In this document: piece by piece, positions 1 through 18,664 of the stretch | How the letters are laid out: each line of letters starts with the position of its first letter | Numbering within the stretch: position 1 is the first letter of the stretch | IMG/VR virus record: IMGVR_UViG_3300045988_130236 | Strand: one strand, 5' to 3' | Source: a virus | Lineage: Duplodnaviria > Heunggongvirae > Uroviricota > Caudoviricetes | DNA length: 18,664 nucleotides | Made by a program: the position numbers and the translations under genes | Notes under the pieces: model-generated | Seen by the model: only the letters and a program-made list of their open reading frames with translations | The model's database searches: none | What the model was told of the DNA's origin: nothing

Positions 1-1
1 T

Positions 2-1837
2 GCCTGGGTGGATGCGCATGGCGAGAAAGAATCGCTGTTTACGGATGAGGCGCAGGCTCACCTCTATGGTCATGTTGCTGGCGCTGCACGTGCTTTCAAT
101 ATTTCCCCTCTCTACTGGAAAAAATACCGTAAAGGACAGATGACCACGAGGCAGGCATATTCTGCCATTGCCCGTCTGTTTAACGATGAGTGGTGGACTC
201 ATCAGCTTAAAGGCCAGCGTATGCGCTGGCATGAGGCGTTACTGATAGCTGTCGGGGAGGTCAATAAAGACCGTTCTCCTTATGCCAGTAAACATGCCAT
301 TCGGGATGTGCGTGCACGCCGCCAGGCAAATCTGGAATTTCTTAAATCGTGTGACCTTGAAAACAGGGAAACCGGCGAGCGCATCGACCTTATCAGTAAG
401 GTGATGGGCAGTATTTCTAATCCTGAAATTCGCCGGATGGAGCTGATGAACACCATTGCCGGTATTGAGCGTTACGCCGCCTCAGAGGGTGATGTGGGGA
501 TGTTTATCACGCTTACCGCGCCGTCAAAGTATCACCCGACACGTCAGGTCGGAAAAGGCGAAAGTAAAACCGTCCAGCTAAATCACGGCTGGAATGATGA
601 GGCATTTAATCCAAAGGATGCGCAGCGTTATCTCTGCCGTATCTGGAGCCTGATGCGCACGGCATTCAAGGATAATGATTTACAGGCTTATGGTTTGCGT
701 GTTGTTGAGCCACACCACGACGGAACGCCGCACTGGCATATGATGCTTTTTTGTAATCCACGCCAGCGTAACCAGATTATCGAAATCATGCGTCGCTATG
801 CGCTCAAAGAGGATGGCGACGAAAGAGGAGCCGCGCGAAACCGTTTTCAGGCAAAACACCTTAACCGGGGCGGTGCTGCGGGATATATCGCGAAATACAT
901 CTCAAAAAACATCGACGGCTATGCGCTGGATGGTCAGCTCGATAACGATACCGGCAGGCCGCTGAAAGACACAGCGGCGGCTGTTACCGCATGGGCGTCA
1001 ACGTGGCGCATCCCGCAATTTAAAACGGTTGGCCTGCCGACAATGGGGGCTTACCGTGAACTACGCAAATTGCCTCGCGGCGTCAGCATTGCTGATGAGT
1101 TTGACGAGCGCGTCGAGGCTGCACGCGCCGCCGCAGACAGTGGTGATTTTGCGTTGTATATCAGCGCGCAGGGTGGGGCAAATGTTCCGCGCGATTGTCA
1201 GACTGTCAGAGTCGCCCGTAGCCCGTCGGATGACGTTAACGAGTACGAGGAAGAAGTCGAGAGAGTGGTCGGCATTTACGCGCCGCATCTCGGCGCGCGT
1301 CATATTCATATCACCAGAACCACGGACTGGCGCATTGTGCCGAAAGTGCCGGTCGTTGAGCCTTTGACTTTAAAAAGCGGCATCGCCGCGCCTCGGAGTC
1401 CTGTCAATAACTGTGGAAAGCTCACCGGTGGTGATACTTCGTTACCGGCTCCCACACCTTCTGAACACGCCGCAGCAGTGCTTAATCTGGTTGATGACGG
1501 TGTTATCGAATGGAGTGACCCGGAGGTTGTGAGGGCGCTCAGAGGTGCATTAAAATGCGGACTGAGAACACCAAATCGTCAGCAAAGAAACGGAAGTCCG
1601 TTAAAACCGCATGAAATAGCGCCATCAGCCAGGCTGACCAGGTCGGAACGATTGCAAATTACCCGTATTCGCGTTGATCTTGCTCAGAACGGTATCAGAC
1701 CTCAGCGATGGGAGCTTGAGTCGCTGGCGCGTGGGGCAACCGTAAATTATGACGGGAAAAAATTCACGTATCCGGTCGCTGATGAGTGGCCGGGATATTC
1801 AACTATAACAGAGTGGAATCAATTTGATGACGGGTAA
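2..1837 (+). CDS. A: Rolling-circle replication initiator endonuclease (P2 gpA-like), 5'-truncated by the window edge
   Basis: Frame is open to the window start (codons at 2-4, 5-7), so the gene continues upstream; the ORF track begins at a GTG at 8. Contains an HUH-type motif (TPHWHMM) and the paired catalytic tyrosines GYIAKYISKN (Tyr codons at 884-886 and 896-898), typical of P2 A-type RCR initiators. The ~609 aa seen here fits the C-terminal part of a ~760 aa A protein. Confidence 0.9.
   Translation, partial: AWVDAHGEKESLFTDEAQAHLYGHVAGAARAFNISPLYWKKYRKGQMTTRQAYSAIARLFNDEWWTHQLKGQRMRWHEALLIAVGEVNKDRSPYASKHAIRDVRARRQANLEFLKSCDLENRETGERIDLISKVMGSISNPEIRRMELMNTIAGIERYAASEGDVGMFITLTAPSKYHPTRQVGKGESKTVQLNHGWNDEAFNPKDAQRYLCRIWSLMRTAFKDNDLQAYGLRVVEPHHDGTPHWHMMLFCNPRQRNQIIEIMRRYALKEDGDERGAARNRFQAKHLNRGGAAGYIAKYISKNIDGYALDGQLDNDTGRPLKDTAAAVTAWASTWRIPQFKTVGLPTMGAYRELRKLPRGVSIADEFDERVEAARAAADSGDFALYISAQGGANVPRDCQTVRVARSPSDDVNEYEEEVERVVGIYAPHLGARHIHITRTTDWRIVPKVPVVEPLTLKSGIAAPRSPVNNCGKLTGGDTSLPAPTPSEHAAAVLNLVDDGVIEWSDPEVVRALRGALKCGLRTPNRQQRNGSPLKPHEIAPSARLTRSERLQITRIRVDLAQNGIRPQRWELESLARGATVNYDGKKFTYPVADEWPGYSTITEWNQFDDG
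1388..1407 (+). other. Putative origin of replication nick region inside gene A
   Basis: Sequence gcgcctcggagtcctgtcaa lies inside the A coding region downstream of the catalytic tyrosines. From memory, the P2 ori nick site is in A and has this or a very similar sequence. Recalled, not computed. Confidence 0.4.
1505..1695 (+). repeat. Direct repeat copy 1 (functional 3' end of gene A)
   Basis: atcgaatggagtgacccggaggttgtgagggcgctcagaggtgcattaaaatgcggactgagaacaccaaatcgtcagcaaagaaacggaagtccgttaaaaccgc... recurs with ~90% identity starting at 1837; similarity decays over roughly 190 bp. Confidence 0.85.
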
Positions 1838-2025
1838 TCGAATGGAATGATCCGGCGGTCGTGAGGGCGCTCAGAGGTGCATTAAAACACGGTCTGAGAA
1901 TACCAAATCGTCAGCAAAGAAACGGAAGTCCGTTAAAACCGCTTGCATTTGTGCCATCGCGAGGCTGATCAAATCAGGTTTGTGATAAATTACTAGTATT
2001 TATATAGACCTCGCTCAGTATGGCA
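1837..2025 (+). repeat. Direct repeat copy 2: out-of-frame remnant of an alternative gene A 3' end (pseudo-fragment)
   Basis: atcgaatggaatgatccggcggtcgtgagggcgctcagaggtgcattaaaacacggtctgagaataccaaatcgtcagcaaagaaacggaagtccgttaaaaccgc... starts on the last base of the A stop codon (TAA 1835-1837). It is shifted out of the A frame and hits a stop after 8 codons. Confidence 0.8.
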
Positions 2026-2254
2026 TCACACAGAAGTAATGTAAGCGTGGGGGGCGTGGTGTACCATTGATATACGACGGTCGAAAATTTACATAGCCGA
2101 TTTCCTGTGATTGGTTTTCGTTATGCACTCTTTTCTGAAGAGATTAACTACTGATAGACTCAGGTTGGATGTCAGAATCGCTATAGATTTCTTGCTATAT
2201 ATGTATTTTTCAATGAAAATGATCTCTGATTTAAACTGTAGTAAGGTGATTGGT

Positions 2255-2743
2255 ATGGATGGTTTATGGGAAAAAATATCGTCATATAATATATTTAATA
2301 ATCTTTTTCCAGGTGCTCTTTTTATTTATCTTCTTGAGAGAATGACGAAGATCGTTTTATCTGGCGATGATTTAATAAAAAATGTTGTCCTCTATTATTT
2401 TGTTGGCTTAGTCATTGGCCGGATTGGTTCTATCGTATTGGAACCTTTTTTAAAACTATCGCGTTTGATTAAGTTTGCTCCTTATAAAGATTATGTGTCA
2501 GCATGTGGTGTGGATGGAAAAATTGAAACTTTGCAAGAGATTGCGAATATGTATAGGACGATATTTTCAATGTCAATTATTCTTTTGGCGACATTGTGCG
2601 TTGTAGGACGGTTTACTGGCGAGACATATGGCTTATCTAAAATAACGTTGGCGGTTTTTGCTATTTTGTTTGTTGTCTCATATATTAAACAAATAAGATA
2701 CATAATATATAGAGTAAATGCTGTTAATAATAAGCTGCCGTAA
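2255..2743 (+). CDS. Small multi-pass inner-membrane protein, unknown function (cargo gene)
   Basis: The ORF track starts at 2111, but the ATG at 2255 has the only good SD (aaggtg, 6 nt upstream). About 162 aa with 3-4 hydrophobic helices (LFPGALFIYLL, VVLYYFVGLVIGRIGSIVL, IFSMSIILLATLCVVGRF, ITLAVFAILFVVSYI). Very AT-rich: 14 G+C in 60 nt at 2281-2340. Confidence 0.6.
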   Translation: MDGLWEKISSYNIFNNLFPGALFIYLLERMTKIVLSGDDLIKNVVLYYFVGLVIGRIGSIVLEPFLKLSRLIKFAPYKDYVSACGVDGKIETLQEIANMYRTIFSMSIILLATLCVVGRFTGETYGLSKITLAVFAILFVVSYIKQIRYIIYRVNAVNNKLP

Positions 2744-2751
2744 GGCAGCTT
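2732..2751. terminator. Hairpin between convergent genes (likely bidirectional intrinsic terminator)
   Basis: aagctgcc gtaa ggcagctt followed by ttt; an 8-bp perfect stem with 4-nt loop between the stop of the + membrane gene (2741-2743) and the stop of the - MBL gene (2757-2759). Confidence 0.55.
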
Positions 2752-2756
2752 TTGAA

Positions 2757-3848
2757 TTATTCTTCGGTTCTATAGTTACTAATGTATGATCGTGGAGTGG
2801 CTGTTTTCCATCCTGCCCTTTCAGGAGCATTATAAAAATGGTACTTACCAAGCCCCTCGGTGGCGATAACTTTCGCTCCTCGTCGAGTAAAGGCATTAAT
2901 TACAGCTTGATGGGGATGTTTATCTGAACCTGGGGCACATGATACAAATGCGGTTATCTCCCTTTTTTCGCCTTCATTTACAATGTTACCAACAAGTTTA
3001 TCGAGAACATCAGGGCCTACATTTCTCCGGCTACCATGATGAGGTACTTGAATGAATCTTAATGATTCTTTATTAATGTATTGGGAGGCTTGATCTAAGG
3101 CTGTTATACCAGCATCGCCAGTGAACACTAACGTTCTTCCATCAATCTCAAGTTTCAAAATGACACTTGAGTTATTTTGTGCCGAGGTGGTATCGTCATT
3201 ATCAATACCTTCATCAGTAAACCATTCAGCAACGTAATCAATAAATTTCTTCGTTTTTTCAACTACAGACTCAAAGACTGCTTTTAGTACTTCAAATCCA
3301 GCTGTATCCTCAGCTTTTTTGGGCATTCTTGCGAAATCAGGTATTAGAGTCTCATAGTAAGATTGGGTTGGCCCGATAACAACCAGAGTAGCATTATCCC
3401 AGGTCATTCCTTGAAAAGGCTCTTTTATTTCAATTCCTTTTTTTTCCGCTAATTTGACAGCGTCATAAGCTTTTTGTAAGTTTTCTTTCATTCGATTTGC
3501 AATACTGGCATCAGTTATCCTGCCATCTGCAAACTCACTTGCGAGACCTTGATTATGTTCCCAAGGCTTATGAATCCAAAACTCTTTTACTTCTGCATTT
3601 TCTAGAACAGATGTAAGTCCACCGACGTGGTCACCATCGGGGTGTGTGGAGATAAGCAAGTCAATAGTTTTTGTGCGGTAGTATTTTTCAATATGCTCAA
3701 TGACTTGTTCTCCGGTGCTGGCATATCCTGCATCAATAACGACAACTTTTTGTTCATCTCTTGAACCATGTAGGTTTCCCCATCTGATGCAGATCGCATC
3801 GCCGCTTTTTTTTTCGCCAACAGCTAGAAAATCAATTTCGTAACCCAT
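2757..3848 (-). CDS. Metallo-beta-lactamase-fold hydrolase, ComEC/Rec2-like, predicted nuclease (cargo gene)
   Basis: 363 aa. MBL signature motifs: VVVIDAG, then LLISTHPDGDHVGG (codons at 3627-3644), then FTGDAG and VPHHGS (His-His codons at 3036-3041). SD aagga sits 8 nt upstream of the ATG at 3848. Lower GC than the phage backbone. Confidence 0.8.
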   Translation of the reverse strand: MGYEIDFLAVGEKKSGDAICIRWGNLHGSRDEQKVVVIDAGYASTGEQVIEHIEKYYRTKTIDLLISTHPDGDHVGGLTSVLENAEVKEFWIHKPWEHNQGLASEFADGRITDASIANRMKENLQKAYDAVKLAEKKGIEIKEPFQGMTWDNATLVVIGPTQSYYETLIPDFARMPKKAEDTAGFEVLKAVFESVVEKTKKFIDYVAEWFTDEGIDNDDTTSAQNNSSVILKLEIDGRTLVFTGDAGITALDQASQYINKESLRFIQVPHHGSRRNVGPDVLDKLVGNIVNEGEKREITAFVSCAPGSDKHPHQAVINAFTRRGAKVIATEGLGKYHFYNAPERAGWKTATPRSYISNYRTEE

Positions 3849-4010
3849 TCCATATCCTTATTAAACTGTGAATTAACATGAATCCAAGATGTTAAATCAT
3901 ATGGATAATAACGCAACTTTTCCGCAGTAAACACTGTGAGCGGATTTAATCTCGTCAGAACTAAAAGCAAGTAGTGTGACGAGGGACAATGAGTCTCTTT
4001 GGGGCGTTGG

Positions 4011-4460
4011 CTATGACACTGACGCAACCAGATTAACGCCGTGAGTCAGCAGATTTGTAATCACACCGGCAATGACCCCAGGAGTCCCATCTTTCACCGC
4101 ACTGATCACTTTATCCCCCATCGTTTCATTTCCACCAAGCACCTCGGGTTTTTTGTTAAGAACTGTGAGCGCTTTTTCAGTAAGTCGAACATCGTAAAAA
4201 TACGACTGATGGTCTGTGTTGTACTGAATGTACCCGTTTTCACAGAGAAAATTGAATGTACCTTCAACCACACTACGCAACTGATTTAACGCTTTCATTT
4301 CTGGTGAGTTAAGTTGGTCAAAGTAGTCATCAGGTAGCGCGGCGTTAAATTTGTCGTAGTTAATCACCTGTGGTACGGGAAAATTTTCCCATAGTACTGC
4401 AAAGATTTCCGCCGTTTGTTGGTTAAATAAATCGAGATTTTTCGACATGCAAAATTCCAT
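4011..4460 (-). CDS. Hypothetical cytoplasmic protein, first gene of the cargo operon upstream of the MBL gene; start ambiguous
   Basis: Open frame 4011-4550 (179 aa) with in-frame ATGs at 4550, 4460 and 4448; none has a strong SD. No TM segments, no Walker or other motif I recognise. Same strand as the MBL gene, 162 bp upstream of it. Confidence 0.5.
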   Translation of the reverse strand: MEFCMSKNLDLFNQQTAEIFAVLWENFPVPQVINYDKFNAALPDDYFDQLNSPEMKALNQLRSVVEGTFNFLCENGYIQYNTDHQSYFYDVRLTEKALTVLNKKPEVLGGNETMGDKVISAVKDGTPGVIAGVITNLLTHGVNLVASVS

Positions 4461-4781
4461 TTCTTTTGATAATGAGTGGGTTAAACGCTGGACGAGGCAG
4501 ATTACCACTCTGGCACAAAACAATGATCTTAGTTCACGCGAAGTTGACATATATACCGATAAGCTGGTTGCGCAGGCAACTAGCGTAGAACTCGCTCAGG
4601 TCATCAAGATGCTATTGAATTATATTCGAATGCACAAATAAAATGATCTGTATCAATCTGTTAGGTGTCGTTTGTAAAAATGTGTGGACACGATTGTTCT
4701 GCTAATTGTTGTCAACATGTGCGTCAACAGTGAGATTGGTGCATTGCGCGGCCAGTGACAACTTTAAAAATTGGCCAAAAC

Positions 4782-4806
4782 CGGCACTATGAATGCCGTT
4801 TTTTTT
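4782..4806 (+). terminator. Intrinsic terminator-like hairpin plus T8 tract
   Basis: cggca ctatgaa tgccg followed by tttttttt (4799-4806) and preceded by aaaa; could also act on the minus strand. Sits between the cargo operon upstream region and cos. Confidence 0.4.
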
Positions 4807-4840
4807 GTGTTTTTTTCTGCGATACTCCTATTTTTAGCAG

Positions 4841-4886
4841 TGCATGCAATATGTGCGTGGTTTTGCATGTGCCTAAGTTGCATGTT
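4841..4886. repeat. Cluster of TGCATG(T/C) repeats adjacent to cos (possible terminase recognition elements)
   Basis: tgcatgc at 4841-4847, tgcatgt at 4865-4871 and 4880-4886, with a related gcacctgcat at 4931-4940, all within ~130 bp of cos. Confidence 0.3.
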
Positions 4887-4964
4887 CTGGCTGTGCACCG
4901 TCAGGACGGACGCCCCTCAAAAGTGGTAATGCACCTGCATTAAAACCGACCTATGAAGCGGGCG

Positions 4965-4983
4965 GGCGAGGCGGGGAAAGCAC
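4965..4983. other. cos: cos site (19-nt cohesive end sequence of P2-type phages)
   Basis: ggcgaggcggggaaagcac matches the P2 cohesive-end sequence as I recall it. Position is as expected: between the non-essential cargo region and the 3' end of portal gene Q. Confidence 0.6.
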
Positions 4984-5124
4984 TGCGCGCTGGCGGTGGT
5001 GCTGATTTTATTTTTTCAGCGTCTGAGCGCGTCGTGAAGGCGCTTAGTCTGCCCGTTGAGGCGTTGGTGTGTCTGCGGGGTGTTTTGTGCGGTGGTGAGC
5101 GTGTGAGCGCGTGATGACGGGGTG

Positions 5125-5148
5125 TAAAAAAGCCGCCCGCAGGCGGCG
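5125..5148 (-). terminator. Rho-independent terminator downstream of Q (end of the leftward P-Q late operon)
   Basis: On the minus strand: stem gccgcc/ggcggc with loop (plus 5132-5147) followed by a T6 run (plus-strand aaaaaa at 5126-5131), directly after the Q stop at 5153-5155. Confidence 0.6.
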
Positions 5149-5152
5149 ATGT

Positions 5153-6187
5153 TCAGCCGTTGTCAGTGTCCAGTGAGTAGTTTTTAAAGCGGATGACCTC
5201 CTGACCGAGCCAGCCGTTTATCTCGCGGATCCTGTCCTGTAGCGGGATAAGCTCATTGCGGACAAAGACCTTTGCCACTTTCTCAATATCACCCAGCGAC
5301 CCGACGTTCTCCGGCTTGCCGCCCATCAACTGAAAGGGGATGCGGTGCGCGTCCAGCAGGTCAGCGGCGCTGGCTTTTTTGATATTAAAAAAATCGTCCT
5401 TCGTTGCCACTTCACTGAGCGGGATAATTTTAATGCCGTCGGCTTTCCCCTGCGGGGCATAGAGAAACAGATTTTTAAAGTTGTTGCGGCCTTTCGACTT
5501 GACCATGTTTTCGCGAAGCATTTCGATATCGTTGCGATCCTGCACGGCATCGGTGACGTACATGATATATCCGGCATGAGCGCCGTTTTCGTAATACTTG
5601 CGGCGGAACAGCGTGGCCGACTCATTCAGCCAGGCAGAATTAAGGGCGCTGAGATATTCCGGCAGGCCGTACAGCTCCTGATTAATATCCGGCTCCAGCA
5701 GGTGAAACACGGAGCCGGGCGCGAAGGCTGTCGGCTCGTTGAAGGACGGCACCCACCAGTAAACATCCTCCTCCACGCCACGGCGGGTATATTTTGCCGG
5801 TGAGGTTTCCAGTCTGATGACCTTACCGGTGGTGCTGTAACGCTTTTCCAGAAACGCATTACCGAACACCAGAAAATCCAGCACAAAGCGGCTGAAATCC
5901 TGCTGGGAAAGCCACGGGTGCGGAATAAACGTTGAAGCCAGAATATTACGTTTGACGTAAATCGGTGAGCTGTGATGTACGGCAGCACGCAGGCTTTTTG
6001 CCAGACCGGTAAAGCTGACCGGTGGCTCATACCATCTGCCGTTACTGATGCACTCGACGTAATCCAGAATGTCACGGCGGTCGAGTACCGGCACCGGTTC
6101 ACCAAAGGTGAATGCCTCCATTTTCGGGGCGCTGGCGGTCATTTTTTTTGCCGCAGGTTGCGGTGTTTTCCCTTTTTTCTTGCTCAT
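5153..6187 (-). CDS. Q: Portal protein (P2 gpQ-like)
   Basis: 344 aa, starts MSKKKGKTPQPAAKK; length and sequence fit P2 Q. Its start overlaps the P stop (TGATG). Confidence 0.92.
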   Translation of the reverse strand: MSKKKGKTPQPAAKKMTASAPKMEAFTFGEPVPVLDRRDILDYVECISNGRWYEPPVSFTGLAKSLRAAVHHSSPIYVKRNILASTFIPHPWLSQQDFSRFVLDFLVFGNAFLEKRYSTTGKVIRLETSPAKYTRRGVEEDVYWWVPSFNEPTAFAPGSVFHLLEPDINQELYGLPEYLSALNSAWLNESATLFRRKYYENGAHAGYIMYVTDAVQDRNDIEMLRENMVKSKGRNNFKNLFLYAPQGKADGIKIIPLSEVATKDDFFNIKKASAADLLDAHRIPFQLMGGKPENVGSLGDIEKVAKVFVRNELIPLQDRIREINGWLGQEVIRFKNYSLDTDNG

Positions 6188-7959
6188 CAGTAAAACTCCA
6201 GAATGGTGGATGTCAGCGGGGTGCTGATACCGGCGGTGAGTGGCTCATTTAACAGGGCGTGCATGGTCGCCCAGGCGAGGTCGGCGTGGCTGGCTTCCTC
6301 GCTGCGGCTGGCCTCATAGGTGGCGCTGCGTCCGCTGCTGGTCATGGTCTTGCGGATAGCCATAAACGAGCTGGTGATGTCGGTGGCGCTGACGTCATAT
6401 TCCAGACAGCCACGGCGGATAACGTCTTTTGCCTTGAGCACCATTGCGGTTTTCATTTCCGGCGTGTAGCGGATATCGCGCGCGGCGGGATAGAACGAGC
6501 GAACGAGCTGGAACACGCCGACACCGAGGCCGGTGGCATCAATTCCGATGTATTCGACGTTGTATTTTTCGGTGAGTTTGCGGATGGATTCAGCCTGGGT
6601 GGCAAAGTCCATGCCTTTCCACTGGTGACGCTCAAGTATTCTGAATTTGCCACCGGCCACCACCGGCGGTGCCAGCACCACGCATCCGGCACTGTCGCCA
6701 CGGTGTGACGGGTCGTAACCAATCCATACCGGACGTGAGCCGAACGGATTGGCGGCAAACGGCGCATAGTCTTCCCATTCTTCCAGCGTGTCGACCATGC
6801 AGCGTTGCAGCTCCTCGAACGGGAACACCGACGCCTTGTCGTCAACAAATTCACACATGAACAGGTTTTTAAAATCGTCGGCGCTGTTTTCACGTTTGAG
6901 CTGCTCAATGTCGAACAGTGTGCAGCCACCTTTCAGGGCATCCTCAATGGTGACAATCTGCCGCCACTGGCCGTCCGCACAGAGAAGACCACCGGCAAGG
7001 GCGTTATGACTGACGTCGATTTCCACGCGTTCGGCGGCGCTGGCGCGTCCCCGGTTGAACAGTTCACCTGACCAGAACGGGTAGGCGTCGTGCGCCAGCG
7101 TGGACGGGGTGGAGAAATAGGTCGAGCGCAGGTGACTCTGTGAGGCCATACCTGATGCTACCTTACGCAGTACCTGAAAATTCGGGATCCAGAAAATCTC
7201 GTCGACGTACAGGTCGCCGTTATGGCTCTGTGCGGTGTTGGAGTTGGTGCCGAGAAAAATCAGTTTTGCACCGTTATTGCCCAGGACAATCGGGTCACCG
7301 GTCAGGTCAACGTCAACCAGCCGGGCAAAGGCAATGATGTATTCGCGGAACACATACGCCTGCGTTTTACTGGCCGACAGAAAAATCTGGTTATGGCCGG
7401 TTTTCAGGGCGCGCAGCAGCGCCTCGCGGGAAAAATAAAACGTCGCGCCAATCTGGCGGGATTTCAGGATATCGCGGATGCGGTGCTCAAGCCCGGCGCG
7501 ATACCAGTGCAACTGATATTCGAAAGACTGCTCAAAGAAAATCTGCTCCAGCTTTTCGATGGCCTCGTCGCTGAAAAAATTCTTTTTCGGTTTGCGACGC
7601 CCGCCTTTGTTGCGGTTAGCGACGTTCGGATTAAGGTCTGCCTCGTTGCCGGTCTGACTGTAGCGGTTTACCCGTGCCAGTCGTTCAATCTGGCGTCCGA
7701 GCAGGTCAATTTCCTTGAAGTCACCGCCGGTTTTCTGCGGTTTTATGATGAGCTGGGTCAGCCGCGCTTCCAGACTCATTTCGACACGGCTGATGGGAGC
7801 AACGCTGTCCCAGCCGTCGCGCTGTTTCCAGCTCTGCACCGTCGGGCGTTTCATCTGCAACATGGCGGCAATCTGCGGCACGGAAAACCCCTGCCAGTAC
7901 AGCAGCGCCGCCTGACGACGCGGGTCGTGTAAAAGAGTGGTGTCTGTGGTGATGGTCAT
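6187..7959 (-). CDS. P: Terminase large (ATPase) subunit (P2 gpP-like)
   Basis: 590 aa from the ATG at 7959 (MTITTDTTLL); the ORF track extends 10 codons further to 7989. Length matches P2 P; divergent from O across a shared control region. Confidence 0.92.
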   Translation of the reverse strand: MTITTDTTLLHDPRRQAALLYWQGFSVPQIAAMLQMKRPTVQSWKQRDGWDSVAPISRVEMSLEARLTQLIIKPQKTGGDFKEIDLLGRQIERLARVNRYSQTGNEADLNPNVANRNKGGRRKPKKNFFSDEAIEKLEQIFFEQSFEYQLHWYRAGLEHRIRDILKSRQIGATFYFSREALLRALKTGHNQIFLSASKTQAYVFREYIIAFARLVDVDLTGDPIVLGNNGAKLIFLGTNSNTAQSHNGDLYVDEIFWIPNFQVLRKVASGMASQSHLRSTYFSTPSTLAHDAYPFWSGELFNRGRASAAERVEIDVSHNALAGGLLCADGQWRQIVTIEDALKGGCTLFDIEQLKRENSADDFKNLFMCEFVDDKASVFPFEELQRCMVDTLEEWEDYAPFAANPFGSRPVWIGYDPSHRGDSAGCVVLAPPVVAGGKFRILERHQWKGMDFATQAESIRKLTEKYNVEYIGIDATGLGVGVFQLVRSFYPAARDIRYTPEMKTAMVLKAKDVIRRGCLEYDVSATDITSSFMAIRKTMTSSGRSATYEASRSEEASHADLAWATMHALLNEPLTAGISTPLTSTILEFY

Positions 7960-8132
7960 GAATACCTCGCCGTGATGAATACACGGCAAGGCTACTGAGT
8001 CGCGCCCCGCGATTCGCTAAGGTGCTGTTGTGTCAGTGATAAGCCATCCGGGACTGATGGCGGAGGATGCGCATCGTCGGGAAACTGATGCCGACATGTG
8101 ACTCCTCTAATCACTATTCAGGACTCCTGACA
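7960..8132. promoter_or_regulatory. Divergent late promoter region (expected Ogr-dependent P_P and P_O)
   Basis: Intergenic region between divergent P and O, where P2 places its late promoters. I found no exact TGT-N12-ACA activator dyad by eye, so this rests on gene organisation only. Confidence 0.35.
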
Positions 8133-8987
8133 ATGGCAAAAAAAGTCTCAAAATTCTTTCGTATCGGCGTTGAGGGTGACACCTGTGACGGGCGTGTCAT
8201 CAGTGCGCAGGATATTCAGGAAATGGCCGAAACCTTTGACCCGCGTGTCTATGGTTGCCGCATTAACCTGGAACATCTGCGCGGCATCCTGCCTGACGGT
8301 ATTTTTAAGCGTTATGGCGATGTGGCCGAACTGAAGGCCGAAAAGATTGACGATGATTCGGCGCTGAAAGGCAAATGGGCGCTGTTTGCGAAAATCACCC
8401 CGACCGATGACCTTATCGCGATGAACAAGGCCGCGCAGAAGGTCTACACCTCAATGGAAATTCAGCCGAACTTTGCCAACACCGGCAAATGTTATCTGGT
8501 GGGTCTGGCCGTCACCGATGACCCGGCAAGCCTCGGCACGGAATACCTGGAATTCTGCCGCACGGCAAAACACAACCCCCTGAACCGCTTCAAATTAAGC
8601 CCTGAAAACCTGATTTCAGTGGCAACGCCTGTTGAGCTGGAATTTGAAGACCTGCCTGAAACCGTGTTCACCGCCCTGACCGAAAAGGTGAAATCCATTT
8701 TTGGCCGCAAACAGGCCAGCGATGACGCCCGTCTGAATGACGTGCATGAAGCGGTGACCGCTGTCGCTGAGCATGTGCAGGAAAAACTGAGCGCCACTGA
8801 GCAGCGCCTCGCTGAGATGGAAACCGCCTTTTCCGCACTTAAGCAGGAGGTGACTGACAGGGCGGATGAAACCAGCCAGGCATTCACCCGCCTGAAAAAC
8901 AGTCTCGACCACACCGAAAGTCTGACCCAGCAGCGCCGCAGCAAGGCCACCGGTGGTGGCGGTGACGCCCTGATGACGAACTGCTGA
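8133..8987 (+). CDS. O: Capsid scaffolding protein (P2 gpO-like)
   Basis: 284 aa from the ATG at 8133 (MAKKVSKFFRIGVEGDT); length matches P2 O. The ORF-track start at 8067 is an upstream in-frame extension. Confidence 0.9.
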   Translation: MAKKVSKFFRIGVEGDTCDGRVISAQDIQEMAETFDPRVYGCRINLEHLRGILPDGIFKRYGDVAELKAEKIDDDSALKGKWALFAKITPTDDLIAMNKAAQKVYTSMEIQPNFANTGKCYLVGLAVTDDPASLGTEYLEFCRTAKHNPLNRFKLSPENLISVATPVELEFEDLPETVFTALTEKVKSIFGRKQASDDARLNDVHEAVTAVAEHVQEKLSATEQRLAEMETAFSALKQEVTDRADETSQAFTRLKNSLDHTESLTQQRRSKATGGGGDALMTNC

Positions 8988-9045
8988 CCGGCGTCAGTCA
9001 GTCCGGGAAAACCTTCACGATTAACCCTTAATTTCAGGAAAAACT

Positions 9046-10119
9046 ATGCGCCAGGAAACCCGCTTTAAATTTAATGCCTACCTGTCCCGTGTTGCCGAAC
9101 TGAACGGCATCGACGCCGGTGATGTGTCGAAAAAATTCACCGTTGAACCGTCGGTCACCCAGACCCTGATGAACACCATGCAGGAGTCCTCTGACTTTCT
9201 GACCCGCATCAACATTGTGCCGGTCAGCGAAATGAAAGGGGAAAAAATTGGCATCGGTGTCACCGGCTCCATCGCCAGCACCACCGACACCGCCGGTGGC
9301 ACCGAGCGTCAGCCGAAGGACTTCTCGAAGCTGGCGTCAAACAAGTACGAATGCGACCAGATTAACTTCGATTTTTATATCCGCTACAAAACGCTGGACC
9401 TGTGGGCGCGTTATCAGGATTTCCAGCTCCGTGTCCGTAACGCCATTATCAAACGCCAGTCCCTTGATTTCATCATGGCCGGTTTTAACGGCGTGAAGCG
9501 TGCAGAAACCTCTGACCGCAGCAGCAATCCGATGCTGCAGGATGTGGCGGTCGGCTGGCTGCAGAAATACCGCAATGAAGCACCGGCGCGCGTGATGAGC
9601 AAGGTCACTGACGAGGAAGGTCACACGACCTCTGAGGTCATCCGCGTGGGTAAGGGCGGTGATTATGCCAGCCTTGACGCACTGGTGATGGATGCGACCA
9701 ACAACCTGATTGAACCGTGGTATCAGGAAGACCCTGACCTTGTGGTAATTGTGGGTCGTCAGCTACTGGCGGACAAGTATTTCCCCATCGTCAACAAAGA
9801 GCAGGACAACAGCGAAATGCTGGCCGCTGACGTCATCATCAGCCAGAAACGCATCGGTAACCTGCCGGCGGTACGCGTCCCGTACTTCCCGGCGGATGCG
9901 ATGCTCATCACGAAGCTGGAAAACCTGTCCATCTACTACATGGATGACAGCCATCGCCGCGTGATTGAGGAAAACCCGAAACTCGACCGCGTGGAGAACT
10001 ACGAGTCAATGAACATTGATTACGTGGTGGAAGACTACGCCGCCGGTTGCCTGGTGGAAAAAATTAAGGTCGGTGATTTCTCCACACCGGCTAAAGCGAC
10101 CGCAGAGCCGGGAGCGTAA
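9046..10119 (+). CDS. N: Major capsid protein (P2 gpN-like)
   Basis: 357 aa, SD agga upstream, MRQETRFKFNAYLSRVAELNGIDAGD; size and position fit P2 N. Confidence 0.92.
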   Translation: MRQETRFKFNAYLSRVAELNGIDAGDVSKKFTVEPSVTQTLMNTMQESSDFLTRINIVPVSEMKGEKIGIGVTGSIASTTDTAGGTERQPKDFSKLASNKYECDQINFDFYIRYKTLDLWARYQDFQLRVRNAIIKRQSLDFIMAGFNGVKRAETSDRSSNPMLQDVAVGWLQKYRNEAPARVMSKVTDEEGHTTSEVIRVGKGGDYASLDALVMDATNNLIEPWYQEDPDLVVIVGRQLLADKYFPIVNKEQDNSEMLAADVIISQKRIGNLPAVRVPYFPADAMLITKLENLSIYYMDDSHRRVIEENPKLDRVENYESMNIDYVVEDYAAGCLVEKIKVGDFSTPAKATAEPGA

Positions 10120-10122
10120 CCG

Positions 10123-10866
10123 ATGACGAGTCCCGCACAGCGCCACATGATGCGGGTCTCGGCAGCGATGACCGCGCAGCGGGAAGCCGCCCCGCTGCGA
10201 CATGCAACTGTCTATGAGCAGATGCTGGTCAAGCTGGCCGCAGACCAGCGCACACTGAAAGCGATTTATTCAAAAGAGCTTAAGGCCGCGAAAAAACGCG
10301 AACTGCTGCCGTTCTGGTTGCCGTGGGTGAACGGCGTGCTGGAGCAGGGCAAAGGTGCACAGGATGACATTCTGATGACGGTCATGCTGTGGCGTCTGGA
10401 TACCGGCGATATTGCCGGTGCGCTGGAGATTGCCCGTTATGCCCTGAAGTACGGTCTGACCATGCCGGGTAAACACCGCCGCACCCCGCCGTACATGTTC
10501 ACCGAGGAGGTGGCGCTCGCGGCCATGCGCGCCCACGCTGCCGGTGAGTCTGTGGATACCCGCCTGCTGACGGAGACCCTTGCACTGACCGCCACGGCAG
10601 ACATGCCTGATGAAGTGCGCGCAAAGCTGCACAAAATCACCGGTCTGTTTCTGCGTGACGCTGGTGATGCCGCCGGTGCGCTGGCTCACCTGCAACGTGC
10701 GACACAGCTCGACTGTCAGGCAGGCGTCAAAAAAGAGATTGAACGACTGGAGCGGGAGCTGAAACCGAAGCCGGAGCCGCAGCCCAAAGCGGCCACCCGC
10801 GCCCCGCGTAAGACCCGGAGCGTGACACCGGCAAAACGTGGACGCCCGAAAAAGAAAGCCAGTTAA
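10123..10866 (+). CDS. M: Terminase small (endonuclease) subunit (P2 gpM-like)
   Basis: 247 aa, directly after N, with a basic C-terminal tail (RKTRSVTPAKRGRPKKKAS); matches P2 M in length and order. Confidence 0.9.
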   Translation: MTSPAQRHMMRVSAAMTAQREAAPLRHATVYEQMLVKLAADQRTLKAIYSKELKAAKKRELLPFWLPWVNGVLEQGKGAQDDILMTVMLWRLDTGDIAGALEIARYALKYGLTMPGKHRRTPPYMFTEEVALAAMRAHAAGESVDTRLLTETLALTATADMPDEVRAKLHKITGLFLRDAGDAAGALAHLQRATQLDCQAGVKKEIERLERELKPKPEPQPKAATRAPRKTRSVTPAKRGRPKKKAS

Positions 10867-10965
10867 CAACCGAATGCGCCCCGCGCCAGGGCGGCACGCC
10901 GGTCAGTGAGGGTGAATCACCTGACACTGCACCGGCGTCCACCGCCCGACTTTTCAGAGGTAGTC

Positions 10966-11475
10966 ATGATGACGCTGATTATTCCGCGAAAGGAGGCTCC
11001 AGTGTCCGGTGAGGGTACGGTGGTCATCCCGCAACCGGCAGGCGACGAGCCGGTGATTAAAAACACGTTCTTTTTTCCCGATATCGACCCGAAGCGCGTC
11101 CGGGAACGTATGCGCCTTGAGCAGACCGTCGCCCCCGCCCGTCTGCGTGAGGCCATCAAGTCAGGCATGGCTGAAACAAATGCGGAGCTGTACGAGTACC
11201 GCGAACAGAAAATTGCCGCCGGTTTTACGCGTCTGGCGGACGTTCCGGCGGACGACATCGACGGTGAAAGTATCAAAGTTTTTTACTACGAGCGCGCCGT
11301 GTGTGCGATGGCGACCGCGTCGCTTTATGAGCGTTACCGCGGCGTGGATGCCAGTGCGAAAGGCGACAAGAAGGCCGACAGCATTGACAGCACCATTGAT
11401 GAGCTGTGGCGGGATATGCGCTGGGCAGTGGCGCGCATCCAGGACAAGCCGCGCTGCATCGTGAGTCAAATCTGA
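10966..11475 (+). CDS. L: Head completion/stabilisation protein (P2 gpL-like)
   Basis: 169 aa from the ATG at 10966 (MMTLIIPRKEAP) with SD gagg 6 nt upstream; the ORF-track start at 10906 is an extension. Confidence 0.88.
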   Translation: MMTLIIPRKEAPVSGEGTVVIPQPAGDEPVIKNTFFFPDIDPKRVRERMRLEQTVAPARLREAIKSGMAETNAELYEYREQKIAAGFTRLADVPADDIDGESIKVFYYERAVCAMATASLYERYRGVDASAKGDKKADSIDSTIDELWRDMRWAVARIQDKPRCIVSQI

Positions 11476-11678
11476 TGAAGACCTTTGCGCTACAGGGCGA
11501 CACGCTCGACGCCATTTGTGTCCGGTATTACGGGCGCACTGAGGGCGTGGTTGAGGCCGTGCTCGCCGCAAATCCGGGACTGGCTGAACTGGGTGCGGTG
11601 CTGCCGCACGGCACCGCCGTCGAACTGCCCGACGTTCAGACCGCGCCCGTGGCTGAAACTGTCAATCTGTGGGAGTAA
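11475..11678 (+). CDS. X: Small tail-associated protein (P2 gpX-like)
   Basis: 67 aa (MKTFALQGDTLDAICVRYYG); start overlaps the L stop (tgATGa). Size fits P2 X. Confidence 0.85.
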   Translation: MKTFALQGDTLDAICVRYYGRTEGVVEAVLAANPGLAELGAVLPHGTAVELPDVQTAPVAETVNLWE

Positions 11679-11681
11679 CGC

Positions 11682-11963
11682 ATGACAGCAGAAGAAAAAA
11701 GCGTCCTGTCGCTTTTCATGATTGGGGTGCTGATTGTTGTCGGCAAGGTGCTTGCCGGTGGTGAACCCATCACCCCGCGTCTGTTTATCGGGCGCATGTT
11801 GCTCGGTGGTTTTGTCTCGATGGTTGCCGGTGTTGTTCTGGTGCAGTTTCCTGACCTGTCACTGCCTGCGGTGTGCGGCATCGGCTCCATGCTGGGTATC
11901 GCCGGTTATCAGGTGATTGAGATTGCCATTCAGCGCCGCTTTAAGGGCAGGGGGAAACAGTAA
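11682..11963 (+). CDS. Y: Holin (P2 gpY-like)
   Basis: 93 aa with two or three TM segments and a charged C-terminus (QRRFKGRGKQ); sits immediately before the endolysin. Confidence 0.88.
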   Translation: MTAEEKSVLSLFMIGVLIVVGKVLAGGEPITPRLFIGRMLLGGFVSMVAGVVLVQFPDLSLPAVCGIGSMLGIAGYQVIEIAIQRRFKGRGKQ

Positions 11964-12460
11964 TGCCGGTAATTAACACGCATCAGAATATCGCTGCCTT
12001 TCTCGACATGCTGGCCGTGTCCGAAGGGACGGCGAATCACCCGCTGACGAAAAACCGGGGCTATGACGTGATAGTCACCGGACTGGACGGGAAGCCGGAA
12101 ATCTTCACCGACTACAGTGACCACCCGTTCGCACATGGCCGACCGGCGAAGGTGTTTAACCGTCGCGGTGAAAAATCCACGGCCTCCGGTCGCTATCAGC
12201 AGCTTTACCTGTTCTGGCCGCACTACCGCAAACAGCTTGCCCTGCCGGATTTCAGTCCGTTGTCGCAGGACAGACTCGCCATTCAGTTGATCCGCGAACG
12301 CGGTGCACTGGATGACATCCGGGCGGGACGCATTGAGCGCGCCATTTCACGCTGTCGCAATATCTGGGCGTCCCTGCCGGGTGCCGGTTACGGTCAGCGT
12401 GAGCATTCACTGGAAAAACTGGTCACCGTCTGGCGTACCGCTGGCGGCGTACCGGCTTAA
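11963..12460 (+). CDS. K: Endolysin, lysozyme-like (P2 gpK-like)
   Basis: 165 aa, start overlaps the Y stop (taATG); size and order match P2 K. Confidence 0.9.
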   Translation: MPVINTHQNIAAFLDMLAVSEGTANHPLTKNRGYDVIVTGLDGKPEIFTDYSDHPFAHGRPAKVFNRRGEKSTASGRYQQLYLFWPHYRKQLALPDFSPLSQDRLAIQLIRERGALDDIRAGRIERAISRCRNIWASLPGAGYGQREHSLEKLVTVWRTAGGVPA

Positions 12461-12474
12461 ACGGAGTAAACACC

Positions 12475-12900
12475 ATGAAGAAATTATCCCTTTCACTGAT
12501 GCTGAATGTGTCGCTGGCGCTGATGCTTGCACTGTCCCTGATTTACCCGCAGAGCGTGGCCGTCAATTTTGTCGCCACCTGGGCGATTCTGGCGACGGTT
12601 ATCTGTGTGGTTGCCGGTGGTGTCGGCGTGTATGCCACTGAGTATGTGCTGGAACGCTACGGGTGGGAGCTGCCACCGGAGTCGCTGGCCGTGAAGATTG
12701 TCATGTCGCTGTTTTTGCAGCCGGTGCCGTGGTGCAGACGGGCGGCGGCTCTGGTGGTGATGGTGGCGACATTTATCTCGCTGGTCGCTGCCGGGTGGAT
12801 TTTTACCGCGCTGATTTATCTCGTGGCGTCGGTGTTCTTCCGGCTGATACGTACGGCCTGCCGTCAACGTCTTGAGGGGCGGGAACCATGTCAAAGCTGA
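12475..12900 (+). CDS. lysA: Lysis-timing membrane protein (P2 LysA-like)
   Basis: 141 aa, four hydrophobic segments; position after K as in P2. Confidence 0.85.
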   Translation: MKKLSLSLMLNVSLALMLALSLIYPQSVAVNFVATWAILATVICVVAGGVGVYATEYVLERYGWELPPESLAVKIVMSLFLQPVPWCRRAAALVVMVATFISLVAAGWIFTALIYLVASVFFRLIRTACRQRLEGREPCQS

Positions 12901-13313
12901 TGATTGTGCTGGTTGTGTTGTTATCGCTGGCGGTGGCGGGGCTGTTTCTGGCGAAGCATGAAAACGCCAGCCTGCGCGCCTCGCTGGACAGGGTGAACAA
13001 CGTCGCCAGTGAACAGCAGACGACCATCACCATGCTGAAAAACCAGCTTCATGTTGCACTCACCAGGGCAGACAAAAACGAGCTGGCGCAGGTGGCACTG
13101 CGTCAGGAACTGGAGAACGCCGCGAAACGTGAAGCACAGCGCGAGAAAACCATCACGAGGTTACTGAATGAAAACGAGGATTTTCGCCGCTGGTATGGCG
13201 CTGACCTGCCTGATGCTGTGCGCCGGTTGCACCAGCGTCCGGCCTGCACTGACGCCAGTGATTGTCGCCAACGCCTGCCCGAAAGTGAGCCTTTGCCCGA
13301 TGCCGGGCAGTGA
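12888..13313 (+). CDS. lysB: Rz-like inner-membrane spanin (P2 LysB-like)
   Basis: 141 aa with an N-terminal TM anchor (MSKLMIVLVVLLSLAVAGLF) followed by a coiled-coil-like region. Confidence 0.85.
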   Translation: MSKLMIVLVVLLSLAVAGLFLAKHENASLRASLDRVNNVASEQQTTITMLKNQLHVALTRADKNELAQVALRQELENAAKREAQREKTITRLLNENEDFRRWYGADLPDAVRRLHQRPACTDASDCRQRLPESEPLPDAGQ

Positions 13314-13458
13314 CCCGCAGACGAACGGCGATTTAAGTGCCGATATCCGGCAGCTTGAGAACGCGCTGGCACGCTGTGCCAGCCAGGTAAAAATGATTAA
13401 ACACTGTCAGGACGAAAACGATGCTCAAACCCGACAGCCTGCGCAGGGCGCTGACTGA
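13168..13458 (+). CDS. lysC: Rz1-like outer-membrane lipoprotein spanin (P2 LysC-like), embedded in a different frame of lysB
   Basis: 96 aa with a lipoprotein signal and lipobox (MLCAGC) and a proline-rich region; overlaps the lysB 3' half out of frame. Confidence 0.82.
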   Translation: MKTRIFAAGMALTCLMLCAGCTSVRPALTPVIVANACPKVSLCPMPGSDPQTNGDLSADIRQLENALARCASQVKMIKHCQDENDAQTRQPAQGAD

Positions 13459-13888
13459 TGCCGTCACGGTGCTGAAAACTAACCCCGATATGCTGCGGAT
13501 ATTCGTGGATAACGGGAGTATTGCCTCCACACTGGCGGCGTCGTTGTCATTCGAAAAGCGTTACACGCTCAATGTCATTGTGACCGACTTTACCGGTGAT
13601 TTTGACCTGCTCATCGTGCCGGTGCTGGCGTGGCTGCGGGAAAATCAGCCCGACATCATGACCACCGACGCAGGCCAGAAAAAGGGCTTCACGTTTTATG
13701 CAGACATCAACAATGACAGCAGCTTTGATATCAGCATCAGCCTGATGCTGACCGAGCGCACGCTGGTCAGTGAGGTGGACGGCGCACTGCATGTGAAGAA
13801 TATCCCGGAACCCCAGCCGCCGGAGCCGGTCACCCGCCCGATGGAGCTGTATATCAATGGCGAACTGGTGAGCAAGTGGGATGAATGA
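13421..13888 (+). CDS. R: Tail completion protein (P2 gpR-like)
   Basis: 155 aa; size and order match P2 R. Confidence 0.88.
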   Translation: MLKPDSLRRALTDAVTVLKTNPDMLRIFVDNGSIASTLAASLSFEKRYTLNVIVTDFTGDFDLLIVPVLAWLRENQPDIMTTDAGQKKGFTFYADINNDSSFDISISLMLTERTLVSEVDGALHVKNIPEPQPPEPVTRPMELYINGELVSKWDE

Positions 13889-14333
13889 GTTTAAGCGTTT
13901 TGAAGACCGGCTGACCGGACTGATTGAATCGCTGTCACCGTCAGGGCGTCGACGACTGAGCGCCGAACTGGCGAAACGTCTGCGTCAGAGTCAGCAGCGT
14001 CGGGTGATGGCACAGAAAGCCCCTGACGGCACACCCTACGCGCCACGCCAGCAGCAGAGCGCCAGAAAAAAGACCGGTCGCGTTAAGCGAAAAATGTTTG
14101 CGAAACTTATCACCAGTCGTTTTTTGCATATCCGCGCCAGCCCGGAGCAGGCATCAATGGAATTTTACGGCGGAAAGTCACCGAAAATCGCCAGTGTGCA
14201 TCAGTTTGGTCTGTCGGAAGAAAACCGGAAAGACGGTAAGAAAATTGATTATCCGGCGCGCCCTCTGCTCGGCTTCACCGGTGAGGATGTGCAGATGATT
14301 GAAGAGATTATTCTGGCTCACCTCGACCGTTAG
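13881..14333 (+). CDS. S: Tail completion protein (P2 gpS-like)
   Basis: 150 aa; start overlaps the R stop; size and order match P2 S. Confidence 0.88.
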   Translation: MNEFKRFEDRLTGLIESLSPSGRRRLSAELAKRLRQSQQRRVMAQKAPDGTPYAPRQQQSARKKTGRVKRKMFAKLITSRFLHIRASPEQASMEFYGGKSPKIASVHQFGLSEENRKDGKKIDYPARPLLGFTGEDVQMIEEIILAHLDR

Positions 14334-14364
14334 TTGTGCCATTCCCGACACCTCATCGTCACAT

Positions 14365-14387
14365 TGCCGCCGGTATGACCCGGCGGC
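14365..14387 (+). terminator. GC-rich hairpin between S and V (possible operon boundary terminator or attenuator)
   Basis: tgccgccgg tatga ccggcggca, a 9-bp stem. There is no U-tract after it, so function is uncertain. It sits where P2 separates the O..S and V..G late operons. Confidence 0.3.
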
Positions 14388-14399
14388 ATCCTTCCCGTT

Positions 14400-15035
14400 A
14401 TGAACACTCTCGCAAATATTCAGGAACTCGCGCGCGCACTGCGCAACATGATCCGCACCGGCATTATCGTCGAAACCGACCTTAACGCCGGTCGCTGCCG
14501 TGTGCAGACCGGCGGCATGTGCACCGACTGGCTTCAGTGGCTGACCCATCGTGCCGGACGTTCGCGTACATGGTGGGCACCTTCCGTGGGGGAACAGGTG
14601 CTGATTCTGGCCGTGGGCGGTGAACTCGACACGGCGTTCGTTCTGCCGGGGATTTATTCCGGCGATAACCCCGCGCCGTCTGCGTCGGCGGATGCCCTGC
14701 ATATCCGTTTCCCTGACGGGGCGGTGATTGAGTATGAACCCGAAACCAGTGCACTCACGGTAAGCGGAATTAAAACGGCCAGCGTGACGGCTTCTGATTC
14801 TGTTACTGCCACGGTGCCGGTGGTCACGGTGAAAGCATCAACCCGCGTCACCCTGGACACACCGGAGGTGGTCTGCACCAACAGGCTGATTACCGGCACG
14901 CTGGAAGTGCAGAAGGGCGGGACGATGCGCGGCAACATTGAACACACCGGCGGTGAACTCTCATCAAACGGTAAGGTACTGCATACCCATAAACACCCCG
15001 GCGACAGCGGCGGCACAACCGGGAGTCCTCTATGA
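14400..15035 (+). CDS. V: Baseplate central spike/hub protein (P2 gpV-like)
   Basis: 211 aa (MNTLANIQELARALRNMIRTGII); matches P2 V in size and position. Confidence 0.9.
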   Translation: MNTLANIQELARALRNMIRTGIIVETDLNAGRCRVQTGGMCTDWLQWLTHRAGRSRTWWAPSVGEQVLILAVGGELDTAFVLPGIYSGDNPAPSASADALHIRFPDGAVIEYEPETSALTVSGIKTASVTASDSVTATVPVVTVKASTRVTLDTPEVVCTNRLITGTLEVQKGGTMRGNIEHTGGELSSNGKVLHTHKHPGDSGGTTGSPL

Positions 15036-15379
15036 CAGCGCGTTATCTCGGAATGAATCGCAGTGATGGCCTGACTGTCACTGACCTTGAGCATATCAGC
15101 CAGAGTATCGGCGATATCCTGCGCACACCGGTCGGCTCACGGGTGATGCGTCGTGATTACGGCTCGTTGCTGGCGTCAATGATTGACCAGCCGCAGACCC
15201 CGGCGCTTGAGTTGCAGATTAAGGTCGCCTGTTACATGGCGGTGCTGAAATGGGAACCCCGCGTCACCCTGTCATCCGTCACCACTGAGCGCAGTTTTGA
15301 CGGGAGAATGACGGTCACGTTAACCGGCCAGCACAACGACACCGGCCAGCCACTTTCGTTAACCATCCCTGTGAGTTGA
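15032..15379 (+). CDS. W: Baseplate wedge protein (P2 gpW / T4 gp25-like)
   Basis: 115 aa; overlaps the V stop (ATGA); order V-W-J-I as in P2. Confidence 0.9.
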   Translation: MTARYLGMNRSDGLTVTDLEHISQSIGDILRTPVGSRVMRRDYGSLLASMIDQPQTPALELQIKVACYMAVLKWEPRVTLSSVTTERSFDGRMTVTLTGQHNDTGQPLSLTIPVS

Positions 15380-15383
15380 AACC

Positions 15384-16292
15384 ATGCCGATTATCGACCT
15401 GAACCAGCTACCCGCACCGGATGTGGTCGAGGAGCTGGACTTTGAAACCATTCTCGCTGAACGCAAGGCGACACTGATTTCCCTTTACCCGGAAGACCAG
15501 CAGGAGGCGGTCGCCCGTACCCTGACGCTGGAATCTGAGCCTCTCGTCAAACTGCTGGAGGAAAATGCTTATCGTGAGCTTATCTGGCGTCAGCGTGTGA
15601 ATGAGGCCGCACGGGCGGTGATGCTGGCCTGTGCCGCCGGTAATGACCTTGATGTGATTGGTGCCAATTACAACACCACGCGCCTGATTATCACCCCGGA
15701 AGATGATTCGACCATTCCGCCGACACCGGCAGTGATGGAATCTGACACCGATTATCGTCTGCGTATTCAGCAGGCGTTTGAGGGCTTAAGCGTCGCCGGG
15801 TCGGTGGGAGCCTATCAGTATCATGGTCGCAGTGCTGACGGGCGTGTCGCGGATATCTCTGTCACCAGTCCGTCTCCGGCCTGCGTCACTATCTCCGTGC
15901 TGTCACGTGAAAATAACGGCGTCGCATCCGAAGACCTGCTGGCCGTGGTGCGTAACGCCCTTAATGGCGAGGACGTCAGGCCGGTGGCCGACCGAGTGAC
16001 CGTGCAGTCTGCCGCCATTGTTGAATATCAGATAAACGCCACGCTTTACCTTTACCCAGGTCCTGAAAGCGAACCCATCCGCGCTGCTGCCGTGAAAAAA
16101 CTGGAAGCGTACATCACGGCACAGCACCGGCTGGGGCGCGACATCCGTCTGTCTGCCATTTATGCCGCTTTGCATGTGGAAGGCGTGCAGCGTGTCGAGC
16201 TGACTGCACCACTGGCCGACATCGTGCTCAACAGTACGCAGGCGTCTTTCTGCACCGAATACAGCGTCGTGACCGGAGGCTCGGATGAGTGA
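15384..16292 (+). CDS. J: Baseplate protein (P2 gpJ-like)
   Basis: 302 aa; size and position match P2 J. Confidence 0.9.
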   Translation: MPIIDLNQLPAPDVVEELDFETILAERKATLISLYPEDQQEAVARTLTLESEPLVKLLEENAYRELIWRQRVNEAARAVMLACAAGNDLDVIGANYNTTRLIITPEDDSTIPPTPAVMESDTDYRLRIQQAFEGLSVAGSVGAYQYHGRSADGRVADISVTSPSPACVTISVLSRENNGVASEDLLAVVRNALNGEDVRPVADRVTVQSAAIVEYQINATLYLYPGPESEPIRAAAVKKLEAYITAQHRLGRDIRLSAIYAALHVEGVQRVELTAPLADIVLNSTQASFCTEYSVVTGGSDE

Positions 16293-16896
16293 TTCGCGCC
16301 TGCTGCCGACCGGCTCATCACCGCTTGAAGTCGCCGCCGCAAGCGCCTGTGCGGAAATTGAAAAAACGCCGGTCAGTATTCGTGAGCTGTGGAACCCGGA
16401 TACCTGTCCGGCAAATCTGCTGCCGTGGCTGGCGTGGTCATTTTCGGTTGACCGCTGGGATGATAAGTGGCCGGAAGCGACAAAACGCGCTGTTATCCGC
16501 GATGCCTATTTCATTCACTGCCATAAGGGCACTATAGGCGCAATCCGTCGTGTGGTGGAGCCGCTCGGCTATCTGATTGAGGTGAGGGAGTGGTGGCAGC
16601 TCAACGAGGAGCCGGGGACGTTCCGCATCGTTGTTGGCGTGCTTGAGCAGGGTATTACCGAGGAAATGTATCAGGAGCTGGAGCGCCTCGTTGCTGATGC
16701 AAAACCGGCAAGCCGCCATCTGACGGGACTGGCTATCAGTTTAAGTACAACCGGCAACATTTTTGCCGGTGCGGGATGCTATCACGGTGACGCCCTGACG
16801 GTTTATCCCTACACCCCGGAGGCCATTATTGTCGGAGGGGATTATTTCCCGGCCTCGGCCATTCATTTAATTGATAACCTGAGAGTAAACGCATGA
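16285..16896 (+). CDS. I: Baseplate protein (P2 gpI-like)
   Basis: 203-aa ORF overlapping the J stop and the H start. Longer than my recollection of P2 I (~176 aa), so the start may differ. Confidence 0.8.
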   Translation: MSDSRLLPTGSSPLEVAAASACAEIEKTPVSIRELWNPDTCPANLLPWLAWSFSVDRWDDKWPEATKRAVIRDAYFIHCHKGTIGAIRRVVEPLGYLIEVREWWQLNEEPGTFRIVVGVLEQGITEEMYQELERLVADAKPASRHLTGLAISLSTTGNIFAGAGCYHGDALTVYPYTPEAIIVGGDYFPASAIHLIDNLRVNA

Positions 16897-18035
16897 CAGT
16901 GAAATACTACGCCATTCTGACTAATCAGGGCGCGGCACGGCTGGCTAACGCGACGATGCTCGGCAGTAAGCTGAATCTGACGCAAATGGCCGTTGGTGAT
17001 GCGAATGGTGTCTTGCCGACACCAGACCCGGCACAGACAAAACTGATTAACCAGAAACGCATCGCGCCGCTGAATCTTCTGAGTGTTGACCCGAACAACC
17101 AGAGCCAGATTATTGCGGAGCAAATCATCCCTGAGAACGAGGGCGGATTCTGGATCCGTGAGATTGGGCTTTATGATGATGAAGGCGTACTCATTGCGGT
17201 GGCGAACTGCCCGGAAACGTACAAACCGCAGTTGCAGGAAGGCAGTGGTCGTACCCAGACTATCCGCATGATTCTGGTTGTCACGAATACCGAAGCTATC
17301 ACGCTGAAAATCGACCCGTCGGTGGTACTGGCAACCCGTAAATACGTGGATGATGAAGTCCTGGAATTAAAGCTGTATGTGGATGACCAGATGAGAAACC
17401 ACATTGCCGCACAGGATCCTCATACCCAGTATGCGCAGAAACATAATCCGACATTTACCGGAGAACCAAAAGCGCCGACGCCTGCCGCAGGAAATAACAC
17501 CACGCGGATTGCGACCACTGAGTTTGTTCAGGCCGCTATTACCGCTCTGATTAACGGTGCGCCAGCCACACTGGACACACTGAAAGAAATTGCCGCGGCC
17601 ATTAACAATGACCCGAAATTCAGCACCACCATTAACAATGCGCTGTCAGGTAAGCAGCCACTGGATGAGACGCTGACTCATTTGAGCGGAAAGGATGTTG
17701 CTGGTCTTCTCGCATACCTTGGTTTGGGAGAAGCGGCAAAACGGAATGTAGGTAACGGGCAAAACCAAATTCCGGATATGGCGGCATTTGCCAGTTCACT
17801 TTCATCAACGGGTTTTCAAAAACTCCCTTCAGGTCTGATTATTCAGTGGGGTATTGTCAGTGGAGCATCAAACTATACGGTGACTTACCCGGTAACATTC
17901 CCAAATCGTTCACTTGCGCTGTTGGCTGTGCCACATACAACGTCGGTGGCTGGTATATCTGCAATGGGCATAGCGAACTGTTCTGATATCAGCAAATCAC
18001 AGTTCTATATAATTGTTGGCGGTATATCTCAGTAG
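16893..18035 (+). CDS. H: Tail fibre protein (P2 gpH-like), 3' end interrupted by IS2; stop codon supplied by the IS2 terminus
   Basis: 380 aa. The N-terminal ~150 aa have the conserved gpH baseplate-attachment pattern ([22 protein letters not shown]...YKP...EGSGR). The C-terminal part contains a fibre-tip-like motif ([11 protein letters not shown]). The ORF ends at a TAG (18033-18035) that is the first three bases of the IS2 left end. Confidence 0.85.
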
Positions 18036-18123
18036 ACTGGCCCCCTGAATCTCCAGACAACCAGTATCACTTAAATAAGTGATAGTCTTAATACTAGTTT
18101 TTAGACTAGTCATTGGAGAACAG

Positions 18124-18489
18124 ATGATTGATGTCTTAGGGCCGGAGAAACGCAGACGGCGTACCACACAGGAAAAGATCGCAATTGTTCAGCAGAGCTT
18201 TGAACCGGGGATGACGGTCTCCCTCGTTGCCCGGCAACATGGTGTAGCAGCCAGCCAGTTATTTCTCTGGCGTAAGCAATACCAGGAAGGAAGTCTTACT
18301 GCTGTCGCCGCCGGAGAACAGGTTGTTCCTGCCTCTGAACTTGCTGCCGCCATGAAGCAGATTAAAGAACTCCAGCGCCTGCTCGGCAAGAAAACGATGG
18401 AAAATGAACTCCTCAAAGAAGCCGTTGAATATGGACGGGCAAAAAAGTGGATAGCGCACGCGCCCTTATTGCCCGGGGATGGGGAGTAA
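18124..18489 (+). CDS. insC: IS2 transposase OrfA (InsC), HTH DNA-binding protein
   Basis: 121 aa from the ATG at 18124 with SD ggaga upstream; the ORF-track start at 18079 is an extension. Confidence 0.92.
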
Positions 18490-18664
18490 GCTTAGTCAGC
18501 CGTTGTCTCCGGGTGTCGCGTGCGCAGTTGCACGTCATTCTCAGACGAACCGATGACTGGATGGATGGCCGCCGCAGTCGTCACACTGATGATACGGATG
18601 TGCTTCTCCGTATACACCATGTTATCGGAGAGCTGCCCACGTATGGTTATCGTCGGGTATGGGC
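18447..18664 (+). CDS. insD: IS2 transposase OrfB (InsD), 5' part; expressed by -1 frameshift from InsC; truncated by window end
   Basis: Reading the -1 frame from the aaaaaag slip site gives [41 protein letters not shown]..., the N-terminus of the IS2 DDE transposase. Confidence 0.85.

Follow-up and report, generated by a model that had tools for sequence, protein, structure and literature searches.

The window analyzed here, an 18,664-nucleotide stretch of a virus genome (IMG/VR record IMGVR_UViG_3300045988_130236), carries a second, damaged copy of the 3′ end of the replication gene A of a P2-like Escherichia coli prophage, between that gene and the cargo that follows it, which raises the questions of how the copy arose and whether it has a function. 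An earlier note, made from the sequence alone, had read it as what homologous exchange of cargo leaves behind.

Extent and frame of the repeat

Gene A (8 to 1837, plus strand), encoding the gpA replication endonuclease, is an open reading frame (ORF) whose 5′ end is cut by the window edge. The full gene measures 2301 nt in the source record, and the part in the window is a 100% match to the coding sequence annotated as “replication endonuclease” in NZ_CP042336 (1 to 2301). It shows about 92% nucleotide identity to the A genes of P2-like phages, aligns colinearly with A of NC_001895, and is identified as a rolling-circle replication endonuclease of the P2-like (Peduovirus) type. The origin nick of P2 (NC_001895 position 29892, GenBank rep_origin feature) maps to position 1395, inside the A coding region. 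The 30-mer around the nick matches P2 exactly, and the origin core (1388 to 1417, plus strand) is a 30-nt block without variation across 78 distinct A sequences.

The repeat itself is confirmed. A repeat finder recovered two pieces, 1502 to 1626 versus 1834 to 1958 (125 nt, 89% identical, spacing 332) and 1484 to 1500 versus 1817 to 1833 (spacing 333). Gapped alignment placed both in one colinear match of 1484 to about 1800 with 1817 to about 2140, giving a tandem unit of 333 nt, or 111 codons (1484 to 1816 versus 1817 to about 2150). Local alignment of the two copies scored 213, compared with 18.7 ± 2.2 for shuffled sequences (z about 87). The weak tail alone (1627 to 1816 versus 1959 to 2160) gave a z of about 17, and an unrelated control segment of A gave 0.3 in the same shuffle test. 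By tblastn, the head of copy 2 matched gpA with an E value of 1e-15 and the tail matched gpA residues at 37% over 70 amino acids (E value of 3e-6); the longest exact run common to both copies is 41 nt (at 1570 and 1902). The recurrence at roughly 90% identity described in the earlier note thus holds, with its limits moved: the second copy begins at 1817, within A and 21 nt short of its end, instead of at the final nucleotide of the stop codon, and the weak similarity, previously followed to about 2025, reaches about 2150. The same arrangement is present in 23 independent complete Escherichia coli genomes and five IMG/VR contigs, so it is not an assembly artifact.

Copy 1 (1484 to 1816, plus strand) contains the final 111 codons (333 nt) of A in functional form and is the parent type of the repeat. 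With a spacing of 333 (3 × 111), the A frame runs on through 1817 to 1834, and A reads seven codons into copy 2, where it meets a TAA stop (1835 to 1837). This in-frame junction and new A end (1817 to 1837, plus strand), AAT CAA TTT GAT GAC GGG TAA (NQFDDG*), is homologous to AAT CTG GTT GAT GAC GGT GTT (NLVDDGV) at 1484, and the present TAA was made by a 1-nt deletion and one T>A substitution. From 1834 onward, the 1-nt deletion sets the 89% block off by −1 from the A frame, in agreement with the earlier description of copy 2 as out of frame.

Linkage of copy 2 to the cargo

The variable region between A and Q has copy 2 precisely at its left border, and the description of copy 2 as the left boundary of the cargo is borne out. 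The cargo is preceded by a leader (2186 to 2254, plus strand), outside the remnant, with a promoter-like block and the Shine-Dalgarno sequence of the first cargo gene, and this leader is conserved in three M48 cargo lineages. The first cargo gene (2255 to 2743, plus strand) encodes a small membrane protein matching PADLOC PDC-M48A (E value of 1e-50), the profile match beginning at residue 15 of the ORF at 2213. The second (2757 to 3848, minus strand) encodes a metallo-beta-lactamase-fold protein (PADLOC PDC-M48B, 7e-101; Lactamase_B, 7e-12). On these profile matches the cargo is a candidate defense system, PDC-M48, and it contains no recombinase gene. The portal gene (5153 to 6187, minus strand) is annotated as “phage portal protein” in an identical record, and the cargo sits between A and Q, a slot that other loci fill with different genes, as expected of variable cargo.

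The duplication was found only beside PDC-M48 cargo, in 23 of 5,426 complete E. coli genomes and in the five IMG/VR contigs, and copy 2 is nearly identical in all 28 carriers. It occurred at 6 of 84 loci, and no more were found among about 150 distinct loci, 22 of them from other genera. A single copy of the A 3′ end is present in phage P2 (NC_001895), a P2-type record, 11W, and YpM_46. A universal element of P2-like A genes, one of the outcomes that the earlier note had named as fatal to its view, is rejected by this distribution. The association with one cassette also contradicts the idea that cargo exchange generally leaves such duplicates. M48 cargo without the duplicate occurs in the 11W type, Huaxiibacter, and loci L194 to L198, and the further M48 cassettes searched contained no intermediate forms of the relic.

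Two natural recombinants bear on which copy travels with the cargo. In strain LR-25, copy 1 differs from the window at 22 sites, which fall within 1515 to 1652, and has been replaced by another allele; copy 2 of this strain shows one substitution and one indel only, the cargo examined (to 3760) shows four substitutions, and there is no sign of ongoing homogenization between copy 2 and the copy in cis. Another P2-like locus, L010, has the copy 1 allele of the window (0 of 313 mismatches over 1484 to 1796), with an A end and a cargo that differ from those of the window. These comparisons indicate that copy 2 is linked to the cargo and that homologous recombination exchanges the functional A 3′ end upstream of it. 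The cargo-linked block begins with the final 20 nt of A-type sequence (1797 to 1816, plus strand), which differ at 6 of 20 positions from the commonest (DUF3850-type) A end; beyond GATGAGTGGCCGGGA, different cargo types no longer share homology. The allele boundary lies at about 1797, and only the last seven codons of A (1817 to 1837) are encoded by copy 2.

The explanation offered in the earlier note, in which homologous recombination exchanged the cargo, incoming DNA brought its own A 3′ end, the resident end stayed behind as copy 2, and A may have become chimeric from 1626, is compatible with a remnant at the left border of the cargo and with the fact that A alleles do recombine among P2-like phages; passages of the hotspot literature invoke homologous recombination for cargo swaps as well. 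However, in-register homologous exchange leaves no duplicate, and none was seen at about 150 other junctions; one illegitimate join of 1816 to the equivalent of 1484 is needed. The roles are, moreover, reversed, since the remnant that stays with the cargo in the LR-25 and L010 comparisons is copy 2, not copy 1. The proposed chimeric point fails too, L010 being identical to the window on either side of 1626. A split of the two copies into different lineages, which the earlier note had suggested looking for, is not clear, and both copies derive from ordinary E. coli P2-type alleles. Homologous exchange of this kind is thus an unlikely origin of the duplicate.

A direct repeat at the edge of a low-GC insert might also stem from site-specific insertion of an element, as an att-like repeat or as a target-site duplication. 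The copies are adjacent in tandem, however, both to the left of the cargo instead of one at each end, and neither the right border nor any other stretch up to gene O (locus L004) contains A-like sequence. With a repeat that is 333 nt of coding sequence and a cargo that lacks a recombinase gene, this origin is extremely improbable.

Uneven decay of copy 2

Copy 2 translates as VIEWNDPAVVRALRGALKHGLRIPNRQQRNGSPLKP, followed by a frameshift and then by ARL..IT.I..DLAQ.GI..YDG.KFT.P with stops. Its reading frame is broken by the −1 shift at 1834 and by a second one at about 1958, and it also carries four stops and several indels. Its longest ORF encodes 35 amino acids and none encodes 40 or more; with the first cargo gene starting at 2255, copy 2 is not part of a real downstream gene. 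Homology combined with lesions and the lack of an intact ORF mark it as a pseudogene fragment, and its characterization as a decaying, noncoding remnant of the A 3′ end was correct.

The decay is very uneven. The copy 2 core (1837 to 1942, plus strand) is nearly intact A-derived sequence, frameshifted by −1, with two private substitutions, too few for a substitution pattern to be read. The tail (1943 to 2150, plus strand; GC 0.41) is heavily decayed, with several indels, the four in-frame stops, and about 34 to 35% of the aligned positions substituted. Private changes amount to 2 of 106 positions in the core versus 56 of 164 in the tail (Fisher P = 6e-12). The changes in the tail are biased from GC to AT (strong-to-weak versus weak-to-strong, 32:14) and fall on the three codon positions as 17/16/23, and the four stops compare with 2.9 to 3.9 expected from 56 to 75 random substitutions. 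Together, the stops, the weak codon-position skew, and the AT bias are the pattern of neutral decay. At 7 of 17 differing sites, those 7 within the core, copy 2 has the state of the majority allele where copy 1 has a minority state (at 1557, the G of copy 1 is common to just 1 of 72 alleles); copy 2 was therefore not derived from copy 1 as it now stands.

A search for function in copy 2 gave no sign of one, and the relic appears ordinary. No Rfam match was found over 1200 to 2400 at an E value of ≤1, copy 2 folds no better than shuffled sequences (z of −0.12 on the plus strand and −1.43 on the minus strand), and a promoter consensus scan found none in the relic and a count not above that of shuffles. 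Copy 2 lacks the gpA nick-site sequence, and its alignment begins at the equivalent of 1484; with the nick at 1395 and the duplicated unit starting at 1484, 89 nt farther downstream, the nick block was not duplicated and copy 2 is not a second origin. Conservation of 1502 to 1626 as a cis element was also considered and rejected, the segment being more variable than upstream A.

A core selected as a functional cis element, whether a binding site for gpA or a host factor, part of an extended origin, an RNA element in the 3′ untranslated region of the early operon, or a cargo regulator, would account for a segment that is strikingly intact between decayed flanks, that shares the 41-nt exact match with copy 1, and that can form a small hairpin, AACGGAAGTCCGTT. 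Among functional A genes, however, the homologous segment shows no special conservation at the DNA level (π of 0.075, 0.144 at third positions, higher than upstream), and the Rfam and plus-strand folding results, as well as the position of the nick and its invariant block outside the unit, also argue against such an element. All other P2-like phages, further M48 carriers among them, manage with a single copy, and the leader conserved among M48 cassettes begins only at about 2186. Selection for such an element is very doubtful.

The difference between core and tail might instead reflect a single-age relic from a mosaic donor with a normal head and a highly divergent functional tail, in which case the contrast would be older than the loss of function. 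Alleles of the 11W type have this structure, with strongly diverged last ~30 codons and related M48 cargo adjacent, and the copy 2 tail has 8 of 26 11W-specific states. Pairwise colinearity was suggestive of an 11W-type allele as the copy 2 donor, but identity and the informative sites spoke against it: the tail is closer to ordinary E. coli alleles (24 of 58 amino acids) than to 11W (17 of 47) or Huaxiibacter (20 of 55), and the excess of 11W-shared states is not significant after correction for AT bias (P about 0.13). No allele in the databases exceeds about 61% identity to the tail, and an exotic donor or one from another genus was rejected, ordinary E. coli alleles being closest. The tail also fits neutral decay in its indels, its number of stops, its AT bias, and its weak skew among codon positions. 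We consider a mosaic donor improbable.

The reading that we favor, with a probability of roughly 70%, is that copy 2 is a pseudogene comprising the final 111 codons of A, a nonfunctional, cargo-linked relic left by an out-of-register join and with a core refreshed later. A single illegitimate join, with at most 1 nt of microhomology, would have connected the A 3′ end (1816) to the equivalent of 1484, between two P2-like genomes or between sister copies, to produce an in-frame tandem duplication of 333 nt at the border of A and cargo. The upstream copy would have been kept functional and the downstream copy severed by the 1-nt deletion and the substitution that created TAA seven codons past the junction, after which the severed copy would have drifted within the untranslated DNA that separates A from the first cargo gene. 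The relic is tied to the PDC-M48 cargo both physically and by descent and hitchhikes with it, and the functional A 3′ end continues to be exchanged among P2-like phages by ordinary homologous recombination, with a right-hand limit around 1653 to 1797. The relic would be of two ages, with a tail in neutral decay of about 0.35 to 0.45 substitutions per site and an almost pristine 106-nt core; most likely a short-patch gene conversion early on, with a functional A allele of the majority type as donor, refreshed this core. Neither a conversion donor nor an intermediate form turned up, and core and tail differ tenfold in decay, a contrast that the model does not directly explain. These points count against the reading, as does LR-25, which shows no ongoing homogenization. 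Purifying selection may also have acted on the core. Active maintenance of the core by selection or recurrent conversion, as a binding site or decoy for gpA or a host factor or as a portable homology handle, is a long shot; if true, a site or decoy might couple cargo expression or cassette mobility to phage replication, and a handle might help the cassette to recombine into new P2-like genomes.

A scar at a defense hotspot

Mosaic junctions of temperate phages bear scars of partial-gene duplication from illegitimate or microhomology-mediated recombination. The relic resembles these scars in being a core-gene fragment at a novel joint that is disabled by frameshifts and stops and drifts AT-rich like its surroundings. 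It differs from them in having an in-frame joint, which provides the final seven codons and the stop of a functional gene, and in showing two very different degrees of decay. The closest comparison by cargo is with phages 11W, D8, 12W, and P24E6b, which have a related two-gene cargo directly after A (M48A, 63% amino acid identity; M48B, 75%) and a leader upstream of M48A that is homologous to that of the window; these phages have no second copy of the A 3′ end, and the last ~30 codons of their functional A are diverged.

In passages of two studies (Rousset et al. 2022, PMC9122126; NAR 2026, PMC13586616), the interval from gpA to gpQ in P2-like phages is a variable “TO region,” or defense hotspot. 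The window has low-GC cargo in the same slot, directly after A and before cos and Q, which is likewise candidate PADLOC defense cargo, and homology breaks in the last ~15 codons of A. It is set apart from those passages by its duplicated A 3′ end, confined to one cassette in this sample. Term searches of PMC9122126 and PMC13586616, which did not extend to the older “TO region” work (Nilsson et al. 2004; Odegrip et al. 2006), met no description of a duplicated A 3′ end in the passages retrieved.

In practical terms, a 125-nt, 89% identical direct repeat can mislead annotation, and crossing-over inside it would truncate A. The relic is a dated footprint of a defense cassette joining a P2-like phage. 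At least one joining step would have been illegitimate and out of register, not a clean homologous exchange, and cassette and scar would have spread afterwards while the adjoining essential gene kept recombining. The M48 cassette also adjoins A genes that are too divergent for homologous recombination, which fits a role for nonhomologous joins in moving cargo between distant P2-like phages.

Gene A and the cargo region

The window, a P2-like (Peduovirus) prophage from E. coli, is 100% identical to that of strain GZ04-0086 (NZ_CP042336). Gene A (8 to 1837, + strand, cut by the window edge) encodes the rolling-circle replication endonuclease, and the portal gene Q (5153 to 6187) and terminase gene P (6187 to 7989) both lie on the - strand. 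The A-to-Q interval is low in GC (0.28 to 0.44, versus 0.50 to 0.61 within A), and excerpts of two reports describe the gpA-gpQ interval of P2-like phages as a variable defence hotspot (PMC9122126; PMC13586616). The cargo comprises three genes. The first (2255 to 2743, +) encodes a small membrane protein matching PADLOC PDC-M48A (E 1e-50), and the second, convergent with it (2757 to 3848, -), encodes a metallo-beta-lactamase-fold protein matching PDC-M48B (E 7e-101). Their PGAP names, "phosphohistidine phosphatase" and "ComEC/Rec2 family competence protein," respectively, look misleading, and M48B also matches LmuA and DRT-associated MBL profiles. A hairpin between the two genes (AAGCTGCC-GTAA-GGCAGCTT, about 2736 to 2755), uncalled by a consensus scan, is likely a bidirectional terminator. 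The third open reading frame (4011 to 4550, -) had no match in Pfam or PADLOC. It has homologs of about 79% identity beside other cargo types (collected loci L036, L088, L149, and L183) and is apparently a separate module near cos.

A decayed tandem copy of the A 3' end

The A 3' region is followed by a second copy of itself. Positions 1502 to 1626 recur at 1834 to 1958 with 89% identity, a short extra piece (1484 to 1500) recurs at 1817 to 1833, and gapped alignment joins these into a single colinear similarity (1484 to ~1800 versus 1817 to ~2140) with a 333-nt tandem unit. The alignment scores 87 SD over shuffles, the weak tail by itself scores 17 SD (control segment, 0.3 SD), and head and tail are each gpA-like in tblastn searches, confirming the duplicate claimed in the earlier note. 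As 333 is 3 × 111, the junction is in frame. A ends at 1817 to 1837 with AAT CAA TTT GAT GAC GGG TAA (NQFDDG*), homologous to AAT CTG GTT GAT GAC GGT GTT ATC (NLVDDGVI) starting at 1484, so the present stop, the product of a 1-nt deletion plus one T>A substitution, falls within copy 2. From 1834, the copy 2 frame is shifted by -1, and the head translates as VIEWNDPAVVRALRGALKHGLRIPNRQQRNGSPLKP. After a second 1-nt deletion near 1958, the tail translates as ARL..IT.I..DLAQ.GI..YDG.KFT.P. No ORF of at least 40 amino acids overlaps 1838 to 2110 on either strand.

Decay is uneven along copy 2. The head (1834 to 1958) differs from copy 1 at 14/125 positions, without codon-position skew or AT bias. 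Over 1484 to 1626, 17 substitutions separate the copies; at 7 of these, copy 2 has the state of most functional alleles and copy 1 a minority state, and the remaining 10 occur in copy 2 alone, clustering at 1821 to 1836 and 1943 to 1952. The core (1837 to 1942), which is in register with the tail, is thus nearly pristine between decayed flanks, with two private changes in 106 nt and the majority allele state at the 7 sites. The tail (scored over 1959 to ~2124, with similarity on to ~2150) has 56/164 differences, several indels, four in-frame stops, a GC-to-AT ratio of 32:14, and a GC content of 0.41 (core versus tail decay, Fisher p = 6e-12). Its differences are spread over codon positions (17/16/23), and an equal number of random substitutions would give 2.9 to 3.9 stops, which argues for neutral decay in the tail, unlike the core. 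Preservation of the core is most simply explained by early short-patch conversion; a majority-type functional allele would have refreshed it. All carriers vary too little in this stretch to separate this from constraint on the core, a less probable alternative. The ori nick of P2 (GenBank rep_origin, NC_001895:29892) maps to 1395, inside a 30-nt block of A (1388 to 1417) that does not vary across 78 distinct P2-like A sequences, and as this is 89 nt upstream of the duplicated unit, copy 2 lacks the nick site. In functional A genes, the corresponding segment showed no unusual conservation, the relic had no Rfam match, the copy 2 fold z was -0.12, and a promoter scan called none in the relic, with counts not above shuffles. 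Downstream of the relic comes the leader kept in the three M48 lineages (about 2186 to 2254), with a Shine-Dalgarno sequence ahead of the ATG at 2255.

Distribution, cargo linkage, and source

Only one A 3' copy is present in phage P2 (NC_001895), a P2-type record, 11W, and YpM_46. A second copy was found in 6/84 first-collected loci, only those six having PDC-M48 cargo of the window type, and adding 22 other-genus loci and 80 loci seeded with a different allele yielded no further one. Among 5,426 complete E. coli genomes, 23 carry the duplication and about 1,600 a single-copy A end. Many RefSeq E. coli chromosomes begin at nucleotide 1 of prophage gene A (record positions 1464/1864/2414; collected locus L004 included), apparently rotated onto a "replication" gene instead of dnaA.

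In strain LR-25, copy 1 is a different allele (22 differences within 1515 to 1652), and copy 2 has a single substitution and a single indel, with four substitutions in the cargo examined (to 3760). The collected locus L010 has 0/313 mismatches to the window over 1484 to 1796 and diverges from 1797 onward (6/20), with different cargo. These patterns indicate that copy 2 is part of a cargo-linked block beginning around 1797. They do not support a resident remnant beside a functional incoming A end, as the earlier note proposed, and the L010 identity speaks against an A gene chimeric at 1626. The functional A 3' end upstream of copy 2, as these alleles show, is swapped by homologous recombination.

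No allele closer than about 61% overall to copy 2 was found in the phage collection or a 5.8-billion-protein database. At the protein level, ordinary P2-type alleles of E. coli are nearest to the tail (24/58), which is less like the A tails accompanying M48 cargo (11W, 17/47; Huaxiibacter, 20/55). An 11W-type donor was rejected: the seeming colinearity with 11W comes from the common leader and cargo gene, and the surplus of 11W-like tail states (8/26) falls short of significance when AT bias is allowed for. Functional A of 11W-type phages (locus L002, 3420 to 3517) has strongly diverged last ~30 codons (...TYGRKTFIYPTIDVCLGYSAFTK), an allele showing that the very end of the A protein varies together with the adjoining cargo.

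Origin of the relic

Copy 2 is best explained as the relic of one out-of-register join. An A 3' end would have fused to an internal A position, creating an in-frame tandem duplication; a new stop would then have truncated the downstream copy, which drifted afterwards and is now carried along as a hitchhiker with the M48 cassette. Related cassettes that lack the relic lie directly 3' of A in phages of the 11W type and of the Huaxiibacter type (A C-terminus 60% identical), and beside A genes matching only at 40% over 70 amino acids. The 60% and 40% matches are from very divergent Peduoviridae (collected loci L099, L198, and L194 to L197), and DNA homology in A alone cannot explain the spread of the cassette. 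An A 3' remnant at the cargo border, as the earlier note recognized, stands, but the mechanism given there, homologous-recombination-driven cargo exchange, is not supported. The duplication is genuine, and as recombination scars go it is ordinary. The retrieved portion of the hotspot literature contains no description of a duplicated A 3' end, and the relic is of modest value as a footprint that past nonhomologous joining left on a P2 hotspot cassette.

Follow-up and report, generated by a model that had tools for sequence, protein, structure and literature searches.

A two-gene cassette in the gene A-cos hotspot of a P2-like prophage pairs a predicted ComEC-type nuclease with a multi-pass membrane protein and may serve host defence

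The interval between gene A and cos in a P2-like E. coli prophage, at positions 1838-4964 of the window (the whole 18,664-nucleotide stretch of DNA analysed here), holds two adjacent genes, orf1 and orf2 (2255-3848), that we tentatively, and with slightly less than even confidence, interpret as a mobile two-gene defence cassette serving the host, in which orf1 would restrain the nuclease encoded by orf2, with orf3 and orf4 standing apart and the segment 1838-2099 representing a scar. By analogy, the cassette is most likely a DNase defence coupled to the membrane, functionally of the same class as Zorya, Kiwa and SNIPE. A sequence-only reading of the same DNA had named the interval the strongest candidate for an uncharacterised defence or exclusion module; defence is still the best reading, but the pair is already listed, both as PADLOC candidate PDC-M48 and in Table S5A of Rousset 2022 (PMC9122126), where the trio WP_001752367, WP_001752365 and WP_001752366 appears in this exact arrangement.

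A mosaic interval

The same prophage is present at 100% identity in E. coli 5444, where the gene A product is annotated "replication endonuclease" (WP_112860928). The boundaries of the interval are set by the following features, with the portal and terminase genes lying after the cos 19-mer.

8-1837, + strand: gene A, P2-type replication gene, 3' 609 codons (from the ORF list; the 5' end lies outside the window)
1388-1407: ori nick 20-mer inside gene A, an exact match to GCGCCTCGGAGTCCTGTCAA (chance expectation 0 matches)
1838-2099 (262 nt), + strand: gene A relic, non-coding, found by local alignment to the gene A 3' end at 1506-1774
4965-4983, + strand: cos 19-mer, the right hotspot boundary, an exact match to GGCGAGGCGGGGAAAGCAC

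We take the 20-mer to be the P2 ori and the 19-mer to be the P2 cohesive end. The interval thus lies between the gene A stop and cos, where it had previously been placed, and the position between gpA and cos/gpQ is indeed the hotspot that tin and old occupy in P2 (Rousset 2022, PMC9122126). Its G+C content is 0.399, against 0.530 in gene A and 0.563 in 4965-18664, and reaches its lowest value, 0.32, over orf1. The low G+C reported earlier relative to the backbone therefore holds (40% vs 53-56%), as does the count of 44 G+C in 10141-10200, while the count of 14 in 2281-2340 becomes 15 on recounting. The content of the interval is foreign, AT-rich cargo.

This interval is a mosaic of three independently distributed parts and not one three-gene island: a degenerate second copy of the 3' end of gene A (1838-2099), a self-contained two-gene cassette of orf1 and orf2 (2186-3850), and a cos-proximal module with orf3 and orf4 (4027-4964). 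The comparison of the A-cos region across P2-like phages proposed in the sequence-only reading does reveal variable cargo, but in independently distributed segments. Nor is the whole of 1838-4964 cargo as supposed there, for the first 262 nt are the gene A copy. This relic is 79% identical to 1506-1774 over 258 columns (about 90% over the first 125 nt) and has stop codons in all three frames, and its bases 1838-1968 are 87-89% identical to the gene A sequences of pro147, P2 and Yersinia phages; the relic is probably a recombination scar from cargo exchange.

Beyond the relic, the interval contains four genes and two hairpins.

2255-2743, + strand: orf1, a membrane protein of 162 aa that spans the membrane with about four TM helices (PADLOC PDC-M48A, phrog_11864, PGAP CDS WP_001752365)
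2734-2753, between the convergent orf1 and orf2 stops: hairpin GCTGCC-GTAA-GGCAGC followed by TTTT, read from the sequence
2757-3848, - strand: orf2, a predicted 363-aa cytoplasmic ComEC-type metallo-beta-lactamase (MBL)-fold nuclease (PADLOC PDC-M48B, Pfam, AF2 model)
4011-4448, - strand: orf3, 145 aa, winged-helix-like and with a helical hairpin at the C-terminus (phrog_2266)
4447-4641, + strand: orf4, 64 aa (phrog_2454, 3.1e-35, covering 64/64 positions)
4782-4806, + strand: putative terminator-like hairpin that lies downstream of orf4 and has a T8 run (consensus scan)

Three of these genes, on two strands, had been recognised earlier, but orf4 was missed, orf1 had been read as a 210-aa ORF from a TTG codon (the real start is at 2255), and orf3 as 179 aa (the real start is at 4448). 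Orf1 and orf2 converge, 13 bp separating their stop codons, and the hairpin at 2734-2753 is, from its inferred function, a possible bidirectional terminator, unreported by the terminator scan because it falls below that scan's threshold of 5 T residues. A promoter scan returned no sigma-70-like promoter upstream of orf1 or orf2, a result that counts against the interpretation preferred here. Although the cargo shares the hotspot next to cos with P2 old and tin, P2 Old is an ATPase-TOPRIM nuclease, while no island ORF contains a Walker A motif, and PADLOC gave no match to Old or Tin profiles at E<=1, in agreement with the earlier view that none of the genes is Old-like or Tin-like.

Orf3 and orf4 are divergent, with start codons overlapping by 2 nt, and constitute a separate cos-proximal phage module, possibly with a regulatory role. 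It is highly improbable, in our estimation, that the system instead comprises three or four genes, with orf3, alone or together with orf4, acting for example as a regulator or sensor for the nuclease and its partner. Orf3 and orf2 do share a strand, with orf3 162 bp upstream; orf3 also has a DNA-binding type of fold and belongs to an orf1-orf2-orf3 trio that 23 E. coli genomes carry with >=99% identity, and another MBL allele adjoins WP_001752367. However, the cassette is found without orf3 in Peduovirus P24E6b, in phages D8, 11W and 12W, in Yersinia P2-like prophages, in 22 E. coli genomes whose allele is 72% identical, and at every non-enterobacterial locus, including elements of Firmicutes and Bacteroidetes. 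Conversely, orf3 is found without the cassette, beside other cargo, in hotspots of Salmonella (its protein occurs on 792 contigs), of Klebsiella phages and of phage Midge, the cos-proximal module is present in many P2-like phages that lack the cassette, and phage Midge and Salmonella prophages carry an intact 63-aa orf4 orthologue with 54-56% amino-acid identity. Between the modules, at 3850 and 4027, the similarity of the DNA to that of other phages is broken. Of the three genes once grouped as a unit, only orf1 and orf2 travel together.

The ComEC-type nuclease

The orf2 protein carries the motif H69-P-D71-G-D73-H74, together with D245 and H270-H271. It matches the PDC-M48B profile PDLC04676 at 7.4e-101 (positions 5-353 of 357), with further PADLOC matches to LmuA-MBL (2e-29), RTasMBL (3e-20) and Avs1a (2.5e-14), and its only Pfam match is Lactamase_B (6.8e-12). 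The AF2 model (pLDDT 90.5) has as its best PDB fold match the MBL domain of ComEC (9ic4, E 2e-14, TM 0.75), with 30bt also among the ComEC structure matches, and the ComEC nuclease domain is the best sequence match too. The second-best fold match is phosphorylcholine esterase, which we count against the explanation preferred here. The catalytic residues do not vary among 67 homologues, and H69, D71, D73, H74, D245, H270 and H271 align with those of HamM, LmuA-H and CanC; identity to these three and to Avs1a is 20-24%, with all catalytic residues kept. No signal peptide could be read from the sequence. Sequence and model together thus predict a cytoplasmic, metal-dependent phosphodiesterase with a ComEC-type MBL nuclease fold and a complete catalytic motif. 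DNA would be its substrate by analogy with its relatives: HamM, LmuA-H and CanC are proven DNases, and HamM H289A and CanC H271A, in the shared HH motif, abolish defence, as does mutation of VcMBL D276.

ComEC/Rec2 shares the H-x-D-x-D-H motif, but it also has an OB fold and a Competence TM domain, whereas orf2 is an MBL domain only. As a full ComEC/Rec2 protein orf2 was rejected, scoring 49.2 bits against the TIGR00361 cut-off of 190.05 and matching only model positions 558-660, and as a 6A-MBL system protein it scored 33.9 bits against the NF058524 cut-off of 220. RefSeq names these MBL proteins "ComEC/Rec2 family competence protein" or "phosphohistidine phosphatase"; the former is a misnomer for proteins of the orf2 type.

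A further comparison is with the protease-gated MBL pro-nucleases, namely HamM (Hachiman HamMAB), Avs1a and other Avs-linked MBLs, LmuA-H, the DRT-associated MBL and CanC (Tuck 2025 PMC12799240; Evans 2025 PMC12642450). Like orf2, these have the ComEC-like MBL fold and the catalytic residues and travel as defence-island or mobile-element cargo, but they are accompanied by a partner protease, in the place of which the cassette has a four-TM protein. Orf2 is also no Avs1a by NCBIfam NF041809 (62.1 bits against a cut-off of 420), and the gated enzymes lack its conserved C-terminal tail (P342, R344, W347, Y355). Between positions 86 and 219 orf2 contains about 74 residues more than the MBL domain of ComEC, and this additional sequence coincides in position with the two gating insertions, although it is shorter.

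These insertions, the matches to the LmuA-MBL, RTasMBL and Avs1a profiles, and a predicted disordered loop at 185-197 would all suit a protease-gated zymogen like HamM, Avs1a and CanC, cleaved in trans by a protease from the host or the phage, with orf1 as an accessory, but we consider this very unlikely. Insertion 1 (residues 100-137) is predicted to form ordered helices (pLDDT >90) with a conserved motif of its own (F106, D108, G109, R110, D113, S115), while the loop 185-197, the only disordered one, is variable in sequence and has no invariant Ile or Gly at which to be cut. The insertions are missing from PDC-M48B proteins of 297-320 aa, in Faecalibacillus and elsewhere, which nevertheless retain the partner. 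Profile searches found no protease domain in orf1 or orf3, and orf4 matches only phrog_2454; among the commonest families neighbouring the MBL genes there is no trypsin-like, caspase or subtilisin protease, and Peptidase_S24/LexA and M78/IrrE appear twice each, so that no protease gene is found in the island or among recurrent neighbours.

The membrane partner

The orf1 protein matches the PDC-M48A profile PDLC04670 at 1.7e-50 (profile positions 1-162 of 164) and phrog_11864 at 1e-97. Hydrophobic segments lie near residues 44-62, 102-120 and 126-144, with a weaker one at the N-terminus, and K7, Y11, P19, G20, Y48, G51, R56, S59, Y77, R101, F139, K145 and Q146 are invariant in the family, which comprises 1226 clusters at 50% identity (E<=1e-3). 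This "short" P2-type partner is far less common than a dominant "long" membrane partner encoded downstream of close MBL homologues. The two families are not detectably homologous (hhalign probability 2%), so that a single mechanism common to both is an assumption, but they share a 2TM-loop-2TM layout. Neither matches any Pfam model, and therefore neither matches the Competence domain. The PADLOC A-component models miss the long partner and catch only the minority short-partner form. A relationship of orf1 to Csx27, the type VI-B CRISPR accessory, was rejected at E 0.25; the Csx27 profile reaches 2e-5 to 6e-5 in only 1 of 65 long-type partners and in one Vibrio protein.

In known systems the TM protein is often the killer and not the sensor (Rousset 2022, PMC9122126), an observation that we also count against our preferred explanation. 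The roles in the cassette could accordingly be reversed, with orf2 sensing or processing phage DNA or a nucleotide signal and orf1 acting as the executioner of abortive infection by depolarising or permeabilising the membrane, a possibility that we regard as unlikely. Enzyme-paired TM proteins are usually taken as suicide effectors (Rousset 2022, PMC9122126), conserved charged residues sit at the orf1 helix ends, and two unrelated partner families of the same layout would fit a generic membrane-damaging role. Yet among the characterised relatives of orf2 it is the DNase itself that kills, every orf2 catalytic residue is kept across phyla, which a pure sensor would not need, and profile searches with orf1 found no pore-forming or holin family match.

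Linkage and distribution

The orf1 and orf2 genes are linked across phyla. They occur together in 45 of 45 E. coli genomes; among MBL loci from many phyla, 71 of 80 have an adjacent ORF with >=2 TM segments, in 66 cases directly downstream on the same strand; and all seven orf1-family loci inspected have an adjacent MBL gene, in three different gene orders. Within one genome-per-species collection, 268 relatives were confirmed. The assignment to PDC-M48 (PADLOC-DB v2.0.0) follows from adjacent genes matching both component profiles, and the same pair is present at Yersinia, Faecalibacillus, Porphyromonas and MAG loci, the name itself denoting a bioinformatic candidate only. The PADLOC search suggested in the sequence-only reading has led to a named candidate without published characterisation, and so not to the named, characterised system that would have counted against that reading: a literature search for PDC-M48 found no paper naming the system, and the table of tested systems in Rousset 2022 contains none of the cassette accessions that were looked up in it.

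Cargo without a defence role is distinctly unlikely in our view; the pair might then encode a phosphodiesterase of lipid head groups or nucleotide messengers, serve DNA scavenging, or be a silent H-NS-bound passenger. The same literature search put no phenotype on record, the P2 hotspot also carries partition systems and a toxin (Rousset 2022, PMC9122126), MBL folds hydrolyse many substrates, as the phosphorylcholine esterase match recalls, and the very low G+C suggests silencing. Against this, MBL sequences from different phyla remain 39-73% identical, a strong conservation, and the characterised proteins closest to the MBL are the ComEC nuclease and defence DNases. The pair moreover recurs on mobile elements (the P2 hotspot, a Tn7-like element and a conjugative transposon) and beside type I restriction-modification genes, with HsdS in 10 of 133 immediate neighbours and HsdR, methylases and a giant DEAD/MZB helicase also found.

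A proposed membrane-coupled nuclease

Under the preferred explanation, a host defence in which orf1 restrains the nuclease, the conserved N-terminus, central loop and C-terminus of orf1 would, from its predicted topology, face the cytoplasm, a placement from which we propose that orf1 docks the orf2 nuclease at the inner membrane and restrains it there. Phage genome entry or membrane perturbation would lead orf1 to license the nuclease, which might cut DNA near the entry site as direct immunity or, if released more widely, cut indiscriminately and cause abortive infection. The membrane partner would thus occupy the regulatory place of the fused protease of the related gated MBL pro-nucleases. 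A broader version, in which MBL and four-TM pairs form a widespread cross-phylum defence whose nuclease, licensed by a membrane sensor in place of a protease, destroys phage or plasmid DNA at entry, appears doubtful to us; it would see the logic of the ComEC DNA-uptake nuclease, which works at a membrane DNA-entry channel, turned into immunity.

Zorya (ZorAB with ZorC/D), Kiwa (KwaA with KwaB) and SNIPE likewise combine a membrane component with a cytoplasmic DNA-acting effector, and the logic proposed for them is spatial coupling to genome entry as a means of self/non-self discrimination. The resemblance is a functional analogy only, as PADLOC found no match to their components and the effector here would be an MBL nuclease. 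The P4 "HAD-like hydrolase + TM protein" system (Rst_Hydrolase-3Tm) is similarly a hydrolase with a TM protein, located in the cos-adjacent hotspot of P4, and blocks T7 (Rousset 2022, PMC9122126), but its fold is HAD and not MBL, and it gave no PADLOC match.

Work published in 2025 established MBL nucleases as common executioners in bacterial immunity, unlocked in every studied case by a partner protease (Tuck 2025 PMC12799240; Evans 2025 PMC12642450). The cassette described here belongs to a large sister group of these gated nucleases that is without a protease and has a multi-pass membrane partner instead, and whose proteins are hidden by their RefSeq names. If it does not defend, it is one more uncharacterised, already catalogued cargo of the P2 hotspot. 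[quoted passage not shown]

A mosaic interval in the A-to-cos hotspot

The window is a P2-like prophage, and by sequence comparison its positions 1838-4964 are identical to a prophage in the chromosome of E. coli strain 5444, where integrase, cox, B and A precede the interval and Q/P and the capsid genes follow it. The gene A ORF (8..1837) lies upstream and the P2 cos 19-mer lies at 4965-4983, which therefore places the interval within the A-to-cos hotspot, as the sequence-only reading had proposed. In P2 this hotspot is the site of tin and old (Rousset 2022, PMC9122126). The interval is also AT-rich relative to the phage backbone, again as described earlier, with a G+C content of 0.399 against 0.530 in gene A and 0.563 in the remainder of the window, and a minimum of 0.32 over orf1; of two earlier spot counts of G+C, 44 is correct and 14 should read 15. 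What did not survive is the description of one three-gene island, since the interval is a mosaic of 1838-2099, 2186-3850 and 4027-4964. Taken overall, the earlier observation is confirmed in part and its interpretation is partly supported.

Features of the interval and its borders
8..1837, 3' part of the replication gene A
1838-2099, gene A relic, decayed second copy of 1506-1774 from the 3' end of gene A
2255-2743, plus strand, orf1, small membrane protein of 162 aa
2757-3848, minus strand, orf2, metallo-β-lactamase-type (MBL) nuclease of 363 aa
4011-4448, minus strand, orf3, 145 aa, phrog_2266
4447-4641, plus strand, orf4, 64 aa, phrog_2454 at 3e-35
4965-4983, 19-mer, P2 cos

The relic begins directly after the gene A stop, is ~90% identical to its source in the first 125 nt and 79% along its whole length, and contains stops in every frame. 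Other P2 phages have gene A sequences that match it at 87-89%, and the relic is probably a recombination scar within gene A, left by the exchange of hotspot cargo. The 20-mer GCGCCTCGGAGTCCTGTCAA, the P2 ori nick site, is matched exactly at 1388-1407 inside gene A, upstream of the duplicated segment, and the relic therefore lacks a second ori.

The middle segment, 2186-3850, is common to Peduovirus P24E6b and phages D8, 11W and 12W at ~73% identity, and in P24E6b the two cassette genes, orf1 and orf2, are the only annotated genes from A to the cos-proximal end. They are convergent, and a GCTGCC/GGCAGC hairpin spans both stop codons. A search for repeats flanking the cassette found none that was meaningful, an Rfam search gave no match at E<=0.1, and a sigma-70 scan returned 4 sites where 7.8 were expected. 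Between orf3 and orf2 lie 162 bp (3849-4010), on either side of which similarity to the DNA of other phages ends; this spacer contains an inverted repeat, CTCGTCA...TGACGAG, at about 3948-3980 and could be the seat of the orf2 promoter or of an operator.

The cos-proximal segment, 4027-4964, matches phage Midge, Klebsiella phages and Salmonella FSLSP004 at 77-84%, all without orf1 and orf2. Its smaller gene, orf4, was absent from the sequence-only reading and lacks a PGAP annotation in the identical E. coli record. The ATG codons of orf4 and orf3, which lie on opposite strands, overlap by 2 nt. The orf4 gene is intact in diverged relatives, and a 63-aa ORF is kept in Salmonella prophages and phage Midge. 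Homologues of orf3 are found in Enterobacteriaceae only, are under purifying selection, and in Salmonella adjoin cos alongside quite different cargo. In the Salmonella P2-like prophages L012-L016 (5494-6239, minus strand), orf3/orf4 adjoin a conserved pair of 120 aa (phrog_32870, with a weak holin-like match) and 128 aa (phrog_35122), which is further uncharacterised hotspot cargo.

Occurrence and catalogue status of the cassette

The cassette is present in 45 of 5426 complete E. coli genomes; 23 have the window allele and 22 an allele 72% identical to it. The flanking modules match hundreds of genomes. In at least some second-allele genomes the match stops at orf2 and the orf3 region is unmatched. 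Table S5A of Rousset 2022 (PMC9122126) enters the exact protein trio of the window as 'hypothetical + hypothetical + Lactamase_B', and two-gene variants are also present there. A genuine three- or four-gene system with orf3 included is very unlikely given cassettes that stand without orf3 and orf3 homologues that stand without the cassette.

Both proteins match components of the PADLOC candidate defence system PDC-M48 (orf1 1.7e-50, orf2 7.4e-101). None of the cassette accessions searched is in the tested-systems table of Rousset 2022 (PMC9122126), PDC-M48 was not found by name in the literature searched, and the MBL plus transmembrane (TM) pair is absent from DefensePredictor, the domain-centric screen and the modularity-network screen. 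With a Table S5A entry but neither a tested-system entry nor a naming paper, the cassette is thus catalogued, not characterised. The proposed uncharacterised defence module accordingly narrows to two genes at its core, belonging to a candidate family that is already listed, as PDC-M48 and in Table S5A. Public labels are of little help: phrog_7043, which covers orf2, is called 'tail protein'; orf2 is misleadingly named 'ComEC/Rec2 family competence protein' (TIGR00361 49 bits against a cut-off of 190); and the orf1 family is misnamed 'phosphohistidine phosphatase', being a four-TM protein without such a domain.

The MBL-fold enzyme and its membrane partner

Pfam assigns orf2 an MBL domain, and its top PDB match by both sequence and fold is the ComEC C-terminal nuclease domain (9ic4; Foldseek E 2e-14, TM 0.75 on target). 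The AF2 model has a pLDDT of 90.5, with a disordered loop only at 185-197, and the active site is complete, H69, D71, D73, H74, D245, H270 and H271 being invariant across 67 homologues. Profiles of defence MBLs also recognise the protein (LmuA 2e-29, DRT-associated MBL 3e-20, Avs1a 2.5e-14), although it falls below the curated cut-offs for Avs1a, ComEC/Rec2 and 6A-MBL by wide margins.

MBLs of the LmuA, DRT-associated and Avs1a types are zymogens in which a partner protease cuts two gating loops, leading to DNA degradation (three 2025 studies). When HamM, LmuA-H and CanC, taken from the supplement of Tuck et al. (PMC12799240), are aligned with orf2, identity is 20-24%, the catalytic residues are common to all, and the extra segments of orf2 fall at the same two sites. 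Unlike in these gated enzymes, the first extra segment of orf2 is predicted to be ordered and has a conserved motif of its own, the disordered loop lacks conservation, no conserved Ile/Gly cut site is seen, and the locus lacks a protease gene; in some family members, 297-320 aa long, the extra segments are entirely missing. For these reasons orf2 is not classed here as a protease-gated member. Gating by a protease acting in trans is very unlikely in the face of the ordered segment and the lack of a conserved cut site. Rst_Hydrolase-3Tm (Rousset) was also rejected as the identity of the cassette; its hydrolase is HAD-like and comes from P4. The most fitting description of the cassette is a variant of the defence MBL nucleases that has a membrane partner and no protease.

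The partner, orf1, has about four hydrophobic helices, and its family conserves EKISSYNIFNNLFPG at the N-terminus, YYFVGLxISRIGS in TM2, NNMYRT ahead of TM3 and SYxKQ past TM4. The positive charges lead us to infer a cytoplasmic position for the N-terminus, the 63-100 loop and the C-terminus, all three of which would thus be accessible to orf2. The family comprises 1226 clusters (50% identity, E<=1e-3) and extends to Firmicutes and Bacteroidetes. An MBL adjoins the orf1-family gene at each of the seven loci inspected, where the arrangement is convergent, A-then-B or B-then-A. At one short-partner locus (L100:4510-5469) the neighbour is a 319-aa MBL-like protein with a degenerate metal motif, SWDMDH against HxDxDH, and may be a catalytically altered variant. 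Intramembrane protease activity of orf1 is unsupported, as the family lacks a conserved His and HExxH, GxGD or rhomboid-type motifs, and a relation to Csx27 was dropped after sporadic matches only.

A wider family of MBL and membrane-protein pairs

The MBL alignment was run against a set with a single genome for each species, which confirmed 268 relatives, and the best 80 loci were taken forward. These show 39-73% identity and are spread over Proteobacteria, Bacteroidota, Acidobacteria, Planctomycetes, Streptomyces, CPR bacteria and one archaeal MAG. A neighbouring ORF with at least two TM segments is present at 71 of these best 80 loci, in 66 on the same strand and directly downstream. Of the 71 partners, only 3 are of the short PDC-M48A type, like orf1; another 67 form a single 'long' family, 200-280 aa in length and sharing the 2TM-loop-2TM layout (for example L021:7092-7712, L002:7094-7735 and L004:7102-7725, within L020-L097). 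Neither Pfam nor PADLOC matches the long family consistently, so that most MBL and TM pairs would escape PADLOC. Either partner type can be found with MBLs that are ~53% identical to orf2. Homology between short and long partners was not demonstrated (6-10 bits for HMM against sequence, hhalign probability 2%); they have in common only the layout and a Y-R motif ahead of TM3.

Type I HsdS accounts for 10 of the 133 immediate-neighbour ORFs, including six divergent half-size hsdS genes, and other neighbours are HsdR, DNA methylases, integrases and resolvases. Related loci are also carried by a Tn7-like element and a conjugative transposon. Such surroundings are typical of defence islands and mobile elements. 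A role other than defence seems distinctly unlikely. The half-size hsdS genes lie directly upstream at L020, L031, L037, L061, L094 and L095 (about 5280-5950, minus strand). They are the sole recurrent upstream ORF in long-type loci, and a conserved third gene was rejected. MBL and TM cassettes recur in or beside type I restriction-modification loci (also L056:2756-5632 and L099:557-3949), some directly after hsdR or hsdS. In two Vibrionaceae genomes (L021:60-5744, L029:48-5714) a DEAD/Helicase_C/MZB protein of about 1,890-1,895 aa lies directly upstream of the MBL pair, and may be a separate defence gene or part of a larger composite system.

Implications for MBL nucleases

The cassette thus combines a complete ComEC-type active site, a membrane partner, strict gene linkage and a mobile, defence-type context. 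We tentatively favour, at somewhat short of even chances, a membrane-held DNase under the control of its partner: the substrate would be DNA, the membrane protein would hold and control the nuclease at the inner membrane, and genome entry or membrane perturbation would trigger its activation. Zorya, Kiwa and SNIPE provide precedents for such membrane coupling. That the TM protein is itself the killer is unlikely; in the cassette it is paired with an MBL whose catalytic residues are invariant. While the locus is not new, the pair is compact and very widespread, and regulation of a membrane-held nuclease by its partner would be a new mechanism for the MBL nuclease family.

Follow-up and report, generated by a model that had tools for sequence, protein, structure and literature searches.

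A small membrane protein and a cytoplasmic MBL-fold enzyme, encoded by neighbouring genes in a P2-like prophage, may act together as a two-gene system of abortive infection: the MBL would sense infection or activate its partner, and the four-transmembrane (4-TM) protein would damage the membrane. The probability of this reading is put at roughly 45%; the defence activity, the assignment of sensor and killer roles and the nature of the signal are what we infer. The membrane protein would most likely be the cell-killing arm. The pair, a candidate system called PDC-M48, appears best understood as related to the ubiquitin-like 6A-MBL defence system but stripped of conjugation (“type I”), in the way that type I CBASS stands beside type II CBASS.

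The window, that is, the whole stretch of 18,664 nucleotides that was analysed, is 100% identical in sequence comparison to an E. coli P2-like prophage. The cassette with the MBL and membrane-protein genes sits between gpA and the portal gene, and this gpA-cos-portal region is the known old/tin defence hotspot of P2-like prophages (PMC9122126). The pair itself is catalogued in PADLOC as the candidate PDC-M48, and the same three-protein arrangement appears in the hotspot table of PMC9122126. Only three genes are annotated in the hotspot, namely those for the membrane protein and the MBL and a third gene at 4011–4448. A sequence-only reading had proposed a convergent operon as the partner of the membrane-protein gene. 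This description is apt for the MBL gene, but not for the third gene, which was rejected as a component of the system: in a Klebsiella phage that lacks the pair it adjoins a retron-type reverse transcriptase, an unrelated cargo, and it is missing from several loci that have the pair. The cassette is present in 23 of 5,426 complete genomes, the exact protein was found on 215 contigs, and the pair occurs in clinical E. coli lineages.

The ORF at 2255–2743 is a real gene. Its N-terminus, MDGLWEKISSYN, aligns with the starts of homologues, so the start is taken to be ATG 2255 and not the mechanical TTG 2111, and a purine-rich block is retained at the Shine-Dalgarno position across P2-type variants. 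The Shine-Dalgarno-ATG start given by the sequence-only reading was thus borne out, as was its description of the product as a hydrophobic membrane protein with three to four TM segments. The ORF is AT-rich and foreign-looking, with 32.3% G+C overall (GC3 28%) compared with 53–56% in the phage backbone; the earlier figure of about 23% holds only locally, 60-nt windows ranging from 18 to 47%. The features of the locus are collected in Table 1.

Table 1. Features of the cassette and its left flank, with window coordinates.
Feature	Position	Strand	Details
Decayed duplicate of gpA 3' end	about 1817..2120	+	copy of 1484-1790; putative scar at left edge of cassette
Sigma-70 promoter of membrane-protein gene (probable)	2192..2220	+	-35 TTGCTA 2192-2197, 17-nt spacer, -10 GAAAAT 2215-2220
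Shine-Dalgarno AAGGTG	2243..2248	+	read off the sequence; 6 nt before ATG 2255
Gene for 162-aa four-TM inner-membrane protein	2255..2743	+	PDC-M48A family, phrog_11864, WP_001752365
Shared bidirectional terminator-like hairpin	2731..2752	.	8-bp GC-rich stem, loop GTAA; AAGCTGCC-GTAA-GGCAGCTT
Gene for 363-aa ComEC-like MBL-fold phosphodiesterase	2757..3848	-	PDC-M48B, WP_001752366

The spacer ahead of the gene (1966–2254) had been described as AT-rich and promoter-like. Its G+C content is indeed 36.7% and it holds one conserved site, but half of it belongs to the decayed duplicate of the 3' end of gpA, the replication gene, and a sigma-70 consensus scan of the spacer found no site and nothing above chance; for the region, the scan gave 4 sites compared with 8.4 in shuffles, that is, fewer than in shuffled sequence. 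The best stretch of the gpA duplication is a direct repeat (1502–1626 and 1834–1958; 125 nt, 89% identity), and in a pairwise alignment of 1470–1840 with 1803–2260 the homology peters out near 2120. Judged from its sequence, this duplicate would be a recombination scar that lies outside the function of the system. The -35 and -10 blocks of the conserved site are the sole upstream blocks kept among otherwise diverged P2-type variants, and the site is the probable promoter of the membrane-protein gene. It fits 8 of 12 consensus positions, which is under the scan threshold, and transcription from it is predicted to start near 2227. For the MBL gene, an alignment of upstream regions gave no convincing conserved hexamers.

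The two genes converge, the membrane-protein ORF ending 13 nt from the MBL stop, and they have a terminator-like hairpin in common, as had been noticed from the sequence. The 5' arm and loop of this hairpin coincide with the last codons of the ORF (K-L-P-stop). The structure folds on either strand (-17.7 and -14.4 kcal/mol, with z of -3.6 and -3.5), and diverged variants retain it, compensatory changes being seen in locus L004; a Yersinia locus (L089) has a different hairpin in its place.

The hydropathy profile of the membrane protein has three strong hydrophobic segments and one weaker one, and its AlphaFold2 model consists of four long helices (pLDDT 89, pTM 0.82). Topology prediction, which had been named earlier as a check, was run and gave four helices with an N-in/C-in orientation according to K+R counts. 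All conserved residues lie at those ends of the helices that face the cytoplasm, and the two periplasmic loops are short (8 and 4 residues) and are the least conserved segments, which suggests that the input to the protein comes from the cytoplasm. The protein matches the PADLOC profile of PDC-M48A (PDLC04670, E 9.5e-51) over residues 1–159, corresponding to profile positions 1–162 of 164, and PHROG 11864 at E 1e-97; PDC-M48A was its sole PADLOC match. In a library of 1.84 billion proteins, the family has 1218 representatives at 50% identity; the best 150 of these 1218 are all stand-alone proteins of 158–216 aa, and no natural fusion with a partner domain was found among them. Pfam and NCBIfam searches up to E of 1 returned only noise, and a Foldseek search of the model against the PDB returned only generic helical bundles (best E 0.78). 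Similarity to known pore-forming proteins or to CBASS/Pycsar TM effectors was undetected in Pfam, PADLOC and Foldseek/PDB searches. Three database names in this family pair are misleading: “phosphohistidine phosphatase”, “ComEC/Rec2 competence protein” and the PHROG label “tail protein”. The first, which is the NCBI name of many members of the membrane-protein family, was rejected, as no match to a phosphatase family was obtained and the protein is a four-TM bundle.

The MBL matches PDC-M48B over its full length (PDLC04676, E 7.4e-101). Weaker PADLOC matches are LmuA-MBL (2e-29), an RT-associated MBL (3e-20) and Avs1a (2.5e-14), and Pfam Lactamase_B matches at 6.8e-12. Residues D39, H69-x-D71-x-D73-H74, D245, H270-H271 and H311 are invariant, and the metal-binding site is intact. 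Neither a signal peptide nor a TM segment was detected in the protein, which is consequently regarded as cytoplasmic. Among solved structures, the AlphaFold2 model (pLDDT 87) matches best the beta-lactamase-like domain of ComEC (9ic4, E 2.4e-13), followed by the pneumococcal phosphorylcholine esterase Pce. Like the C-terminal nuclease domain of ComEC, to which it is most similar, the MBL is found beside a membrane protein. However, it scores 49.2 bits against TIGR00361, compared with a cut-off of 190, and covers only profile positions 558–660; full-length ComEC combines an OB fold, a competence channel and an MBL domain, but the MBL of the window has no competence channel domain, and its membrane partner has no Pfam match. 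The PGAP name ComEC/Rec2 is a domain-level carry-over.

The membrane-protein family occurs across bacterial phyla and in some archaea, and its linkage to an MBL is near-obligate. An MBL or E2-E1-JAB gene lies adjacent to the membrane gene or within three genes of it in 76 of 79 genome loci. In 58 loci the MBL adjoins the membrane gene on the same strand, often with overlap; E2-E1-JAB is directly upstream in 12, the MBL lies within three genes in 4, and the layout is convergent in 2. Two of the three loci where neither gene is nearby are at contig ends. On phage contigs, an adjacent 3–4-TM protein is found at nearly every locus with a full-length MBL of the PDC-M48B clade. This linkage bears on the idea that the convergent MBL is an unrelated neighbour and that the membrane protein needs no partner for superinfection exclusion or abortive infection. 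The P2-type genes do converge and have separate promoters, as such an idea would have it, but this layout is restricted to enterobacterial P2-type loci and the loci L073 and L120, whereas across phyla the two genes are usually co-directional and overlapping. A stand-alone role is thus highly improbable. Of the functions guessed for the protein from the sequence, stand-alone action finds no support, whereas a membrane-disrupting role within a multi-gene system fits the PDC-M48A/B matches, the linkage and the operon slot described below.

Both proteins are full-length matches to the A and B proteins of PDC-M48 (PADLOC-DB v2 candidate, multi-gene no. 48) and their genes are adjacent; most PDC-M48 members are co-directional and often overlap, whereas the pair in the window is convergent around a common terminator. 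The 145 PDC systems are untested candidates from guilt-by-embedding, and the PDC-M48 family was picked up from inside BREX, DISARM or type I R-M loci (Payne et al. bioRxiv 10.1101/2024.01.29.577857). No mention of PDC-M48 was found in the literature searched. As far as the texts of Rousset 2022, Vassallo 2022, DefensePredictor and the domain-centric screen show, the pair is not among the systems that they tested.

The closest described system is 6A-MBL (operon type 6a of Iyer et al. 2006; NF058523, NF058524), whose MBL-fold enzyme belongs to a sister clade. Its published and library definitions comprise two genes and no membrane component. The window differs from it in several respects. E2-E1-JAB (Cap2_3, NF058523) is missing, and the three hotspot genes contain no E2, ThiF or JAB domains; the MBL scores 33.9 bits against NF058524, compared with a cut-off of 220 and with 358–397 bits for true 6A MBLs. 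The C-termini differ as well. The tails of 6A-type MBLs are rich in Gly, Ala and Ser, and in essentially all 49 a Gly stands at the C-terminus or within about six residues of it; 22 of the 49 end exactly in Gly, with typical endings TYG, QG and RAG. These ubiquitin-like Gly tails resemble those of conjugated CD-NTases, and the Gly-rich tail as a criterion for 6A-MBL was derived in this analysis from the same 49 operons. MBLs of the M48B type lack it, and the window MBL, which ends in ...SNYRTEE, likewise has no Gly-rich conjugation tail.

The link between the two systems is found in the gene that follows E2-E1-JAB. These loci were scanned with a narrower alignment, the first alignment having been too diverse, and 66 operons above the NCBIfam cut-offs (an MBL, then E2-E1-JAB) were taken as bona fide 6A-MBL. 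In 11 operons the next gene encodes the membrane family of the window; 26 operons have a gene of TM family B or C in this place and 8 have one for a patatin phospholipase, so that a 4-TM family or patatin occupies the slot in at least 45 of the 66. Profile-profile comparison detected no homology between the membrane family of the window and the 4-TM families B and C (probability below 1%), while a relationship between B and C is possible (74%). In CBASS, membrane effectors are classically patatins or small TM proteins, and the slot that 4-TM proteins and a patatin phospholipase have in common suggests that the membrane protein is a membrane-attacking effector. Composite operons, which carry both MBL types and a TM or patatin gene, join PDC-M48 to 6A-MBL; the simple analogy with type I and type II leaves them unexplained.

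The same slot has to be set against a different division of labour, in which the MBL, as a ComEC-like nuclease, would be the effector and degrade the DNA of phage or cell, and the four-TM protein would be an anchor, a regulator or a sensor. The membrane protein would then hold the MBL at the inner membrane, where phage DNA enters, or free it on infection, as in Kiwa, Zorya and ComEC. Kiwa and Zorya combine a membrane sensor with a cytoplasmic DNA-targeting effector, and the small multi-TM protein with its cytoplasmic nucleic-acid enzyme offers a possible analogy; PADLOC, however, gave no matches to KwaA/KwaB or ZorA–D, and the membrane protein of the window has no periplasmic domain. That the MBL itself may be the killing arm is suggested by its best sequence and structure matches, which are ComEC beta-lactamase-like domains, by its invariant ComEC-type H-x-D-x-D-H motif and other metal ligands, and by its matches to the MBLs of Lamassu, Avs1 and DRT, since related MBL modules in these systems and in HamMAB are treated as effectors (PMC13069673). 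The gene overlap at most loci would also suit a stoichiometric complex. On the other hand, the operon slot of the membrane protein is also taken by patatin phospholipase, which acts as an effector and neither senses nor anchors. The near lack of periplasmic exposure and the conservation on the cytoplasmic side speak against sensing outside the cytoplasm, and in 6A-MBL operons the conjugation tail is on the MBL, as it is on the sensor enzyme in type II CBASS. A nuclease role is the main alternative, less probable than membrane damage by the 4-TM protein.

P2 hotspots also carry non-defence cargo (PMC9122126), and no phenotype has been reported for the pair. It could, for example, serve in addiction, as a toxin-antitoxin-like module, or in modifying the envelope, with an MBL phosphodiesterase that acts on a lipid or cell-surface substrate, as the structural match to Pce might suggest. 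Such roles are quite unlikely, because the MBL is cytoplasmic, the family was recovered inside defence loci and is tied to the validated 6A-MBL system, and it is common in prophages and on mobile elements.

In the abortive-infection reading that we prefer, the cytoplasmic MBL would detect infection and relay the signal to the four-helix protein at its cytoplasmic face, by touching it directly or by way of a small hydrolysis product; the membrane protein would then compromise the inner membrane, and infection would be aborted. The operon logic resembles that of CBASS, with an enzyme, an optional E2-E1 and JAB set that conjugates the C-terminus of the enzyme, and an effector slot whose occupant varies, being a small TM protein or patatin phospholipase. 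It differs from CBASS in that no CD-NTase (cGAS/DncV-like) match was obtained for the hotspot proteins in Pfam, NCBIfam or PADLOC, and homology to CBASS effectors was undetected in PADLOC. The enzyme of the window is moreover a hydrolase, so that any signal made by the MBL would come from cleavage and not from cyclisation. In an extended form of the proposal, the MBLs of the PDC-M48B and 6A-MBL clades would be the signal-generating enzymes of a CBASS-like pathway, a small-molecule messenger that they make by cleavage on infection would gate membrane effectors that can replace one another (the 4-TM family of the window, two further 4-TM families, or patatin), and the P2 pair would be the minimal two-gene form. 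We know of no signalling chemistry for MBL-fold enzymes, and this extension is considered rather unlikely.

The 6A-MBL system was reportedly validated as an anti-phage system by van den Berg in 2024. If the present reading is true, a third component of this system has been overlooked, namely a membrane effector that is absent from the NCBIfam and PADLOC definitions, and PDC-M48 is the form of the system that does without conjugation. An MBL hydrolase would then hold the position of the CBASS cyclase, which raises the question of how a hydrolase relays the signal of infection to a membrane protein. At 1.6 kb the pair is compact; it resides in a prophage of a model organism and is predicted to be natively expressed, and it therefore offers a convenient entry to a widespread family.

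When 79 genome loci of the membrane-protein family were searched with an iterated profile of the metallo-beta-lactamase-fold protein (MBL), the membrane gene preceded an MBL gene on the same strand in 44 (gaps of 0-30 nt or overlap) and followed one in 14. A protein with E2, E1 and JAB domains was encoded directly upstream in 12 loci, with an MBL ahead of it in 10 of these. Two loci were convergent, and four had the MBL within three genes, in one case with an IS element in between. No MBL was seen in three, two of which are at contig ends. From this survey, the convergent layout is a peculiarity of enterobacterial P2-type loci (Yersinia included), plus genome locus L073 and viral contig L120. 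The sequence-only reading had offered either a stand-alone effector or the membrane-disrupting arm of a multi-gene system. A membrane protein acting by itself is now very improbable, and the multi-gene arm is what we favour and infer.

The window is a P2-like prophage and matches the chromosome of E. coli strain 5444 with 100% identity. The 19-nt cohesive-end sequence of P2, GGCGAGGCGGGGAAAGCAC, is matched exactly, which puts cos on the interval from the cargo genes to the portal gene Q, and these positions together with the end of gpA delimit the gpA-cos-Q hotspot. This hotspot is the site of old and tin in P2 (PMC9122126) and a known store of anti-phage systems (PMC9122126; PMC9519451). It holds three RefSeq genes, whose triplet is one hotspot arrangement in Table S5 of Rousset (PMC9122126); no sign of a defence test on the triplet was found in that paper. 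A function of the pair other than defence is improbable in our estimate. Cassettes nearly identical to that of the window occur in 23 of 5,426 complete E. coli genomes, and the exact membrane protein sequence is present in 215 contigs. The isolated Peduovirus phages 12W, D8, 11W and P24E6b carry a version that is 73% identical, with an unchanged layout. Strong terminator-like hairpins after the portal gene and in the cos-proximal non-coding region would insulate the cargo against late-operon read-through.

Features of the hotspot and its borders (window positions)
Feature	Position	Strand	Remarks
gpA, replication endonuclease	end at 1837		
gpA 3' end, first copy	1484-1790		
gpA 3' end, decayed copy	~1817-2120		
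gpA-cos-Q hotspot	1838-5152		
TTGCTA block	2192-2197		putative promoter
GAAAAT block	2215-2220		putative promoter
AAGGTG (SD)	6 nt upstream of ATG 2255	+	
Membrane gene	2255-2743	+	WP_001752365, 162 aa
Terminator-like hairpin (shared)	2731-2752	both	
MBL gene	2757-3848	-	WP_001752366, convergent on membrane gene
Third gene	4011-4448	-	WP_001752367, 145 aa, phrog_2266; mechanical ORF reaches 4550
Terminator-like hairpin	4782-4806	+	
Cohesive-end match	4965-4983		
Terminator-like hairpin	5132-5147	-	
Portal gene Q	5153-6187	-	terminase also beyond hotspot

A domain search gave no match for the third gene. Klebsiella phage ST147-VIM1phi7.1, which lacks the membrane-MBL pair, has it next to a retron-type reverse transcriptase, so it seems to be a hotspot-border gene and no member of the system.

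The start of the membrane gene agrees with the SD-ATG proposed earlier. Homologues start at the matching position, so ATG 2255 is the true start and not the mechanical TTG at 2111. The gene had been called extremely AT-rich, at about 23% G+C in sampled stretches; it is AT-rich beside gpA (53%) and the remaining phage (56%), but the whole ORF has 32.3% G+C (GC3 28%), falling to 18% only in local 60-nt windows. Convergence with the MBL gene and a hairpin common to both were seen as anticipated. The hairpin folds on both strands far beyond shuffled controls. Diverged variants retain it, in Huaxiibacter through compensatory changes, and Yersinia has a different hairpin at the equivalent position. 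The promoter-like region claimed for the spacer 1966-2254 was partly borne out: a consensus scan found no promoter there, but upstream conservation among diverged variants is limited to two blocks, TTGCTA and GAAAAT, which are 17 nt apart and are taken as the putative promoter. The 3' end of gpA is followed by a second, decayed copy (89% identity over the best 125 nt, with homology fading by about 2120), which looks like the scar of a cassette exchange through recombination inside gpA. The 90%-identity cluster with the exact membrane protein has as its representative a 364-aa “replication endonuclease, partial”, and many of its entries are gpA fragments. These names probably come from gene calls running from the gpA remnant into the membrane ORF, which makes names at the cluster level unreliable.

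Three to four transmembrane (TM) helices had been predicted for the product, and hydropathy, AlphaFold2 and Lys+Arg counts agree on four. By Kyte-Doolittle analysis, three segments are strongly hydrophobic and a fourth, N-terminal one is less so. The confident AlphaFold2 model (32 homologues; pLDDT 89.4, pTM 0.82) has helices at 11-31, 40-68, 89-121 and 126-157 and a short helix at 77-86. Mean Lys+Arg across the family is 0.5 in loop 32-39 and 0.3 in loop 122-125, against 6.2 in the 63-100 loop and 4.2 in the C-tail, which indicates an N-in/C-in topology. All invariant residues (K7, S9-S10-Y11, N15, R56, G58-S59 and E63-P64; N98, Y100-R101-T102, Y143 and K145-Q146) are at the cytoplasmic helix ends, and the periplasmic loops, of 8 and 4 residues, are the least conserved segments. 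This pattern points to an input from the cytoplasm. Pfam and NCBIfam searches returned no family, while PADLOC PDC-M48A matches over the full length (E 9.5e-51) and PHROG 11864 also matches. The NCBI name “phosphohistidine phosphatase”, given to many members, is without support. The family has 1218 representatives at 50% identity, the best 150 of which are all stand-alone proteins of 158-216 aa. It ranges over Proteobacteria, Bacteroidota, Firmicutes, Nitrospirota, Planctomycetota, candidate phyla and some methanogens.

The MBL matches PADLOC PDC-M48B (E 7.4e-101) and, more weakly, the MBL modules of Lamassu, DRT and Avs1. The PDC-M label stands for “phage defence candidates” of several genes that were recovered from inside BREX, DISARM or type I R-M loci, and according to their authors they are still candidates without a test (bioRxiv 10.1101/2024.01.29.577857); no mention of PDC-M48 was found in the literature searched. 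All metal ligands are retained (D39, H69-x-D71-x-D73-H74, D245, H270-H271 and H311), and the structure model is confident (pLDDT 87). By sequence and fold, the closest solved relatives are ComEC beta-lactamase-like domains, followed by Pce phosphorylcholine esterase and then by RNase J, CPSF73 and Integrator nucleases. The PGAP name “ComEC/Rec2 family competence protein” is misleading, having been carried over at the domain level: the match reaches 49 bits, and the cut-off is 190. PHROG 7043, also matched, bears the misleading label “tail protein”, and the length of its profile (1077 positions) apparently stems from a fusion. The nuclease-like relatives, and the effector role given to related MBL modules elsewhere, favour the main rival explanation, in which the MBL would be the effector, a ComEC-like nuclease that its membrane partner holds or regulates. 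We consider this reversal of roles rather doubtful.

The ~770-aa protein upstream of some membrane genes contains Prok-E2_A, ThiF and Prok-JAB domains and scores 513 bits on the NCBIfam model “anti-phage 6A-MBL system cap2_3” (cut-off 320); the preceding MBL reaches 358-397 bits with “6A-MBL system MBL-fold protein” (cut-off 220). The two form operon type 6a, “usually two genes” (Iyer et al. 2006). Other work cites 6A-MBL as validated and as acting against jumbo phages, and the Corbett laboratory describes an MBL pathway akin to type II CBASS in it. To lessen membrane-protein bias, 79 metagenomic loci were sampled through the E2-E1-JAB protein, with queries taken from operons with the PDC-M48A family, and 66 had downstream room. 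The next gene belonged to the PDC-M48A family in 11 and to one of two other 4-TM families, B and C, in 26; in eight it encoded a ~430-aa patatin-like phospholipase (Pfam E down to 4e-19). It was a second MBL, often with a TM gene next, in four, something else in seven and nothing close in ten. Thus, at least 45 of these 66 operons have, directly after E2-E1-JAB, a third gene of one of the three 4-TM families or for the patatin-like phospholipase (for example L190 6135-7439, L169 6168-6797 and L158 6358-7089). The NCBIfam and PADLOC definitions comprise two genes, and neither collection has a model for any third gene. In Vibrio, Chromobacterium and many phage contigs, genes of families B and C are likewise paired with M48B-type MBLs where E2-E1-JAB is missing. 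Both families have the 2+2 TM plan in common with the PDC-M48A family, although a search detected no homology. In two Nitrospirales loci (L005 and L049), a gene for a WYL-domain protein (Pfam E 1.9e-16) immediately precedes the membrane gene and separates it from a divergently oriented 6A-MBL pair; its product is possibly a transcriptional regulator of the system there.

The two types of MBL differ in their tails. The 49 6A-type MBLs (L156-L230) have Gly/Ala/Ser-rich tails with Gly at or within ~6 residues of the C-terminus (typically TYG, QG or RAG; exactly C-terminal in 22). This is the form expected of a substrate for JAB trimming and E1 adenylation, like type II CBASS CD-NTases, and resembles ubiquitin-like conjugation substrates. 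In contrast, MBLs adjoining the membrane protein without E2-E1-JAB end in acidic PYPEEQEE or in YLGTLNL, and in NYRTEE in the window. By analogy, this difference suggests that the P2 pair relates to 6A-MBL as type I CBASS does to type II. Composite operons (L021, L161, L187-L189, L213, L214, L224 and L230) contain two MBL paralogues: behind a 6A-type MBL and E2-E1-JAB come a TM or patatin gene and a second MBL, of the PDC-M48B type. Why both MBLs are retained is not accounted for by the simple type I/type II picture.

In the slot after E2-E1-JAB, four unrelated or distantly related proteins alternate while the enzymes are constant. In CBASS and Pycsar, slots that vary in this way are those of the effectors. 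To our knowledge, a patatin phospholipase is a membrane-destroying effector and never a sensor. Everything about the function of the pair is what we infer, and our preferred reading (probability roughly 0.45) is that the MBL would detect infection and activate the four-helix protein, directly or through a hydrolysis product, which would then damage the inner membrane. The patatin in the same slot, the variability of the slot and the cytoplasmic conservation argue for it.

The locus itself is not new, since the family and the pairing are already in PADLOC, PHROGs and Rousset's table. In the literature and model collections searched, we did not find stated that PDC-M48 is tied to 6A-MBL, that 6A-MBL operons have a recurrent third gene, that its slot is equivalent to that of patatin or that the two MBL clades differ in their tails. 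The pair is a tractable two-gene entry to a widespread system.

Follow-up and report, generated by a model that had tools for sequence, protein, structure and literature searches.

The locus analysed here raises the question of which gene works together with a predicted ComEC-like nuclease carried by a P2-like prophage, and of what the two may do. The nuclease gene lies on a stretch of DNA of 18,664 nucleotides (IMG/VR record IMGVR_UViG_3300045988_130236; hereafter the window), where an initial annotation had joined it with a small upstream gene of the same strand into a two-gene operon of the sensor/effector or antitoxin/toxin kind. As set out below, its conserved neighbour is instead a small membrane protein encoded on the opposite strand, and the two may form an anti-phage system.

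Cargo blocks of the gpA–gpQ hotspot

The window represents a P2-like E. coli prophage. The replication endonuclease gene gpA (8..1837, plus strand; PF05840, E 5e-119) and the portal gene gpQ (5153..6187, minus strand; PF04860), after which the P2-type head and tail genes come, form the left and right borders of the gpA–gpQ hotspot of P2, a variable interval already known for anti-phage cargo, in which the module described here sits (PMC9122126). P2 itself matches the window solely at 4834–5100, beside cos. Two independent cargo blocks, delimited by blastn breakpoints, occupy the hotspot in the window. Block 1 (1824..3850) is a cassette composed of the nuclease gene, referred to as MBL, and the membrane protein gene, referred to as M48A; phage 12W and E. 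coli NS-NP030, in neither of which the small upstream gene is present, share it at ∼71% nucleotide identity, and this homology ends at the MBL start codon. Directly past the gpA stop, at 1834..1958 (plus strand), lies a 125-nt repeat (89% identical) of the gpA codons found at positions 1502–1626, likely a recombination scar that marks the left edge of the cassette.

Block 2 (3851..4828), which contains the small upstream gene, is missing from 12W and NS-NP030. From about 4006–4027 on it is common to prophages and phages with different cargo, including O157:H7 (HTH and RT), Klebsiella phage ST147-VIM1phi7.1 (XRE and RT) and both phage Midge and strain D3 (DinI); it is unrelated to the MBL module, and its occurrence is limited to P2-like prophages of Enterobacterales. 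Some E. coli matches seemed to differ in length by 330 bp, an effect of the search joining separate BLAST matches and not of an insertion. Neither Rfam nor an inverted-repeat scan yielded anything in the cargo, and a promoter scan, which gave fewer sites than shuffled sequence, was uninformative.

The MBL protein and its membrane partner

The MBL gene (2757..3848, minus strand; AGGA 6 nt ahead of the ATG) encodes a protein of 363 residues (WP_001752366.1), in which the four motifs singled out by the initial annotation are in place (VVVIDAG at residue 35, STHPDGDHVGG at 67, FTGDAG at 242 and VPHHGS at 268). The Pfam Lactamase_B profile (PF00753) scored 46.2 bits against a gathering cut-off of 22.7, which assigns the protein to the MBL-fold superfamily, and the metal ligands proposed earlier (H69, D71, D73, H74, H270 and H271) were correctly numbered and, together with D39, H93 and D245, invariant among 43 homologues. 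The best solved structures in a PDB profile search were ComEC MBL domains (9ic4, E 2e-11; 30bt), and 9ic4 was also the top Foldseek match (E 2e-13, TM 0.75) of the AF2 model (pLDDT 89). With H-x-D-x-DH, HHGS and a C-terminal HP motif all present, the protein is, as judged by sequence and model, a ComEC-type MBL domain, as had been suggested. It does not correspond to full-length ComEC: TIGR00361 gave 49.2 bits (cut-off 190), with residues 220–331 aligned to model positions 558–660, and the competence domain (PF03772) found no match in the MBL protein or in M48A.

Other identities were considered and rejected. Glyoxalase II, which the initial annotation had raised as a possible housekeeping identity, scored 17 bits with GloB against a cut-off of 200.8, RNase Z and beta-lactamase fell below the curated NCBIfam cut-offs, no other housekeeping family claimed the protein, and 6A-MBL (34 bits against 220) is a separate family. 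Neither a signal peptide nor a transmembrane (TM) or hydrophobic segment was predicted over the 363 residues. Relatives in PADLOC include the LmuA-associated MBL (2e-29), the RT-associated MBL (3e-20) and Avs1a (2.5e-14), and related MBLs have proved in experiments to be DNases that depend on Zn and serve as effectors of defence (PMC12799240, PMC12642450; for DNase activity also 10.1101/2025.09.03.673762). The ligands, the nearest structure and the homology to these proven DNases suggest that the window protein is a metal-dependent DNase as well; as the next-best Foldseek matches are the phosphorylcholine esterase Pce (E 1e-10) and small-molecule phosphodiesterases, DNA is to be taken as its presumed substrate.

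The gene that adjoins MBL in block 1 (2255..2743, plus strand) encodes a four-helix membrane protein of 162 residues, M48A (WP_001752365.1). It was missed by the initial annotation. The stop codons of the two genes are 13 bp apart, and in enterobacteria M48A and MBL are convergent and do not form an operon. A 210-residue form with a TTG start was rejected, since every homologue (n = 188, 158–190 residues) begins at the Met of the 162-residue form. The AF2 model (pLDDT 90.6) consists of four long helices, for which a fold search gave no informative match. Its invariant polar residues (K7, S9, S10, R56, S59, N98, R101, K145 and Q146) lie at helix ends beside K/R-rich loops, and the positive-inside rule would place this conserved face in the cytoplasm, with very short loops on the outer side.

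MBL adjoins M48A in all 21 informative viral loci of IMG/VR, and M48A homologues also abut MBL genes in Faecalibacillus (Firmicutes), Porphyromonas gulae (Bacteroidota) and a gammaproteobacterium. Both families span phyla, and their divergence is correlated (r 0.83). The true conserved partner of MBL is M48A and not the upstream protein. Where M48B-type MBLs occur without M48A, in seven loci (Vibrio, Chromobacterium, Salinisphaera and a Ralstonia peduovirus; Acinetobacter, Rhodococcus and Burkholderia plasmids), each (7/7) adjoins another gene, whose product is predicted to have two TM helices at its N terminus and two at its C terminus. Homology between M48A and the ∼210-residue family among these neighbours was rejected (hhalign probability 1%), and one alternative partner weakly resembles Csx27 (6e-5). 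As the partner families are devoid of detectable homology to each other, a generic anchor fits these data as well as a specific sensor does.

The initial annotation had recognised no named system here, which holds for the MBL protein and its upstream neighbour; MBL and M48A, however, make up the PADLOC candidate PDC-M48 (PDC-M48B, E 7e-101; PDC-M48A, E 2e-50, or 1.7e-50 unrounded; genes adjacent). Rousset et al. (2022) moreover list both proteins, with 100% identity, as system #34 (‘Lactamase_B’) in their Table S5B. The entry, from the same gpA–gpQ hotspot, counts 107 occurrences and carries the remark ‘4 TM in protein 2’; the module is not among the systems described in their Table S2. PDC candidates derive from guilt-by-embedding in known systems (Payne et al., 2024). 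A literature search (PDC-M48, the RefSeq accessions, 6A-MBL, DefensePredictor, and defence by MBL with TM proteins) found no experimental test of the pair. The M48A–MBL pair is a catalogued but uncharacterised candidate that varies a familiar effector theme. In Vibrio, MBL loci are flanked by a type I RM system on one side and by other defence-like genes on the other, and further copies reside on conjugative or Tn7-like elements and on plasmids. With only two genes in 1.6 kb, and with E. coli prophages as its native setting, the module would lend itself well to study if it proves to be a working defence.

Proposed mechanism and alternative readings

We propose, with a probability of roughly one half, that the M48A–MBL module is an anti-phage system in which MBL acts as a metal-dependent DNase effector that is controlled or positioned by M48A. 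M48A, residing in the inner membrane, would dock MBL by its conserved cytoplasmic face and thereby restrain or position it. A cue at the membrane in the course of infection (DNA injection, or perturbation or depolarisation of the membrane) would then free MBL to cut DNA, its attack being limited to phage DNA that enters at the membrane or else extending to all DNA, the latter leading to abortive infection. Such a switch would operate without a protease, unlike those of HamM, Avs1a and CanC. A more far-reaching version, which we advance only tentatively and regard as rather doubtful, is that the defence MBL DNase is controlled independently of a protease by small four-helix membrane proteins, which belong to at least three unrelated families with the same predicted TM layout and dock the nuclease at the inner membrane, and that this ‘split ComEC’ destroys the DNA of a superinfecting phage upon injection or releases the nuclease upon perturbation of the membrane.

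The roles of the two proteins could also be swapped, with M48A killing the cell, as a pore or as a disruptor of the membrane, and MBL sensing or processing phage nucleic acid to activate it. Suicide effectors are often small proteins with several TM helices, as are many of the TM effectors of CBASS, Thoeris and retrons (PMC9122126), and both the interchange of partner families that share the predicted arrangement of two TM helices at either end and the weak likeness of one of them to Csx27 would be in keeping with such an arrangement. We nonetheless consider it unlikely, because MBL is the effector DNase in every characterised relative (PMC12799240, PMC12642450), because M48A, with its short outer loops and conserved cytoplasmic residues, looks more like a docking surface, and because its comparison with holin and pore families yielded nothing above noise.

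It is similarly improbable that the module serves no immune function, MBL being instead a phosphodiesterase or esterase acting on a lipid, the envelope or a small molecule (lysogenic conversion), or a nuclease for the prophage life cycle or plasmid competition. The fold matches to Pce and the phosphodiesterases are compatible with such a role, and the P2 hotspot also houses non-defence cargo (partition systems, toxins and acyltransferases; PMC9122126). However, in sequence and structure MBL is nearest to ComEC nuclease domains and defence DNases, it is devoid of a signal peptide or TM segment, and the module, found by guilt-by-embedding, turns up time and again on mobile elements and in defence islands of different phyla.

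Three groups reported in 2025 that immune systems widely employ ComEC-like MBL nucleases as effectors, which are kept silent by loops until a linked protease cleaves these. MBL might accordingly be a pro-nuclease like HamM or Avs1a that is cut by a host or phage protease rather than by a linked one. The LmuA-type MBL model matches residues 13–285, so that homology runs through the insertion region; I116 of MBL aligns to I136 of Avs1a; and the model contains a low-confidence disordered loop (182–196) within the interval of the HamM inhibitory loop (184–203; 10.1101/2025.09.03.673762), on account of which some gating, even by a host protease, could still operate. Yet no protease gene was detected in 1838–5152 (ORFs and Pfam) or in the distant loci inspected, whereas an Avs1a control locus does carry a serine protease. 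When aligned to a single annotated Avs1a sequence, all seven M48B-type or M48A-linked MBLs showed gaps in place of the segments with I136-S137 and I237-S238 (7 and 17 residues). In addition, the region around residue 116 is modelled as a confident helix and segment 177–200 is without a conserved residue. We therefore regard protease gating of this kind as distinctly improbable.

The upstream gene claimed by the operon model lies within an ORF at 4011–4550 (minus strand), which exists as described, although its product has 145 residues and not 179: a start at 4448 is supported by RefSeq, by the PHROG profile and by the homologues alike, and the longer form was rejected. The resulting protein (4011..4448, minus strand; WP_001752367.1) stands outside the MBL system. 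It belongs to PHROG 2266 (residues 1–142 align to profile positions 1–143 of 144), has homologues of 142–145 residues in Enterobacterales only and is soluble, with no hydrophobic segment. Searches of Pfam, PADLOC, NCBIfam and the PDB (phmmer and profiles) gave only noise, such as weak matches to RQC, RecJ_C and FapR-like (E 0.2–0.4), and the label ‘T7 5.5/5.7-like’ given to a relative in phage Midge was not reproducible.

As to the operon itself, the two genes do share a strand, are 162 bp apart with no terminator-like site found between them, and lie side by side in 23 E. coli genomes and five viral contigs; their co-transcription is conceivable, while a functional unit is unconfirmed, as the two blocks are distributed independently. 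In E. coli, 56 genomes contain the 145-residue gene but no MBL and 21 the MBL pair but no such gene, and both elements are present in 23 of the 101 genomes that have either; the 10 phage-database records with the small gene and the seven with MBL do not overlap, and just five of 22 viral loci bearing M48A also have it. Since, furthermore, the blastn breakpoints part the two genes, the small family is confined to Enterobacterales whereas MBL and M48A extend across phyla, and no homologue of the small protein was seen upstream of MBL in any distant locus inspected, a dedicated partnership is very improbable and already largely refuted by distribution. The pair that had first drawn attention is a chance juxtaposition of two cargo blocks.

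Comparison with known systems

In P2-like phages the slot of the M48A–MBL module, between gpA and cos/gpQ, is the one taken in P2 by old and tin, accessory genes that protect the lysogen (PMC9122126) and whose proteins are unrelated to M48A and MBL. PDC-M48 and Rousset #34 have the same content as the window module, both being bioinformatic listings without phenotype or mechanism. ComEC/Rec2, after which RefSeq names the window MBL, shares H-x-D-x-DH and PHHGS with it and provides its nearest solved structure, and in both cases such a nuclease is tied to a membrane component. ComEC, however, is one polypeptide of ∼700–800 residues with OB, polytopic competence and MBL parts, as opposed to a protein of 363 residues without TM segments. 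P2 cargo of E. coli is not known to have a role in transformation.

Zorya (ZorAB with ZorC/D) and Kiwa (KwaA with KwaB) likewise combine a membrane-embedded part with a cytosolic DNA-targeting part, a layout that suggests sensing at the site of infection; the likeness to the window pair is one of analogy only, as no relationship in sequence or fold was found. Homology, by contrast, links the MBL domain to those of HamM (Hachiman-MBL), Avs1a and the Avs-associated MBL, CanC (Canu) and the Lamassu- and DRT-associated MBLs, which have ComEC-like motifs and, like the window protein, are stand-alone cytosolic proteins of ∼360–400 residues; the gated ones are encoded beside their regulator. The window MBL (62 bits with NCBIfam Avs1a against a cut-off of 420) differs from them in having neither a trypsin-like or caspase neighbour nor Ile-Ser loops, its neighbour being a small polytopic membrane protein. 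The module stands for an extensive branch of that nuclease family, spread over several phyla, in which the protease and the cut-site loops were lost or never existed and which, in the loci inspected, always comes with a small polytopic membrane protein. If the proposed docking is correct, the DNA-uptake nuclease of ComEC, the gated pro-nucleases and the membrane-sited immunity of Zorya and Kiwa would be linked, and, should the module prove to be a working defence, it would show that the nuclease, a dangerous enzyme, can be licensed by a second route, one based on the membrane.

MBL protein in the gpA-gpQ hotspot

The window represents a P2-like E. coli prophage (Peduovirus-type), in which the genes for the replication endonuclease gpA (8-1837, + strand), the portal gpQ (5153-6187, - strand) and the terminase gpP (6187-7989, - strand) are joined, beyond gpP, by those for the GPO scaffold, a P2-type capsid, the small terminase, gpL, baseplate J and tail fibres; a RefSeq chromosome is 100% identical across the region. 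Between gpA and gpQ the G+C content drops from 53-57% to 32-43%. In P2-like phages this stretch is the cos-proximal hotspot; P2 itself has old and tin there, and Rousset et al. recorded 1,650 arrangements of genes, and numerous defence systems, at this site (PMC9122126). A 125-nt direct repeat (89% identity) occupies 1502-1626 and 1834-1958, the second copy being a non-coding duplicate of gpA codons directly past the gpA stop, at the left edge of the block common to the window and phage 12W; this copy is probably the scar of the recombination that imported the cassette plus a donor gpA 3' end.

The 363-aa MBL-fold protein (MBL; 2757-3848, - strand) passes the Pfam Lactamase_B threshold and carries the four motifs (residues 35, 67, 242 and 268) reported in the initial annotation, whose metal-ligand numbering was correct. 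ComEC MBL domains (9ic4, 30bt) were the best solved relatives of a profile built on 43 homologues, and a ComEC MBL domain was the top Foldseek match (E 2e-13, target TM 0.75) of an AlphaFold2 (AF2) model (pLDDT 89, pTM 0.89), followed by the phosphorylcholine esterase Pce, RNase J and CPSF73/Integrator-type nucleases. Since D39, H69, D71, D73, H74, H93, D245, H270 and H271 are invariant in homologues down to 50% identity, the earlier reading stands that the protein is a ComEC-like MBL and, as judged from sequence and model, probably a nuclease. The family counts >1,100 matches across phyla.

A true ComEC was ruled out (363 aa, no hydrophobic segment, 49 bits against a TIGR00361 cut-off of 190), as were glyoxalase II, RNase Z and beta-lactamase (scores far under the cut-offs). 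Two database labels are misleading: the RefSeq name 'ComEC/Rec2 family competence protein', and PHROG 7043, which matches at 1e-153 yet is labelled 'tail protein' and aligns with the MBL only at positions 619-901 of its 1077.

Pairing of the MBL with a small membrane protein

Convergent with the MBL gene, 13 bp from stop to stop, lies an ORF of 162 aa (M48A; 2255-2743, + strand), this length being adopted because all homologues begin at that Met. PADLOC identified the MBL as PDC-M48B (E 7e-101) and the convergent + strand ORF as PDC-M48A (E 2e-50), and the very same two sequences appear in Table S5B of Rousset et al. (2022) under system #34 ('Lactamase_B'), with 107 occurrences and the remark '4 TM in protein 2'. 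The gene pair is already known as a catalogue entry (PDC-M48, Rousset #34); the initial statement that no named defence system was recognisable concerned the MBL and the upstream small protein, and holds for those two. PDC candidates were derived by 'guilt-by-embedding' without individual testing, the pair is absent from the systems described in Rousset's Table S2, and a literature search, with many subscription papers outside its reach, found no paper naming the pair or its accessions. The name 'phosphohistidine phosphatase', given to M48A in many records, is misleading; M48A has no His and four TM helices.

Among 22 IMG/VR loci, an M48A homologue was directly beside an MBL gene in 21 of the 21 informative ones (13 convergent as in the window, 8 co-directional in either order), and divergence of the two proteins was correlated across loci (r 0.83). 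M48A homologues also adjoin an MBL gene in Faecalibacillus (genes overlapping, a DUF4365 protein next door), on a conjugative transposon of Porphyromonas gulae and in an uncultured gammaproteobacterium. Wherever an M48B-type MBL lacked M48A, its neighbour was in every case a different protein, in which a soluble middle separates two TM helices at the N-terminus from two at the C-terminus (TM calls throughout draw on hydropathy, AF2 helices and Rousset's Phobius note). One such family, of ~210 aa (Vibrio, Chromobacterium, Salinisphaera, a Burkholderia plasmid), had no detectable homology to M48A; a representative (Ralstonia, 268 aa) of the other, of ~245-270 aa (a Ralstonia peduovirus, Acinetobacter and Rhodococcus plasmids), gave no significant BLASTP match to it. 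The membrane component is thus exchangeable, and what is conserved is an MBL plus a small polytopic membrane protein. We place the probability that the MBL and M48A are paired at about 0.9; the context census covers 35-40 loci and is not a genome-wide statistic.

In every enterobacterial P2-type locus (window 2743-2757; comparison loci L025-L038) the pair is convergent, the stops being separated by 13-40 bp that hold no terminator, and therefore the two transcripts must overlap; a co-directional order, often with a 4-bp overlap of the genes, is the arrangement in other phyla. A divergent ~315-aa MBL subfamily paired with M48A (comparison loci L015:5510-6469 and L043:4504-5451) was missed by Pfam and by the HMM made for this analysis; its motif II reads H-I-T-S-W-D-x-D-H, Trp replacing the first His of H-x-D-x-DH, and NNNST, GD and AHHG are retained. 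The ~210-aa partner of Vibrio navarrensis (L005:7094-7735) weakly matches Csx27 (PADLOC, E 6e-5; residues 22-201 aligned with positions 20-194 of a 206-position profile), a membrane protein associated with type VI-B CRISPR-Cas13b. The Vibrio pair (L005, L006, L007; intervals 5180-5836 and 7778-13092) has on one side a type I RM system, replaced in some loci by an AAA_15 ATPase with a large helicase, and on the other a VWA-PP2C-protein kinase-AAA_11/12 helicase cluster; an upstream 177-218-aa ORF matches PADLOC candidate PDC-S63 (2e-7); the locus is a dense island of candidate systems.

The neighbouring 145-aa gene

The initial annotation had paired the MBL with a protein of ~145-179 aa in a two-gene operon. 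Both ORFs exist, 145 aa (4011-4448, - strand) and not 179 aa being the best reading of the smaller; with 162 bp and no terminator-like site between them, co-transcription is possible in this prophage, but the two do not form a conserved unit. Phage records, E. coli genomes, breakpoints and phyletic range all separate them. By tblastn against a phage database, the 145-aa protein occurs in 10 records (Klebsiella, Salmonella, Escherichia phage Midge), the MBL in 7 (12W, D8, 11W, P24E6b and a Ralstonia peduovirus among them), and both together in none. Among 5,426 complete E. coli genomes, 79 carry the small gene, 45 the MBL region and only 23 both, each with an identity of 99% or more to the window; among the 22 IMG/VR loci, the small gene was confined to the five near-identical ones. 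It comes after an HTH-reverse transcriptase cargo in O157:H7 FRIK944 and is preceded by DinI in strain D3 and phage Midge, and it is missing from NS-NP030 and phage 12W, whose MBL region leads directly into the cos/portal region. Breakpoints from blastn delimit an MBL cassette at 1824-3850, ending at the MBL start codon, and a small-gene block that begins at ~4006-4027 and is continuous with the cos-proximal backbone. Every organism-named cluster of the 145-aa family (69 sequence clusters) is from Enterobacterales. Even if co-transcribed, the small gene would be beside the MBL by accident of juxtaposition.

A 64-aa ORF (4447-4641, + strand) diverges from the 145-aa gene, the start codons overlapping by 2 nt, in what looks like a small regulatory unit; it has no match in Pfam, and the annotations of O157:H7, Klebsiella phage ST147-VIM1phi7.1 and phage Midge list it as a hypothetical protein, but that of the strain identical to the window omits it. 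In MBL-less prophages the cargo adjoining the 145-aa gene is a small ORF, an XRE/HTH regulator and a reverse transcriptase (L016:2948-4376 in E. coli O157:H7 FRIK944; L003:906-2334 in a Klebsiella phage), a set that resembles a retron-like or DRT-like defence module. At its C-terminus (4011-4100) the 145-aa protein has a conserved Gly-/hydrophobic-rich tail, GTPGVIAGVITNLLTHGVNLVASVS, preceded by sub-threshold winged-helix-like matches (RQC, RecJ_C, FapR; E 0.2-0.4); it may be a small protein that binds DNA and whose tail is amphipathic.

Proposed mechanism and comparison with protease-gated nucleases

In the AF2 model of M48A (pLDDT 90.6), which has high confidence, there are four long helices whose connecting loops on one side are very short, and by the positive-inside rule its K/R-rich 63-101 loop and C-terminus would face the cytoplasm. 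Its invariant polar residues (K7, S9, S10, Y11, N15, R56, S59, E63, N98, R101, T102, K145, Q146) cluster, in the model, at this predicted cytoplasmic face, which is more consistent with a surface where a cytosolic partner docks than with an external sensor domain. From this docking-type face comes our proposal that the membrane protein may hold, position or restrain the putative DNase, and that an infection-linked membrane event would license DNA cleavage by the MBL, whether local to the incoming DNA or global, in the manner of abortive infection. An anti-phage role of the pair seems to us somewhat better than an even bet; the division of labour just described is more tentative, falling slightly short of even odds. 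Its rivals are that the membrane protein is itself the effector, that the MBL has a non-defence phosphodiesterase role, and that the pairing of the initial annotation holds.

PADLOC also matched the MBL to the linked MBLs of Lamassu (2e-29), DRT (3e-20) and Avs1 (2.5e-14). According to three 2025 studies, HamM, the Avs-associated MBL and CanC are pro-nucleases whose active site is covered by two loops; once these are cut, whether by a linked trypsin-like protease (after conserved Ile residues) or by a caspase (after Gly), a Zn-dependent DNase is freed and the infected cell is killed or arrested (PMC12799240; PMC12642450; 10.1101/2025.09.03.673762). The window MBL was aligned, together with six relatives, to one RefSeq-annotated Avs1a, which is followed by a serine protease gene and whose I136-S137 and I237-S238 correspond to reported cut positions (EpiAvs1a I134; VcMBL I133/S134 and I232/S233). 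The Avs1a segments bearing these Ile-Ser sites (7 and 17 residues) are deleted in every M48B-type MBL aligned. In the AF2 model the region near residue 116 is a confident helix and the sole disordered stretch, 182-196, has no conserved residue among homologues; neither the hotspot nor the immediate neighbourhood of the relatives inspected contains a protease gene. By sequence, the window MBL is therefore a member of the same nuclease lineage, though without two defining features of the protease-gated family. A further rival, gating by an unlinked protease, has that shared lineage in its favour and the missing cut-site segments against it. Compared with the characterised systems, the membrane protein-MBL pair varies the MBL-nuclease effector theme in having a partner of another kind.

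Follow-up and report, generated by a model that had tools for sequence, protein, structure and literature searches.

The tail-fibre gene H of this P2-like E. coli prophage is interrupted near its 3' end by the insertion sequence IS2, and we consider it likely that this reflects a very recent, simple insertion that cost the phage one fibre variant and not the phage itself. IS2 probably disables only one of two alternative fibre tips, and it probably exerts a polar effect on the downstream assembly gene. IS2 is a common element, and as an event the insertion is ordinary. The window, that is, the whole stretch of DNA analysed here (18,664 nt), is a complete metagenome contig that ends 632 nt into IS2, so that the remainder of the element lies outside it. 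The features located in the window are collected in Table 1.

Table 1. Features of the H–IS2 region, in window coordinates
Feature	Position	Strand	Basis or remark
Truncated tail-fibre gene H of the P2-like prophage, 380 aa	16893..18035	+	ORF, Pfam, alignment to MLI108K1
Left 26-bp crossover site, TTCTCGCATACC TT GGTTTGGGAGAA (TTCTCGCATACCTTGGTTTGGGAGAA)	17707..17732	+	Core dinucleotide at 17719-17720
Left arm of the 80-nt inverted repeat bounding the invertible segment	17716..17795	+	Repeat search on the isogenic reference contig L001
Remaining Gp53-like C-terminal receptor-binding domain, variable tip 'Sv'	17820..18032	+	Without the last 17 residues, GEIVKHERSCFWVAIGV
Predicted 5-bp target-site duplication CTCAG, left copy	18028..18032	+	Predicted; right copy outside the window
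IS2, left part (IS3 family)	18033..18664	+	Alignment to K-12 IS2A; transposase genes oriented as H
IS2 left inverted repeat (IRL), 42 bp, TAGACTGGCCCCCTGAATCTCCAGACAACCAATATCACTTAA	18033..18074	+	41/42 positions identical to the published IRL
IS2 orfA (insC), 121 aa	18124..18489	+	PF01527 HTH_Tnp_1, E 1.8e-19
IS2 A6G programmed -1 frameshift motif, AAAAAAG	18441..18447	+	Motif search

The junction between H and IS2 was placed to the nucleotide. As the earlier note on this DNA had stated, the H reading frame runs uninterrupted into the left end of IS2, and both the ORF and the alignment to IS2A of E. coli K-12 (NC_000913.3, 381260-382590) agree on this point. The last codon of H is CAG (Q380), and the TAG stop that follows it (18033-18035) consists of the first three bases of IS2. 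From position 18033 to its end, the window aligned with IS2A from the first annotated base onwards (TAGACTGG...), with two differences in 632 nt (18064, G/A; 18638, C/A). Homology to the uninterrupted H of strain MLI108K1 ends exactly at 18032; since IS2 begins at the very next base, it is the IS terminus that supplies the stop codon. The same junction is seen in a contig of a separate, independent ENA assembly (L003), which is identical to window positions 13404-18086.

The element itself resembles K-12 IS2A throughout the part that is visible. The IRL, orfA/insC, the A6G site and the start of orfB are common to both copies; the annotated start of K-12 insD corresponds to window position 18447, and the OrfB -1 frame is open up to the window end. 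Compared with the published 42-bp IRL sequence (PMC3299598), the window copy carries G in place of A at IRL position 32, which is window position 18064. The IS2 of strain FAHZZU6014 matches window positions 18023-18232 at 100%, including this variant position. K-12 IS2A is 1331 bp long, with a 5-bp duplication (ATTAC) at its flanks. Because such duplications also border five of the six other complete copies of IS2 that were inspected, the CTCAG that immediately precedes IS2 in the window is predicted to be the left copy of such a duplication.

Comparison with an uninterrupted prophage revealed how little of H is missing. Window positions 1-18032 correspond to positions 465-18496 of E. coli MLI108K1 (NZ_CP116994.1) with no mismatches. 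The intact H of MLI108K1 encodes 397 aa (1194 nt), and the window H, the length of which had been correctly given as 380 aa, is 100% identical to its first 1140 nt. Thus, IS2 removes only 17 residues and no large distal tip. The earlier proposal that the distal receptor-binding tip had been cut off stands insofar as IS2 interrupts H; the loss is confined to those 17 residues, however, and most of the domain lies upstream of the insertion. Similarly, the PSGLIIQWG motif is indeed present near the end of H (aa 312-320), but it is followed by 60 residues and not by about 50. Uninterrupted homologues stop elsewhere, the 397-aa H of MLI108K1 among them.

The PF12571 domain (Phage_tail_fib) spans residues 1-150 of H (E 1e-62), and H is placed after the baseplate genes J and I, according to the annotation of the identical reference. 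In MLI108K1, H is followed 8 nt downstream by a 131-aa Caudo_TAP chaperone gene, which agrees with the expectation that the assembly gene would be found beyond IS2. None of H, the chaperone and a small hypothetical gene received a specific name from NCBIfam. The order V-W-J-I-H with the chaperone next is the same in P2, and the PF12571 N-terminal domain is retained in H here. The H protein of P2 is much longer (~669-670 aa), and P2 is not known to have an invertible segment. Since H is naturally 397 aa long in the present prophage and carries a tip that differs from that of P2, the length of P2 H is the wrong yardstick; judged from the sequences compared, H of this prophage group is naturally short.

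The 17 lost residues belong to the C-terminal receptor-binding domain. In the window H, PF21882 (Gp53-like_C) covers aa 310-369 and profile positions 1-59 of 84, whereas in the intact H it covers positions 1-83 of 84. A complete Gp53-like domain ending at the C-terminus is therefore absent from the window H, as is the terminal W-A-G motif. The end of the profile is reached by 154 family members, 128 of which stop exactly at the natural C-terminus. The terminal W-x-A-x-G motif is nearly invariant, the divergent tip B included, and the lost residues are conserved in all homologues examined. Among 266 family members, H ends at this residue only in the window allele and in an e14-type IS2 allele. 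The latter belongs to an e14-like element from other samples (contigs L009 and L010), where IS2 lies at the identical nucleotide in a homologous tip that is 98.2% identical.

An AF2 model of the intact tip was obtained with a 50-sequence alignment from a library-wide profile search (pLDDT 85.6); an earlier AlphaFold run with a 13-sequence alignment reached a pLDDT of 40 and was discarded. In the model, the missing residues form the last two beta-strands (119-122 and 127-133), and the 10-residue blocks that contain these strands have a mean pLDDT of 87-97. A Foldseek search matched the modelled fold to AP22 gp53 (PDB 4MTM) and to the C-terminal part of R1/R2 pyocin fibres (PDB 6CL5, 6CL6, 6CT8 and 6CXB), with E values from 1e-7 to 9e-6 and a probability of 1.00. 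All of these structures have the same fold as the modelled tip, at a sequence identity of only 20-23%; the similarity to AP22 gp53 extends to the SGLIIQWG motif. Unlike the AP22 and pyocin domains, the window tip lacks the two terminal strands. Since the lost residues are conserved and form the last two strands of a confident model, the truncated tip, tip A, is probably dead.

IS2 lies 313 bp inside an invertible segment of the Gin/Cin/Pin type. The left crossover site is located within H at the boundary between its constant and variable parts, and homology between different tips and contexts starts there. It pairs with TTCTCCCAAACCAACGTTTTATGGAA at positions 6394-6419 of the isogenic reference contig L001 (window coordinates equal L001 coordinates plus 12892), on which the repeat arms occupy positions 4824-4903 and 6331-6410, with 84% complementarity. 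The order within the segment of the uninterrupted reference is tip A, its chaperone, a second chaperone and tip B (opposite strand). A gene for a Gin-like serine invertase adjoins the segment in the isogenic reference, and its product aligned with Mu Gin (3UJ3) over residues 1-184 of 197 (E 8.5e-94). The partner site, tip B with its chaperone and the invertase were all seen in the isogenic reference (L001 and L008); in the source organism they would lie beyond the window end.

Both orientations of the segment occur in nature. Strain GZ04-0086 carries the same prophage at 99.9% identity, but its 1.58-kb segment has precisely the opposite orientation to that of MLI108K1 (99.94% identity over 1584 nt). 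When the reference was inverted in silico between the two cores, an in-frame 399-aa H and a 147-aa chaperone were obtained, and both simulated inversion junctions were found in GZ04-0086. The H gene of GZ04-0086 is annotated as a pseudogene, probably owing to an assembly or frameshift issue.

Phase-variable inversions are documented in P2-like prophages of E. coli (PMC4272514). In the G/Gin system of Mu, C/Cin of P1, P/Pin of e14 and the P2-like loci of EPEC E2348/69 (PMC4272514), a constant part is joined to one of two tips. As seen in the reference genomes, the present locus shares with these Din-family systems the 26-bp crossover site, a Caudo_TAP chaperone for each tip, the head-to-head arrangement of the two sets and the adjacent invertase. 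Unlike the known Din-type systems, the segment is short (1.58 kb, or ~2.9 kb with IS2) and one of its tips bears IS2; in addition, its tips are Gp53-like domains and not of the Mu S/S' type. The right half of the cassette is known from the reference genomes, while the window holds the left site.

We propose the following course of events. A very recent transposition brought IS2 into H, within its variable 3' part, in an otherwise intact P2-like E. coli prophage. It would have entered after codon 380 of 397 with its IRL towards H, whereupon the first TAG of the IRL ended the frame. Deprived of two conserved terminal strands, tip A would be unable to fold or trimerise, and the 1.3-kb IS would uncouple the tip-A chaperone from the late operon. 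In the present orientation, virions would then be made without working fibres. Once the invertase flips the segment, H would be brought in frame with tip B, which IS2 has left untouched, to give a 399-aa fibre, and the chaperone of tip B would come next. The prophage would probably remain viable and would retain one of the two host-range states.

The earlier note had concluded that the prophage is probably unable to make functional tail fibres, and that its cargo would be maintained as host-domesticated defence. Since inversion should still yield an intact 399-aa fibre, neither conclusion is supported. The former holds at most in one orientation, as tip B and its chaperone should be unaffected. 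As for the latter, the absence of any difference from the intact prophage in 18,032 nt indicates that the insertion is very recent, with no sign of long-term domestication of the cargo. A prophage with no fibres at all, in which IS2 splits H well before the distal tip and the cargo is kept as defence, could be argued from the interruption of H, from the position of its chaperone gene beyond IS2 and from a candidate defence pair (PDC-M48A/B) at 2111-3848 of the window. We regard this as very unlikely: the natural length of 397 aa, and hence a loss of 17 aa, largely refutes it; in the reference, a second tip and chaperone lie within the same invertible segment; the identity over 18,032 nt leaves no time for domestication; and the remaining late genes of the window do not differ from those of the intact phage. 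It is still less credible that the 380-aa H remains functional and that the insertion is neutral apart from possible polarity, a suggestion we hold to be extremely unlikely. Although ~70% of the Gp53-like domain profile is kept and the rest of the fibre is untouched, the missing residues comprise the C-terminal motif that is best conserved in the family, together with two confidently modelled strands, and the window and e14-type IS2 alleles are the only ones among the 266 family members in which H ends here.

Two further explanations concern the junction itself. Only the left junction is visible, as the contig ends in IS2. It could border a deletion or inversion mediated by IS2, through which the rest of the fibre cassette, and perhaps the tail genes as well, were lost or moved elsewhere; the prophage would then be truly defective. 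The predicted right junction (...GGGGCAAATCCA-CTCAG-GGAGAAATTGTC, in which the IS2 end is followed by CTCAG) had no exact match in metagenome and genome contigs, as a rearrangement would predict. However, the left junction likewise had no exact match in metagenome, viral and species-representative genome contigs. The null result for the right junction is therefore uninformative, since the source contig itself seems to be missing from those collections. Nothing positive points to a rearrangement, simple insertions flanked by 5-bp duplications account for five of the six other complete copies of IS2 that were inspected, and we judge a deletion or inversion to be highly improbable. Alternatively, IS2 may in reality reside in the e14-like tip, and the assembler may have joined it to the P2-like H via the shared tip, in which case H would be intact. 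The window is a metagenome contig, an e14-like locus does have IS2 at the same nucleotide of its closely similar tip, and junction probes found the P2-type junction in none of 5,426 complete E. coli genomes. Nevertheless, the window tip matches the P2-type allele without a difference as far as 18032. Five tip positions distinguish it from the known e14-type allele, the nearest being 81 nt from the junction, and the two also differ within IS2 at window position 18064. The exact shared run is only 112 nt, which is expected to be shorter than typical short reads, and two assembly pipelines yielded the same unbranched path. We regard a chimera as very unlikely, and favour a simple insertion of IS2 into tip A of the P2-like prophage.

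It is conceivable, though doubtful, that TATATCTCAG|G is a sequence-preferred target which IS2 has entered on separate occasions in two or more unrelated invertible cassettes, one P2-like and one e14-like, each time removing the same one of the two alternative tips. If so, IS2 would repeatedly serve as a natural 'lock' on the switching of host range, and this might be favoured since the phage is spared. The flanks of eight other IS2 copies look similar (GGTATA..CAG-like) in a sample that is biased, as the copies were picked for BLAST alignments that ran on into the flank; the one case worth noting is the fimB-fimE copy, with a 10/10 match. Targeting through mimicry of the IS2 ends was rejected, since the best local score against the inverted repeats was reached by 213 of 2000 shuffles. 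That the same site was used in two cassettes offers a modest clue to how IS2 selects its targets.

The H gene of this P2-like group calls for caution in annotation, as it is short by nature and has a flip-switch cassette at its end. To measure it against the length of P2 H, or to declare a prophage dead from one interrupted tip, would be mistaken. The candidate defence cargo PDC-M48 is probably still carried by an active, very recently altered phage. Read as a simple insertion into one tip, the event shows how an IS can abolish one of the two states of a host-range switch and yet leave the phage alive.

Alignment to K-12 IS2A placed the start of IS2 homology at the element's very first base, window position 18033, with two substitutions in 632 nt, and homology to the uninterrupted H gene stopped exactly at 18032. 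The TAG stop of the tail-fibre gene H, which encodes 380 aa here, is therefore IS2's own first triplet. Thus, the observation of the earlier note, an IS2 in H whose terminus donates the stop codon, was confirmed, while its interpretation held only in part and requires important corrections. The window copy has OrfA, the A6G frameshift site and OrfB at their expected places; K-12 IS2A, by its annotation a mobile element of 1331 bp, is flanked by the duplication ATTAC. The first 42 nt of the window IS2 agree with the published left inverted repeat at 41 positions, and the promoter PIRL has been placed in this left end (PMC3299598). An A>G variant lies at window 18064, position 32 of the left inverted repeat, and the region of this variant is matched at 100% by the IS2 of another genome, FAHZZU6014. 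An ENA assembly contig is identical to window 13404-18086, including the H/IS2 junction.

To what extent H is shortened can be read from E. coli MLI108K1, whose intact prophage shows zero differences from the window over the 18,032 nt preceding IS2. Its H gene (1194 nt, 397 aa) continues after ...GGISQ with GEIVKHERSCFWVAIGV and then stops, and a 131-aa Caudo_TAP assembly chaperone begins 8 nt past H; O157:H7 F8092B has the same 397-aa arrangement. Since intact H has 397 aa, IS2 cuts off 17 residues and not the large distal tip whose loss had been proposed, implicitly by the yardstick of P2 H (about 669 aa), which does not apply here. The complete identity over 18 kb also makes the IS2 event very recent, which leaves no support for the view that the cargo is already host-domesticated.

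The 17 residues are conserved. Pfam Gp53-like_C covers positions 1-83 of 84 in the intact protein vs 1-59 in the window protein. All homologues examined at 61-95% identity, from sources named as E. coli, Klebsiella and Enterobacter, keep the C-terminus ...ER[SA]C[FY]W[VLF]A[IVL]G[VIY], with W, A and G nearly invariant, and the alternative tip, only 34% identical, likewise ends WWAVGE. In a family of 266 members, collected by searching 1.8 billion representative proteins with a profile and re-scoring, 154 reach the profile end and 128 of these stop exactly there; besides window H, only one member ends ...GGISQ. When the intact tip was modelled with AlphaFold from an alignment of 50 sequences (mean pLDDT 85.6), the missing residues formed the last two beta-strands (119-122 and 127-133), with mean pLDDT of 87-97 in the 10-residue blocks over them. 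In structure searches, this model matched the fibre protein gp53 of AP22 (4MTM) and, in their C-terminal part, the fibres of R1/R2 pyocins. From conservation and model, we infer that truncated tip A would be unable to fold properly.

In the intact reference, the 3' end of H sits in an invertible segment, which the earlier note overlooked. The segment is bounded by 80-nt inverted repeats containing 26-bp Din-type crossover sites. From one site to the other it comprises tip A and chaperone A, then, encoded on the opposite strand, chaperone B and tip B. Directly beyond the segment is the gene of a 197-aa serine recombinase whose residues 1-184 align with Mu Gin (3UJ3; E 8.5e-94). Between the right crossover site and this invertase gene, MLI108K1 has a 104-aa hypothetical gene that is absent from O157:H7 F8092B, being present in some prophage copies and missing in others; we take it to sit at about P2's accessory-gene spot between G and FI. 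When the reference was inverted computationally between the cores of the two crossover sites, H stayed in frame, reached 399 aa and ended in WWAVGE, and a 147-aa chaperone came next. Both simulated junctions are present in GZ04-0086, whose copy of the same prophage (99.9% identity) has the 1.58-kb segment in exactly the opposite orientation (99.94% over 1584 nt). Phase-variable inversions in E. coli P2-like prophages are documented (PMC4272514). In the complete genome of the sister isolate MLI108K2, the segment mixes both orientations and is full of indels (partly reversed, with 31 gap openings at 95% identity), which yields pseudogene annotations; a consensus of mixed-orientation reads would fit this pattern. 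IS2 starts 313 bp inside the invertible segment.

The other family member ending ...GGISQ, the 201-aa fibre protein P0106, is encoded in an e14-like remnant adjoining phoE-proBA, found in a GenBank draft assembly and a Logan assembly. There, IS2 lies at the identical nucleotide and in the same orientation, in a 98.2% homologous tip, and shortens the fibre from the usual 218 aa. The two tips differ at five positions, the IS2 copies differ at window 18064, and homology to the window starts only at the crossover site, which suggests either that IS2 struck a hot spot independently in each or that a cassette already carrying IS2 moved between prophages by recombination. Among 5,426 complete E. coli genomes, none had the H/IS2 junction; should this be a hot spot, the allele is scarce or soon lost. 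In the fimB-fimE spacer of FAHZZU6014, an unrelated IS2 with the 5-bp duplication CTCAG has the left flank TATATCTCAG, equal to the 10 nt of window 18023-18032. This hints at some target sequence preference of IS2, the other flanks inspected being a biased choice. The target does not resemble the ends of IS2 to a significant degree.

Most likely, IS2 made a simple insertion, with a predicted duplication CTCAG at 18028-18032. This leaves H in the contig orientation without its terminal strands and would put 1.3 kb of IS between chaperone A and the late operon, where IS polarity in general leads one to expect a polar effect. After inversion, the constant part of H would be joined to tip B, which IS2 has not touched, with chaperone B behind it and IS2 further downstream in the other strand orientation. 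With IS2 included, the segment would measure about 2.9 kb, a size comparable to those of the Mu G (about 3 kb) and P1 C (about 4 kb) segments. As tip B and chaperone B would be available to H after inversion, the earlier view that functional fibres are probably not made is not supported: the prophage has probably lost one of two host-range states and retained the ability to make fibres.

An assembly chimera is conceivable, given the metagenome source and the e14-like locus with IS2 at the same position, but the two alleles share an exact stretch of only 112 nt across the junction, and the same junction came out of two assemblies. With the right junction beyond the window, an IS2-mediated rearrangement is possible in place of simple insertion. 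That the truncated fibre still functions is unlikely in view of the conservation of the lost residues and the structure model.

The longest contig encoding this exact H protein has 18,664 nt and is of JGI/IMG origin, so the window is an entire metagenome contig; it starts within replication gene A of a P2-like prophage and breaks off inside IS2. In several complete E. coli chromosomes (NZ_CP116994.1 and others), the first base of the window falls at position 465, and the chromosome of MLI108K1, at least, has the first base of the prophage gene A as its annotated start; apparently, software that sets chromosome starts mistook the phage replication gene for the start gene of the chromosome. Gene A and portal gene Q are separated by cargo that matches PDC-M48, a candidate defence system in PADLOC. 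An adjoining 179-aa ORF, without a match in Pfam and PADLOC searches, could be a third cargo component.

Features of the window and of the compared loci
Feature	Position	Strand	Remarks
Replication gene A	8-1837		PF05840
Cargo region	2111-4550		
PDC-M48A match	2111-2743	+	E 1.7e-50; without Pfam match
PDC-M48B match	2757-3848	-	E 1e-100; metallo-beta-lactamase fold; RefSeq annotation ComEC/Rec2
179-aa ORF	4011-4550	-	RefSeq: shorter 'hypothetical protein' CDS, 4011-4448
Late genes Q, P	after cargo	-	
O, N, M, L, X, lysis genes, R, S, V, W, J, I, H	after Q, P	+	
H ORF	16893-18035		380 aa
Left crossover site	17707-17732		26 bp
IS2	final 632 nt of window		
104-aa gene, MLI108K1	L001 6546-6863	-	
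Hybrid segment, MLI108K2	L006 359-2746		NZ_CP117001.1
e14-like locus, GenBank draft	L009 10001-10730		NCBI GCA_910573295.1, CAJSWZ010000031.1; compared with window 17708-18159
e14-like locus, Logan	L010 1231-1863		SRR15321626; compared with window 17708-18159
fimB-fimE spacer, FAHZZU6014	L011 about 1480-2850		

All components are already known, and nothing is new in kind: the IS2 is nearly identical to the K-12 copy, the N-terminal domain of H is that of a P2-type fibre, its 3' cassette is of the Gin-type invertible class and its tip is gp53/R-pyocin-like. That an IS lands in the tail-fibre gene of a prophage is an ordinary event; in another complete genome, IS2 lies in a different gene of this kind. 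The small lead that remains concerns the target choice of IS2 and the IS as a lock on a host-range switch.
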